A stretch of 63,040 bases of DNA, filler included, from Sphacelaria rigidula (lineage: Eukaryota): assembly GCA_964200075.2 (NCBI GenBank). It is 7 parts of 7 records of this genome, joined end to end, with 100 filler letters (N's around TTAATTAATTAA, not from the genome) between each part and the next. Parts side by side here need not be neighbours in the genome. Positions count along the whole stretch, not along the records: positions 45,103 to 54,021 come from CAXNAA020009753.1; 6 more parts are not named here. One strand, written 5' to 3'. The number at the start of each line of letters is the position of its first letter. Positions within the stretch are counted from its first letter, which is position 1. The position numbers and the translations under genes are program-made. A model generated the notes under the pieces. That model was not told the DNA's origin. It did not search any database and saw only the letters and a list, made by a program, of their open reading frames with translations. Positions 1 through 63,040 of this stretch are shown piece by piece.

Positions 1-221
1 CGTCACGAGTCGACTCATCATACTAAAACCAAGTAATTTTCAGACGAATCATTATTTGTCCGACCCTTGGACATCTTCCCACTCGGTTGGTCGAAACATC
101 CTACTGTACCTGTCGGGAAGATGAGGATGTGGTCGTGTCGAACAAGTTTTCCTGCAGTACGTTCCGTGGGATGGTATCATCTTACATCACTGTAAATTTG
201 TGTCGTCCTGTATGAGCCGGT

Positions 222-300
222 CCCCCCGGTGGCTCAGTTGATAATGTCGACACTAGTGGGCCATGGGTTCAAATCTTGAAGCGATCGGGGATTTGTTTCT
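222..300 (+). mobile_element. tRNA-derived SINE head, family A (degenerate); paralogues at ~5855-5940 and 26793-26875
   Basis: A-box-like TGGCTCAGTTG and B-box-like GGTTCAAATC followed by a shared non-tRNA tail. No complete acceptor stem. Confidence 0.6.
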
Positions 301-362
301 CACACGATGCCTAACAGTGGAGGGCGACCATGTCGTGTGGGTACACAAACTTCGATGTGATG

Positions 363-566
363 GTCGACGAGAGGAAGGGACTGCTAACCCCCCCTCGCGT
401 TAAAAAATAAAACGTAAGCAACGCAGAAGAAAGGTGAAACACTAGAACAAAGAGAAAACAAGAAACTTTTGTGTTGACCGTCCTCCTCTGTGACCCCGGC
501 TGGTTGGCCCACATATATAAAAAAGGGTAGACCGGCGTCCAGAACAGATGGAACGACAAGAAACAC
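363..566 (+). mobile_element. Short ~210-bp interspersed repeat with a CA-rich tail (SINE-like); other copies ~5999-6210, 7808-8018, 9022-9079 (3' end), 30160-30384 (minus), 41262-41295 (3' end)
   Basis: Copies begin GTCGAC-AGGGGAAGGGA-TGCTGAACCC and end GGCGTCCAGAA-AGATGG-ACGACAA(CA)n. Confidence 0.75.
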
Positions 567-2946
567 TGTAAAGCAGCCCCCGCAGTGTGTTTACTCGCTC
601 TGTGTGTTGTGAGTTTTGTTTGAGGTTATGCCTTTCAATGTAGTATGCGAGCATGTGAAGAGCATGCGCGAGTGCACAAACGAGGTGGTGCAGAGAAGGC
701 GCGTTGCTGTGATTCGCGCCCACTTTGGAAGAAGTTGGCCGTGTCTTGTAATGGATTTCAGGCCGTTGGTTTCAACGTACATGGTGTTTTCACCCTGTTC
801 TCTTCAATCTAGCCCGTTTTGACTATGGACATATTGTCATGGTGAGCTGTATGGCCATCCAACACAGTTCTGTGAGTGGTTTTGTTCACCAACCGAAGTA
901 TCATCCCCTTGTGCGGTGTTGTCTAAAGCTTTCGCAGCCGTCTGGTGGTCCGCAGCAAAGCTGCAGGGGTAGATGGTTCAGAGTACGTTGTTGTTTTTTT
1001 CATCTCCGTTTGTTAATATTCATTAGCGTCCCATCGTCTCGAAAACAAAATTGAAGTTCCTGACGGCGGTGCTGTACTGACGCATGAAGACACATAATAA
1101 ATGAAGTCGGAATTCCTGACGGCGTTGCTGATACGTACGTACCCGAGTAGGCAGTATAGCGTCCGCTCTGACGGATTGATGCTAAGTACATACTACAAGG
1201 CTACCGTTGTACAGGACTGCGAAAACAATCCCTGTCAGGTCAGAATGAGAGCCAAGGTGGGAACCAAGATGACATACCGTATCGCCCTGTCCGTCGTCTT
1301 GGGCCATATTTTTCCCTACGGTGATGTCTCGCCGCCCATGCTAGTTCGTCATACCTCATCACTTTCCCCTTTCATCACCATTCCAAGGGTGGGTGTTTAT
1401 CTCGCCATCTGTACATACCCGTAGCTCGCGAAGCGGTAATTCCTTGACTCGACACGATTTTTTGTTTTAGATTCGCTACACCCTTATGTTGATCGACAAA
1501 ATCGTGGAAATCGGCGAATCAGCACTGATTTCACCCGATGTGTACTGCCGCTGTACGTTACCGCTAATCGACGAATTTGTCATCCGATGTAAAACGGCAC
1601 TGTGAAAATAATATTCACTCCCCGCTTGAGCTCATCGGCGACTTTTATTTTATTTCCGCTCGTGCTCATCGATGAATCTGTAATGTTTTGATCCGACTAG
1701 GGCTGCCGCTGTACGTTGGCTATGATCGGCGAATATGTCAATGCAATGAAATGGTACGTTACGACGCGACATACACAGCCGTGCGTCGTAATCGATTTTT
1801 TTTCTTTTTTCCTCGTGCCATTTGTTTTGTTGTGGTCCTCAACGACGATTTGGGAAGTTTTGACTCTTTCATGGTGCAGATTTCGATACGTTGCATTTGT
1901 CGGTTGAGCCGACGTGTATACCCGCGATGCAATCGTGCTCATGGGCAATTTTTTCAAATTTTACTCTCCGCTCCTGGTCGTTGCGGATTATAAATCATTC
2001 CTATTTTTTCATGCAGATTGCGATACGTTGCATTTTTCGGACGAGCCGACGTGTACAGCCGCCATACGATCGTACTTATCGATTATTTTTTCGGATTTTA
2101 CACCCCGCTCGTCCTTGTCTGCAAACTAGTATTCTCCCTCCGACGGACGAACCGATATTCAAACTGTCTCGCCAGCACGCAACCCGTGCCCCATAACTAT
2201 TTCCGGCGCCCCTAACACAGGCTCCGTTGTGCTACACATGTATATGTCGGCCTCACTGATTTCCATCAACGTTCCGAGTTGAGTGTAGTGGCTGAGAACG
2301 TTTTTCCGACCGGAGGAAACCTCAAGGCACAGTTTTTATGGCTACCTCCCACAAGGGGTCGACGGGGTAATACTTTCGTTTTCCCGGGTGCTGCTATCCT
2401 GCGACGCCGAGGACGTCGGATACGATCTAGCTTGCAGCTTGCTCTTGAGACCTGAGGCGACCTCCTTGGTGTCCTCAGCACGGCAGGCTGGCAGTTCCCA
2501 GGAAGACGGACGTATGTCGCTGTCGACCCCTTGCGGGAGGTACCTGAAACCCTGTGCCTTGAGGTCCCCTTTGACGGGAAACCCCTTCTTACCGACTGAC
2601 TGCACAAGCCGCTCGATCGCGGATGATAATGGATATCACTGGGGTTGTCAACAAAATATTCCTACGCTCCTCTTGTGCGGGGAGGACAGCTGGTCTATTC
2701 ATTATTTTTTTTTCTCGAAATATTTGCGCCCGCCGCTGTTCTGATTTTGCGGAAATTGTCTTTCATTATTCGATTACTTTTTGAACCATTTTCTTTCCCC
2801 CTCGTCCAAAAACAAAAACTAATAATCCCACATACCAGAGCAATCATATATCCCATCCCATCTCAAACCTTGACATACTGTTTGGGTTAAAAACAAAGAA
2901 GCCTATGAAAAGATATTGCATGCTGAAATGAGGTTCAAGCCCAAAA

Positions 2947-3251
2947 CAGTGCTTCTCCACACTCTCAGCGATGGTGTTCAATGACTTTTTTGTCGGCCAA
3001 ATAAATGCCCCTCGGACGCGTAAATACTTCATCGCATTTTACCGACTACGTGAACTTACAGCACTGACCTGAACCGTCATTTCCCCTGCTATCACACCCA
3101 AAATCAGGAGAAATGACGGTTTCGGTCAGTGCTGTAAGCTCACATAGTCGGCAAAATGCGCTGAGAAAGTATGTACGCAATCGAGGGGCATTTATTTGGC
3201 CGACCAAAAAGTCATCGCGCACCGTTGCTGAACGTGTGGAGAAGTGCACCG
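2947..3251. mobile_element. Fold-back MITE with ~140-bp inverted arms
   Basis: Left arm cagtgcttctccacac...ccgtcatttcccctg is the reverse complement of caggagaaatgacgg...gtgtggagaagtgcaccg. Spacer about 16 nt. CAGTG start resembles Tc1 TIRs. Confidence 0.75.
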
Positions 3252-5055
3252 TCTATATCCAATCCCCAGCCGAGGTACAACTTCCTGACTCCAGGATATA
3301 ACATTCGGAACAAATAGTGCGGGGAAAGTGGATCAGTTCGTGCTCCGGTCTGGGCGTGAAAGAGTAGGCACTAAGTCCGAATCCTGACAGTAATTGATGA
3401 TTAATTTGACATGTTTGTATCTTGGAAGCTTTTTTAACGTGAATGACGAAAAAACGAGCGACGCGCGGGCTTTGAGAGTGCTGATCCACGTCTCGACAAA
3501 AGATGTAGAGGATGTCTACTGTACCGGGGGAAAAAGTGCGATGTATCCCCGGAGACACGGGACTCCTTCCGATGAAGAGGGGAGAGAGGGCCCTGGGTCG
3601 ACGGTATACCGAAAAATACCAGAACGGTTGCTTTTGTCACGTACAATCGTGTGGATGGATGAATGTATCGTTTTGGTTCCTGAGGATATTGTGTACTTCA
3701 GCCCAAAGTTCGGGAAAATCCACGATACAAGCCACGAACAAGTCGTGACTAAACCAGCAAAATGGGAAATTAAGTACAGTCAAGACACGTAGGAAGACGT
3801 GGTGGGTCGGCGTTGACGTCTCGGGCGGCGATTTCCCTATATATACATAATCGTGTTTCATAACAAGACTTCTGATTGAGGCGCACTTTATGTTCAGTCC
3901 TTCGGTATGTTATGGTTTTATTTTTTCAGATATATAGCACGAAGAGATTAGTGTAGTGGTCATGGATATTAGCATTTGATGTGTGTGTCTTGTATTCAAT
4001 GCGTGTGTTTGTGGAAGCTCGGAGGCGATATGAAGGAAGAGGGTCAGTTCTATGGTCGATGTACTGTATGTTCTCTCCCTCACGTCATGTTGCTACGGCG
4101 CCCTGGTGGGTCGAGTAGTACATGTAGATCGTGAAGATCAAGGCAAGGCGGAAGGACAAAAGTTGATATCCAGGCTGTAATCTGATCAATGCTTTTACCC
4201 TCGGAGGAGTAGATGTGATACCTATCGTTGAAAGCGTGCGCTTGTCAGTGCCGGAAATTTGCTGACAAAGGTGACGCGGTGCGGGCGTGTTTATCCAACC
4301 CGCGATACGAATGTATCGGCCACGTTGGGGGAAATGAGTTGAGTACAGTACGGACTGGTCTGGAAAAAGGGGAAGGCTTCTGAGTATAAAGAGAGGAACA
4401 TAACTTCGTGGGCTGTCTTTCGTAGTGTATCTATCTACAGGCATCGTCCTTTTTCGAGATGTTCACAAAATTTATCAAGGACGTGTGCAGCCTCTCATTT
4501 TTAAATCCAGCGCTTGGCACCATGTTGATCTTGATGAGATAGGTAGCCTGTGTCTACTACAAAGCACAGCACATTCATAACGGCACACCACACAATGAGG
4601 CGACATGATGTACACTCACGTGGCTTGAACCCTCCATCAACGACATCTTCCCCGATGCTGCTGCTGTGCATCTGCTGTACCTCGGGTGTATCGTTTACTG
4701 GTATTGGTGCAGGACACATCTCGCATGTTGTATATGTCGACCCGGTGTCTCCCGAGTGGGAGACTTCCCTGCTGTAAGTGGTCTGTGTCTGTAGCGATAT
4801 TGCAGCTGATCTTAGTAACATTTCTACGTGAGCACCAGAGCATTTGTATTCGCGGTTGGTCGCCACCCGTGTCGCTCGTAGGTGTGGCTATACCGGGATC
4901 CGCTTCTCCCCGCTTTTTGCGGATGGCGTGTTCGGCACTTGATCGACACGTGGTCTGTTTCACATTCGTACTGAAGTGGCCATGGCACTGTTCATTGGTG
5001 ACGGTACGTATTATGGTCGTGTTCTCTCCTTGGTATGATTCCCTCTCGTGGTCAG

Positions 5056-5127
5056 GCGATATCCCGCGGGAGTTGCCTCGCCTCGGTCGTCTTCGGAAGC
5101 TGAACCTTGGCATCAACAGACTAACTG
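5056..5127 (+). CDS. Single 72-nt phase-1/1 exon encoding one 24-aa leucine-rich repeat (LRR-ROCO/LRR-GTPase-type protein)
   Basis: gtcag|GC GAT ATC CCG...CTA ACT G|gtgagt translates to GDIPRELPRLGRLRKLNLGINRLTG. This matches the plant-type LRR consensus GxIPxELxxLxxLxxLxLxxNxLTG. Confidence 0.85.
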
Positions 5128-5496
5128 GTGAGTCAAAGGTCGAGTAAGTGCCGCGACGAAAGCCGTGTTGCTTTGCAGGTTTGTCATCGTGTATGTACCC
5201 GGTGCTCGAAGCAAGTCTGTCGACGAACGTCTCGTGCCGACTTGATGGTTGACTGTCCCGTCGTCTCTCGTACTCACGATGCAAGCACAGACACAGCTGT
5301 ACAAATATGAGATACAGTACGTGGTTCAGATATCGTGCCGTAGTTGGTCTGTGTGTTGGATCACACGGGCGACAGCGGCGATTATCACCGTCCTTTTTTC
5401 CACATTTGTCACATTTGTGGCCCATGTTGCAAACGTAGTTCACCAAGCTGCTCTGTTATAGCTAAACACAGTACGTCATGACTCAACGAAAGAAAC

Positions 5497-8400
5497 TTGA
5501 GACGTATTCCCATGCTGGTTGAAGGATCTTACTGTACCTGGAGGAAATATGAGGATGTGCTAGTGTCATTCAAGCCTTCCTGCAGTACGTTCCGTGAGAT
5601 GGTGTTATCATTGATGGATTGATGAATTGAGTGATTGATCGATCGATTGTCGCAGTTTGACCGACCCCCCCCCGGGATCCAGCCGTGGTCTCATGATGGA
5701 TGTACAAAAAATAGAACTGAAATACCCACTAGGGGAAAAACAAAACGGAAAATAAAAAGTCGAACTGAACGACGTAGTAGACTGAGACGTGAAAAGAAGA
5801 AAAAGCATTATCCTACACTACCCTACAATATGTGTCGTTCTATACGAGGCGGTTCCCCCGGAACTCAGTTGATAACTTCGAAACCGTCTGACGGGTGGCC
5901 ATGGGTTCAAATCTCGGAGCGATGGGGGATTCGTTTCTCACACAATATCTAACAGTGGAGAGCGATGATGTCGTGGGAACACAACATTCGACTCCACGGT
6001 CGACGAGGGGAAGGGACTGCTGAACCCCTTTCGCGATGAAAATAAAAAGCAAGTGCCGCAGAAGGAAGGTGCAGCACTGAAACAGACGGAAACCGAGAAA
6101 CTCTTGTGTTGACCTTCCTCCTGTGTGACCCCGGCTGGTGCGCTCACAAATACCGAAAGGTGTAGACCGGCGTCCAAAATAGATGGGACGACAATACACA
6201 CAACACACACTGTACCGCAGCCCCCGCAGTATGTTTACTTGCCTTGTGTGTTGTGAGTTTTGTTTGAGGCCATGCCTTTCGATGTAGCATGCGAGCATGT
6301 GAAGAACATACAAGTGCACAAACGAGTTGATGCCGAGGAGGCGCATCGTCGTGATCCGCGGCCACTTTGAAAAAAAGCTTGCCGTGTCTTGTTGACGGAT
6401 TTCAGGCCCCTAGTTTCGACGTCTCATTTATCGTCATTCTTGTCTCTTTCATGTAGGCCTTTTTGATCATGGACATATTGTCATGGTGAGCTATCACTGC
6501 CCTCGGAGTGGGTTTGTTCAACAACCGAAGTATCAACCCCTTGTGCGGTGCTGTCCCTATAGCCTTCGCAGCCGACTGGTGGTCCGCAGCACGGCTGCAG
6601 GGGCGGATGGTTCAGAGTACGTTGTTGTTTTCTCATCTCGGTTTGTTTATTTTCACTAGCGTCCCATCGTCTCGAGAATAAGATTGAAATTCCTAACGGC
6701 GTTACTGACACATTGATACATATAACAAATAACATTGAAGCTCGCAACGGCGTTACTGATCCGTACGTACGTGAGTGAGCAGTACGGCGTCCACTCTGAC
6801 GGATATAAGCTACATACATACTACAACGCTACCGTTGTAAAAATATACAAGAATACGGCAGACATACTACGACAGTACCGTTGTATACGACTGCCAAGAA
6901 CAAGCAATCGCTGTCAAGTCAGAATGAGTGCCAAGGTGGGAATCAAGATGTCATATCGTATCGCGCTGTCCATCGTCTTGGGCCATATTTTCCCCTCGGG
7001 TAAAATGTCTCGCCGTCAACGCTAATCCGCCATACCTCATCGTTTTCCCCCTTCATCACCATTCCAAGAATGGGTGTTTATCTCGCCATCTGTACGTACC
7101 CATAGCTCGCGAAGCGGTAAGTTCTTGACCCGACACGATTTTGTTTTTCACTTTACTGTACCGACACTTTCTACGATAGCCCCCCTTATGTCGATCGACA
7201 TAATAGTGGAAATCGGCTAATCAGCACTGATTCTACCCGACGTGCACTGCCGCTGTAGTTCCACGATAAACGGCGAAATTGTCGTGGAATCTAAAATGGC
7301 CCTGTGAGAAAATATTCACTCCCCGTTCGTGGTCATCGACGTATCTGTCATGTTTCGATCCGACTAGCGCTGCCGCTGTACGTTCGCTATGACGAGCGAA
7401 TTTGTAAATGTAGGAAATTGATACGTTACGACGCGACATAAACAGCCGTTCGTGGTGATCGGCAAATTTCAATGTTTCCCTCGCGCCATTTGTTTGGTTC
7501 TTGTGCTCAACGACGGTTTAATAAGTTTCACCTCTTTCATGGTGCAAATTTTGATACGTTGAATTTCGCGGACGACCCAACGTCCAAAGCCCCTCTGCAA
7601 TCGCTCATCGGTCAAATGGTCAAATTTTACTCCCCGGTCGTGATCGTCGGCGAATCGGTGAAATATTCCCACGTTTTCGCTCAAATTCCGATATGTTGCA
7701 TTTCTCGGTTGAGCCGACGTGTGTAGCTGCTCTTCAATCGTGCTCATGGGCAATTTTTCAAATTACTAACCCTAACCCTAACCCTTGAGTCAAACTTTGA
7801 CTCAACGGTCGACAAGGGGAAGGGAGTGCTGAACCCCTTTCGCGATGAAAAACAAAGGCAAGCATCGCTGAACGAAGGTGTACTATAAACACAAAACTAA
7901 ATCAAAGCTCCTGTGTTGACCTTCCTCCTGTGTGACCCCGGCCGGTGCGCCCACAAATACCAAAAGGCGTTGAGCGGCGCCCAGAATAGATGGGACGAAA
8001 ACACTCACACACACACCACGTCTCTATTGTTTTGTGCAGAGTGCGATACGTTGGATTTCTCGGAAGAGCCGACGTGTACAGCCGCCGTACGATCGTGCGT
8101 ATCGCTTATTTTTTCAAATTTTGCTCCCCGCGCATCCTCGTCGGCAAACTGGTAATTTTTCGCTCCAACGGAGGAACCGATATGTCGAGCTGTCTCGCCA
8201 CCACGCAACCCGTTCCCCATCACTATTTCTGGCGCCCCCAACACAGCCTCAATTGTGCTGTACATTCATGTATCGGCCCCTCTGATATCCATCAACGTCC
8301 CGAGTTTGGTGTAGTTGCTGAGAACGGTTTTCCCACCGGAGCTGCGAGCTGCGCTGCCAGCCTGCGACGCCGGAGACGCCAAGGAGGTCGCAAACGATGT

Positions 8401-8800
8401 AGCTTGCAGCTTGAACTGACTGCTTGAGCTCTTAGGACCTGATGCGACCTCCTTGGCGCCCTCAGCATCGCAGGCTGGCAGCACGTGGGAAGACGGAGGC
8501 ATGTTCCCGTCGACCCCCGGTGGGAGGTACCTGTATAACCCTGTGCCTTGAAGTCCCCCTCGACGGGAAACTCCTTCTCATCGACTAAACAACGCGCTCG
8601 ATCAGAGACGATGATGGATTTCACGGGGGTCGCCAGCAAAATATATCAACGCTCCTCTTGTGCGAAGGACCGCTGGTCTGTTCATTACCGTTTTGTCGAA
8701 ATATTTTCGCCCGCCCGCTGGTCTGATTTTGCGGCAAATGATCGCATAAGCGAAATATTTTCCGATTCATGTTGTCCTTACCTTGTCCAAAAAAATAAAA
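5497..8800 (+). repeat. Copy 2 of the segmental duplication, with extra insertions at ~5611-5808 and ~7766-8018
   Basis: Colinear with 60-2760. The two insertions are absent from copy 1. Confidence 0.9.
5611..5808 (-). mobile_element. 3' end of a retroposon family with a (TCAA)n tail; related copies ~46600-46688 (+), 47175-47270 (-), 62619-62760 (-)
   Basis: Shared gattgattg...gtcgca-ttt-ac-gacc-ccc-ggg-tccagccgtgg---catga motif. Inserted in duplication copy 2 only. Confidence 0.6.
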
Positions 8801-8921
8801 TTCAATCATCCATCCTTCAAACAGTCTTCAATTAACAATTTTTCAACATATAGAGGTAACTAATATCACGATTATTCTGATCTTTAGTTCTAGGTCGCTC
8901 ACAGCGCAGCGGGGAAACTCG

Positions 8922-9021
8922 NNNNNNNNNNNNNNNNNNNNNNNNNNNNNNNNNNNNNNNNNNNNTTAATTAATTAANNNNNNNNNNNNNNNNNNNNNNN
9001 NNNNNNNNNNNNNNNNNNNNN
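8922..9021. other. Artificial contig linker (N44-TTAATTAATTAA-N44)
   Basis: Exactly 100 bp with a six-frame-stop 12-mer in the centre. Identical linkers recur every ~9,020 bp. Confidence 0.97.
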
Positions 9022-9079
9022 ACCGAGAGGTGCAGACTGGTGCCCAGAATAAATGGGACGACAACACACACACACACAC

Positions 9080-9352
9080 CGTACCCGCCCAATCCGGTAT
9101 TGTCAAAACTCATACCTACGATACCTATGATACCACGGTATTTCGAGATTTCCCCATACCTACCGTACCCGCCCAATCCGGTATTTTCAACACTCATACC
9201 TACGATACCTACGATACCAGGGTATTCCGAGATTTCAGTACCTACCGTATCCGCCCAATCCGGTATTGTCAAAACTCATACCTACGATACCTACGCATAT
9301 CACGGTATGGGATACCCCGGTAAATACCGGGGGTATACCCGGTATTTACCGA
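9080..9352 (+). repeat. 82-bp tandem array (~2.5 units) ending in a palindromic cap
   Basis: Unit cgtacccgcccaatccggtatt-tcaaa--tcatacctacgatacc-acgataccacggtatttcgagatttccatacctac. Cap is cggtaaataccggg-ggtata-cccggtatttaccg. Confidence 0.9.
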
Positions 9353-9871
9353 ACGCGATATACTCCCCACGATGCAGCAGCTGGTGCCAACCCACGCTGA
9401 GTCCACAAGTTGTCGAAGCAGGCACATCTTGTTTTCCCAAGTAATTAATACCCAGATTCTCCCTAAATTGCGGGTTTGGATTGATTCGAATGAATTATTC
9501 CGATGTTCTCTGATGTTTTGGTACGTGGATATGAATATTAGATGATCATTTGAAGGTATACATTGTTCCATGTCGAAGATGAGCATGATACGCAAAAATA
9601 TTCCATGTGCAAGCAAACAAGCGGGAAACACCCGAAAATGAGGAAAAACAAAAAAACGAGGGGTCGCAGGAGGCAAACAAAATACACAACAATGTGCCAA
9701 AATACCAATGAAATAACCTTCCATATTTATATACCGTAAATACTGCGCGATTGCCGGGTGCTCTGAATGAAAAAATACAATTAGACATAGAGGGGCAAAC
9801 CCTACTCTCACGTACTACTGCAGTGAAACGCTTCGCACTGCCAGATGACGGTTTTGAATTTGGTATAGAGG

Positions 9872-10684
9872 GTGATACAGGTACCCGGTACCGGTATTTG
9901 GGACATTTCATACCCCACTGATACCGACCCAACCCGGTGTTTTCAAATGTCATACAGTACCTACGATACCTACGATACCACGATATTTCGAGATTTCCAT
10001 ACCTGCCGTACCCGCTTAATCCGGTGTTTTCAAAGCTCATACCTGCGATACCCACGATACCACGGTATTTCGAGATTTCCATACCTACCGTACCCGCCCA
10101 ATCCGGTATTTTCAAATGTCATACCTACGACACCCACGATACCACGGTATTTCGAGATTTCCATACCTACCGTACCCGCCCAATCCGGTGTTTTCAACAC
10201 TCATACCTACGATACCCACGATACCACGGTATTTCGAGATTTCCATACCTACACCCGCCCAATGCGGGATTGTCAAATGTCATACCTACGATACCCACGA
10301 TACCACGGTATTTCGAGATTTCCATACCTACCGCACCCGCCCAATCCGGTATTTTCAAATGTCATACCTACGATACCCACGATACCACGGTATTTCGAGA
10401 TTTCCATACCTACCGTACCCGCCCAATGCGGTATTGTCAAATGTCATACCTATGATACCAGGGTATTTCGAGATTTCCATACCTACCGTAGCCGCCCAAT
10501 CCGGTATTGTCAAATATCATACCTACAATACCCACGATACCACGGTATTTCGAGATTTCCATACCTACCATACCCGCCCAATCCGGTATTGTCAAAACTC
10601 ATACCAATGATACCTACGCATACCACGGTATGGGATACCCCGGTAAATACCGGGGGTACTCTCGGTACGGTACCTTACCTACGG
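9872..10684 (+). repeat. 82-bp tandem array (~8-9 units) with the same terminal cap; probable non-autonomous element
   Basis: Period 82 (atacctaccg at 10081 and 10163). Ends cacggtatgggataccccggtaaataccgggggta, as does the 9080 array. Confidence 0.9.
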
Positions 10685-12281
10685 TGCCTGTGGAGTTTTG
10701 TGGGGGAGGTGCATCTCGAGTCGAGACTGGGTGATTTAGCAACTCTATTGCAGGATATGTCCGACGGCATCATGCTTGCCCACCTTTGGCATATTGACGT
10801 TGAAAATGGCGTCATGATATTGAGGATGCATTCTAGCGTAGGTTTTTGCTAGTATTTTCGCCATTAACAAAGGCGCATTATGTGAGGGTTTATCCTTCAA
10901 AAGGTACCTATTAATAGCACGGGCGTCAAGTGTCTCCTCCACGCATTTTTCGAACGTAAAAGGTCCCGGGAGTGTCTACTGGTTCCATGTAAACAAAACA
11001 CGTATACAATACATATTCTGGACATCGTTCGGATATTAACCACATGTCTGGACAAAAAGATCGCGTCTTTCGGTGTAGGTGTGAGTGCAGGATTGTCTCG
11101 AGACGAGTATTACGATTGATGTCAGTGATTGGCTGTCGCATGAACTGATCCACACTACGAATCCAGCTGTGTTCATAAGATCGGCATACTTGGGTACTAC
11201 AATCGGGGGGGGGAAACGTGATGGAGGAAACTCGAGGAAGCGGAGAGGTGGAGCCAGGAGAGAGCGAACGAAGTGAACTGCGAAGAAAAAAGAGGATTTG
11301 CCATATCGATAATTAGAACCGGTCCCGGAGAACAATAGCCGAATATCGCCGTAAGAAGTGAATATCTCCACTTTGTCCAGAGTTTGTGGTTCTGCGCGTT
11401 TTCGTCTTTCCTCATGAATCCTGTTAGTGTACCGTGCGCGAACGAAGACCCTCTAGACTGCGACGGCGGTCCGTTTTCAAAGGTAGATGCATCAATAGGA
11501 GATACTTTTAGATGCACTGGTGTTTTCTGTTGCACGGTATGGCCTCTGCGCTGACATCTCTCGGGGTAGTTAATCCTTGACAGATATATACATAAATTTC
11601 ATCGATGTGGTGGAACAGCTCGTTCTCGCTGTCTTTTTCCATCCACGGTGCCGTTTTTTTGCCTTGGCAAACTCCGTACTCGTCAACACCTGGATACTGA
11701 TAGCTGATCTGTAATACAGCAGCCTGCGGCAGCTCACACGTCAACTGTCTCTCGCATGAGTGACTCTCGCGCGGTGGGTTTTTACCCTGATGAGATCGGC
11801 GAACAAATAGATGGTCTCGAAGGCGGGAGATGTTTCCCTCGCCAGAGGTGTCCTCAGTTGCTGTCCCTCCATGCTGGCCAACCGTTAGGAGAGTCCCTCC
11901 AAGACCCTGAATCACTTTTTTAGCGTTCTGATACACTACCATTTTGCTTGTTCCATGCCTCGTGTCACCAATGAGCGAACTCGTTCGAAATGCGGCAAAG
12001 GCATGGAAATACACGCGCTTTTGGTGTTTGGCACGCTGATCCCCAATCACTCAAAATGCGGGCGTTCCAATTTTGTTTTCGCGCTCCCTCGTGTTTCTCT
12101 TGCCGTGTTACGTTTCACGCGTGATACCATAAAAATGATCCCGCTATGCACCACAGGGATTCGCGGTCGTTTATTCGATGTGTCGACTCCGACGGGGAAA
12201 AGGTGGCCGCGATGACCAAGGCGGCAGAGGCGGATCCTGTGTGCGCTGAGAACATGGCTAACGGGTGAATTTTGCAAAGGT

Positions 12282-12610
12282 AGCCGCGCCCCGGTGGTGT
12301 AATGGTACAATTGACACCATGGGCGCGAGGGAAATGCGGGTTTTATTCCCGCTAAATGCGTCAAGTTTGCCCTTTCCCCTCTACAGTGTTTTATTCACGT
12401 TGTTGAAAAGCGCAAAAGGAAGTGACTAGCAAAAATAATCTTGTTTGCTGAATTTTTAGACGACAATCGATGAGGTGCGGGAGTGCTGATGGTCATGATC
12501 CAATCCGCGATAACAAAATGTCATACATGTACCGTGCGGAAGATGTTTGAACCCCTTGAGACCATGCACTCGCCCCGAGGATGCCTAGGGTCAGAAGTGA
12601 GAAAAAAAAA
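12282..12610 (+). mobile_element. tRNA-derived SINE, family B (diverged copy)
   Basis: gccgcgccccggtggtgtaatggt head. Body similar to the copies at 34284 and 61870. Confidence 0.7.
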
Positions 12611-15271
12611 GAAGTTGGGATAGGGTACCATGCCTCAGGATACCCCGGGTTTACTACAGGGTATTGGCAGTGTTTGGTTGGAGTGTTTACTGCGAAGATG
12701 ATACCACGCGTTATAGGATAACTGAAATACTGAGTTGCACCCGTATTCGTTCTAGGTTTTGAAGGCGTTCGAAGTCTGCTCCGGAAGTAGGCATTACCTG
12801 GCTTCAGAGTAGGCCCTTGGTAGAACTTGGTGTGAGGGCGAAGTTCATGATTATGATTTTGTTCTTATTGGAGGTCGAACCTCCTGATGTAGTGACTCAC
12901 TAGCAGTCGTACTACATACCGACCCGGCGTCGATTGTGCCCTCTTTGTTACTGTTTCTGGTTGTCGGGCTCTGGCTATCAGGCGGTTGATCTTTCAAGCT
13001 GTGGATGTTGCAACGGGAATGCCCGAGCTTGAGCAGTCCACCGTCGACTCCGTCGTAGACGCGGGCTTATTGGATCATCTCATCACCACGCAGGTAAAAA
13101 CCACAATGGCGCAAACGTTGTCGGGGCTCGCCTTGCTTGGTAGTTGTCGAAGAACCTCTTCCGCAGCGCAGCACCGTGGACCTGCTTCCTTGCGGTGTTC
13201 TGTGTGCTCTGCAGCACGTACGGTTGATAACGTTGATGGTAGGGCGTAGCTTGGTGAATTTTTGACGTTTCCCCGGGGTATGCGTTTTTTTGTTTGTTGA
13301 GCTGCACCGGCGATGGAAAATATTTCCAGAGCGCATTTCAAGTCTCGTTTCACAAATGCTGTAACTCATGCCATTAAACTCTCGCGGAGATATTTTCGCT
13401 CACCCTGTACGAGTTCCTCGAGATCGGAGCCAGCAGGTCTTATCCATTTCACCAGACTCGCTCGCGCTGCGGTGCCATCGGGGGATCACAAAGCGTATAC
13501 TATATACCCATGTCATATAGATACAGAGACCACGGGTTCGCGAGATCGGACTAATATGCGGAAGTAATAATAAAAATAATAAAATTATATGTGGAAGACA
13601 CCTCTTTGCAGTGACATATCAGAGACTGATGCCACACATATATGAAGAACCAGCGCAAGCAGGGACAAGGTAGAAACGGTCCGGAAGGACCAGGTTACCG
13701 AGGACCCTGTAATGCCAACGAAACTAGACAACTCGGGGTGATGCCAGGAAGAGCCTAATATTAGGACTGTCCAACATTGCCCGAGGTACTGGTCGCCCCT
13801 GGCCACCACTTCTAGTCTGATCCAACTTCTTGCCTACATGTACAAGAGGAAATCATCGCCAGCCTCGGAGTTCCTTCGGCATCAGGACGGCAGTCTCCCC
13901 CGCAGGTCTCTGACTACTCTAGCGATACGCCTTCCTCACACGATGCCGTTTATCGAAATGTCGCGACGAGTGGACATTTCTTTTACAGCGTTCGGCGGCA
14001 CGACTGCCACAACAAGCATCGACGAAATCGAGGTTCGGTTGCTCCCTCAATCACCTCGGGGCATGGCCTCTGCAGCCTACGGTCCACAACCCGCAAGGCC
14101 TAGTAGAGACGGAGGACATCACTTGCGATATAATTGTCTGTAGTGAGTGCTTGCAACCTTCCCGGCAATAATCGTGGTGCTGGCAGGCGTTCTGGAGCAA
14201 GCTGAACGAATATGACAATGGATCTACTTTGGTTTTTCTTTCACATGGAACGCAACGATAGATGACGAAAACACATCGGAACACGCTTGTATCAAGGTGG
14301 AGAAGGAAGGAATTCGGAAACCAAGATATTCTGCAAGTTTTTCCTCGTCTCTGTTCCGATTCTGAAGGAGGTCACATGTGACTCGAGATTGAATTTCGGA
14401 CATTTATAGCTCATCGCCTGTGTGTATCCACAAGCTCTCGCCCGATATATTTTGTGCTTGATGACACAGCCCCCGCATTTGCAGTATTACCAACTACTCA
14501 CTTGACTGGATGTATGAATGATTAATTGGTCGATTACCCGTTACATAATGAACGATCCGCTTTAAAACCGGTTGTGCTGACCACAAGATATAGACGTACC
14601 CGACGCAATACACGGCAGCACACTCACTCAAGAAATCTCGAGAAAAAAAGGGTTAAAATGAGGGGAGAGTCAGAGAAGGGCGGGGAGGAATCCAACAAAC
14701 TGCAAACGAGAAAATAAAGGAAAAGCAAACAAGAGAGGGTATGAGGAAACGATGACAAGGTCGCGTTAAGAATCGGCACCGATCCCGAAATAAATCACGA
14801 CAGGTGTCTGCCAGGACTTGAGCTAAGAAAGCTGTACATAGAGCGATATCGTGGAAGCAGATTGTGACCTGGCTATCTGGAGACCGGACTATTTGAGCAG
14901 GAGTGTTCACCCGTTTGCTCTGTGGGAGCAGCACACGAACACAAATGCGGCTCAGAGAGAGAAGTTAAGAGGGGGAGAAAAAAAGAGGATAAAACAGGGG
15001 AACAGAAAGGCGAAAAGGAAGGACGACTACCTCGTGTAGGGCACAACTACAACCTAATGTGTTCATTCATGCATTCACTCATTTATATGATGATATTTCT
15101 GGATCGTTGGATGGTGCATGTGCACTGATGGTATTTTGGTTTTGGAGATTATTGACAGAACAAACGTAACGAACGATATTGACTAGTTACTTGATAACGC
15201 CAACTAGTTTGACTGACTGTTGTTTAGCTTAATCGCTGAATGTTTGTTTGTTTTGAGATTGTTTCTTTTTT

Positions 15272-15360
15272 GGGGGGGGGGAGGGCGTACACACTCATTG
15301 TTTGCCTTAGTCATTTGGCCATTGAGCACGCATCCCTTTTGAGACGGGGCAGGACGGGGG
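15272..15360 (-). mobile_element. 3' terminal fragment of the LINE family, in a G-run context
   Basis: Matches 24144-24210 (gggcgtac...ttg-t-gccttagtc-tttg...gagacggggca). Confidence 0.7.
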
Positions 15361-15412
15361 AAAGGGGGGTGGGGGGGGATTGAATTGGGTCAACTCATTT
15401 CTTTCGAAATAC

Positions 15413-15556
15413 CTCGACCATTCTGGCGATATTGGCAGGGGCGCAAGCGAAGTTGCAGAGTGCAGCCGCACACCGGCGCTGGGACGCTACTTGCACTTCT
15501 TCCCCCACCGACAGGGCGATGATGGCCGGTACCGCACCGGCCTGCACGATCCGCTC
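15413..15556 (-). CDS. Internal phase-0 exon of an armadillo-repeat (Vac8-like) protein
   Basis: Polypyrimidine tract then acag|GAG...GAG|gtatt. 144 nt = ERIVQAGAVPAIIALSVGEEVQVASQRRCAAALCNFACAPANIARMVE, fitting the ARM consensus (G.VP.LI.L...AA.AL.NL). Confidence 0.85.
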
Positions 15557-16368
15557 CTGTGTCGCAATGTCGCAATAAAGGACAAGAGGCGGTTCATGGT
15601 TTGAATAGTCGACAACTGTTTGCAGGTACAACAACACTCTAAACCTGGAAAATAACTTGTTCTGGTTGCATAGCAGACGTCATTTATTTGGCCGAATGTA
15701 CAACACATACGCGTATTTCATTCGTTGTACTTGCGTTTACGTGTCACGTTTCACCGTCATTTCCACGCAGCGTTCGGCGATGGAGTCGGGTGTTCAAGTT
15801 TTTTTTTTTTACGCGACGCCGCCGGCCAGCTGGGAAGACCCACAGGTAGCTATACTCACCAAAAAAACTCGCATCTTTCAACCGGATGTTTTCCCTCTGC
15901 ATTTTATCGGCACTTTTAAAATTACTTTTGAGCTGAATGTGCCTGTCCGATCGAAGCGCGTAGAGAACTGATGCAACGGTATCAGGGCGGGAAGAATTCC
16001 AAATAATCCCTGGTAGATGATAAAGGCGGAAAACGAACATAAAATAGCAAGTCTAGCATGATCAAATTGTTCTTGTGAACGGTATAAGTGAAGAACGGGT
16101 GGTATCTCTTTCGAATCACTAGTATTTTAATGACGAGGTTGTCGAGTCATCCCCCACAAAGGTGACCGCACTGTTTACGATACCGGGTACCGTTTTTTTT
16201 TTGCGGGGAGGATAAACAGCCTCCTTCCATTTTTCTTCTTCAGGGTGTTTCTTCTATTTCGTGTGGGTGAACATGGAACCAACCATAACAAAGCATGAAT
16301 ACGATAAGGAAACATCCTCGCGTGCTGTACGTGAAATATTTTACGAACAAGTCGTGTCAAGCAATGGA

Positions 16369-16969
16369 TACGAGCTGGGCCAGCTTAAAAGCTGCTAAAA
16401 CTTGCTCACACCACAGCTTCCCCAGTTTCACGAATGAATCCGATGTAAGCATATTACTGTGAGGTGTAGACCAACCTGGTGACACGGCACCGCCGCTGAA
16501 TGAAAAATATATATGAAAAATGTACTGCATAATGTATGATCTTGACGACGGACGAAAAAAAAAAGAGAACCTGTCGGGATTCGAACTCATGACCTCCATG
16601 ATTGGAGTCTCCCATCACTTGATTTATATGGGTGCGGCAGCGTCACGAAAAATGTTGAACGCACGGCCCAAATCATCGAGTCTTGAGCTGAAATTTCAGG
16701 GAGACCTTCTGCACCTGAGGAACTGATACTTCACTTGTCCAGCTGCAGATTCTCCTTTTTTTCCTAGACTTATGGCATTATCTGGTTTTTGCTGAAATTT
16801 TAAATGCCCATAATTTTTTATTTTTCCATTTTTATATTTGCTGGACCTGTGATCTTCTGCATTTCGATCATAAAAAGCTGCTGTCAAAGTTTCAGCGTCC
16901 AACTCCCGATATCGCGTCGTGCGCCGCCTGAGCGAAATTCACACCTACTCATGGCTGGCCCAGCTCGTA
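16369..16969. mobile_element. Tc1/mariner-type MITE with TA-flanked TIRs
   Basis: Perfect 16-bp inverted ends TACGAGCTGGGCCAGC / GCTGGCCCAGCTCGTA. Confidence 0.75.
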
Positions 16970-17942
16970 GTTACGTTACACAAGCAAACGCCGGGGGTGA
17001 TGAAAAAGAAAAAGCTTCAGGGCTAAGCGAGAGCTTTTGTTTCGCACTACTGACCATTTTTGACCGTAGTAAGGTATTTGGATCTCCACTGCAGGATCCT
17101 CCTTGCACTAATGTCACAGTACAAAACCTCGCCCTGATGGTATGTAAAAAATGGGCTTAAATTGATCGCCGCTTCGCACTCCAAGGACGAGGTTTCAGAA
17201 AGGTGGGAGCTGGTCATGAAAAAGCTACATCATCTGAAAGAAAAAAAAAACAGTAAAGTCGCGAGTAAGATACAGTACCTGAACTAGACGGAGTCACAGC
17301 CTCCGCATCTTTTACAAGGCTTCTACTGCACTCTCCTTCTACCCTGTTTTCAGGGAGCATTCAGGCTCAGTATCTTGAAGTGAACGCTTGAATGCGCGGA
17401 CGCTCCGTTACGCGCTCGACTAATGATCAGGGGTTACCGACAGGGGGAGAGGGGAGGGCTTCAGAGAAAACAACATAGACATTAAATGGCGGACCCGCGT
17501 CCAAGAGTTGAAAGGTATGTGTGCACAGTTCTCGAATGTTGTGAGGCAGCTGTGAACACACGACTGAGCAGGTAAAAAATGTCTAGGCTCATTACTTGCG
17601 CTCGATCTAACCGCCAAGGAGGGTGGGGGTTTCCGAACAGAAGAAATAACACTGTCGAAAATAAACAATCAGGAACGTTCCTGATGTAATGTGAACAGGA
17701 CATTCCTGGATGCTCCTGGATATCCAAAGTTCTGACCTCCTAGAAAATGTCATTCCCCATGACCAACGCACTACTCGCTAGCTAGCTGTCCGGTCCCCAC
17801 AAGAGGCTTCCTCTTTTCAGGAATGTTCAATTACTCTCTATTATTTTGTCATCAGCCCCTCCCCTTCCTCCCGGTGCGGCACCCATGAGGCAGTGTATAA
17901 GCTGTGGCTGTCTCGGGAAGTGGCGATACCACAAAATAAAGC

Positions 17943-18042
17943 NNNNNNNNNNNNNNNNNNNNNNNNNNNNNNNNNNNNNNNNNNNNTTAATTAATTAANN
18001 NNNNNNNNNNNNNNNNNNNNNNNNNNNNNNNNNNNNNNNNNN
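17943..18042. other. Artificial contig linker
   Basis: Same N44-TTAATTAATTAA-N44 structure. Confidence 0.97.
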
Positions 18043-18690
18043 CACTCATTCACCAAGCTCGAAGCGCGGTGGTGTGTTCGGCGAGTCGCATGAAGAGTGA
18101 GCTGCACCCTGCTGAGATTATTCGGCCCGAAGCCCACTGACTATCTTGCATTCGGATGGCAACCTCTAAGGAGTTGCTTTATTTTCTGGTATCGCCACTT
18201 CCAGAGACGGCCACGGCTTATACACTGCCTCATGCGTGTCTCACCATGAAAACACTACGTGGTACGATCATCCCCATCATGCGGAGTTGAGGTTCTCCCA
18301 CGCCGCACAACATGATCTAGCTCGACTGCCATCACGGTTACCGCAAAAAAAACGCAAGCGCGCAAAAAAACCGGTAACCCTGTTGCCCAGCTTCCGCAGT
18401 GAGTGGCGTGTTGGTGAGTCAGTTCAGTGTGGGAGAAGCAGTAAGATACAAGGGCAAGTGCATCCACGATGAAGTAATGATAGTGGTGTCTGGATTGAAG
18501 TCGAGGTTTATGAGATCCAGGAGACGGGTGTGGTGCGACTACCAGTTGGTGACAGCATCGCGAATCGATGTTGTCTGAGTGAGATCTTTGATAGCGTCAT
18601 CGCCGGCTGACGCCAACCCTAACGGGGGTCCACCCCTACATCGTCGGGACAAGGCACGCCGGGTTCTCGCCGGGCCAAGCTACAGGGGGG
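18043..18690 (-). mobile_element. Copy of the ~570-bp C-run-associated element (with a ~175-bp internal insertion), cut by the contig start
   Basis: Reverse-complement similarity to 49100-49570. Confidence 0.8.
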
Positions 18691-20299
18691 AGGCTTGGGA
18701 TTGAGGGACACGGTCCTGATATAGAAAAGGATGAGATGAAAAACACCGTTTTTTGTGTTTCTGTTGTTTTTGTTCAGGGTACCGCAGATGACGGTCATGA
18801 TCACTGGCACGTAGTATTTTGACTACCCCTCACTACATACCACTCTCGCTTGGTGAGTCTTTTGGGTTAATCTCGACACCGTGTTCGTCTCTACAGTACA
18901 CTACTGCAGGAATGCCTGTCTTTGTATGACCCCTCCCCCCCTCCCCCCCTCTCAACACGCCACCCCTTGGTGTTGAGTTTAGAGTCTCAATAACGTATCA
19001 CGTGGGGATCATAGGTATACACCGTCCAGCTTCGGTGCATCGAACTATGTTGGTAGCGGCGATGGAAAATGAGGAATGAGCGGACGAGCAGTTAGCTGTG
19101 CCCTATGTTCACGAGGGGAGGGTATTTGGGATAAAGGGGACAATTCAGATTCTCGTGAACTACAAGTTAATGTCTCGCGAAGTGATGAGTGGTAAGACCA
19201 TACTCTTCTCAGATCGGTGTGTCTTTTGTTTTCGACGATATTCAACAACCAACGCGCCCAAAATGCATTGCGTATTCTTTCCCCTCTCTTCGAATGCATA
19301 TCGCACGCGAAATCACACAACATTTATTGCTACGCGATGACTAACCGCGGGCGCCGTGGCAGGCCGTCTAGTGCTTATTGAATGATGCTCCTATGTGACG
19401 GTTCTGTCGGAACAGCGTTTTCAATGCATCCTTGAAGAGATGAGGGGATTATCTGTAAGATAACAGTTTTTGTCATGTGTGGGCATTCGTTTTGCCTGGT
19501 TCGAGTCCAGAGTGAAACCATCAAGTTTGAACATAAATAAATCACTGCTCTGATGGCGAATGGATACTCCGGAATCATGCCAAGTTTAGATGCTAGGTTC
19601 AAAATCCGACGTCGTGTGAGTACGAAAGGTATAGGTGTATGCCCGTTGCCTGCCGTCAGGCTAAGTCGGGAGGAATTGAGCGATCATGACGTTTAAACGC
19701 CCGCATCGACTGCTGCTCTAACTTGAACCGGTACCGATCCACGGCTCTTCGGTACTGTGCTGAACTAAGCTTTGCTCCAGCTGCACTGTGCAGTGTACCA
19801 TTTTTGGCTTGTGCTTGGGCAGCTGTACTGTCTACCACAGGCTCATGGTTTGATGGGCTCAGTTGCCTCTACTCTCACCTATTTCAGGGCAGTGGTACGG
19901 ATACTGTCGAGTTGCCCTTCGTCCTGTCAAGTTGCACTTCTTACTTTGTTGCTTCATATTCCATGGCGGTGAGTCGCTACATTTTTTCTTTCTCGACCCC
20001 TCCTGTAGGGTGTATAACGTGCTTGGACAAAAGACGAAGGAACTGTGAAAAAAAAAAGCTTGGATCTACCCTCTGGGTGTTGTTTTTCTTCTCCGCGGCA
20101 TTGCTTCGCCTCCAATCGTTTTTGATAGGATGTGCTCTTACGCTGACCAACCTCCAAAACACATTTTACGAGAGCACGAAAGATCGACGGGGCTGTAGCG
20201 GTGGTAGGGGATGAATATATTGGTAGCTTGCTCAGTAGTCAACGTTTGCACGAACCAATCGTACGACTCCTACAAAAATGTGCTTTCTACATGTTTTGG

Positions 20300-20735
20300 G
20301 CTCGCGATTCAACACAGGTTTTTACAAAACAATTCTGAATATGCTTCTGAAGATGAACCTTGAACAACCTCCATACGCATTGAAATACTCTCGGGAACAA
20401 ACTGCAATGCCCTATGCGGCCGTGATAAGTGACCTCGCTCATCCTAGAAACAAAGCATCCGCAATTTGTAAAATCCTGTCGCAACAGGCGATTCTGATGA
20501 ATAGGATCCGTGTTTTGTACGGGAATGCAAACACAAAGGTCGAAACTGTTCGGTACATATGCGGGATTTTACAAATTGCCGATGGATTGTTCTGAGGATG
20601 AGCGAGGGCACCCATCACGAAGAGTGCATCTACATTCCCATTTCGAAATTATTTCGATGCTCGTGAAGGTCTGCAAGGTTCACCCTCACAAAATGTCCAT
20701 CCTTTTTTCGTAAAATCTCGTGTTATTCGTGCATG
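20300..20735. repeat. Diverged inverted duplication (~180-bp arms, ~85-bp spacer)
   Basis: 20433-20478 cctcgctcatcctagaaacaaagcatccgcaatttgtaaaatcc versus the reverse complement of 20562-20607. Similarity continues outward to ~20300 and ~20735. Confidence 0.75.
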
Positions 20736-22348
20736 TTCCCGCGTGACATCCATGCGACACACCGTCGAAAGCGGGGTCTTCACATCTGTGAGTCATATGG
20801 TATCAGTCATGGGTAATTATTTTCCACCGGTGATTCTTGCGGCAAAAACCATAGGTACATGTTTACCATCTTGCACAGATATGCCATGAATCATGGGTAT
20901 ATGGTTCATATCGTTCATTCATGCTGCATGGACCGCAAGAAGTATACCTTTCATCTGGCATTCATTCGGCATCAAGAACACGTGCAGATTTCCCGCCTGC
21001 AACTCGTATGGTATGAATCATATGATCATGTCTCCCACGAGTGAATTGTATCGCGTGACCCGTACGTACGTGTTTCTCATACTAATTTTTGCAGCATGGA
21101 TCATGATTACATATTTCCTACGCGCGATTCGTGCGAGATGCATGAAGTTTATATTTTCCCCCAGCAGTGACGATACGTGATGGCTCTTTGGCACATGAAG
21201 CACCTCCAACGTTCATGAGGAGGCAATCCGTGTGAACTCTGCGTCGCGGCCCCTTGAAGTGTAACCTCACCACAGAACTGGTACAGTACGGTCGGTAGAC
21301 TGTATGCCGTTCCTATCAAGTGTAAGAGTGACACAGCATCCCACTGGCATAACCGTGACTGTTCTCCAGCTTTGAACGACGCAATGCTGCCGGCTGAACG
21401 AAGATTCTGGTTTCATATAAATGTAACATATGCGGCGGGATATGAATTGTAGTCGCTGTACCATCTTAGGCAGTTGAAGTGAGCCGGCGTATATCCTGAC
21501 AGTTTTCTATTTTCTCAATTGTTGGAAGTTTCATCGTGTTCTGACGATCGCTTGCCACCACATCCATCCGTTAGCGTCGCCACCTCGTGGACTATGGGCG
21601 AGATATCAACGGTGTAGAACCTATCCATACCGACCTTGTCGACTTCGTTGTGGACGCTGATATCATTGATGATGAAGGCTTATTGTATCCTCAGTGAAAA
21701 GTCACACGCGCAAAGTGACGTAAGCGTGTCCCACCATTGACATGACCGTCGTCTAGACAATAGGGTAGAAAACCGACGGCCAACTAGGCAGGGTCACCCT
21801 CTAAAAAGCAACAACTGCCGTAATAAAGGCACACCGTTTGCGCTGTCTCAATGTCGAACGTAAGGTTCCCTCACCGTTCATATTGAGTGGAAAGCACGCG
21901 CCCGCGCGGACACGCCACTTCGACTCGCTCAGTCTGCGGATCAGCATACTTCTAAAGGGAGGGCCTCAAAGCAGGTCATTTAGGTGGATTTCGGCTTTTT
22001 TTACCTTGCTTTATCTGGTTTCGGAACCTTATTTCTACATCTCATGAATTCCATACAAACTGTGATACCTTTTTATGATTTATAGTTCTGAATGTGTGTT
22101 GATCCGTGGACAACGCGAATTACAGGGGCATGTCCGCATGGCATGAGGCTTTTCAGAAAATATGAATGTTGAGGGACCCTAGCGTTGGATACTCCTCGCG
22201 TTCATACATGTGTAATACCTCCTCCCCTACTTGCCCAAACCTGGCACATAATTGTTGAAACTGGTGCAAGATCTTCCTGACATAGGTCATGAAGTGTCTT
22301 GAGATTATGAGCAAATTTTGTTTAAAAAGGTTCACACCCTCGACAAAA

Positions 22349-23830
22349 CAATATGTAATATATATTTCCCGCTCAATATGTTGACGCGTAGGGTGGTCAA
22401 TGTATATTGGGCGAGCAATATGATGGCACGAGAGAGGGCCAATATATGTTGGGCGAGCAATATGTCAAGGCTCGCGACATGCAATATATATCGACCGGAC
22501 AATATATCACGACACGCGCCACCTCAATATATATATTGGCCGAGTAGTATGTTGGTGCGAGAAGGCATCAATATATATATTTGTCGAGTAATATATTGGC
22601 TGCCACACGAGGTCAATATATATTGAGGATTCAATATACTCAACGCCCGAAGCGCCAGTATGTATTGCCGCCCCAATATGTCGTGCGTCAATGCGTCCAA
22701 TATATATTGGGCGGACAATACACGAGGAATGGACGGTCACAATACATACTGGCGTAGCAATATATTTTGATTTTCAACATGTAGATTGCAAAGTGTATTG
22801 GAATTAGTATGGTGGGCAACTCTATCTTCTCGGGCGCCATTGAAATATGTATCACCACATGCCGAAAACGCTCAATATATTCCTCCGCGAGCGTGTTCAA
22901 TATATATTGGCTGCACAATAGTTATGCGATGAGCGTGCACAATATATATTGGGAAAACAATATTTTTTCTCATGGTTCGCGTTCAATATATATTATGGTA
23001 ACGATATGCTACGCATCGCTTTGACTCAATGTATATTGACACTTGAATACATAAACGGCCGGCATGCACAATATATATTGAATGTTATATTCCCGGAGCA
23101 AAGGTATGTCCAATAGATATTGCCATACGTTACTTCATGACCATGACACGAGCAATATATTTTGTTGCTCCAATGTCTCCGAAGACATTTCAACACAATC
23201 CATATTGAAAGGACAGAATTTGAGCTGGCTCCAACACAAAGTATTGGTATCATATTGGAGCATGTTGTATCGTCCAGGGTATAATCAACACAGCCCCGGT
23301 GACCACAGGGGTACCAAAAGGCGCATATCGACCCGCGTCTTCTGTCATCGTGATGTTTAGCCAAGATATATCAGTTACATGCCGGGAAGGCGATGGGCGG
23401 CCCCGCACCGGTGGCCACTTCGGTATCAGGAGGCATATATTCCAGGTCGCCCCTTCTGTCACCATATTTTCTAACCAGTATGTATCTATATGTCAAACGC
23501 AGTCGACAACTCTCCGTAGTAATGCACGCGAACTTCTGCGGCTCCCTTTGAAGCTTTCCCCAATCTGCACGGGCTCCGGCATCCATCGCGTCTGGATCTT
23601 TCTTAGAGCGTACACAATGCTTGTGATATCCAATATATATATTGACCGGCCAATACATTGGCACCCACGCAGACCCAGTATATATTGACCGGTTAAAATG
23701 TTCTCATTAATGCGACTCTAATATATATTGGTCGTGCAATATGCTGTCGCCCACGCTGCCCCAATATACATTACGCCGGCAATATATCGCAAAATTCCAA
23801 TATGATCGACTAATATATATTGGAAACATA
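22349..23830. repeat. Array of palindromic CAATATATATTG motifs with ~42-bp period and unique spacers (clusters ~22349-23290 and ~23630-23830)
   Basis: Repeating CAATATATATTG-N6-CAATAT-N~18 units seen directly. Confidence 0.85.
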
Positions 23831-24143
23831 TTGTATAGTCCAGGGTGTGAAAAGGTTACGCCCTGCCTTATCGAGAGAGAAGAAAAAGCGACAAACGGAA
23901 CCAGCGTCCAAAATCTGCTGGGAACACTTTCTACGATAGCTCCCCCCCCCCAAAAAAAAGTGTCTGCTTTGGGGAGGCAAAATCCTCACATAAATCGAAA
24001 TAGAAGAAGCCAAGCACAACCAGCAGCCGGTAACGTTCTCGCCAATGTCGCCCATATGAGGCGCTTCAAGCAGCCTGAACCCAAACATCAGGCGCTGTAT
24101 GTCCATTTTTTTCGTGACACTTTTGGGCTGGGGTTGGGGGGGG

Positions 24144-25381
24144 CGTACTAATTTGTTGCTCGCCTTAGTCGTTTGATGATTGACCACGTATCTCTTTCGA
24201 GACGGGGCACCGTCCCTACTTCTAATAGAGACATCTTCAACATTCCGGCGCTCATTACGTTTCTTCCATAGCTCATTATGTTTCTTCCATACATGACACG
24301 AAAATATTTTACATATCTTATCCCTGTCCTGTTTCGCCGTGTCTGGCCACCATCTATCTCGTAGTATAACCATCGTTTTCTCCCTACTGTCTAATGCATC
24401 AGACGATTTCATGCTACCTTCGTTGACATCCCGCATTTCCCCCCCTAGAACGTGCCGTTCCTCCTTGTATAGTTCACATTTTGCCACTTTATGACTTCTG
24501 CTCTCTCTTGCTTTGCCACAGAGACAGTTCTGTCCATCTACTTCCTCCTCCTTTCGACTGCTGGTATATCCTTTTCTTTTCTCTGGTAGGTCCAGGTCCT
24601 CCACCCGAAATCGCAGTTCCATTGTTTTCGCAGCGTCCATGGGGCCATGCAGATATGTTTTAATCCCGATCCCCTCTCGCGACCCCCCGTATATCTCCAG
24701 GTGTTCTTCCTCGTCTACCGTACGTCTGAGCGCTCCTTCTCCCCTCGTTTCTATTTTATCTCTTCCTTTTGCCGTGTACCCCGGGTCTTCATCTATGGAC
24801 AGTATTTCGTCTTGATGTCCTCCTATCTCCTTCAATCCTTTCTCGACTTCTTTATCCCGTCTTATAGCACGCCCTTTTGTACGTTTCTTCCATACAGCTT
24901 TGTCAACCATAGCTGGCAGTCTCTTTCTCTGCATATTCTTTAAGCTGTATTGCCATTTCAATTTTCTCGTGTCTCTGTTTGTTTTCAGTGAGTACATTCC
25001 CAGCTCTGCTCTCAGTGCTGTAATACTCGTCGTTTTCGAGCATTCAAGTATTTTCTTTGTTGCTGACATGTGTACTGTTTCTCACTTCTTCACCAACTTC
25101 ACCTTCCCCTCCCATACTTCTTCTCCATATGTTAGCTTTGGTACGATCACGTTCATCAGGATACATATCTCAATCCTTGTATCTAGTTGCGAATTTTTGA
25201 GGATCACGTCCATCCTTCCTATCTGTGCCTTACCCTTTTCTAATATTTTGTTCACGTGTGCATCCCAAGAACAGTGTTTTGAGATCTCTACGCCAATGTA
25301 TGTATACTGGTCTACAATCGGCAGTTCCTCTTCTCCCCACTTCCACTTCAACTCTGCCGAATTTTTCTTATTTTTCGAGGG
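24144..25381 (-). mobile_element. 5'-truncated non-LTR retrotransposon (LINE): RT thumb/C-terminal region, interrupted by a stop at 25082-25084; 14-bp TSD GGGGTTGGGGGGGG
   Basis: ORFs read LPIVDQYTYIGVEI..SWDAHVNKI..PKLTYGEEVW*..KKILECSKTTSITALRAELGMYSL..RKLKW..CLCGKARESRSHKVAKCELY, typical of LINE ORF2 C-termini. TSD at 24130-24143 and 25382-25395. Confidence 0.9.
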
Positions 25382-26792
25382 GGGGTTGGGGGGGGGGGGG
25401 GGGGGGGTTATCGTAGAAAGCGTCTGGGCGGGTCTATGGTTGCGGCGACTAATCCATATGCTGCTTCCGGACGGAGGCTTGTTCCATTCTACGCTTCTTT
25501 TCTTGTCTCGGTCAGACACGGCCTGAAGCCCTGATTATCGAGACAAGAACAAAATAGCGACAAAAGAGGCGAGCGTACAAACGCTGGGCGTTGATTGATC
25601 GTCGGACGGGTCATTCAGAGAACTCCAGTCCGGTTGGTTGTCCTACAGCTCAAGTGCATCACGCCTGGCGCTAACTCTTGCTCATTCAACTACAGTGCTG
25701 CGTGTTTCACGGCAATCCGTTGGGTATTGAGAGAGGGTCGGCCGCGTTTACGCAGCAAAACTTTGCTCAGGGCCCGTCTTATCAAGAGAACACTTTTGAA
25801 GGAGAGCTTTGATTTTGTTCATGATTGTGACTGTTGACACTTTTTATCGTTGATTCGTTCAAGGCTGGTGCCATATGCTTCAGGCCCTTCAAACAAAGTT
25901 CATGACGAATCATCACGTAGGGAACAATACGCCGAGCATGCGAAACGCAACGTATATTGGTTGCGATGCGTGGACCGTTCGGGTTATCATGAGACCTGAG
26001 GCACACACCAGAAGTGCACAGCTATCTGTCGGGGGTGTGCCGTGCTGGTCTGGTCCCGTGTTTTCACGGCGTAATGTTCTCATATTGGGAACATTTTCCT
26101 CCTTAAATGAACATGGCGGGTATTTCTGATGATGATGAGTTTTTGAACAGTAACGACCATGTCTGTCGGAAATAAAGTCAATAAAAGTTCTTGTCTCGTT
26201 GAAAGACGGCCTCGAGATGGAGTCGTTGCCCGTTTGTGGGTGTTGTAGGATCGTTAACCACGGAACTGTATTTTTTCCGACTTCTCCAACTTTTTGAGAT
26301 GAAAGAATTCCATCCCCGAAAAATGCGAGGGGATTTTCAAGTAGGGGTGCACTTTCCGACTCAAACGTTTTTTGAGACTGCACAGTAAGGTCCAGATGAT
26401 GGTCATCGACAGACTCCGCAAGTACAGAGCCTCAGAAACAAATTTCACACCCCTACCGTAGAAGCGCTCCGTGACAGCAAAATCCTCCACCAGGGCAAGG
26501 AATTAAACAACTTGAGGCTCACCACATATTACTCGGAGAATCCAGCGTTGGATTTCATTCTCGGCATTTCATTTTCAAAAATGTCGGAAATGTTTCCGAG
26601 AACCTCGATGACGTCTGAAAGACCGGTGATTAGCTCCTTGACGGCCGCTATCTGGTAGAAATCATCGTGTCTCATTCAGTGTCGATCCGATGTCTTCAAG
26701 CCTCAAAACCTCGTACTCACTTGATCAATAGATACGGCTCAAGCCATTCATTGTCTATCCTGGAGAGGTAAAATCAAAATTTTACAGTCAGT

Positions 26793-26875
26793 CGCCCCGG
26801 TGGCTCAGTTGGCAAGCTCGGAACCTTTTGATGGTTGGGTCGTGGGTTCGAACCTCGGAGCGATCAGATATTTTT
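26793..26875 (+). mobile_element. tRNA-derived SINE head, family A (best-preserved copy; anticodon-like arm AACC-TTTTGAT-GGTT, possibly Lys-derived)
   Basis: GCCCCGGTGGCTCAGTTGG A-box and GGTTCGAACC B-box. The 3' acceptor strand does not pair. Confidence 0.6.
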
Positions 26876-26889
26876 TCTCATACAGAGCA

Positions 26890-26962
26890 GCCGCGCCCCG
26901 GTGGTGTAATGGTCCGACTGTCGCCATTAGGGTGGAGAGAACGGGGTTCGATTCCCGATGCG
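26890..26962 (+). mobile_element. tRNA-derived SINE family B head, cut by the contig end
   Basis: gccgcgccccggtggtgtaatggtccgactgtc...ggggttcgattccc. Confidence 0.75.
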
Positions 26963-27062
26963 NNNNNNNNNNNNNNNNNNNNNNNNNNNNNNNNNNNNNN
27001 NNNNNNTTAATTAATTAANNNNNNNNNNNNNNNNNNNNNNNNNNNNNNNNNNNNNNNNNNNN
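26963..27062. other. Artificial contig linker
   Basis: Same N44-TTAATTAATTAA-N44 structure. Confidence 0.97.
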
Positions 27063-27449
27063 CCCACCCTCCTCCTCGGGATGAGTGCGTGGTGTCGCGG
27101 GATCAGCCCGTATACCCCCCCCCCCCGGTACACGCCGTACAGTTTGGTATCATCGCGGATTTGATTGGATCATGATCAAGTCTAGATCATCGGGGCACTG
27201 CGTGCTATGTTTTAGAAACACGCGCTGCACTGCACGTCAACATATATACACGTACACATTGGTACAGAAGATGCAGTACAACACAACATGCCCGGTCTCG
27301 CTGCACAGTAAATGCATGGGCTCTTTCGCGGGGGCAAGGGGCTTCATCTATCGGAGCACAATATTCGCCGCTAGGGGACGTTTGGCTTGGTTCTCCAATT
27401 TGTATTCCTCTACCCGCCGTGTGTATATGTATGTGTGTATGTTGAGCAG

Positions 27450-27651
27450 CTCGTGGGCGCGTGAACAGGCCGATTCCTACGAGTTGTCTGCCTTCGCGAT
27501 CGAAGGAGACACCTTCGACCTGTGCGGGGGGCACGCCGCGTCGGAGGGCTGGTACCATTACCACAACACTCCTGGCTGTCTGCAGGAGCAGGCCATGGTT
27601 GCGGCAGGCTTGACGACAAGCGATCACTCCGCGCAGATAGGGTGGTCATAT
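27450..27651 (+). CDS. YHYH-domain protein, exon a
   Basis: agcag|C TCG...TAT|gtgggt; SWAREQADSYELSAFAIEGDTFDLCGGHAASEGWYHYHNTPGCL...HSAQIGWSY contains D-x-C-x-GH and YHYH. Confidence 0.88.
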
Positions 27652-28230
27652 GTGGGTGAAACTAGTCCTGGCGGGTGGGAAGGGCGGGGGGGTAAGGCAG
27701 GGGTATAGTCGGTAAAAAGGGAACTCTCCTGGAGTGGCCATCGTACTATTTTTTGTCCGATTTGAAGCTGTCGGACTGCTTGACAACGCGTCTACAGCAA
27801 GCAGGAAAATGAAGCCGGATGCTACCGCTTCACCCTTCTGTTCTTGTTACAAACCCCGGTGTACACTCGTCAATACTAGAGTAGTCATGCGCGGGTGCCC
27901 CCGTAGCAAAAGGGGACAGCGAGCAGGTCGAATGAGGGCCAAAAGCGTAGGGGACGAGGAAGGTCGTCGATGTCGCAAGCACTCTCAGATGTGGCATTTG
28001 ATCGACGGTCGTTGATGGTCTGTGGAAACACACGCATCGGACAGTATGCGCGTGACGTCATACCTATCCAGTAGTAGGTATACAGTACCTTTTTGAGGGT
28101 CTGTGGTCCACCTCGGCATTTACTGCCTGAGGTTTGTGGGTGCAATGCTGAATCCAACCCCATTCCTATTTTATCAGCTCGTGCCTGAATCTGCTCTCCC
28201 GTTACTCTGTTGCCACTCTGCATGGTTCAT

Positions 28231-28497
28231 GAGTCATGCTACTATAGGGGGAGGAGGGGGGGATTTTGGGCCGTCTTCTTTCACGAAAATCCACTTCAGT
28301 CGCCGTTTAAAGCAGCCAACAGTTATTTGAACGCGCTTGCTCCCGACAAATATCGCTCTTTCATACTGCTTTACATCGCTTCTACCCAAAAACAAGCGCA
28401 CCGCGAGTGTTTCAGATTGTTTGACGCATCTATGAGCACATGTTCCCGTGGAATCGAATCGAACACCGCCCCCCCCCCCCCTATCGTAGCATGGCTC
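28231..28497. mobile_element. MITE with GAGTCATGCTAC-ATAGGGGG TIRs and 4-bp TSD TCAT (Sola2-like termini)
   Basis: TIRs and TCAT flanks seen directly. Second copy at 33608-33860. Confidence 0.75.
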
Positions 28498-28541
28498 TCA
28501 TGTCACTTCTCCCTACCGACCGAATACTCGCACCCGCGCAG

Positions 28542-28592
28542 GACGGCTTCCCGGTGTACGGACAGCTCGGTCCCGGTGGAGTGGAAATGCTG
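28542..28592 (+). CDS. YHYH-domain protein, exon b
   Basis: gcag|GAC...CTG|gtgagt; DGFPVYGQLGPGGVEML completes the IGW-x-x-DGFP-x-YG motif in phase with exon a. Confidence 0.88.
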
Positions 28593-28889
28593 GTGAGTTA
28601 GACAAGCGTTCGGTTGAGTTCACCGAAATATCACTGCGTCTGTATATTTTTTCCTCTCCAAGGGAAACGCCGCATCGATCCATGGCGCCAGTGGCGGTTC
28701 GGTATTTCCTTTGTCTTCTTGAAACCATGAGACGTGACGCAGGACTCGCGGGCGGTAACCACCGACACGAGAGGGTTGTCTTGGGGTAGGGGTCTAGGTC
28801 AAACCCAGTTCTCACGTTCAAACCGCACCGCCGGCGTCGGTATTAGGGTCAGGAGCACGGCGGATGGGGCGGGGGGCAGGGGGGCAGGG

Positions 28890-29295
28890 GAGTGCACTGA
28901 TTATCATGCATGCCGTAGTCGTACGACTATTGCCCTTGCATCCCTACCAAGCCGGGACGGGAGCACACCGGGATTTTTCCGGAACAGGCACGCAGTCAAT
29001 CACCAAGCACAAAGCGCCGTGATTTGTTCGGCGAATAGCATGAGGAGTGAGCTGCATCCTGCTCAGGTTGTTCGGCTCGAAGCGTATTGATTATATTGCA
29101 TGTGGATGGCAGCCTCGAATTGAGTTGCTTCATTTTCTGGTATCGCCACTTGAAGGAGCAGCCACGGGTTACTACTCTGCGTCGTGTGTATGGGGGGGGT
29201 GTACTCGTGATCTTGCGTGCTGGAGTCATAAGACCGTTGACCTCGCATCCCTACGAGGCCGGGACGGAGCACGTCGGGCTTTCACCTAACCAGGG
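28890..29295 (-). mobile_element. Two adjacent truncated copies of the C-run-associated element (~28890-29172 and ~29199-29292)
   Basis: Both begin just after G-runs, with gtg-actgat-atcatgcatgcc and gtgtactcgtgatcttgc, and match 49380-49667 in reverse. Confidence 0.75.
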
Positions 29296-29887
29296 GCGGG
29301 AGGAGGGGTAGATTCGAGGGAGGTTCCGGGAGACTGTCACGCGACTTCACCGGACTAGATATCCCCCCACCTCCTCGAAGAGAAAATATTCACCCATGTT
29401 TTTCAAGAAGAGTGCGTCTTGAGCATCCTACCCCAGGTGCTTACGACGAGGCGTAGGCCCCGACACTCGCACCTCACACCATCTTGCCCGGAGGTCCGAG
29501 AATAGCGAGTCCCCCGCCTTTCGTGACCGTTGTATCAGGTTCGCTATGCTCGACTTGGCAATCCCACGGTGCCCCCGATCCCCCCTCCCTATCTCCCATC
29601 TACGCGTAAAGTTCCTAGTATATGTTGTTGAGACCGGACCTTCGTTCATGGCGGTAAGCCAAAGCGAAATGAATAAGAAACAAGAGCTGGGACGATTCCC
29701 CAAACGATATCAGTAGTAGCAACTACAGTCGTATTGTGAGACGTACCGGCGTCATCAATCTCGCCGGACGCTCCGCCAGCAGTTTCTGGCAAGCTGACCT
29801 GCTCAGTGTGCTTCGCTAATATGTAGGGCTGTATATGACCTCCGTACCCTCGACTTTCCCTGTGTTGCTGTGTTGGTGAAAGCTCAG

Positions 29888-29992
29888 CGTTGTGGCAATA
29901 CAGGGGCCGACAGCACTTATTGCCTAGATTCGTGTTCAGGATATGAGGCAGAGCTTCCCGGCGTGGACGAAGTGAAATACCGCTATTACACG
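29888..29992 (+). CDS. YHYH-domain protein, exon c
   Basis: ctcag|CGT...ACG|gtgagt; RCGNTGADSTYCLDSCSGYEAELPGVDEVKYRYYT (LD-x-C-x-G...Y-x-Y-Y motif). Confidence 0.85.
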
Positions 29993-31611
29993 GTGAGTAT
30001 CACTCGCACGAAACGTTCGCCACAACTACAAAAAGCAAGCGATTGCGAAGCCGGGAGCCAAGAGGTCCGCGGCCTTTTTTCCAGGCATCACGGATTCACT
30101 TTTGATTCGTCTGTTCCCGTCACGCCGGTAATCTGTAGTTACTGTTCGCCTTCGTGTGCGTGTTTGTGTGTGTTATGCTGCCATCCCATCTAGTCTGGAC
30201 CCCAGTCTACACCTGTCGGTGTATGTGAGCGCATCAGTCGGGGTCTCACAGGAGAAAGGCCAACCCAAGATTTTTTTCATTATTATTTTGTTTTTGTTCT
30301 AGTGCTCCACCTTCCTTCTGCGGTGCTTGCCTTAATTTTTATATATCGCGAGAGGGCTTCAGTAGTCCCTTTCCCTCGTCGACGGTGACTTTGTTTGGAA
30401 ACATAAGAGAAAAAATGGACGTTTCACTGGCACGAACTTTTCCGTGCTTTTTTGTAGTTCTTGTCCGATCGTTCATTAGAATTGACAGTCGAACTGCAAA
30501 GCGGTTCGTGTGCGGTTTGACGGAGCCCCTGTCTCACATACGGTTCGTGCAGGTTTTGCCGGTACTTTATCAGACAGCACATGCGAGGGGCTGTCTTGTG
30601 CAGCCGGTCGGTGGCTCTTTCATCAGCATTTGTAGTGAACAACTTGTTTTGGGATAATTGGAGCAGATGCATGGTAGAAATCGATATGTTCCCAGGTGGT
30701 ACACTGAGCCTGACAATATCCAACATAGCAACATGTTTTGCTTGCACTCATACTGAAGATTAATGGTAGTACCAGTACTCTGAGGTATCGGCGGGTATGT
30801 ATGCGGAATGACCTTTAATATGTTGAACTACGGTGCACCAATCCCTCAAAGCACTCCGCAGAGCTACCGGACAAGTGTCTTCGGTTTTGTGGCCCTTCCA
30901 GGGAGTATGTTCGCACCGTAAGTGACGTACGAGCACACCTCGCCATTCAGGTGAGGTCTATGGCATAACTGCCATTGGTACTTGCCCTGTTGCGTGTTTT
31001 CCCCGCCTTTTTCTGTCACGACAGAGATTCATCACCATCTCCTACCGTAAAACGTCATCCGGCCGCAGGCCCCCACGTTCTGCATACCGTGACGAGATCC
31101 TACTGGAGCTATCAGTCGGAGGAAGATATACACAGTTGGGGTGGTCAACTTCATGTCATTTCAGCCTGCTGGGCAGTCACACAGACCAAACGTTTGAACC
31201 GCTTGCACAAAAGCAGCTATGATCTGTCTGGTGAATATTTCGTGCTAGCGCCCCGGTCCCCGCTTTCCTCTTTCCCTTCACTCTCCCGCCGAGATGATCA
31301 CGGAGTCGCGGAAAGATGGACGGGGGCACAGCTGTGGAATGTGAAACATCTCTGAAACGCGAAAGCGGCTATGTGACTCCTCCTACCCCCCCCCCCCCCC
31401 CCCCCCCCCCCCGCCAGCTCTCTCCCTCCCCCCCCCCCCCCACGCCAAAATAACCCCCACAACCAACCATCCGCCCCCTCTTATAANNNNNNNNNNGGGC
31501 GGGGGGGAAGCTGTGGAATGGTAAACAACCCCGCAACCGGAAAAGGGCTTTGTGGCTCCCCCCCCCCCCCCCCCCCCCCCTCCCCTTCACAAGTAGTTTG
31601 CTTTCCACCCC

Positions 31612-32025
31612 TCCCCATGATGTAACAATATATCACGCACTGTACAAGTTCCACTTGTTTCAAGGCAAGAGGTTTGAAGCTACGCAGGAGATGACGTGGA
31701 ATCCTAGATTGCGTCTGCGACCTCCAGGATATGCTGAAAGGGTATATGACCCTATTTGTTTCCGCGACGCTCGTCCTATTTGCTGAACCAGTCGACAGTC
31801 TCTTTTTCCCCCCTTGCCCCCCTCCACAAGAATTCTGCTCTCCTCCCTACCCCATGATGTGACAATACATCACGTACTGTACAAGTTCCACTTGTTCCAG
31901 GCGAGGGGTTTAAAGACACGCAGGAGGTGACGGGGAATCCTAGATTGCGTGTGCGATCTCCAGGATATGCTGAAAGGTTGTATGACCCCGTTTGTTTTTT
32001 CGATGCTCGTCTTGTTTGACAGTCT
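31612..32025 (+). repeat. Local direct duplication (~190 bp; ~31612-31801 and ~31849-32025)
   Basis: Both copies read ccccatgatgt-acaata-atcacg-actgtacaagttccacttgtt...ccaggatatgctgaaagg...gacagtct. Confidence 0.9.
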
Positions 32026-32096
32026 TGCGGGTTCGACGAGGCTTACTTCCCCTTCATCACCAACTGCTACCGTGGATGCTGCCCTGATAGGATGGC
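32023..32096 (+). CDS. YHYH-domain protein, exon d
   Basis: tgacag|TCT...ATG GC|gtgagt; SCGFDEAYFPFITNCYRGCCPDRM (FP-x-x-x-x-C-Y-x-G end of the domain). Confidence 0.85.
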
Positions 32097-32416
32097 GTGA
32101 GTTGTTCGTGAGAAATTCGATCTGTTGATCAAGTTGTCCATGACTTTAAGTCACCATGTTACGAAGCGGCAGTCATTGGCGAGTTTATTTATGAAAAGGA
32201 CAGCGCAACAATGTACGAGCTGTCCATAGAAGGACTAATCGTTCATGAGTTTATCGTCGTACTAACACGATATAGGCGCTCACTACAAGATACCCGGTAA
32301 GATCGGCCGATTTGAGGCCATTCCTACCACAAGATGATAGGGACTATCATATTGTAAACCAGGTAAAACCCAGATAAAAAGTACATGCAGAGTAACTGAC
32401 ACTCGTGATTCCATGA

Positions 32417-32745
32417 GCCAGCCGCCGCGTTCCGGTGGTGTGAATTAAAATGATCAGGCTGTCACCATCAGGGTGGAAAGAACGAGAGTTCGAAATCCTG
32501 ATGCTATGGGTTTTTCCTTCGAGGCATCTGATTTCCACCTTGGAAAGCGTGATTATCGCACGCGAGTGAACAAAAAATAGTTGACTGAGTTTGTTTGGCG
32601 ATAATTGACGCGGCGCGGAAGTGCTGACCCAATCCGCGAGACGAAAATGTAAGGAGGCGTCTCCCAGGGTAGAGGTGTGTTGATCCTTCGAGACCACGGA
32701 CTCGTCCCGAGAAAGGGCAAGTCTTCGAAGTGCGACAAATACACG
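32417..32745 (+). mobile_element. tRNA-derived SINE family B (diverged)
   Basis: Same head and body as the copies at 34284 and 61870. Confidence 0.7.
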
Positions 32746-33378
32746 TCATGATGATGAGGAAAAAAAAAAAATCACACTTAATGGTACTACTGTACGCGTT
32801 GCACTTTTTCAGTGGTGACCCACGGTGGCGGTGGTAGCGCAGTGTTGCTGGATTCCTTCCCCGGGCATGCCGTTTGGCAATTAACCCTTCAATCGATTCC
32901 CGCCGGTTAACTTGCGGCCCCCACATTTTCTCGGATGCCGAATAAACAAATCGTTTTTTACGCCCTAATCAAGCACTCAGCCGGTGCCTGTCGGATTCTT
33001 ACTAGCGGTAGTTGCGCTCTCGAACCCTCTCGACGATAAATCAGAGTGTCGACTAGGCAGTAGGCAGTTTCGCTACACCGGTAACCCGGAAAAATCAGTA
33101 TAGCAGCCGTCGCAAACCTGAGAGAAATTATCTCTGGTGTTCCGTCGGGAGTGTTTCGTCTCATGGCCATCCAGAAATAGAGAGTTTCTGCGTGCCCATG
33201 AGCCGTCCCTCGCGTTTGTTCGTGTGGTTGTCGTTGCTGTTGTTGTCGTTGTTGTTTTTCAGCCGTCGTTCACGTCTGTGTGTTTGCTTCTTTGTGCTTT
33301 GTGTGAACGGTGCCCATAAATTCAAGCACACTAAACGAGGTGCTCGCGTGTTTGTGTCCTTTGTGCGCGTATTCGTAG

Positions 33379-33554
33379 GTGCGACGAGCACCTGGAGGCG
33401 TGCGATTCCAACGCGGAGGAAGGGTACACGTCCGATTATGTAGCGACCGCGCTGGCTGGCTTCGCCGACGTCTATGATGACACCGACCTCATCGAAGGTC
33501 TAGACACTGAGTACATAAACTCAGACTACTACGTTAACTGCAGCCTCTATCAAG
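33379..33554 (+). CDS. YHYH-domain protein, exon e
   Basis: tcgtag|G TGC...CAA G|gtgaga; phase-compatible. CDEHLEACDSNAEEGYTSDYVATALAGFADVYDDTDLIEGLDTEYINSDYYVNCSLYQ. Confidence 0.75.
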
Positions 33555-33607
33555 GTGAGAGTTCGCGTGGCAACTGTTGAGAGTACAAGCAGTATGTGTA
33601 AAGACTA

Positions 33608-33860
33608 GAGTCATGCTGTCACAGAGGGGGAGGGGGGGGTATTTTGGGCCATTTTCTCCACGAAATTGCAATTTGAATCGTCGTTGAAAGCAGCAAAGGT
33701 TGTTCGACCGTGCGTGTTGCCCACAAATAACGTCCATTCATACTACGTGCTACCGATTTCAAATAAATTCAATCGCACCGCGAGTGTATTAGGTCGTCTG
33801 ACACGCCTGTGAGCCTTGTTTTCATGGAATCAAGCCCCCCCTACGATCGTAGCATGATTC
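33608..33860. mobile_element. MITE of the same family as 28231-28497, 4-bp TSD ACTA
   Basis: acta|gagtcatgct...tagcatgattc|acta; internal similarity to 28231-28497. Confidence 0.75.
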
Positions 33861-34283
33861 ACTATCGGTTGAGATCTCCACAGTCGGTTCGATACTCGTC
33901 GAAGTATGGGAGTATGGATACGCCTTAACGTATCTACAATATTGGGGAGCTAATGGCAACGGGTGATTCTTGATGAAGACCGAGACGACGTCCGAGGAAC
34001 GTTTGCCCTAGTATCACCGTAGCAACCGTGGATTGCTTCAAGCATATCATCATGTTCATGTGTTGAGTGTGTGCTTTTTACTGGGGGAGTTTTCACGGCC
34101 CCACGGCCTCACCCGCTGCCCGGATTGGGTGGGAATATTACGCTCAGGAAACGAAACAGGGCAGACAAGCAGGGTCTCCAGTTTCGATTGTTTTTTCTTG
34201 CTGTGCGCGTGTAGCCGAGGGCACCAATATTGTGCAAAAGCTTGTCTTTGTGGGGCACATACGTTTTTCATTCGCGGGCACAG

Positions 34284-34600
34284 GCCGCGTCCCGGTGGTG
34301 TAATGGTCCGACTGTCGTCATTAGAGCGGGAGAGGACGAGGGTTCGATTCCCGATCGATGCGTTGGGTTTTTATTTCTTAATATCTGACTTCCACCGTGG
34401 GAAGCGTGAGAAAGTGAGTAAACAAAGTAGTTGACTGAGTTTGTTTGACGTGAGTTGACGGGGTGCGGGAGTGCTGGCACAATCCGCGAGACCAAAATGC
34501 GACGCGTGTACTGTACCGGGGAGAGATGAGTGAATCCCTTGAGACCACGGGCTCGTCCCGAGGAAGAGGAGGGGATCAAAGTGCGGCGAATAACATCAAA
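34284..34600 (+). mobile_element. tRNA-derived SINE family B (near full length)
   Basis: A-box TGGTGTAATGG, B-box GGTTCGATTCC, shared ~230-bp body ending aaagtgcg-cgaataa. Confidence 0.8.
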
Positions 34601-34789
34601 TAGAAATAAAACTATATAAATGAAAACACAGCAGTAGTCGCGTCCACCCCCTCAATCACATTTTGGCTGTTGTATTCTGCGAGGAGGCTGCCACCGATCG
34701 CTTCGCTCACCCGTGCTGCTCATTTTGTCCAAGATTGATACCCAAACGTCCAACTATCCCTCGCTTTCGTGCGTGAACCTTATCTTCAG

Positions 34790-34914
34790 GTGGCACCTCT
34801 CAGTTTCCCGACGACGATGCCGCCCCCATTCTCTCAGCACGGTCATGGGCCTTGGTAACTGCTTTCATGGCTGCCGCCGCAAGTGCGATTACCGCGCGAA
34901 TTTCACTTCAATGA
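34790..34914 (+). CDS. YHYH-domain protein, probable terminal exon with a hydrophobic tail
   Basis: cttcag|GT GGC...CAA TGA; phase 1 matches exon e. GGTSQFPDDDAAPILSARSWALVTAFMAAAASAITARISLQ*. Confidence 0.62.
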
Positions 34915-35982
34915 TGGCGACATCGAAAAGGCTGTTGACAGCATGCAACTGTCAACGATGCGTCTTCTTTTTTTTTTCCAACTAGGGCATTCAAAGTGTT
35001 GCATGTTCTCCCGTATATTTCCTCCCGCCATCTCCCGCTTTCCATTGCGCCGTTCTTGCTGGCGTATGGCGGGGGGCTGAAGGGGGGCTGTGAAAATGAA
35101 AAAAGTGGGGAAAATGTGTGGAAGGTGAGACGGAAAGTTGAAAGTACGGTTGGTGTTGGCATTGGCTACAGGCTTCATGTGACACGCCCCGTAGTCCTCT
35201 ACTTTTGTCGAAACCGTAGTTTGGGCTCATCATCAATGACGTGTTACGTTTCACAGCAGCTGAGACGACCCCTTGGTGCGTTGTACAGATATGAAAATTA
35301 CAGTATACTCGAAACCCCCTGCAGTGTCTGCTACGCATCGTTTCTGGATTACTTATTGTGAGTGTGTGTTGTGGCGACAGTTTTATACTGTCCGATAGTT
35401 TTGTCGTCAGATTAATATAGCCCTACGCTATAACTCTCCAAAGCGACCCACCTCAAGTGAGCCTGCCAGCTTGACATTGTGTTTGATTTGAGTTCGGCCG
35501 AGTGAAGCGCCAAGTTCGAAATACATCTTTTTTTATTCCGCAAGTGTTTAACCAACACTGTGCAACCTCTGCGAGCTTTCTTGTCAGAGTTGGTTTCACC
35601 CGTTGAACCTATTGTTCCTGTCACGTTGAGAGTTGAGCACTGTGTACTTTGTACACAAGCCACGACATCCATATAATATTATCAACACATACCCAACTCT
35701 TGTTTTCGAGAGAACGCTTCGATATCGTCACGTTGTGTTTTAGGATAAAAGGAATATCGTTCAATGACCATCTGCAATAGGTCTTGGCGGGTAACCTCCC
35801 AAGGGTATGCACTTAATGCCACCGAGAATCTGGCTTCGTTTTTTGCGCGTACATATATAGCTTTTGGTTGTCGGTACTGAAGCACTCGTTTTCTTCGGAG
35901 ATGTAGAAGTGGGTGTACTCATGATAATGCATGCCATAGTCATCAGACCATTGACCTCGCATCCCTACAAAGCCGTGACGGA

Positions 35983-36082
35983 NNNNNNNNNNNNNNNNNN
36001 NNNNNNNNNNNNNNNNNNNNNNNNNNTTAATTAATTAANNNNNNNNNNNNNNNNNNNNNNNNNNNNNNNNNNNNNNNNNNNN
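35983..36082. other. Artificial contig linker
   Basis: Same N44-TTAATTAATTAA-N44 structure. Confidence 0.97.
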
Positions 36083-36114
36083 AAAAAAAAACGCCCCCCC
36101 CCCCCCCCCCCCCG

Positions 36115-36530
36115 CCCAAAGCCGGGCGAAAACCCGGCGCGCTCCGTCCTGGCTTGGTAGGGACGGACCCCCCATGGGTTTGGCATCGGTTGGCAATGAC
36201 ACTGTAAGACACGCCACTCACTGCGTAAGCCAGGCAACGTGGTTACCGGTATTTCTTTGCGCGCTTGCATTTTTTTGCGATAATCATGATGGTGGTCAAG
36301 CTAGATCGTATGGTGCAGGGTGGAAGAACCTCAACGCCGCGCCAAGGGGCTGATCATTCTACGTAGTTTGTAAATGGGGAGACACCCATGAGGCAGCGTG
36401 GAAGTCGTGGCTGTCTCTGGAAGTGGCGGTACCAGAAAATGAAGCAACTCATTGAGGGCTGTCATCCACATCTAAGATCATCAGTACGCTTCGGGCCGAA
36501 CAATCTTAGCAGATGGATCACCGCTCACAG
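36115..36530 (+). mobile_element. 5' part of the C-run-associated element, directly after a poly(C) run
   Basis: Colinear with 49100-49510. Confidence 0.8.
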
Positions 36531-37036
36531 TCAGAGGGATACACCCCTGGTTAGGGGGGATCCGGTCCCAAAATGGTTGAAAACATGAGTAGCAAAAAAA
36601 AAAGTGTTCTATTCAACGAGAGTCGACGTGGTGCTGGAGTGCTCTGATCATGATCCAATCCGAGACGTTGCCAAGCTTCCAGGCGTATGTATGAGGAGAG
36701 TTGGGCCGATCCCTCGTGACACAACGAACTTGTGCCGAGGAAAGGGAAGCACCGGAAGTGTGCCGAAGACGAGTAATGTATGTATGAACACATATGGAGG
36801 GGTACGAGAATTAGTGGGAGTAATGACCGCTCACATCACAACCTCTTCGCCTAGAGGAGAGGATCCATGCTTGTGAGGTTACAGTGCTGTCTCCCGTGCT
36901 CGAGTGAGAGGTCCCTCCCCCGCTGTCCCATTCACCGTTGGTCGATCATGCATGTTCATTGTGGGCGGGATATTTGTGGCCGCTGTTTTTTTTTGAATGT
37001 ATGTGTATGTGTTTGTTTTTGTTATTTTTTCTCCAG

Positions 37037-37144
37037 ATGACGGCGTTATACAAGATCGTGCAGGACGATCATCCTCCCCTCCCGGACGGAACTTCTCAGG
37101 CGCTCCGGGATTTCCTGCTACAGTGCTTCAAGAAGCAAGCGCAG
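37037..37144 (+). CDS. Ser/Thr kinase (MAP3K-epsilon/Cdc15/SepH-like), exon covering subdomains X-XI
   Basis: ttctccag|ATG...CAG|gtgg; MTALYKIVQDDHPPLPDGTSQALRDFLLQCFKKQAQ resembles the M.ALFRIVQD..PP.P......DFL.QCF.K motif of this family. Confidence 0.9.
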
Positions 37145-39403
37145 GTGGATGGATACCGAAACTATGTTCTTCTTCATTTTTTTTCCCTTCACATTTGCTG
37201 CAGTACGGTATAATAGTGGTGCTTGGAAGAAGAGCAAGCGGACACGCACAGCAGGAACGTTCGTGGAACGTTCGTCGCTTCATCTCTTCTCCGTCACGTT
37301 TTTCCATTTCACTTTTTTCTCGAGTTATGCACACGAATCAGTCGACCATCCTCCGTGCGTACACTATTACAACAACTCTTGACCTCCCGCCGAAGTTGAA
37401 ACTGATAGCTGTCATGCTCCACTATACTCCACTATCGACCGCGTCATGTTCCAAAGATGGTTAAGTTACAACACGTTGTCCCAAGTATGCGCCCTGGATA
37501 TCCGGGATACTTCCAGTACTAATTATCCCAGTATATCTAGGGTATGACTCCCGTGAATAAACGTAATGCTGGAGCATGATGTGCTTCTAGAACGTTCTAT
37601 TGATAGAACAGTCCGTGTATGTTTTATGTTGATGATTCTGCGGGGGAAAACTTCCTCTCTGCTCACTTATTTTTTGTGTGGGCTTTGCCGGGAAACGAAC
37701 GCGCGAAGGAAGTTTCTGCCGCAGATTGTTTTATTGCACAGCACAAGACTACTACATACGTGCATTTTCGCCCTTTGCTTTTTCTTGCCTTGAAGGAAGT
37801 AGGAAACCTCACCCAACACAAACTCCGCGATCGGGCTCGTGTGCCAATTACCCGTTGGCTCGTTTAGACCGCCTCACGGCAGTCATGTGGGGTAGGCGCC
37901 TCGAGCGTTCGGAAAGCTTTGCTCAAGGCAGTGGGGAGGTTGAATCCACTAAAATCCTACGTCAACTTTACGCATAGCACGCGCCGGCCCACGCTTATGA
38001 GCCTTGTGTTGTGTGTGTGAGTTTGGGTAACGTGTGTAAAAGGACGCAAAATCCAAAACTCCCAACATTGTGGCAGAGTTTGATGTGGCCGAAGGTGTAT
38101 TTGAATACCTGGCGGTTTCAACAGGAAATATGTATCACCTACACTATGGAGTTTTAGCGACCAAAACTCGCGCAAACTTACCACTGACCAAGTGGACCCT
38201 GAAAAATTACTGAAAATATGTGTAGGAACAAGGGCTTTGGTTGGGCATGAACATAATATGGTCACGGGTTGGGAATCACCAAATATTGAGGTTGGGTACC
38301 GAACCAGTACGCACTGCCAGTTCTTAGGAACTGGCAAACGGGCAGCCAGTACCGGCAGTACATACACAACTTACGGACGTCCCACAATACGCCTCAAAAA
38401 CCAGCGGAAACCCATCCAAATTACGCCGCCACGCCGCCTCAAAGGAGATAATACACACCACACACACACCACACAAAGCACACAAAGCACACAGCAGGAG
38501 ACCATTATAACGATGCAAAGCTTTTTCACGTCTGGCAGTCCACCACCAGCAGACCCCGGCGGTGGTGTTAACGCGGGGCCTGCCTGCGTCAGCAGCTGCA
38601 CCCGCTGCGTCAGCAGCTGCGGTGTTGATACAAGTTCAGGGTTGCTGTGTATTTCGTTTTGTTTTTTTGTGTGAGAGGCTGTCCTATGATCAATAATGAA
38701 GGATGCTCACGCCCTGTGCCGTCAAGGGCTACTATAGACCTGCTCTCTCCATTTTTTATTCGCAAGTCCGAAGTACTCTGTACTTGTCTAGCCTAAAGAC
38801 ACACCATGCACTCCAATTGCAACAAATCATGTGTAAGCCTTACCACCATGCTGGAGTTGATGAACACCGCAACATTTGTGGCACCTTTTGTTTTTTTTCC
38901 TATTTTCACATTTTGCTTGAGTTGAAAACAATTAATTTGGGCGTTGTACTAGACATTGTCTCCCGAAATAGTGCCTCTTCGGTCGGTCAAAAGCCACTCA
39001 GTTTTTAGGCTCTAATGAAGCCAAAACGCGTAAAAAAGCGCCCCCCCAGCGGGGCCCCCTCACCAGCCGGGGAGGGTCGCTGGTCGCGGCGCAACCGCGA
39101 CCACGTGGCTTCACCGCGCCACCAGTGTACTGATCGGATCCAGTATACCAGATCCTGGCTGGCTGCGCCAGTATCCAACCCTACCAAATATGCGGTAGAC
39201 GTGTTGTCATTATAGGAGTGGTGCTTTCAAACAGAGAACAGTTGCTTGGCTATGGCGTCAGGGTTGACTGCGTTCAAGGTCAGTCGGTGATATTGTTCCG
39301 AGAAAATACGATTTCTCGCGCGCCGGAAAGATTGATTGAAGGTCTATGGTTATCGTCCATACCCTCCACCCTTGCATGTCGCGGGTTGTGCTTCTTTTCG
39401 CAG

Positions 39404-39472
39404 ATGCGAAAATCTTCGACGGAGCTTCTCGGACACCCTTGGCTCAAGAACCCCACGAACCATCTTCGAAAG
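39404..39472 (+). CDS. Kinase, exon ending the catalytic domain
   Basis: ttcgcag|ATG...AAG|gtgggt; MRKSSTELLGHPWLKNPTNHLRK (R-x-S-x-x-ELL-x-HPW). Confidence 0.88.
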
Positions 39473-40900
39473 GTGGGTTGATTGATCGCGTGACTTGTGT
39501 TGACGGTGTCATGTGTGTGTGTGTGTGTGTATGTTTGTGTGTTACCTGTTTCTTTTAATGTTTTATCCCTGTTTATTTTCCTGTTCGTGATTTTTCTGGG
39601 TCCTCTTTTTTGATTTTTTGTTTACTTATACCCTATTTTGGATAGTTAGCCTGTGACCACGGAAGGCGTCCGCATCAGGTACCAAAAACGGAAATAGAAG
39701 TACTGCGCTAGTGTCGGAACGTTTTTTTTTTGTGTGACGACACCAACAGCGGCAGCAGCAGCAACATGTATATGCTCAAGATATTTTTTTATGCATATAT
39801 ATATATATATATACATACCTTTTTTTTTCCCCCGTGCATAACTGTATCGAAACATCTTTGGTCGTTCGCTCTTTGGTCTGTGTGGACATCTCTCGCCTCC
39901 TCTGTATGTATCTCAGGGCGACTGCTCCATTTTCTTTTTCATTTTATTTATGACTCTTGTTTGCGCGTGCGTCCCTACTCTACCGTGGCACGGTGGGTTC
40001 GTACCAGCTCGGGACCATCATTTCCATGGTTGACACGTTTTTGAAATAACGGTAATTCTAACCCTAACCGTAACCGAGAACCCGCAGCCAATAGAGGTGC
40101 TGAGGATGCCCAAGGCAAAGTGCACGTTGGAAGAGGCCTCATATTGGGGGCTGAGGCGCCGAGTTGGATGAAAAAACGTTCTGCAGACACGCCAGGAAGC
40201 ACTTGTCAACCCAACTAAAGATCCGAATCTCGGTGTTTCCTCTCAGATCAGGCAATGTCAACCATAGATAGAACTGGCCTTGGACTGGGACAAACTCTAC
40301 TGGTACCGTGGTACGGTGAATACCACCCCTAAATAACACGCGCGGGTGATGAGTTCTGTGGACCCGATTTTTTTGTCGTCCGGGGATGTTGGTCAGGGAG
40401 GTGATATACGACGTGCTCCGGTACGGCACAGTAGATACCGACATGGTGCCGAGAGTAGTCGAATAGTCGTCACCTACAGTAGGCGGTGCTTTTTAGGGGT
40501 GATATTCAGCGTATGAGTGTTATGCTGCTGTCGCGAACGCTCCCTCGTAACTCTGTGCTATTGTTGTCATTGTATGCTTCTCATGTCATTTTGTCGCAGT
40601 GGAGATACAAATAAAATAAAAATAAAATTCAGTATCTTGTATTTGTTGTTGTCGTGATCCAATGTTTCTGTTGTCGAAGTTTGTTTTTCTCTGGACCTTG
40701 AGCTTCTTCTGGTAACCGGGGCTGCGAACCTCAGTTCAAACGCGAGGAGTTGAGTAGCTGCTGGGGGCGCAACTTGCATCTGGGGGGGTAAATCTAGGTG
40801 TTCCGATGAAAAATGAAGAGATCTCATGAGAAGGGGGGGGGGGGGGAAGGAAGAAAGGTGAACCGCTTTCTTGTTTTGTGTGTCCGCAAAACAATCAAAG

Positions 40901-41034
40901 GTGGGAAACGCGGAGTTGAACAACGCCGGCGAAGACAGTACGCAGCGGCGAGGGGCCGTGCTGAAGACCGTGCGAACTGCCGCTCAGCTCATGCAGGCTA
41001 ACTCGCCCAAGCGGAGATACGACCTCTCTGAGAA
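40901..41034 (+). CDS. Kinase, probable linker exon
   Basis: caaag|GTG...GAG AA|gtgagt; open frame VGNAELNNAGEDSTQRRGAVLKTVRTAAQLMQANSPKRRYDLSE, phase 0 in and phase 2 out. Confidence 0.6.
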
Positions 41035-41159
41035 GTGAGTGAAGAGGACCTCCCTGAAATATCCTCATGCTGTCTCTCAATTCGCAGGCAGCAGCAGAGG
41101 GAATGCCAGAGTATACGAGTGACTTACTATCGTAGGTCTCTTCTTCGCATGCATTTACA

Positions 41160-41379
41160 GTAGTAGAGAGTTTCGGGAAATGGTTTTTCGCCTTAGAGTC
41201 AGAGCGGAAGAACTTCAGAGGGTCAAGTTTTGAAGGTTCAGCGTCTGTGTTGTCATTCCATCTGGCGTCCAGGATAGATGGAATGACAACACACACTCTG
41301 AACCTTTAGAGGTCTCCACTCAGAACTTCTTCCACTCTGACTCTGAGGCGAATAACCATTTCCCGAAACTCTCTAATAC
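41160..41379 (+). ncRNA. Intronic ~220-nt near-perfect hairpin (candidate miRNA/siRNA precursor)
   Basis: ~104-nt arms pair almost continuously, several as G-U pairs on the + strand. Loop ggcgtccaggat. Confidence 0.4.
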
Positions 41380-41560
41380 GTTTTTTTTTTGTGCGTTTTG
41401 TGATGATTTCATTTTAGATGCATATGCATTCTTCAAATTTATACTCATGTGTATACAACAGGACCTTTTATTTTGCATGCGGAGGAGAGGGCTGCGAATC
41501 GAGGAGGGTTTGACCTCGAAATATGTGATGGCTTTTGGCCGACATCTTTTTTTGCCAAAG

Positions 41561-42771
41561 CGTACAGGCTGATCCAGCCTAGAAACAGGTTTAAGCTTTC
41601 AAAGCAAAATCTCACCGACGCAGACGAGTTGGGCCGTGATCTGCATAGTGTATTAACGTCGAATCAAGGGGAAGGTGCCCATCTGCCCGAAAGTCTGGGG
41701 CATTTTTTTCTCGTTGATTAACCCCATGTCTAGTAGTTCCTATATCTTGCGGAGGTAGCGTCCATACTAGAGTCTATATTAAACCCCCAACGGTATATGC
41801 AGCAAATGATGACGATTTTGGTGTGGACCTTCCCTGGAGCACGGGGAAACTGTAGATAGTGTCACCTTCACCTGATTCGCCATCTATCTCGAGATATGGC
41901 GCACATAATATTCTATACTAAATTTCAATATATTACGAGTAGAGGTACTATTGTAACTACACTGAATCTGGATATCATGTCTCAGTTATCGAGAGTTGTG
42001 CTTTGAAATTTCGTATGAAGAATCGCTAGTGCATAATGAAATAGAAAAATAAAAACTGTTTCTCAGTTTTTTCTCCATTTTTTTTCGTTTTTTAGGGGAG
42101 TTTTTAAGGGGAAATGGGCATTGATTTTGGTCCTTATATCAGTTTCTTGACTCAATCTTTAGATTTGCGATTCGAAACTCAGCATGGAGAATCTCCAATG
42201 AATGCTGAAAAACAATGAGCGTTCGCTTTTTTTCTTTTCTGAGAGAGGTTAGGGCGTTCTCGTAAAAAAATGGTCTCAACCATACTTGAATGTCCTAAAC
42301 CAGTAAAAAATCAAGATCAAAATCGACTTGGCCCACTATTTTAGGTTTATCATGCCCTAGCGAGGTCCCACACGAAAGTTCAATACACAAGTACTGTACC
42401 AAACCTGGACCGGTAAGTAACCTGCAAAATATTGTTCCGAATTTCGATCGGCCCGGTTTTAGACGGCCCATTCTCACATCAATTTCAAGAGCTGGACCTT
42501 AAAATTTGGTATGGAGAATGAATAGGACACGAAGAAAAAGTGTACGGACACGAATATTTTTCTTCATTATTAGTTCAAGGCAATGATCAGTTTTCAGGTT
42601 TCAGTAAAATGCCTTCAACTCATGGAAGAAAAAAAACTTTTGGGTCCATACATGATTTTTTCATCATGCCCTATTCATTGTCCACACCAAATTTCAAGGT
42701 CCAACTCTAAAAACTGATCTGAGGATGGGCCTACAAACTACAAATCCGCTTTTAGGCTGTCCCAGCTCGTA
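41561..42771. mobile_element. Non-autonomous DNA transposon related to the TACGAGCTGGGCCAGC TIR family, with a nested fold-back at ~42465-42731
   Basis: Degenerate ends gtacaggctgatccagcct and aggctgtcccagctcgta. 41650-42300 matches 54270-54885 in reverse. Confidence 0.65.
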
Positions 42772-43565
42772 ATGCTAACGCTGACGCTAACGCTAACCTT
42801 AACCCCAACCCAGAGCGCACCCGAGGATCTTCGGGCAAGGGAGGTGTAAACATGGAGTGTCTCGGACGCAACGTGTGTTTTTTTTTGTCTCATATCAATC
42901 AGCCCCTCCTCGTTTTAGCGCCGCTTTGAAACAAAAGGGGTGTTGCGTAGACGGCGCCCACGCTGGACGAGCTCTCGGGACTGTGATCCCCCGTAAAGAT
43001 CCAGATACGATGATCCACACTAAAAACAAGTAGTATATATTTCAACCATTGTTTATTATGCTGCCGAACTCGGGTATACTCCTACCGTACGAAACGCCTC
43101 CATTTGAAGGCCGATGAAGTGATGGCATGTTATGTGTACTGGCAGCACGTGCCCCCCCTTTTTTTCCCGTCCCCGCTGTCTTTTTTTGTTCGTTTGTTCG
43201 GGGCAATTGTTTTTCCTGTGTTTTTTTCTGGTGATAGCAGTGGTAGTGTCGAAGGCCGTTGGTTTGTTTTATGAAGTTATTTTGCCCATCAGGTGGTTTT
43301 TACGCCAGAGCAATGCACCTTGTTTTCCCTTCCAACGCATGTGCGGATAGAAAAGATTAAAAAAGAGAACCGCAAACCCCCCCACCCAAACCACGCCGCC
43401 CGCGGCCCCACCCCGGACCCGCCCGCGGCACACCNNNNNNNNNNTTTTTTATGTTTTTGTCTCTTGCGTGTTTTTTTAACCTCAAATCAACACCCCTCTT
43501 CTCCCCCCCCTCCCACCGCTGGGAAAAAAAAAAAAAAAAAAAAAACCCCCCCCCCCCCCCCCCCC

Positions 43566-43662
43566 TTATGACTATGGCATGCATGATGAGTACACCCCCC
43601 CCCCACCGGTCAATGGTCAAACGACTAAGGCAAGCAACAAATGAGTACGCCCCCCCCCACCG
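43566..43662 (+). mobile_element. Adjacent 3' stubs of the C-run element and of the LINE; the LINE stub is flanked by the TSD ccccccccaccg
   Basis: ...gcatgatgagtaca(C)10accg-gtcaatggtcaaacgactaaggcaagcaacaaatgagtacg-(C)8accg. Confidence 0.7.
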
Positions 43663-43736
43663 CCCTCATTTGCATGTACACCCACAAAACAACACACCCG
43701 CAAACACACCAAAAGTGACGTACGAGATATCACCAG

Positions 43737-43953
43737 CATTGCCAACCTGGATCAGCTGATGGTGGGGGCTGGCGGGGGCAGCGGCGACGGCGGCGGCAAG
43801 GGGGACAACAACGACATGCCCCCTATAAGCAATAAAGGCGCCTTACGTAAGGGGAACATCCCCCCGCCGAAGGCAGCTCTGGCTATGGTTGCGGCTAAAC
43901 AGATGGGCAAAAAGGAGGATGACGGACAAGACTGGGATCAGGACTGGGATCAG
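43737..43953 (+). CDS. Kinase, probable low-complexity exon
   Basis: caccag|C ATT...CAG|gtatgt; phase 2 matches the previous exon. IANLDQLMVGAGGGSGDGGGKGDNNDMPP...DWDQDWDQ. The acceptor lacks a clear pyrimidine tract. Confidence 0.6.
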
Positions 43954-44544
43954 GTATGTGGCGTATGACTCTTTTTTCGGAGGGCAGTTGTTGTGATCTT
44001 CGGGGTCGGGATCGCGTACATGGAGCATCTGCTTTACAGACCCGGCCCGCTATATATATAGTGAGAAGCATGCCAATGACAAACCTGAAGGGTTGATTTG
44101 ATGACTTGAAACACGTCGAAAGTTGCGGCCATCGAGTGCAAAGAAAGAAGGCATCAGGAAAGATCGCAGAGTGATTCTTTCCTGGCCTTGAAGGAAATTC
44201 TGCGGTTCAGCATCTCTATGATGAACACGGTGAACTAAGCCTTGGCCCAATTCCATGAGTTTTAGTAGCGAGTCGCGTCTGTCTGTGCTGGACTGTTTTC
44301 GTGGTCGTCGTCATCGTCTTCGATAATGGAGTGATGGCCGCGATAACCCCTTCCCAGAACAGTGGCTGATTTGAGGAGCCCTAATCTACATGTAAATCAG
44401 AATGACAACAGTCGAGCACACCGACCAGCTGGGAATCCCCACGCTTGGGATCGTTTTCGCCAATGTTGCCCATATAAGGCGTTTTCAAGCAGTCCAAAAC
44501 CAGCTATCGTGGCGCTGTATGGCGATTTTCCTCGCGTCACTTGT

Positions 44545-44640
44545 GGGGCTGGTTTGGGGGCGTACTCATTGGTGTGCTTGACTTGGTCGTTTGACCATTG
44601 ACCCACGCACCCCTTTCGAGATGGAGCACTGCTTGTTTGC
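44545..44640 (-). mobile_element. 3' fragment of the LINE family
   Basis: gggggcgtactcattgg...ggtcgtttgaccattgacc...tttcgagatggagcac matches 24144-24215. Confidence 0.7.
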
Positions 44641-44734
44641 GGGGGGAGCTATCTATCGCGGCATCACTCATCTGCTTTGTTTTTTGTTTTTTTTTCCCTT
44701 CCGTGGATGTACATGTGTTTTGAACGCGCGGCAG

Positions 44735-44897
44735 GAGCTGGGGCTCGTGTCCACCCCATCGCCGACCCTCGCCTCGATCGGCACGGAACATGAGCACGGC
44801 TTGTCAGCGGCAACGGGTGGGCCCAAGCTGATGCCCAACCTGGCACCAAGCTCGGAAGCGGCGAAACAGCGGCTTAGGGCTTTGAAAGGGCAAAACG
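44735..44897 (+). CDS. Kinase, probable next exon
   Basis: ggcag|GAG...AAC G|gtgaag; ELGLVSTPSPTLASIGTEHEHGLSAATGGPKLMPNLAPSSEAAKQRLRALKGQN. Confidence 0.6.
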
Positions 44898-45002
44898 GTG
44901 AAGTGGCGTTAGTTACCCTTCGGTTACATTCCCGGGAAGGAAGGGGGGGGGGGGGGGTACTCGTAATCTTGCATGCCATAGTCATAAGACCATTGATCTC
45001 GC

Positions 45003-45102
45003 NNNNNNNNNNNNNNNNNNNNNNNNNNNNNNNNNNNNNNNNNNNNTTAATTAATTAANNNNNNNNNNNNNNNNNNNNNNNNNNNNNNNNNNNNNNNNNN
45101 NN
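45003..45102. other. Artificial contig linker
   Basis: Same N44-TTAATTAATTAA-N44 structure. Confidence 0.97.
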
Positions 45103-45323
45103 ACTTCCGTTGTCCCTAACAAGGACGCTTTTAAATAAAATTTTGGGGGGAGAAACGGCCCCAAATCCCCCCCCCCCCCCCCCCCTATCGGCATGCATGA
45201 TCATGAGTACACCCCCCTATCGTAGCATGACTGACTCTTCTTTTTTTTCCACCCGCGACGGAGCGAACGTGTCATCAATGATTCGGAGGCACGGGCATGC
45301 ACAAAACGAACCCCCCCACAAAC

Positions 45324-45421
45324 GAGCCTGGTCCGGCGGAAACCCGGCGTGCTCCGTCCCGGCTTTGTAGGGATGCGAGGTCAATGGTCTTATGACTATG
45401 GCAGGCATGATCATGAGTACA
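45324..45421 (+). mobile_element. 5'-truncated copy of the C-run element with the 12-bp TSD ccccccacaaac
   Basis: TSD at 45312-45323 and 45422-45433. Ends catgatcatgagtaca. Confidence 0.8.
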
Positions 45422-47416
45422 CCCCCCACAAACTACAGGAATGCTGAAATAAACGTGGGACTTCATCACACGACGACATCGCCGCTGATCTGCGCCGTTT
45501 TTGCCCGGTCACAACATACGCTATCTTCCCAGGTGATTGAATCAACATGCGTCGAGAAAAATGTGCACTGGAAGAAGGAGTACTTCGGCGCCTGGTGATC
45601 GATCAACATGTGCGATCGAATTCGATCAATCAGATTCGAGAATGCCGGAAGCCGTTCTCTCTCTGCTGTAAAAGAGTCTCACGAGATCGGGCATGTTTAT
45701 TGCACAACGGGAGAGGAACCCTGTCAGTATCATCTTTTTATACGCACACTACCATGAGTGGTACTTATGGGGGCAAGAAAACGTGTGTGCCCAGCATTCA
45801 TGACTACTAGGTAGGATGTTTCCGGTCCCGTGCTCCATCTAAGGGTCGGGGTCGGTAGACGAAGTGGCGGCGGAGTGCGATGATGTGCTTCACCGATAGC
45901 AGAATGTGAGGAGGAAACGCTGCGGATGTGTTGTAATCGATGGTGATGTTTTCCATCAAGTCGTGACAGTCTAGCGAAACTGCCTTGCCGACGTCTACTA
46001 TTCTACACGGCACATGGTTATAATGTTGATATGCATTGATACCTTGAGTTTTGAATACGGCCCGTGTTGCGTCCGTGTCTCAGCATTCGAACTTCATGGG
46101 ATTCAGTTGGTCCCGCGATGAACTCATTCCAGTCAAGGACGAGTGCGTTGGAGTTGCTATTTTTTCGTTTTGAACAGTCGCAAGTAGCCTCGTGGTTTGT
46201 TCGCTAGATGCCGACCAAAACAAAATGTATACGAGAATCTATATATGGTATATTTTTCAATAAGTGAATATCTTACCCGCAGAGATTATGTAGCTGCGGT
46301 GTACGACTTCGCCAAGGCTTCTTCGGCCTATGCTTGAGATGCAAGGAATCGTGGCACAAAGTTTTTTGACTGGCCAAAACTTGCCTCGGGAATCCTGATA
46401 ACCCTCCATTCGTTGGTCGCAGCTGAAGTAATCCACGAGCCTTCGGAGCGTAGGGACGTTCGGACATGGATATCACTCGGCGATTTTGGCTAGACTTTTT
46501 TATACAATTTTTTCGGAATTCATTGGCCGAAGGAACCGCACGTTACCCCTCCGCTGCACATTCTGCCAGCCACGAGGCAAACGGCATGCGAGGTAGGATG
46601 TGTTCCACCCATCATCATGAGACCGCGGTTGTACCCCTGGGGGGTCAGTTGAAGTCTGACAATCAATCAATCAATCAGTCAATCAAATCCAGGGCGACAA
46701 CAATTATCACGCTCGATCTCCTTTACAAGCGCGCTCTCTTTCTCCAATGGCCTCCACTCCCACGCGTACGCCACCGGATCAACATCGAACTTCAAGCTCG
46801 ATTTCCTGCAAGCCAGCCCATCCCCCAGGTCCTCCTATTCAATTGGCTCGGTATAGTACCTCGTACCGCTGTTGCACAGCTACAGACAAGGCAAATGCCT
46901 CATGCGGCTGTTGCACAGCGTAGTGCAGATGAGGCAGAGTGTTGTCACACTATACTATGAAACGTATCCGCATCGCTTGCAGGTCGTCTTGCCGAATAGG
47001 ACAACGACGGTAGCCGGAATGTAGTTGAAGGGGAGTGAGGACATGAAGGAATGGAGGCATGCATAGGTGCCTCGCCCCTGCAGATGGGATCTAGTCCTTT
47101 GATCTGTTAACACGTACTGACACCGGTACAGAGCTCCTCAGAAAGTGATCCCCTGCCACTTTTTTTTTTCTTTTTATTGAGATTAACTGACTCCCCAGAG
47201 ATCTAGCCGTGGTCACATGACGGACGTACCCAAGACGAAACAAGACTGAAACACTCGCTGAAGATAAAGAACAGAAAAAGTCGAACAGAACAAGATAGGA
47301 GACGAAGGCGTAAAAAAAGCGTGGATGAAAGTAAAAAAAAGCAAAGCACAGAGAGAAATGACCGATCTAGAGCAAAAAAAAGAAATTGAACGAAGAGAAA
47401 AAAAGAAGAGAAGAAA

Positions 47417-47857
47417 CACGGGATCTTACCATTTGGGGATGGATCTTCTATTGGGGATGAGAAACCCTGAGGATAAAAAATCTTTGTATCCGCACCAAAT
47501 CTTCGAAATATGGTTCCATTTCTTCACCTACTGATAGCTATTAACAGCTGCTAGACGCCATCGAAATTTGATTATCGATCACCGAAATGTTGGGGTCGTA
47601 GGTGAAAAACCAATTTTGGGCAATTCCCGGTATCCGAACGGACGCCAAAATGGTTCTGAAAATTGTTTTTCCATCTAGGACCCCATCATTTTGGTGATCG
47701 AAATCCAAATTTCGATGGCGTATAGCAGTTGTCAGTAACTATCAGTAGGTGAAGAAATGGAACCATATTCCGAAGATTTGGTGGATACGAAGATTTAAAT
47801 TCTCCCGGTTTCTCATCCCCCAATAAATGATCCACCCCCAATTTGAAAAATCCCGTG
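47417..47857. mobile_element. Fold-back MITE with ~200-bp TIRs and CACGG...CCGTG termini (CMC/Chapaev-like ends)
   Basis: cacgggat...ttggggatgagaaacc...atatggttccatttcttcacctactgatag mirrored by ctatcagtaggtgaagaaatggaaccatat...atcccgtg. A related fragment lies at 54122-54175. Confidence 0.8.
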
Positions 47858-49099
47858 CTAAGAAAAGAAAAAACGAAAAAAAGAGAAAGATAAGTGCAAG
47901 AAAGACGGGAAAAGCCCAAGGAATCCAGGGCGGTATAGTAGATACAACAGACACACACCAGTGGGCACTGCAGAGCCATCGACTAAGGACATAATCAACA
48001 ACCGATATGAGCAGACAGGATTTTTCGATCGGTAGCCCTCGACGCAGGAGCCTCTCGCTTGTAACGGCGGTCTGCTTCTCGTTTGTCCGCGTGTCGCCAC
48101 GTGTCCTCAAACTCTTCGGCCCCTTTTTCGACGCCACATAGCCAGATATCTTCCGTCAGCACCCATAGACGTGAATTGGTACAGCGCTTCCATCAAGCAC
48201 CCTCCCCCGGTCCTGTTCAGCATCAATAATCTTGCGAATCGTCAACAACGCCACCATATCAAGTACTGATGGACAAGCCCGGACCTACCGGGGAACACAA
48301 AAAACAACATCTCAGTGGCGTACAGGCACCGCAAAATCATTTACCTAGCGATCGAAATTCATGGCCTGAAGCTCGTCTCAACACGTCGCACGCAGGATTG
48401 ACGCTTCGCGTGGTTGACTCTTTGCGTCATTCAGTCCACTCAAAAAGTAATTGATCAACCATGAAAGGTAATATTTGCTCTTGCCTACGGTCAACGTAGA
48501 CTAACTCAATTGGAACTGCGATCCAGAGCAAACCTCGGAGTTGTTGCTCGTCGCGTACTCACGCGCATGGCGTATTGAAGTTACTCACAGAGACAGACGT
48601 GTTTTTAGAACTCATTACCTCAATTCCATCTGGAAAAAGCTAACACAAAACACCAACAGATTGTAAAACCCTATTTGGTCTACTTGGTGTTCGGACGCGC
48701 CGTCTGCAGGACGGTCGGTATCAGGTGTAGTTGTCAGTCACCACCTACAAAACTTACTATACAGCAACGCTGCACCCAGGCTCTGCAAGCATGTTGCCTG
48801 CGATTGCCCTGCGCTGTATATGGGTGCACAATGTGCATATTAGAGTGACGTAGATGATAAAATATGGCGCGAAACCTGACTCCAGCTGCAGGTTTCGAAT
48901 CCTGTTTACATTTGCACTCTCTCCAGCCCAAGAAGTCCAACGTACCTCTCCGTGGTGTGAGCTTGATCTGGTTAGACAATAATTACAGTTGCCCCTCCCA
49001 GCTTTGAATTTGTACCAAGCTCCCAAAAGCGTGATCAAGCACACTACTAAAAAAATAAACCGATCAAACCACACGACAGTTTCCCTCCCTACTCCAGAA

Positions 49100-49667
49100 A
49101 TCAGCCTGGTCCGACGAGAACCCGGCGTGCTCCGTCTCGGCTCTGAAGCGGCGGACCCTCGATGGGGTTGGCGTCCGTTGGCGATGACGCTATAAAACAC
49201 GCCACTCACTACGTAAGCTAGGTAACCAGGTTACCTATTGTTTTTTTGCGCGCTTGCGTTTTTTTTGCGGTAACCATGATGGTAGTCGAGCTAGATCATG
49301 TTGTGCGGGTTGGAGAACCTCAACTTCGCTCAATGGGAATGATTGAACCACGTAGTGTTTATGTGGTGAGACACACATGAGGCAGTGTATCAGCCGTGGC
49401 TGTCTCTGGAAGTGGCAATACCAGAAAATGAAGCGACTCATTGGAGACTGTCATCCAAATGCAAGATGATCAGTAGGCTTCGGGCCCAACAATCTTAGCA
49501 GGATTCAGCTCATCCTTCATGCGACTCGCCGAACACACCACGGCACTTCGCCCTTGGCGATTGAGTGCGAGCCCGGTCCGGTGGAAATCTTGCCTGCTCC
49601 GTCTCGGCTTTGTAGGGATGTGAGGTCGATGGTCTGATGACTATGGCATGCATGATCATGAGTACAC
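49100..49667 (+). mobile_element. Full-length ~570-bp non-coding retroposon-like element with the 13-bp TSD CCCTACTCCAGAA
   Basis: TSD at 49087-49099 and ~49669-49681. Internal ~45-bp direct repeat at ~49106 and ~49572. 3' end catgatcatgagtaca then a C-run. Confidence 0.85.
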
Positions 49668-49858
49668 CCCCTACTCCAGAAGAGCGGTCTTCAGATCTGC
49701 AACTCCAAACCTCCGAACACGAAGTCTGTCTCGCCCCCATGAATCGTCGTTTCACGAGAAACATGGGGTTCAGGCAGTATCACATACCATTATTCGCAAT
49801 AATAAATCCAAGTAAAATCACTAGCTCTCTCATGCTTGGAATTATGTCTCGCATTAAT

Positions 49859-49899
49859 AATGGTGACAGTCGGACCATTACACCACCGGGGCGCAGCGG
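49859..49899 (-). mobile_element. Head fragment of tRNA-SINE family B
   Basis: Reverse complement reads ccgctgcgccccggtggtgtaatggtccgactgtcaccatt. Confidence 0.65.
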
Positions 49900-50059
49900 A
49901 AACTTAACATTTGATAAATAGCTGTGAAAACACAAGATATTTACCAGCAAGATATTTACAGGTTGATGCCATACTCCGATTGCAACCTAGCACGAACGCC
50001 GAGGTCCAGGCCCATACTACGCAACTCTACCCACAAGAATAGCGTATCATACTCCCATA

Positions 50060-53000
50060 TTTTTGCCAACGGCCCCCGGGTGCTTTCATCGTGATCAAAT
50101 CCGACTCATTCTACTTTGCCGTTTATACCATCCCCGGTAGGATTCTCATCAACGCCCACCAAATACTTCGCTGTTGTTCACGCCTTAACCGTGCCGGCCG
50201 TCCGCGCCTCTCGCTTGATCGCACGATTAGAGACGATCGGCTTCGTCCGACGCGGCGCCGACGTCATGTTCTCCACCAGCAAGCGTCGCAGAGGTTCCAC
50301 TACCTCCGCCAGTCGCGGCAACCGCAACCAAATGACCGCTTGCAAAAATTGCTTCAGCTCCCCTACCGGGTAAGGACTCCGCATGTCCGCCACGTCTTGC
50401 AGGCGCCCGGAATCATTGGCTACTTGTCGACCAGAGCACACCTGGTCGCACCAATGCATCTTGTTGTCAAAGGAACAACACGTGTGCTCAGCGGCGAAAA
50501 TACCCTTGGCCTCTATGGTATTCAGTAGATACGTTTCGTCAACTCCCCACCATGTCGTGGACCCAAACTGTACAGTTCAATCCATGCAAAATGTCCACCA
50601 CCGCCGCTTGAGAGTATCTTGTGGAGTTCAGCAGCCCTTGCGGGACGCGCGTAGGCATAAGCAACCCTTCCGGTGTGACGATCGTAAAGAGTTCACGCGC
50701 GCTTTCCTTCAACGGCGTCTGCCAATACCCTTGCAGAAGATCAATTTTGCCGAAACAACGCGCGCCTTTCAGCACCGGCACCTGCGCCTCCTGGGTGAGC
50801 ACCACGTTCGGGACCTTCTCACATTGAAGATTAACGGTACTATAGTCGCTAACCAAACGATACTCTTCCCACAATACCCGGCTTGAGCATCACCACAGCT
50901 GGACTCGCCCAAACTACTTGCATAGTTTGAAGCACCATCCCCATTGCCAGCAGAGCCGCCATGCACTCAGACAGAAACGTAGATTTGACGGGGGAGTACA
51001 CGCGCCTTCGCCTTGACCGGACGCGTACCCGGTTTGAGAGTCACTTTCATCGCCTCGAATTTTGCAGGAGGATCATCCCAGAGCGCCCACCAGAACAAAT
51101 CGAGACGCCGCCCAAGGATCTGTGAGGCGCGTCGCACCCGCCGCCGGCATTCCGTTATCCGCGGCCTGGTAAACCGCGGATTCCAGGTCTACCGCCCGCT
51201 GGACCTTCTTTTCCTCCGGGGCGATGAACATGCTGGGTCCCCAGGACAATGCTCGAGCCATAGTCTCATCAAGCCAAGCTACCGGTTCCTATTCGACAAT
51301 ATGCTGCAGCGCCTTTACCGTCACAGCAAGACGCCGGCATTTACTTAACGCCCGATTCTTCACCCCCTCCACGAAGGCGGTAGCTTTCTGACGTGCACGG
51401 GCAGCAAGACTGTCGTACACGTCGATCACTGATTTCTTCAGAGTAGCGCCACCCAAAATAATCATTTCATCCTTGCCAGGCATCACCGCAACTCAGAACG
51501 GTTCCAGCACCACCGGACCGTACGCGACACCAGCCGCAATGGGCATGTCGTCTGTGTGGTGAACACCAAACTGTCATCCGCCGGTTGAACACAGTGCGTA
51601 CCCTCCCTTGGCTGCGTGACGGCAATCCTGGAATACACGCCTGCAGCTTGCGCACGACTAGCTGCGACAAAGGAGATAGATCAGACCCGGAGTCCAACAC
51701 TGCCCGCACCAGGCACATCGTAGACTCGGCTGCGTCTGGCACAGACAAATCAGCCAGGTGTCATGTGCCGCCGCAATCCACGTCGACACTCTCCGTTTTC
51801 CGGGGCGTGATCCCATGAGCGATCTAAGATCTCCACGCCGGGACCGTCGTAGCTTCGGATGACGCAGTTGTCCTTGTAGCAGGAACAGGTGGCGTGGAAA
51901 GCGCCGCGGCCACCCATCGCCTGTACTGTGATTCGTCTCCTCCGAAAACACGGCCCGGCCTTGGACGAACGAATGCACGCTTTGCTGTTGATCCCCGCGC
52001 TGCGGCTGGCGAACGGACGCCGTTGGCGCGTGGCCCGCCTGCGCCTGAGGTCGCGCCTGCGACTGATCGGATCCTCGCGCTGTGGCTGCAGGCTTTACAC
52101 CCAAACTTCTCAGTCGACACCTACAGACAGTCACGTTCGTCACCTCCAGCACGTCGGTCCTTTTTCTGTTGCGAGTCCCCGGCTCGCGCTTCTTTGATGG
52201 GTGCCGCCAACACCACGAGCGCCCCCGCGCGCCTAGGGCCTCGGTGAGCCTTTTCACCCTTGCGCCAGTTAGCTGCTGCCTCACACATCGTGTGCAACAC
52301 CAAGTCAGGGTCATGTTTCCAGTTGCCCCGCATTTTTAAGGAGCACTCTATCGTCGACTTGATCATCGGGGAGAAATGCTATTGACCGGAGAGTTTGTGA
52401 TGGTCTGCGCAGGGTCCGACAGCGATGTATCCCGCGACCTCCGAAAAAGTGCGGCCACATTTCGGCTTTCGGCCAGATAGAACTCCAGCACGCTGTGGAG
52501 CGCATCAACTGGCGCGGACGCCAAAACTCCATGCTGCATGGTAGCTGCCCGGGCGACGCCCACTGCAGCGACAGTAGGATCACGCTTATTTTCTTCTGTA
52601 ATCCCCGCATGTTGTGAGATACCTGCTCTACGTTGTGTCTCCAATAAGTCCTACTGCCGGCGAACAACTTGCACGCAGGGTATTTCCTTATGTGTTTTGG
52701 CATCAATTCTGGCATCGTTGTTGCCTGTCGCGTTAACGCCTGTTCAGCGTTGCCGAGTTTCACGATGCGTTCGTATTCTTCATATTGCAAATGGAAATAT
52801 CGTGACGAGCGTAATGCGTGAGAGGACCGCGTGCTTAGAGGACCGTATCGGAATTTGAACGTCCCTATGGTTAGGGTTAGGATTAGGGTTAGTGTAAGGG
52901 TAATGGTCAGGGGCGTGGTACCTCCAGGGACTGACCCGATTGGTTTTGAATAAAGTCGATCCTGAGGTGTTTTGAACTACGGCGCGGTCCTCGAAGCACA

Positions 53001-53200
53001 CGGTCCTCTCACGCATTACAACGAGGATTGCGACATAATCTTGCCATACTCAGGCGGTTCTTGTGTAGAGCCTAGAGCGACCTTACTCACACCCACCCGC
53101 TGCTGATTTTCGTCTTCACGTGCAGGGCCACCTGTACTTCGGCTTCGCCCTGACATGATGCTTGTTGTTGTTATCACAGTTCCTCTCGCCGCAATCGCAG
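50060..53200 (-). mobile_element. Decayed Ty3/Gypsy LTR retrotransposon internal region (gag-protease-RT), many frameshifts
   Basis: Protease VRAVLDSGSDLS (~51700). RT YRLVSDY..VN...FGKIDLLQGYWQTPL..SARELFTIVTPEGL..PTRVPQGL.NS...VWVHDM (50539-50874). Post-RT ELKQFLQAVIWLR..LAEVVEPLRRLL (50178-50459). Confidence 0.9.
52810..53020. mobile_element. 211-bp MITE nested in the Gypsy gag region; ~35-bp TIRs, 5-bp TSD ACGAG, internal TTAGGG-like repeats
   Basis: gtaatgcgtgagaggaccg-gtgctt-gaggaccg and cggtcctcgaagcacacggtcctctcacgcattac. acgag on both sides. Internal ggttagggttaggattagggttag. Confidence 0.8.
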
Positions 53201-54021
53201 CAGACTTTCGCACCGACTTTGATGCGAAGTACGTACTCAGTCTACTGTACAGCTGAAAACCTCCGAGCGATCTTTGCTGAGATCCAGGTTAACTATAACT
53301 AGTTACTATGAATCCCGCGCTTGTTATTCTCTGAGGAGCCCCCTTGTTAGTTCCATAACCTCAGAGATGTAGGACTGTTGGATAACACACCACACCGCTC
53401 TTCGCTTATTTAGGACTGACCTCGACGAGGCATCAACATCGTCGTCGAAGTTCCGCTGCATTGCTCTTTACGCATGGAAACGACACTTTCTGTAAACCAA
53501 TCGTATACAACCTTGTAAGGACCGCAATATTTTTGTGTCCTACATACTTCCACAGTGCTCATGTTAGTCACTTGTTAAACGCATTGTCGGGGCGCCCATC
53601 ACTTCACAGCAGTATGGATCATGTTCGTACATGAACATATGTACTTTTTTCCCGAAATGCGGGCGGGGGAGATTGATAGGGGTGTTCCATTTGTCCTGCT
53701 GAGGTGCCCTTGGGACAAATCTAGGTAGATCCGATGCAAAAGAGTACAGCCATTATTACACTCTACAGTCTTTTCACAGAAGTCAAATGGGCCACGATGA
53801 TACGAGAACCTCGAAAGAGCAAGAGAAGACTATAGGGAGCATACAGAATGAATAGGGTTGCACGATGAACGGGCTGTTGTTGTAGAAAAGGCGTTCCCCT
53901 GGAAGAGTACAATTTACACAGGACTAATAGATGCTCCTGGGGCTACGTCCGAGCACACATCTGGCCACTCAAAATTGATTCAGAGTCGTGCTTTGGTAGA
54001 ATGTGTTGGAAATATGCAAGA

Positions 54022-54121
54022 NNNNNNNNNNNNNNNNNNNNNNNNNNNNNNNNNNNNNNNNNNNNTTAATTAATTAANNNNNNNNNNNNNNNNNNNNNNN
54101 NNNNNNNNNNNNNNNNNNNNN
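54022..54121. other. Artificial contig linker
   Basis: Same N44-TTAATTAATTAA-N44 structure. Confidence 0.97.
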
Positions 54122-54189
54122 ACGAAGATTTTAATCCTCCGGGTTCTCATCCTCAATCAATAGCACCATCCTCAATATAGATGATTGGC

Positions 54190-54977
54190 TGTTCTAGGGC
54201 ATAATTGACAAAACTCGGTGGGTTATGTTTTTTTCATTTATTTTTTCGCTGGTTTAGGGCGTTTTTGTATGAAAAAGACCATTTCTTTACGAGAACGCCC
54301 TGATTTCCATTAAAAAAAATGAAGGCCGATTTTTTTTTAATTCGACACACCTTCGTGGTTCTCCATGCTAAGTTTCAGATGACAATTCTAAAAATTGAGC
54401 TTAAACATTGAGATAAGGGCTAAGAGCAATGATCATTTCTCCTCAAATCTCCACTAGGAACACGAAAAAAATGAAGAACGATTAAAAAAATAACAAGCTG
54501 TTTTTTCATGTTAATATGCACTAGTGGTTCACCACACGAAATTTCATGGAACAACTCTCAAAAACAGACGCGATATCCAGATTAAGGGCATCTAGTGCCT
54601 CTGCTCGTAATATATTGATTTGAATATGGAAACGTATGTGTGCCATATCTCGAGATGAACAACGAATTCGGTGAAGTTGAGGGTATCTTTCATCTCCACG
54701 TGCTCTAGGGAAGGCACCAAAAAATCGTCATCATCCGCTGCATGTATCGTTCGGGGTTTCATGTGGATTTTAGTGTCGACGCTGTCTCCGTAGGGTATAG
54801 GAATTACTACACATAGGGTTTAATCAAAGAGAAAATATTGGCCCAGCTTTTTAGCAGATAGCACCTTTCCCTTGATTAAACGATCAATACGATACGCGGA
54901 TCACGGCCCAACCCGCCCGTGTCGATAAGATATTGCTTTCAGAGCCCAAATCCGTTTTCAGGCTGGCCCAGCTCGTA
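54190..54977. mobile_element. Second copy (opposite orientation) of the 41561-42771 DNA element, ending in the TIR ggctggcccagctcgTA
   Basis: Reverse-complement similarity to 41650-42300. TIR identical to 16954-16969. Confidence 0.7.
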
Positions 54978-55741
54978 CGGGTAATAGCTATGTGTGGTTG
55001 CAAAACTTCGCGCAACTGTCTGTAGTACAGTACAGTAGTCGTGTACAAACAACTTCCAAGTTTCATCTGAAAAAGATGCGTATCTCATCAATTGCAGCAG
55101 CAATCACCGCCCTGAAACTGCGCGACTACACAAATAGTCCACTAAATAGTCACTGTTTGATTTGGGAGTGAAAAGTAGGTCATTTGTCTGAGTTGCACTT
55201 CCACTTTTGGGGCATCTGAATGTGCGATTCAAATATTTAATTCTTTGAATTTTCTTCATTCACCGCGATGTTCCATGCGCAGGTCCCGCGAGCAACAGTA
55301 AACAAGAGCATAGGGGACGGTCATGCGTCTCTACCTGAAAACCCAGCACAGGCACGAGATATCCCCCGCTGGAAGTCGCGATGCATACCGTATCAAAGCC
55401 ATGCCGGGAAAGCATGAACAGCACCTCAACATACCAAAGATGCTGAAACACAACGGATAGTACTGCACCCGTCTGTACGCGAGTAAACTGTACTTGCTGT
55501 CTGTACTATGGCGATTGACCATCTTTTGGGTGTAGTTGCTGGACTTGATGGCGTGTCAACCAAAACTCCGAAAGCGTTTTAGAGACGCTTTATCGAAACA
55601 AAAACGTAAAACACCGGCATATCCCTACGCAGGTGGATCGGTAGCATCACCATCTCTGCACACTCTGATTCTTCACAGTACACCCCCATTCTATGGTAAG
55701 CACTCCTTGCAAAACGCGAATAACTCCGCGTCATAACTCAC

Positions 55742-56045
55742 CGGGAGAACACGCCCACGCTCGGCTGGACCTAAACAAAGCGGCCATATCAACAGACCTC
55801 AACCACGCCAGAATGTTGCCGAGTACCTCGTTTGCAAGGGGCCTATCGCCAGCTGCCGGGAACAATGGCCGTAACGCTATCTTATCACCATCATCCGCCT
55901 TTACCACTGTCACCGAGGAAAGCCGCGTAGGTGTTTGTGTGATTGAGGACTTGCTACTGCTTTTGGCGTCGCGGGCGTTCTCTGGCGAAGTTGTGTTCGT
56001 ACATACAACGGTCCAGCTGGTGTTGACTTCATCGCAAGCAGGCAT
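55742..56045 (-). CDS. Exon of an F-box-like protein (divergent from the carrier gene)
   Basis: ORF ends PLANEVLGNILAWLRSVDMAALFRSSRAW (F-box-like L..EVL..IL..L...DL......SR.W), followed by a CCG|gtgagt donor. Confidence 0.55.
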
Positions 56046-56810
56046 GTGTCCCTCAACACCCGAAGATCAAAGTGCGCCGGTTGCCCAGGCCCCCGCTGTC
56101 TCCAGCGAGCCACAGTCCCTGCACAGCTTCTGCTGCTGCTGCTTCTACCACCGTATCTGCTGACGTTGAAGCGAACTGTGATGGTACAGCCCTGTGGCCC
56201 GCGGCCAGGGCGCTGAAAGCTGCTAATGTTGACGCTAATGAACTCCGCTGATGAAGCGGACTCGGTGTGTGTTTTACTACTGCACAGATGTGCTGTGACG
56301 CCTTCCCTTCGCAGTTGTTTTGTGTCCCCGTTTGATGCACGCACGTTGATTCTCGGAATCTTAGAGAGGGCGTTATCGACTGCTGAATATATCGAGCACT
56401 CTGTATGTAAGTTTTGTCGCTACGTGCCTTGATTTACGTCACGTGTCGGAGTAGCAGCTGACCTGCTGCTACGCTACCTCCGTTAGCCAAGCTTGCTGTT
56501 GTGGTTTACGAATCTAAGTTCTTGGGTGAGTTCTTGGATAAAAGTGCGTATAAGTAGTCATTTGCTAGTAATGTTCGCGTACTCTTTTGGTCATGCTACT
56601 CTCATGACATGAGGCAACGGAAACACACGTCGTCCTGCGGTTTTTTCTGCACCGCGCAACCTACAGGACCCACGGCTGCGAACGAAAAGTAGACAAGTAG
56701 GGAAGCATTTGCGCACAATCTGGAGCTGACACCAGATTCATCACTTGATACTGTTCTCTCAGTCAAATCCAACATTCGAATAGCTGCTTCTCGAGGCCAC
56801 GTGTAGAGTC

Positions 56811-58036
56811 ATGCGTCGTCCACAGCCGCTCGAAGAACTGGAGACATCACGATGGCCTAGCTCTTCCAGTAACTCGCCCAAAGGCAGTCGACGCCGCGTA
56901 TCGATGGAATCAGCTAAGAACAATCACCTGCGAGGCTCGGGAATGACCGTCGTAGCCGCATGGTGTCTGTTGTTGTGGTGCGTGGGCTCTCCTACCGGCC
57001 GAGCGTCCACGTCAACGGGTGGACCAACTCAGGGTACGTTTCCTCTGAGGGGCACAACGGCGATCAACGAAGCACCGCTCATGAACCATTTCACTGCCCG
57101 CCGACGGGGCGAGTGCCCCACCGACAAGGTAAACGGTAGATCTTCATGCTTTGATGGCAATGCTGACTCACGGGATACCAAGGAGAAGAAAGTGGTGACA
57201 AGCAAGCGAAGAAATGTTGGAGTGAGTGGTGGAGCTGGGTCGGGTCGTGAAGATACCACAGCGAAAATTGAACGTTCCGGTCCAAGTGCAAGTGCAACGA
57301 CCAACACCCGACACCACTCCGAGTATCACAGCCCCCGACCTGCTCTCTCAGCATGGTTGCAGCTACATCGCGGGGACAGTGCTCCAGGCAGCAAGATCGT
57401 AGGCGAAGACGATCCGAAGGCGGATAGGCACGGACGGCGCAAACGCAGCTCTCGCAAGGCCCGGCAATTGGCAGAAGCGGGCCAACAAGACGGTTTGTCG
57501 GCCAGGACTGCAGCCATGATCAAGACTATCACCCGCGGTCCATCAGCGCTTCAATCCGGGGCATCCGCGTTCGCCGCGTCTGTGGCTGCTGCGGCGCAGA
57601 AGTCGCAGTCAAACGAACGTTTGGACGAGATGAAAGGGCTGTTACCTCCGAAGTCGTATCTGCTCTGGCCGTCCAGCGTGAGCAACACGGGGGATCGCGA
57701 AGTCAAGCTGACAGGACGACGGAGTAGGCAAACGTCAGTGGACGGAGGGGGACTAACGCGGAAAACCAACGTCGAAGAAGGCGTGGAAGAAATTGCGAGG
57801 AAACGACAAGGCTCGCTGCCCTCGGTGAAAAAGTCCAGGGACGGTGCGGAGCACGCGAGTTGTTTGACGTTCAAGCAGGCCATGTTCGCAGGGGCTGTCA
57901 GCCGGAGCATTGCGCAAACATGCATGCAACCGGCGAATGTAGTAAAAACGCTGCTGCAGGGCCGTGGGACCTCGAAGCAACTCTCCAACCTGTCGTTCAG
58001 TTTATTGACCCGAGGAGCAGGCGCGCAGTTCACAAT
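56811..58036 (+). CDS. Mitochondrial carrier family (SLC25) protein, exon 1 with a long N-terminal extension
   Basis: 408-codon open frame ending FKQAMFAGAVSRSIAQTCMQPANVVKTLLQ...LTRGAGAQFT, donor AT|gtacgt. The true start could be a downstream Met. Confidence 0.82.
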
Positions 58037-58387
58037 GTACGTCTCTCGTGTACAGAGCGCTGGAATGAAGTCAGTTGCAGGTTCCCTTTGCACACGTTTT
58101 GTCTGGCACAGGTGGAGTTTCACGGCCGAATTCGCACCATCCTGCAGCGTTCTCTAGCAGGGGGCATGTCGGATCACATTTGGTTTCATGGGATAGCTTT
58201 ACAGTACGCTGCCTATACAATTGCTGACAAGGGAAGGTGTGTTGCTGCAGGCGTGGACCCCCCCTACAGTTGTTTTAGGTATTAGCGTTGTACCATAATT
58301 TCGCCCCGAGCTCTCTTCCGACGTACCCCCCCCACATTCCGCTGCTGCCGCATGATAATCGTTCCTCGCGTATTTCCCACCCCGCAG

Positions 58388-58427
58388 GTCCCTTCCGCAT
58401 GGAGCCTTCAACTACGCAACTTTAGAG
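58388..58427 (+). CDS. Mitochondrial carrier, exon 2
   Basis: ccgcag|G TCC...GAG|gtgcag; (M)SLPHGAFNYATLE, phase-compatible. Confidence 0.82.
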
Positions 58428-59156
58428 GTGCAGTACTCGTCTCCAAGCCCTGTCGGTTACTGAATCTTCTCCTTAACTTCCGCCGTGTGAGCCACAGTCT
58501 AGCTTCGGTAGCAGTAGTCGTTGATGTGTCGACTTGATCGTGCAGATTTGCTGCTCTCGAAGGGATCGCAGCGTTTGGTTGTCGTTTACATACTTGCGGG
58601 TGAATGAGGGAGGCTCCTCCTTGCAGTGACCTGCGGTTATCCACGGAGCCTTCGAGAGTTGTCCATATTGCACCCTGTGAACTGTGATGTAACGGGGTAA
58701 AAATACCGCAGCAGCCGGAACACGAAATCCTTACTGGACCACTGTATAGCTGGATTCTGTCGGGAAGCCACTGTTGCCCCCTTGTGCTTTCATCATTTGG
58801 ACTCTGGATCACGGAGGAGTTCCCTTCTATTTTCATCGACCGGGCGACAATGCAAAGGCCAGCACGACCTAGCAAGTTGTCCGGCTTTTAACACTTGTAT
58901 TTCGCTACTTGTATCCACGACTGCACTGGCCTGCACTGGTCACCGGCCCCCCTATGACGACGCCACCAGTCACAGAACAGGAGACGGGTAGTTACGAGAG
59001 TAGTAAAATGAACCAGGGTCCAGGGTGCTGTTTGTCTCGCGGGAGAGAGGGTTGATGGAGTCACAGAAAAGGTCGTGTGAGCAGCTTATGATTTTGGCTC
59101 ATGCATAATAGTATTGTATTGTAGACATTCGAAATTTGTTCCGCCATTTCGTCCAG

Positions 59157-59295
59157 GTGATTTTGGGGTGCACAAACAAGATATTCCCGGCCGAGTGGAG
59201 AGAGAAAGCCGGACCCGCGCTGGACTTTTTCTCTTCGAGCGTGGCAACTCTCGTGTGCTCCGTGGTCAGCACGCCTCAAATGGTCATCACTGACC
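59157..59295 (+). CDS. Mitochondrial carrier, exon 3
   Basis: gtccag|GTG...GAC C|gtgagt; VILGCTNKIFPAEWREKAGPALDFFSSSVATLVCSVVSTPQMVITD. Confidence 0.85.
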
Positions 59296-59696
59296 GTGAG
59301 TGTTCCTGCTGCTGTGGCAACACGATTGGTATATCTACGTTGTATGCATGGTGGTTGAAGGTTTCCCATGATGCTCAGTATGTATCTTTGGGCGTAAAGG
59401 CATTCCGACTGTTGCACTGATATTCGGCATTTTTTTTAGTCGAACTCGTGGGTGTTGTTTGGTGCGCGTTTCGAAACTGTTCTTATTTACAGTTTTGCTA
59501 TTATGGTGTAACTCCGATTTTCGTGTAGCCCATTCTTTCTTGCGCTCCCTTGGCGTCCATAACCGCATATTGTACTTGGTTTTACCCTGAGATACAAGTC
59601 ATGTCGCAGTAGTGTGCGACTTACGTTCGTCCGCTGCATGGTGATGTGTCGACCGCTTGATGATGTAGGACTGTTTCCTTCCCTGCGTGTTCGCAG

Positions 59697-59820
59697 GCAT
59701 CATGGCGGGCATGTACCCTAACTTGATTAGCGGTGTGAGGGAGATCGCGCAAACGTCGGGGCTAAAAGGATTCTACACGGGATGGAGCGCAAACGTTGCG
59801 CAGAAAATTCCGAGTTACGG
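59697..59820 (+). CDS. Mitochondrial carrier, exon 4
   Basis: tcgcag|GC ATC...TAC GG|gtgagt; RIMAGMYPNLISGVREIAQTSGLKGFYTGWSANVAQKIPSYG. Confidence 0.88.
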
Positions 59821-60430
59821 GTGAGTAACTGATTACATTCTTTTTTTGCTTGATGTGTTTGTGTACTCATCTTCGACTGCAAAACGCTTCCTAGTCTCGC
59901 GCTGCCTCTGGTATCCCATGCACCGCGCGCATTTCAACGCGACAGCGCTGATGTAAGTTGTATGCCCCTGCAGCATCTGCATTTGTAGGCGAACAGTAAC
60001 GAGTTAATATAGTGTGGAGTATTGTTTTGGGGGGTCCCGGCGCACGGTGAGCACCGCTTGGCCCAATCCGTTGCGAGCTGCGACCCATGCGTATGTCACA
60101 GTTCTGGACTGACGTGTTTGTGTCATGGTTTCGGTCGCTGACCGTTGATGAGCCCTGCATTCCTTCCTGAGAGAATGATCGGTCATATTAGTAAAAGACT
60201 GTGCCACAGCTAGCAAGGCATCTCCTCTGCATTAGCATGCATCTGGCCTTGTGTCAATCTGCATCTATCCCTGGATCGTGCGACCAGCTAGCCCTTTGAC
60301 GGTTCCAGCTCCCAACCATCGCCGAATCTTTACCCTGTGGTGTCCCCCATATTCGTCTTTGACAGCGTGCCATCCCTCCGTGACCCGTTGGTTCACGTCG
60401 TTTCGTTGGGCCTGTGTGTTGTGAACGCAG

Positions 60431-60547
60431 GCTTACGTGGGTCTTCTTCCAGCAGTTCAAACGGTTGCATCGGAAAATAGCTGATCGTACTCCCACCAAC
60501 ACAGAAAACTTCGGTCTGGGAGCAGCGGCGGCGGGCGCTACCGTGTG
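60431..60547 (+). CDS. Mitochondrial carrier, exon 5
   Basis: acgcag|G CTT...GTG TG|gtaaga; LTWVFFQQFKRLHRKIADRTPTNTENFGLGAAAAGATV. Confidence 0.85.
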
Positions 60548-61869
60548 GTAAGACACGAGATCCTTACTTATATCTTTGGGCGTTACTTACTTGAGCCTTT
60601 TTAGAATAAGAGGAATATACCCCGGGAAAACGATCATTTTTTCTCCCCGAGCCCGTAGAGTGTTAGAGCTGGAAGTTGTCAGGGAAAGCGGATATTCCAA
60701 GGGAAACCGCTAATCGATTGTTGCTCAGATCTCCCGTCGGAATGCTTCAGTGCGTGCCACCCTCGTCGCCTTTTTCAACACCCTGAACAATAACCTCTTC
60801 CTCCGATCCAGAACTCTGTATCACTCCTTGCCCTTTCCGTCCACCTCGCGCGAGTCCAAAAGGATGAGGGTGAAAGCCCCGTTCGACTCACCCACCTTGT
60901 AGTGTACAACTTCCCAAGTGTGATGCCAACATTCCTGCAGGAAATAAAAACGTGTATCGGGGGATTCCTTGATACTTTGTGTGTAAGCCCGGGTATTGCT
61001 CACCCGTTGTCATCGTGACTCCAAAACGTCGACTGAAGCACTTGTGTGCTGTGCACGTGATCTACTACAAGAGCCGATCCTAGCAAGGGAGGCCAAACAG
61101 TGTCTCTGTTGTTTTTGCTGTAGGTTTCAGCATTGGGACCTGATATTCTTGGGAGAGAGACGAATCGAATATCTAGAGGCAGGCTTCCACATCCACCTTG
61201 GCGTTTGTGCTTCTTTTTCAATCCGTTTGACTGAATTTCTCGACTAAATAGTTGTTATGCCCCGGGATACACCTAAATGAACGGAAACGAAGGCCGTAAC
61301 GCAGTCGACAGGCTCCTCACCTCAAACATTCAGGTTGTAACTGTTGATGATCCCAGCAAAAGATTCGAGATGTGGTCATCCCTCAAAGCTTGGAACAGTC
61401 GTACTAGGTATATCCTTGGACAAGATATCCCCTTGTATTCATTTCGGCAACAGCTTGTGAACGGCAACGAGTTGAGACTCGAAGTAGGTACCGTTGTTCT
61501 CACCACGGTGCCAGCAGATGCGCATACACCGTGTTCTTCGGACAGCCGAGCAAGACCTTAGTGTTGTTGACTTTTGTGCCAAGTCGTTCCCTAACCTCCT
61601 CCAAAAAGTGTCTCGAATTATGAATGTACCCGAACGCGACGCACTTGGGGGTGGTTGTGTGGTTACCTGGAGCCTCATTCTTGTATTGACGGTTTGCCGC
61701 GGTTCTCGCGCTTTACCTAGGAGGACAACTTTCTGGTCTCATTCGGGTGGGACCGGCCTGCAAAGCACGCTTCACAACCATTTTATCGCTCCCACAAACA
61801 TCCCGTAAAACCTTGGTGGTTCTTTGACATGACTACCTGTTGAAACAGGAAATGTTCTGTATATATGCA

Positions 61870-62175
61870 GCCACGCCCCGGTGGTGTAATGGTCCGACTG
61901 TCCCCATCTGGGTGGAGAAAACGGGGGTTCGATTCCCGAAGCGTTGGGTTTTTGCTTCGAAGTATATCTAATTTTCACCGTCGAACGCGTGAAAACGTGA
62001 GTAAACTAAGTAGTCGACTAAGTTTGTTTGACGTGAGTTGACGGTGTGCGGTAGTGCTGACGCCACCCGCGAGACCAAAATGCGAGGCGTGTACCCGGGA
62101 GAGATGGGTTAATCCTTTGGGACCACGGAGGAGACCACGGAGGAAGGGGAGGGCTTCAAAGTGCGACGAATAAAT
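61870..62175 (+). mobile_element. tRNA-derived SINE family B (full length, intronic)
   Basis: A and B boxes plus the shared body. Ends aaagtgcgacgaataaatt. Confidence 0.8.
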
Positions 62176-62339
62176 TAAAGAATGAAAGAAATCATGTATT
62201 TTCCGATGAGTCGCTCGATGAGTATCTGTAAAAAGACGTCCATTCTGCTAGCAACCTCGTCCCCTTCGCCCATTCTGTTTCCACCCACCTCTTGCGCTGC
62301 TGCTTCTGCTGCTCTGGTGGCCCCATGAAATGGCGACAG

Positions 62340-62523
62340 CATCATGATCCCGATGGACACTGTGAAGACGCGACTGGTGACCCAAACGGTGCAGGCGGGG
62401 GTGGCGCCGTATCGGGGTGTCGTTGCGACTCTGTTCCGGGTCATCAAGGAGGAAGGGGTGGGGTCTGTGTATCGTGCACTCACGCCAAGACTAGTCAGCG
62501 TTGTTCCGATGATTGGCATCCAG
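62340..62523 (+). CDS. Mitochondrial carrier, exon 6
   Basis: cgacag|C ATC...CAG|gtgcgt; IMIPMDTVKTRLVTQ...YRGVVATLFRVIKEEGVGSVYRALTPRL with the canonical P-x-D-x-x-K-x-R signature. Confidence 0.92.
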
Positions 62524-63040
62524 GTGCGTGCAATTACGGTGTTGACGAACAGATTTGGTCAAAGATGTCTTTGACCAGTGTGTAGCGATACAGTATCTGA
62601 TTGGATAGTGCGCACTTTGATTGATTGATTGATTGTCGCACTTTAACTGACCACCCATGGGTCCAGCCGTGGGCGCATGATAGGCGTACCCAAGAACAGC
62701 AAAACTGAAACACTCGTTCAAGAAAACGAAGGAGCGGAAAAAAGTCGAACAGAACCACATGGTAGACTAAGGCCACTCCTTATAACAGACAAGAATAAAA
62801 ATCTGAAAAAGTGCCTTTTTGGAGCTTCCACCTCGTTTTACGCCCCAAAAGAGAGCTTGGCGATGTTCGACGCCTTGGAATGATTTGCTCTACTAGTTGA
62901 GGCGGTCCCAGGACATCTTCCCGTTTTCTGGTGGCCGCAGTTATTTTTTTATCTAACAAGAATTTTCGTCGAAGAACGATAAAGAGCAGTCCAATCAGGC
63001 CGCTTCTTGAAATAAACAAAAATAAAAACCCAGAAAAATG

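Follow-up and report, generated by a model that had tools for sequence, protein, structure and literature searches.

How does a LINE come to end directly in a run of cytosines, with no A-run behind it? The question is raised by a copy, a1, in Sphacelaria rigidula, the 3' end of which gives way at once to a C-run. The DNA analysed here (the window) is a 63-kb composite of seven ~8.92-kb pieces of non-contiguous DNA, separated by N44-TTAATTAATTAA-N44 spacers. Its repeats were collected by self-BLAST of the window in 1.2-kb chunks; a single-query version had missed repeats. As judged from the sequence, a1 is very probably a dead, 5'-truncated copy of a brown-algal APE-type LINE of the RTE-X kind, inserted by TPRT into a C-run.

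A truncated LINE copy and its relatives

In a single frame, a1 encodes the C-terminal ~400 amino acids of a LINE protein; these cover the last part of the RT, then a linker, and finally a Cys/His motif. Most of the RT is absent, as is the endonuclease, which was lost because of the 5' truncation, and a Pfam search of a1 returned no RT match because the copy is too C-terminal. The frame is further disrupted by an in-frame TGA (Table 1). Past the end of the LINE, the frame stays open for ~110 codons (ORF 23810-25081), an extension rejected as meaningful because it crosses the host element described below.

In tblastn, a1 aligned with residues 967-1360 of protein P0001 at 62.6% identity (E 3e-149), and its best matches were proteins of 1328-1360 amino acids together with named Ectocarpus proteins, at 58-62% identity. 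Both P0001 and P0002 carry Exo_endo_phos and RVT_1 domains (RVT_1 E 1e-30 to 2e-32), and their RT region matches the structures of L1 ORF2p and R2. Since both relatives terminate in ...KASNK, the stop of the family (family A) could be placed at AAA-TGA-GTACG in the short copy a4; the same position reads TTA in a1. GTACG is the sole sequence between the stop position and the C-run, so that the reading frame closes 5 nt short of the element end. A single EN-RT ORF in the relatives, a 3' UTR of 5 nt, and the lack of poly(A) are RTE-X-type traits. The RTE-X label is a putative one, drawn from this matching of features and from the blastp notes on Ectocarpus RTEX families, for which RTEX-4_NV and RTEX-1_BF are given as the best hits (PMC12477816).

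Exact matches to AATKAGTACG occur three times in the window, at 24144-24153 (minus), 43640-43649 (plus), and 44561-44570 (minus), i.e., in a1 and in the 3' stubs a4 and a2; the latter shares the terminal motif ...AATGAGTACG, with one extra base upstream. A fourth copy, a3, is more diverged. Besides these, the window contains a non-autonomous partner, family B (~570 bp), the 3' ends of which are homologous to those of family A, at 55-66% identity over ~67 nt. That the two families have this sequence in common suggests that a specific 3' end is recognised. RNAalifold, applied to eight 3' ends, predicted a fold of two small hairpins at -8.9 kcal/mol; with compensation in 2 of 14 pairs, it is too weak to be claimed as a recognition structure. 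Searches for the origin of the family B head gave 0 matches in Rfam and 0 genes in a tRNA scan. Stubs of the two families can also stand in line: b7 and a4 form a tandem array with C-runs between the stubs (43546-43662).

Table 1. Features of families A and B and of their host elements, in window coordinates.
Feature	Position	Strand	Basis or remark
a1, 5'-truncated LINE copy (family A)	24144..25378	minus	tblastn and translation
a1 target-site duplication, 3' copy, C8AAC4 on the element strand (GGGGTTGGGGGGGG on the plus strand)	24130..24143	minus	exact, 14/14
a1 target-site duplication, 5' copy	25382..25395	minus	exact, 14/14; local alignment
CCC separating the 5' duplication of a1 from the element	25379..25381	minus	match stops 3 nt before the junction
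Stop-codon position of family A in a1, TTA	24149..24151	minus	P0001/P0002 end in ...KASNK
In-frame TGA disrupting the a1 reading frame	25082..25084	minus	translation
a2, ~70-bp family A 3' stub	44561..44630	minus	followed by C5; degenerate 13-bp duplication (11/13)
a3, ~65-bp diverged family A 3' stub	15286..15355	minus	ends in ...AATGAGTGTGTACG
a4, 41-bp family A 3' stub	43609..43649	plus	exact duplication C9ACCG, 43596-43608 and 43650-43662
b1, full-length family B copy, 567 bp	49100..49666	plus	ends in ...CATGATCATGAGTACA; duplication CCCTACTCCAGAA
b1 duplication, two copies	49087-49099 and 49669-49681	plus	junction alignment
b2, 98-bp family B copy	45324..45421	plus	exact duplication C6ACAAAC
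b3 (~29200-29294), C8, b4 (28891-29189), tandem family B pair	28891..29294	minus	C-rich sequence after
b5, family B 3' end, then C15	44958..45002	minus	5' side cut by piece boundary
b6, family B 3' end, then CCCAC	35914..35982	minus	cut by piece boundary
b7, 29-bp family B stub	43566..43594	plus	flanked by C20 and C10
b8, 21-bp family B stub	45191..45211	plus	exact duplication C6TATCG; in the C-run of Z3
Full-length-type family B copy, 3' part lost	36094..36512	plus	C20 directly before its 5' end
X1, host element, short inverted-repeat (MITE-like) unit	23924..25423		inverted repeat I1, 28 nt, 89% complementary
X2, host element homologous to X1, with a2 in the corresponding subterminal run	44325..44668		alignment with X1

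C-runs at the insertion junctions

A preliminary description of this DNA had reported that the LINE end AAT[T/G]AGTACG runs straight into a C-run, that a 14-bp target-site duplication flanks the copy, that three further stubs (15272-15360, 43609-43650, and 44545-44640) adjoin C/G runs, and that the second of these has a duplication of its own. These observations were borne out. On the minus strand, a1 ends in ...AACAAATTAGTACG at 24144, and C8AAC4 begins immediately after; in local alignment, the duplication match takes in the very first base (base 0) of the 3' flank and is exact throughout. All three stubs do adjoin such runs, and the duplication of the stub at 43609-43650 is likewise exact. 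Upstream of a1, the run extends past the 5' duplication to a total of C20 (25388-25407), while the CCC next to the first element base may represent extra nucleotides or homopolymer length drift.

The same junction recurs throughout the two families. At least three C's follow 12 of 12 visible 3' ends, a small sample that comes entirely from one 63-kb composite window, against a background CCC chance of 0.0175; the runs are 8, 5, 3, 9, 5, 6, 8, 4, 15, 3, 10, and 6 nt long. An A-run was found at none of the visible ends in the window, and to this extent the reported lack of a poly(A) tail holds, but a complete absence of any tail does not follow from it, as the C's could be RNA-templated. With copies of 21 bp to 1235 bp, one common 3' end, and duplications of 11-14 bp, the elements bear the hallmarks of TPRT.

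Nine copies have both ends visible, and five of them are flanked by exact duplications (14, 13, 13, 12, and 11 bp) in which the C-run comes first. Because these duplications start with the C-run and then continue into unique bases, the run was in the target before insertion. A clean unique duplication is missing in the remaining four: that of b7 is homopolymer only, that of a2 matches at 11 of 13 positions, and a3 and b3 have none, with a3 lying between CCCTC10 on its 3' side and C8AC6TTTC5 on its 5' side. A strictly site-specific LINE was considered and rejected; past the C-run the flanks differ (ACCG, ACAAAC, TATCG, AACCCC, TACTCCAGAA), and the run alone is common to them. In the four copies with exact duplications and uninterrupted flanking runs, to which the comparison was limited, the 5' and 3' runs measure 20 vs 8 (a1), 10 vs 9 (a4), 7 vs 6 (b2), and 19 vs 6 (b8), as predicted by a nick inside the run. 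At b1, two C's beyond the exact duplication match on the 3' side could be a tail. More generally, a short RNA-templated (C)n tail may be hidden in the 3' run, as its C's would look just like those of the target, and within a homopolymer the nick can be placed only approximately.

Copies elsewhere were considered through their conceptual proteins. Among the best 150 database representatives, 18 reach the end of the ORF, 12 of them A-type. Six of these 12 end at ...SNK, and all six of the stop-less A-type copies continue into Pro-containing (C-rich) sequence, namely RVRPPPPS, LVLPPPPA, YAPPPPT, QGRPHPPSP, CVRPHH, and CVPRPRP. In several database proteins (P0147, P0072, P0151, and P0067), a tail is followed by poly-Pro and then by a second tail. 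P0011, a read-through protein of a more distant subfamily, shows no Pro-run past its end. At the other end of the element, PPP was present in 5/42 N-terminal overhangs of database proteins vs 3/69 controls, a difference that is not significant (one-sided Fisher p = 0.13). P0148, one of the three PPP-containing controls, was interpreted as an internally deleted 3' end.

Host elements, empty sites, and the origin of the runs

The target of a1 is the subterminal homopolymer run of X1, a unit with the ends ACACTTTCTACGATAGCT-C10 and G12..TTATCGTAGAAAGCGT, and a2 sits at the equivalent place in X2. A flip/flop hairpin reading of the ends of the X and Z elements was dropped for lack of evidence. The shared position could mean that the two LINE copies, with their homologous flanks (24034-24143 and 44452-44555), go back to one insertion that was multiplied within a composite repeat or segmental duplication, in which case they would be uninformative on targeting. 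The flank homology of 77% over 181 bp spanning the junction, together with a flank divergence similar to that of the LINE part, is what such a history would leave; the unlike duplications (C8AAC4 vs ~C5AAACCAGC), the unlike 5' truncation points (1235 bp vs ~70 bp), and the occurrence of the C-run junction at ten other 3' ends with unrelated flanks nevertheless make it very unlikely. On sequence grounds, a1 and a2 are independent insertions into the homologous X1/X2 run, with duplications of unequal length.

The preliminary description had proposed a comparison with empty sites. Two were found, as paralogues rather than orthologues: Z1 reads C13-TATCGTAGCATGG and Z2 reads C7-..CGTAGCATGA, and both have the C-run; as far as paralogues can show, the comparison thus favours the target preference. 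Their filled counterpart Z3, occupied by stub b8, reads C19-TATCG[stub]C6-TATCG-TAGCATGAC.

These sites bear on an alternative in which the C-run belongs wholly to the element, as a (C)n tail added or templated in the manner of poly(A), target preference is lacking, and the 5' runs are the tails of older neighbours. Published curation notes on Ectocarpus are compatible with such a tail, since they name the end of RTEX-1 '(C)n 3'' with a 'C-rich' TSD and record '(C)n termini/TSD' for RTEX-2 (PMC12477816, supplementary file 1), and since other LINEs of the same library are noted with tails, (CAA)n in RTE-1/2_Ec32 and (CA)n elsewhere (PMC12477816). C/G runs of at least 12 nt are moreover oddly common in the window (11, vs 3 for A/T), and some 5' runs do trail an older tail, e.g., that of a4 behind the tail of b7. 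However, in five copies identical unique bases follow the C-run on both sides, which places the run within the duplication, and no 5' run in the four comparable copies is shorter than its 3' run. The 5' C-runs of a1, b8, and b2 are preceded by unrelated sequence with no LINE tail, and Z1 and Z2 have the run already. A purely element-encoded origin is therefore improbable, and the preference for homopolymer-C targets put forward in the preliminary description gains support from the duplications, the 5' runs being at least as long as the 3' runs, and the paralogous empty sites.

It is scarcely credible that the C/G runs are artefacts of sequencing or assembly, such as poly-G from two-colour chemistry. 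N gaps do adjoin some of the long runs, and homopolymer lengths are error-prone, but the elements are enclosed by exact duplications that include unique bases, poly-Pro read-through appears in unrelated database copies, and, according to the library notes, the feature was also curated in a separate Ectocarpus assembly.

A possible targeting scheme and its place among known LINEs

Insertion into a pre-existing C-run could proceed as follows. The endonuclease would nick the bottom strand within the G-run, and the G-ended 3'-OH, once freed, would anneal to the few C's in which the RNA ends. These terminal C's would be a product of read-through, each donor copy having a C-run at its flank. Synthesis of cDNA would start at ...GUAC(G/A), and the top strand would be cut 11-14 bp downstream. 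Under such a scheme of nick, pairing, and offset cut, each insertion would therefore leave a C-run on either side and thereby renew its own target. On sequence alone, a preference of the endonuclease and primer-template pairing would look alike; endonuclease specificity and a C-rich RNA 3' end were also the two explanations offered in the preliminary description. A tentative extension, which we regard as rather doubtful, is that a self-renewing homopolymer-C TPRT cycle of family A and its abundant partner, in which runs and tandem stub arrays multiply, is a main cause of the excess of long C/G homopolymers in this genome. By a hand tally, 25 of 38 C/G runs of at least 7 nt lie away from any A or B junction; thus, C-runs have other origins too.

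Mammalian LINE-1 nicks at TTTT/AA and has a poly(A) tail. The elements described here resemble it in TPRT, 5' truncation, variable duplications of ~11-14 bp, and a trans-mobilised partner, as well as in a duplication that starts with a homopolymer able to pair with the 3' end of the RNA; an APE-type endonuclease is present in the full-length relatives P0001 and P0002. The proposed scheme would be that of LINE-1, where the nick is T-rich and the duplication opens with A-rich sequence, but with C replacing A. Unlike LINE-1, family A uses homopolymer C and has no long tail, a single ORF, and a 5-nt 3' UTR; it shares its 3' sequence with its partner B, and among the copies with exact duplications, the four whose flanking runs are uninterrupted never have a 3' run longer than the 5' run.

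RTE-type LINEs combine a very short 3' UTR with a tail of simple repeats, of which the proposed C-based scheme would be the mononucleotide version. Family A is like them in its single EN-RT ORF, minimal 3' UTR, 3' repeat in place of poly(A), and SINE-like partners that share its tail, but its repeat unit is one base long and was demonstrably in the target before insertion. Among microsatellite- or repeat-specific LINEs, elements of the R1 and Tx1 clades insert into (AC)n, (TC)n, and telomeric repeats. They too use low-complexity targets that pair with the 3' end of the RNA; in contrast, family A probably belongs to another clade, its target is a homopolymer, and 3-5 C's are enough (b1, b6).

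As curated in Ectocarpus, RTEX-1/2_Ec32 share with family A a single EN-RT ORF (seen in the relatives of family A), a (C)n 3' end, a C-rich TSD, and a brown-algal host. Family B is similar to RTEX-N1_Ec32, a 607-bp element that 'can be present in tandem' (PMC12477816), in that it has only the 3' end in common with the LINE and occurs in tandem; the tails of A and B are nevertheless less alike than the 3' 60 bp of RTEX-N1 and RTEX-1/2, which are 83% identical (PMC12477816). With 58-62% protein identity between a1 and its nearest database relatives, family A is regarded as separate, RTEX-1, RTEX-2, and RTEX-N1 being compared by their descriptions. The C-run habit is thus not new, having been curated earlier for related Ectocarpus RTE-X families in the supplementary notes of that library. 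The preliminary description had called the mode unusual, and unusual it is, but not unrecorded. In a literature search in which the string 'poly(C)' itself was unsearchable, no mechanistic treatment of a poly-C-targeting LINE was found beyond the Ectocarpus supplement; the Fanzor paper PMC3627910 was, in its accessible part, irrelevant to such an element.

What was previously available as curation notes is here joined by junction-level evidence, namely duplications without mismatches, empty sites in paralogues, and read-through in independent copies, that a brown-algal LINE group and its very abundant partner choose C-runs. For genome annotation, it follows that C/G runs beside ...GAGTAC(G/A) should be taken as insertion junctions and not as errors. 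If the self-renewing targeting scheme is true, these elements would offer a natural contrast to L1 on whether endonuclease specificity or primer-template pairing determines the choice of TPRT targets, and a first case for studying the specificity of an APE endonuclease or a primer towards G/C homopolymers. A self-renewing target, if true, would in addition account for the tandem stub arrays and the long C/G homopolymers in these genomes.

The main LINE copy and its partner family

The principal copy of the LINE family (family A), a1, carries a single reading frame of 412 codons interrupted by one in-frame TGA (25082-25084). In a tblastn search, the last 394 residues of the database relative P0001 (1360 aa) aligned to a1 with 62.6% identity (E 3e-149), and no other such coding fragment was found in the window. 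Every named protein match was an 'unnamed protein product [Ectocarpus sp. CCAP 1310/34]'. The nearest protein relatives are ~60% identical to a1, which makes a brown alga other than Ectocarpus its probable source. Both P0001 and a second relative, P0002, contain Exo_endo_phos (APE-like endonuclease) and RVT_1, and their RT regions match structures of human L1 ORF2p and R2. Judging by this alignment, the domains of the relatives and the Ectocarpus matches, a1 is thus a 5'-truncated copy of an APE-type LINE from a brown-algal group.

The terminus of a1 (...AAC AAA TTA GTACG) is followed by C8AAC4, and an exact second copy of this 14-mer (25382-25395) lies upstream of the element, 3 nt from its first base; the run upstream is C20. 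This confirms the preliminary description of a LINE end running into a C-run with a target-site duplication, and the three further 3' stubs reported there (a2, a3 and a4) are present in the sequence. The ...AATGAGTACG motif also terminates a2, whose upstream part has diverged, and a4 has TGA at the position where a1 has TTA. Together with the ...KASNK C-terminus of P0001 and P0002, this TGA indicates that the family A ORF stops 5 nt before the element end, at which no A-run was found.

A non-autonomous partner (family B) emerged from chunked self-BLAST and from an inventory of all C/G runs and the sequence around them. It outnumbers family A in the window, with about ten copies or stubs. The two families have homologous 3' ends, B terminating in ...GGTCAATGGTCTTATGACTATGGCATGCATGATCATGAGTACA with 55-66% identity to the final ~67 nt of A. 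Rfam and tRNA scans gave no origin for its head. In full-length B, the first ~40 nt (49100-49140) are repeated at 49571-49612, ~95 nt short of the element's 3' terminus, and a 98-bp copy (45324-45421) consists of just the 3' unit repeated at B's start; this copy may represent a short subfamily comparable to RTEX-N2 (188 bp) of the Ectocarpus notes (PMC12477816). A minus-strand copy (18043-18681) is broken by ~160 bp (18413-18575) without a match to other B copies.

The window (eukaryotic, ~48% G+C) is a concatenation, not a contiguous sequence, with spacers ~9,020 bp apart delimiting seven pieces of ~8,920 bp; repeat families are common to different pieces, which therefore probably derive from a single genome. 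Repeats stopping at a spacer were treated as cut by the piece boundary, as are family B copies at three of the spacers, and neighbouring pieces were not assumed to be adjacent. Other features include a tandem array of an ~82-bp unit (9078-10631; copies 84-93% identical by self-comparison), a ~2.5-kb segment duplicated in the first piece (176-2758 vs 5807-8740; 72-84% identity) and three long, nearly perfect inverted repeats (~81% identity) (2952-3244, 41160-41379 and 47417-47857). Two plus-strand open frames with weak Pfam matches, 56784-58157 (mitochondrial carrier repeat, E 4e-5) and 27085-27708 (YHYH domain, E 2.5e-6), are probably host-gene exons.

Coordinates and exact target-site duplications of elements, spacers and gaps
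Feature	Position	Duplication	Duplication length	Remark
a1, main family A copy	24144-25378 (minus)	C8AAC4	14 bp	
a4, family A stub		C9ACCG	13 bp	
b1, full family B copy	49100-49666	CCCTACTCCAGAA	13 bp	567 bp, non-coding
b2, family B		C6ACAAAC	12 bp	
b8, family B stub		C6TATCG	11 bp	
X1, inverted-repeat element	23924-25423			
X2, inverted-repeat element	44325-44668			
Z1, inverted-repeat element	28231-28497			
Z2, inverted-repeat element	33608-33860			
Z3, inverted-repeat element	45103-45235			partial
Spacers (n=6)	8922-9021, 17943-18042, 26963-27062, 35983-36082, 45003-45102, 54022-54121			100 bp, N44-TTAATTAATTAA-N44
Gaps (n=2)	31487-31496, 43435-43444			10 N

C-runs at the insertion junctions

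At least three C's directly follow all 12 visible 3' ends in the window (four of family A and eight of family B), in runs of 8, 5, 3, 9, 5, 6, 8, 4, 15, 3, 10 and 6. Given a background chance of 0.0175 for CCC in the window, such an outcome would have a probability of ~8e-22 were the C's unrelated to insertion. Exact duplications, found in five of the nine two-ended copies, start with the C-run immediately next to the element's 3' end and extend into unique bases; therefore, the C's at the 3' ends are not merely the element's own end. Elsewhere, b7 lies between homopolymers alone (C20 and C10), the duplication of a2 is degenerate (11/13 match), and no clean repeat was found for a3 and b3, which have C-rich 5' flanks. 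Because 5' truncation points vary among copies, the 5' C-run cannot be element sequence and was therefore part of the target. Where the runs flanking an exact-duplication copy are uninterrupted (four copies), the 3' run never exceeds the 5' run (5' vs 3': 20 vs 8, 10 vs 9, 7 vs 6 and 19 vs 6), as predicted for a bottom-strand nick inside the G-run, after which the 5' copy would retain the entire run and the 3' copy only the part downstream of the nick. Any RNA-templated C's in a 3' run would be indistinguishable from target C's within a homopolymer; in b1, two C's lie past the exact match.

LINE insertions hit the C/G runs of the X and Z elements, which are MITE-like, ~190-270 bp long and bounded by ~16-bp inverted ends (GAGTCATGCTACGATA-like), with a homopolymer immediately inward of these ends. 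The Z elements have the order G(n)...C(n), the X elements C(n)...G(n). Z1 and Z2 lie between apparent duplications of 4 bp (TCAT and ACTA, respectively), and no match to the X or Z elements was found in the available part of the Ectocarpus TE table (PMC12477816). The right-hand C-run of Z3 is occupied by b8, giving C19-TATCG[21-bp stub]C6-TATCG-TAGCATGAC; Z1 (C13-TATCGTAGCATGG) and Z2 (C7-..CGTAGCATGA) are unfilled. These empty sites, paralogues rather than orthologues, have the run, which favours its being target and, with the exact duplications, supports the homopolymer-C preference proposed earlier.

An alignment spanning the junction and 3' flank of a1 (24034-24210) and of a2 (44452-44629) shows 77% identity along 181 bp. 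A longer shared element was rejected as the source of this homology, as both insertions lie in the same subterminal homopolymer of X1 and X2, two copies of a ~190-bp unit that has short inverted termini. Since their duplications (C8AAC4 vs ~C5AAACCAGC) and lengths to the truncation point (1235 bp vs ~70 bp) differ, a1 and a2 are read as two independent insertions in the same kind of run. At three sites (7166-7185, 23927-23951 and 25388-25420), the sequence CTTTCTACGATA(G) precedes a C-run; two of these sites are the X1 ends, and 7166-7185 may be the lone end of a related element.

Runs of at least 12 number 11 for C/G vs three for A/T, the longest C/G run being C27 (31386-31412). By hand tally, junctions of the LINE or its partner account for about one-third of the 38 C/G runs of at least 7; the remainder, e.g., at 31386-31580 and 40833-40846, lie elsewhere.

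Database copies and a candidate mechanism

A C-run translates as proline in any frame. Among the best 150 representatives from an all-protein search, 18 reach the ORF end, 12 of them A-type. Six of the 12 keep the stop (terminus ...SNK), and six have lost it, all continuing into Pro-containing sequence (RVRPPPPS, LVLPPPPA, YAPPPPT, QGRPHPPSP, CVRPHH and CVPRPRP). In P0147, P0072, P0151 and P0067, a tail leads through poly-Pro to a second tail or 5'-truncated body, an order that fits the tandem arrays of the window (43546-43662 and 28891-29294). No Pro-run occurs in the other six end-reaching representatives, which are more distant subfamilies or frame-shifted; P0011, the only one of these with a long overhang, starts CKTKEVLVMTPN. 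At the 5' junctions of database proteins, poly-Pro showed no significant excess (5/42 vs 3/69 controls, p = 0.13).

The hallmarks seen are a fixed 3' end without poly(A), a 3' UTR of 5 nt, 5' truncation, duplications of 11-14 bp opening with the run and a partner with a common 3' end; a conserved 3' RNA structure was not established for the A and B ends. The endonuclease would nick within the bottom-strand G-run, and the G-ended primer would pair with a few C's at the RNA 3' end, acquired when transcription continues into the C-run bordering each donor copy. Reverse transcription would begin at ...GUAC(G/A), with a second nick 11-14 bp downstream. Every insertion would leave runs on both sides as new targets, which would explain the tandem stubs.

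Published counterparts

In working, LINE-1 is closest, although families A and B use C where L1 has A. They also resemble RTE-type elements with simple-repeat tails, such as (CAA)n in the Ectocarpus library (PMC12477816). According to that study, RTE-X is the most abundant LINE group in Ectocarpus, and the most abundant single family listed is the non-autonomous RTEX-N1_Ec32 (~600 bp), whose 3' end is common with RTEX-1/2 (Genome Biology 2025, PMC12477816). The curation notes list RTEX-1 as 'single EN-RT ORF; (C)n 3'' with TSD 'C-rich', RTEX-2 as '(C)n termini/TSD' and RTEX-N1 as 'can be present in tandem' with TSD 'C-rich' (PMC12477816, supplementary file 1). Compared by description, these features match those of families A and B one by one, although the sequences have diverged; from this match, we infer that both families belong to RTE-X.

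The C-run habit is therefore already on record as curation notes (PMC12477816). In the available main text, 'C-rich' has 0 occurrences and no discussion of targeting was found, nor did the literature searched yield another account of a C-homopolymer LINE target. The addition made here is junction-level evidence that places the C-run in the target.

Follow-up and report, generated by a model that had tools for sequence, protein, structure and literature searches.

A non-coding, bipartite retroposon of Sphacelaria rigidula with a LINE-like tail, a probable counterpart of RTEX-N1_Ec32 of Ectocarpus

The closest described system is that of Ectocarpus, for which the consulted parts of PMC12477816 report the repeat RTEX-N1_Ec32 with a length of ~600 bp (604-607 bp), more than 6000 copies, 2.48 Mb of sequence and a C-rich target-site duplication (TSD). 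Its 60-bp 3' end is 83% like that of RTEX-1/2_Ec32, its homology with the RTEX-2 5' end is weak, copies sometimes stand in tandem, and the head is given as unknown; RTEX-1/2_Ec32 are LINEs with a single endonuclease-reverse transcriptase (EN-RT) ORF, a (C)n end and a length of 5.5-5.9 kb (PMC12477816, same parts). In the consulted part of PMC3145265, the most abundant unclassified repeat of Ectocarpus is Sower (1.2% of the genome, ~2.5 Mb). The name 'Sower' does not occur in the main text of PMC12477816; we infer from abundance that RTEX-N1_Ec32 may be Sower, since each is described as the most abundant repeat, with ~2.5 Mb for Sower and 2.48 Mb for RTEX-N1_Ec32. Bipartite non-autonomous LINEs, e.g. 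Bov-A, RIME, NARTc and RTESINE1/2, have RTE, Ingi, Vingi and R2 elements as their sources and usually keep the LINE's 5' end; RTE-X is not among the sources listed in the consulted part of PMC5786205.

The window, i.e. the whole stretch of 63,040 nucleotides analysed here (seven contigs joined by spacers), contains a focal element copy with a body of 569 bp (49100-49668). An exact 13-bp TSD lies on either side (49087-49099 = 49669-49681) and the 3' terminus is ...ATGAGTACA, followed by a C-run, as the initial annotation had described. Positions 49102-49666 correspond to family positions 1-563, then CC, with 92% identity to the family consensus. We consider this element, with a probability of about 0.85, to be the non-autonomous partner, bipartite and non-coding, of a brown-algal LINE with a single EN-RT ORF, i.e. 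the counterpart of RTEX-N1_Ec32 with RTEX-1/2_Ec32 in Ectocarpus. The features of the focal copy, and the copy of the partner LINE in the window, are the following.

49087-49099, plus strand: left TSD, 13 bp, opening with CCC, same sequence as 49669-49681
49100-49668, plus strand: full-length non-autonomous element, from the family alignment
49103-49150, plus strand: 5' copy of a 48-bp repeat, forming the element's 5' end, from repeat comparison
49165-49205, plus strand: 41-nt block, homologue of LINE 5'-end nt ~17-57 (34/41 between the consensuses)
49241-49266, plus strand: T7 and T8 runs, from the sequence
49364-49383, plus strand: place where shorter copies preferentially begin, family position ~260 (12/40 copies)
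49570-49617, plus strand: 3' copy of the 48-bp repeat, also a preferred 5' end (~465; 7/40 starts within 3 nt)
49594-49665, plus strand: 72-nt tail, homologue of the LINE 3' end with two hairpins kept, from alignment to the LINE
49669-49681, plus strand: right TSD, same sequence as 49087-49099
24144-25374, minus strand: partner EN-RT LINE, 5'-truncated copy with a 14-bp C-led TSD

Twelve family pieces (the focal copy and 11 others) are present in the window, on five contigs; 5 of the 12 lie at a contig break, in agreement with the remark that several contigs break in the element, and each of the ten positions that had been listed for such pieces falls in or at the edge of one. The other pieces are given below.

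17873-17942, plus strand: copy from position 262 on, with a C-rich run before it, ended by the contig end
18043-18412, minus strand: piece with positions 95-464, cut at the contig start
18576-18681, minus strand: piece with positions 2-107
28893-29294, minus strand: two 5'-truncated copies head-to-tail (469-563, then 270-563)
35914-35982, minus strand: 3' piece at a contig end
36125-36512, plus strand: piece with positions 12-398, after C20, close to a contig start
43565-43594, plus strand: 3' piece flanked by C-runs, then a short LINE tail (43608-43649)
44957-45002, minus strand: 3' piece at a contig end
45185-45216, plus strand: short 3' piece flanked by C-runs
45323-45421, plus strand: ~100-bp copy from the 3' repeat onward, with an 11-bp C-led TSD, from family alignment and TSD

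Other repeats of the window comprise a ~82-bp-unit tandem array with long open frames on both strands (9078-9344 and 9892-10631), a ~2-kb repeat with two copies that are 75% identical (176-2090 and 5807-7758; related pieces at 7791-8740 and 30160-30387), and a ~750-bp repeat with two opposite-strand copies that are 73% identical (41561-42314 and 54237-54979). A 457-codon open frame lies at 56784-58157; its end resembles what we take to be an exon of a mitochondrial carrier protein.

The very high copy number that had been proposed is borne out by the 244-Mb assembly, in which a first look gave 6908 candidates (40 of these were scored) and exact 21-mer matches numbered 1035 and 431, whereas the reversed controls gave 0. 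Among the 40 scored, the full-length copies closest to the focal one have 85-86% identity to it, and full-length copies have 90-93% identity to their 563-nt consensus. In an unselected sample of 60 evenly spaced contigs (covered over no more than their first 10 kb; 476,392 bases), 35 matches, five of them LINE tails, make up 0.9% of the sequence; 22 element tails compare with 27 LINE tails, and rough scaling to the genome gives ~11,000 element 3' ends and ~14,000 LINE 3' ends.

Truncation of the family is one-sided and not symmetric: in a set of 52 unselected pieces that retain both flanks, an intact 3' end goes with a truncated 5' end in 32 and the reverse holds in 2 (p 3e-8); 2 pieces are whole and 16 are internal, the last including 4 LINE 5' ends. 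A TSD score of at least 10 was obtained for 7/24 full-length element copies (mismatched-flank null 8.3%), 5/28 truncated element copies (null 5.7%) and 12/45 LINE copies (null 10.8%); a clear TSD is hence absent from most copies of the element and of the LINE, and is above the null in all three sets. Recognisable TSDs are few because the copies stand at 90-93% to their consensus and C-rich flanks match by chance. The TSDs of the element (11-17 bp) and of the LINE (12-23 bp) are alike in being of variable rather than fixed length and C-led, with C as the first base in all 17 listed. The flanks of both element and LINE are rich in C, the fraction of which is 0.68-0.77 just downstream and 0.48-0.51 upstream, vs. 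0.25 genome-wide. The C-run at the end of every copy would allow a further copy to insert behind it: 7/26 near-full element copies directly follow a LINE tail (an eighth pattern match, at locus L011, was rejected by eye and stands outside this count), and in a separate run (X1) 30 contigs have an element 3' end joined to a 5' end, head to tail.

The partner LINE family is represented by 5392 candidates in the assembly. Its 5' end is precise and stands directly after a C-run in 25/25 aligned copies (picked for matching that end), and overlapping copies yield the 5' UTR, the endonuclease and the reverse transcriptase, with a total length of ~5.6-6 kb as estimated from overlapping consensuses. 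Within the 5' UTR, a unit of ~62 bp is repeated in tandem, in numbers that vary and reach ~18 (L068:330-1100; L070:1-1100, minus strand; L075:530-1110). The LINE frame stops ~5 nt before the C-run, so the tail shared with the element is coding in the LINE. A metagenome contig with 88% identity to the LINE family consensus carries a single uninterrupted frame of 1426 codons with Exo_endo_phos and RVT_1 domains (L177:712-4989). The single EN-RT ORF, the (C)n end and the size are as in RTEX-1/2_Ec32, and from this description, rather than from a tree, the LINE would be assigned to the clade RTE-X. The closest named protein relatives are those of Ectocarpus sp. CCAP 1310/34, from which the LINE differs in being 63-70% identical (best, 70% over the RT region, in a cluster of 73). 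This makes a brown-algal host very likely, and probably one of another species or an element of another family. Motif scans of metagenome and viral contigs for relatives in other species gave 0 hits, and protein scans for relatives gave one locus of 85 candidate stretches, 0/20 and 0/2.

Element and LINE share a 3' end of 72 nt with 54/66 aligned bases identical (score 54 vs. 27 for the best of 200 shuffles), and this homology is visible already between the window's own copies. The claim of a shared terminus of only ~8 nt is thereby refuted; the shared end is an ordinary ~70-nt tail of the stringent type. Element and LINE have two hairpins of this tail in common, in which 11/11 pairs are retained despite 12 substitutions (chance 0.026), and the differences lie mostly in loops. 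A second stretch of homology is found near the other end, where element positions 64-104 match LINE nt ~17-57 (score 47 vs. 24 for the best of 200 shuffles). Both versions of this 41-nt block can form an 8-bp stem, the loop of which can pair with 5 bases on the far, downstream side of an A-rich linker to give a predicted pseudoknot; its retention between element and LINE has a chance of ~3.5%. Both structure p-values (~0.03) overstate the significance, as these very sequences had served to choose the structures. Among copies of the block, substitution rates at paired and unpaired sites are alike (0.057 vs. 0.064; 0.059 vs. 0.068), as expected under neutral decay, and the copies thus give the pseudoknot no support.

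No LINE match was detected for element positions 1-24 and 105-490; the other four element segments that were compared match no part of the LINE, and a 13-nt likeness between position 261 and the LINE 5' UTR was rejected as not significant (p 0.52). Since ~400 nt of the middle are without LINE homology, the element is not a plain internal deletion of the LINE. The LINE-derived 5' block also sits at element nt 64-104 and not at the element's 5' end. On the strength of these alignments the element is a composite, i.e. more than LINE 5' and 3' parts alone, and part of its head probably derives from the LINE's 5' end.

The comparison with RTEX-N1_Ec32 (PMC12477816, consulted parts) covers size (~600 bp), thousands of copies, ~1% of the genome, the C-rich TSD, the tail, the weak 5' homology and the tandem habit; the difference is a length of 563 bp here vs. 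604-607 bp, and the match is by description, not by sequence. To this extent the element's kind is already published for Ectocarpus. The suggestion that it corresponds to a catalogued Ectocarpus repeat is therefore probably right in kind, in that the description of RTEX-N1_Ec32 fits, and the link to the name Sower comes by way of abundance. As with the bipartite LINEs in the consulted part of PMC5786205, which are thought to be transcribed by Pol II, there is no ORF, and parts of the LINE's 5' and 3' ends are kept; the difference is that the 5' block is here preceded by a head of 63 nt and followed by ~400 nt to which the LINE gave no match. Stringent SINE/LINE pairs (PMC3747384, consulted part) likewise have a common 3' tail with a conserved stem-loop; here, in contrast, there is no small-RNA head or Pol III promoter, the tail ends in (C)n, and it is coding in the LINE. 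The 48-bp repeat, the preferred 5' ends and the pseudoknot are absent from the RTEX-N1_Ec32 text and table rows searched in PMC12477816, and the repeat, the start clusters and the pseudoknot were not found described in the literature searched, which included few subscription papers and excluded Repbase.

The family has the features of a non-autonomous non-LTR retroposon: 3'-anchored copies, variable TSDs, a LINE-like tail and no coding frame (the longest open frame in the element is 56 codons). From the sequences we infer mobilisation in trans by the LINE protein; rival LINE families were sought among the loci examined. The initial annotation had likewise named the window's LINE as the mobilising partner, and this part is sustained by the 5' truncation, the C-led TSDs and the shared 3' and 5' sequence; the recognition through ~8 nt is not. 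By analogy with how non-LTR retrotransposons work, the LINE protein would bind the two-hairpin tail of the element RNA (stringent recognition) and nick the G-rich strand of a C-run, reverse transcription would be primed on the RNA's C-tail, and a second-strand nick would follow ~11-17 bp away. Transcription would most likely be by Pol II (through read-through or the LINE-derived block) and not by Pol III, and the 48-nt head would most likely be a duplicated, shortened 3' module that arose from a nested insertion.

The 5' ends of element copies cluster at positions 1, ~260 and ~465, and positions 1 and ~465 are the same 48-nt repeat sequence. At position 261, 12/40 copies begin, vs. 1 in the next 36 nt upstream (p 1e-10); at the 3' repeat, 7/40 copies begin within 3 nt, vs. 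1 in the next 37 nt (p 6e-7). The position-261 count was made on the first 40 matches to the 20-mer at 261, all on the plus strand except L197 and L216, of which one begins at 261 and the other continues upstream; L178 and L186 (4 nt scored) were taken as starting at 261, and L224, which adjoins an N gap, was left out of the upstream bin. The 261 cluster is independently present in the random sample and in run X1, in which 296 contigs with loose ends have a C-run before the position ~260 region. Such clusters could be due to source lineages of fixed length, transcription start set by sequence, RNA cleavage or polymerase stops; the most likely of these causes are the first, with a small number of lineages, and the second.

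A proposal that we regard as rather unlikely, and that would add to the best explanation without replacing it, gives the 48-nt repeat an active role in setting 5' ends, at the level of RNA or DNA. It might be a self-cleaving RNA of a type not yet described, a site of RNA processing or a promoter of the downstream kind, so that copies would begin with its first bases at position 1 as well as at ~465; a second such signal would lie at ~260. The sharpness of the start clusters (p 6e-7 at the 3' repeat, p 1e-10 at 261) and the precise 5' end of the LINE itself in 25 copies are consistent with this proposal, as is the repeat: its two copies, which do not co-evolve, differ at 1/48 sites, and hairpin 1 is retained in the 5' copy, with two pairing-compatible changes. 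The same clusters are, however, expected from fixed-length source copies (subfamilies) or from reverse-transcriptase stops; position 261 has no sequence in common with the repeat, and Ectocarpus has a 188-bp RTEX-N2 that shares the last 100 bp (PMC12477816, consulted parts). Twister ribozymes sit at RTE 5' ends (PMC8501958, consulted part), and on the decayed element copies neither twister nor any other ribozyme was matched by Rfam; an HDV-like descriptor, run without a positive control, gave 0 folds. In its fullest and equally doubtful form, the proposal models the element as an RTE-X bipartite derivative in which the repeat, by self-cleavage or as a downstream promoter, would cut or start read-through RNA so as to release the full unit as well as a mini-unit of ~100 nt, and in which the LINE-derived, conserved pseudoknot might serve protein binding or transcription.

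Far less probably, the element is a genuine Pol III SINE whose small-RNA head has escaped recognition, as the size, the absence of an ORF and the LINE-derived tail could suggest, and as the Ectocarpus authors left open (PMC12477816, consulted parts). No A box or B box was found in the element by pattern search, whereas the tRNA-like repeat of the window, used as a control head, has both. The initial annotation's statement that there is no obvious tRNA head agrees with Rfam, the box search and the comparison with the tRNA-like head (p 0.22); no similarity to the host 5S rRNA was found (p 0.29), and none to 7SL, the latter through Rfam alone. Rfam gave 0 matches on the focal copy and 14 on 18 loci, all of them to microRNA families below the gathering score, and the three shown lie outside the element. 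T7 and T8 runs at element positions 137 and 155 would stop Pol III, and the head duplicates the 3' module, which further argues against this reading.

The tRNA-like repeat of the window is dispersed as well, is ~325 bp long and has a head that resembles a tRNA and contains A and B boxes (61867-62191; also 34284-34610, 32421-32741, 26887-26962, 49858-49897 and 12282-12351). Its tail is different, and it is probably a genuine SINE of tRNA origin. ARAGORN called no tRNA gene in it, and no row mentioning tRNA was found in the consulted part of the 2025 Ectocarpus repeat table (PMC12477816). A 5S rRNA array of at least 7 copies, mostly ~263 bp apart, was observed at G000:C6318:7235-10447, together with many dispersed 5S matches (47 scored).

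The internal direct repeat that had been noted as ~45 bp near both ends is real and measures 48 bp; its second copy, however, is not terminal, but opens the last ~97 nt of the element, and the second half of this copy is LINE-derived. A TRIM, a retrozyme-like LTR element or a DNA transposon with these direct repeats as terminal repeats can be dismissed: the two copies keep a fixed difference at one site (G/A) in 27/30 elements, and substitutions in the 5' repeat recur in the 3' repeat of the same copy in 3/67 cases (2.2 expected, p 0.41), so the repeats do not co-evolve and are not regenerated like LTRs, and the non-terminal second repeat, the one-sided truncation and the variable TSD length stand against it as well. 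Two chimeric loci (L245 and L028), in which the 3' repeat runs into sequence that is normally downstream of the 5' repeat, look as if they arose by recombination of the two repeats or by a template switch from one to the other, and similar joints occur in run X1.

The bipartite, LINE-partnered family makes up ~1% of a brown-algal genome and causes contig breaks in its assembly. What is added here to the published Ectocarpus work is modest, namely the start clusters and the mapping of the 5' block, which are absent from the texts searched: they provide a probable origin for part of a head that the Ectocarpus paper left open, and evidence against a Pol III SINE. If the doubtful signal function of the 48-nt repeat were true, it would also account for the head that is given as unknown in the repeat most abundant in Ectocarpus. 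The three sharp 5' ends make the transcription and the delimitation of such elements directly testable, and a C-run-targeting LINE with a compact tail that would act in trans offers a clean system for the study of target choice.
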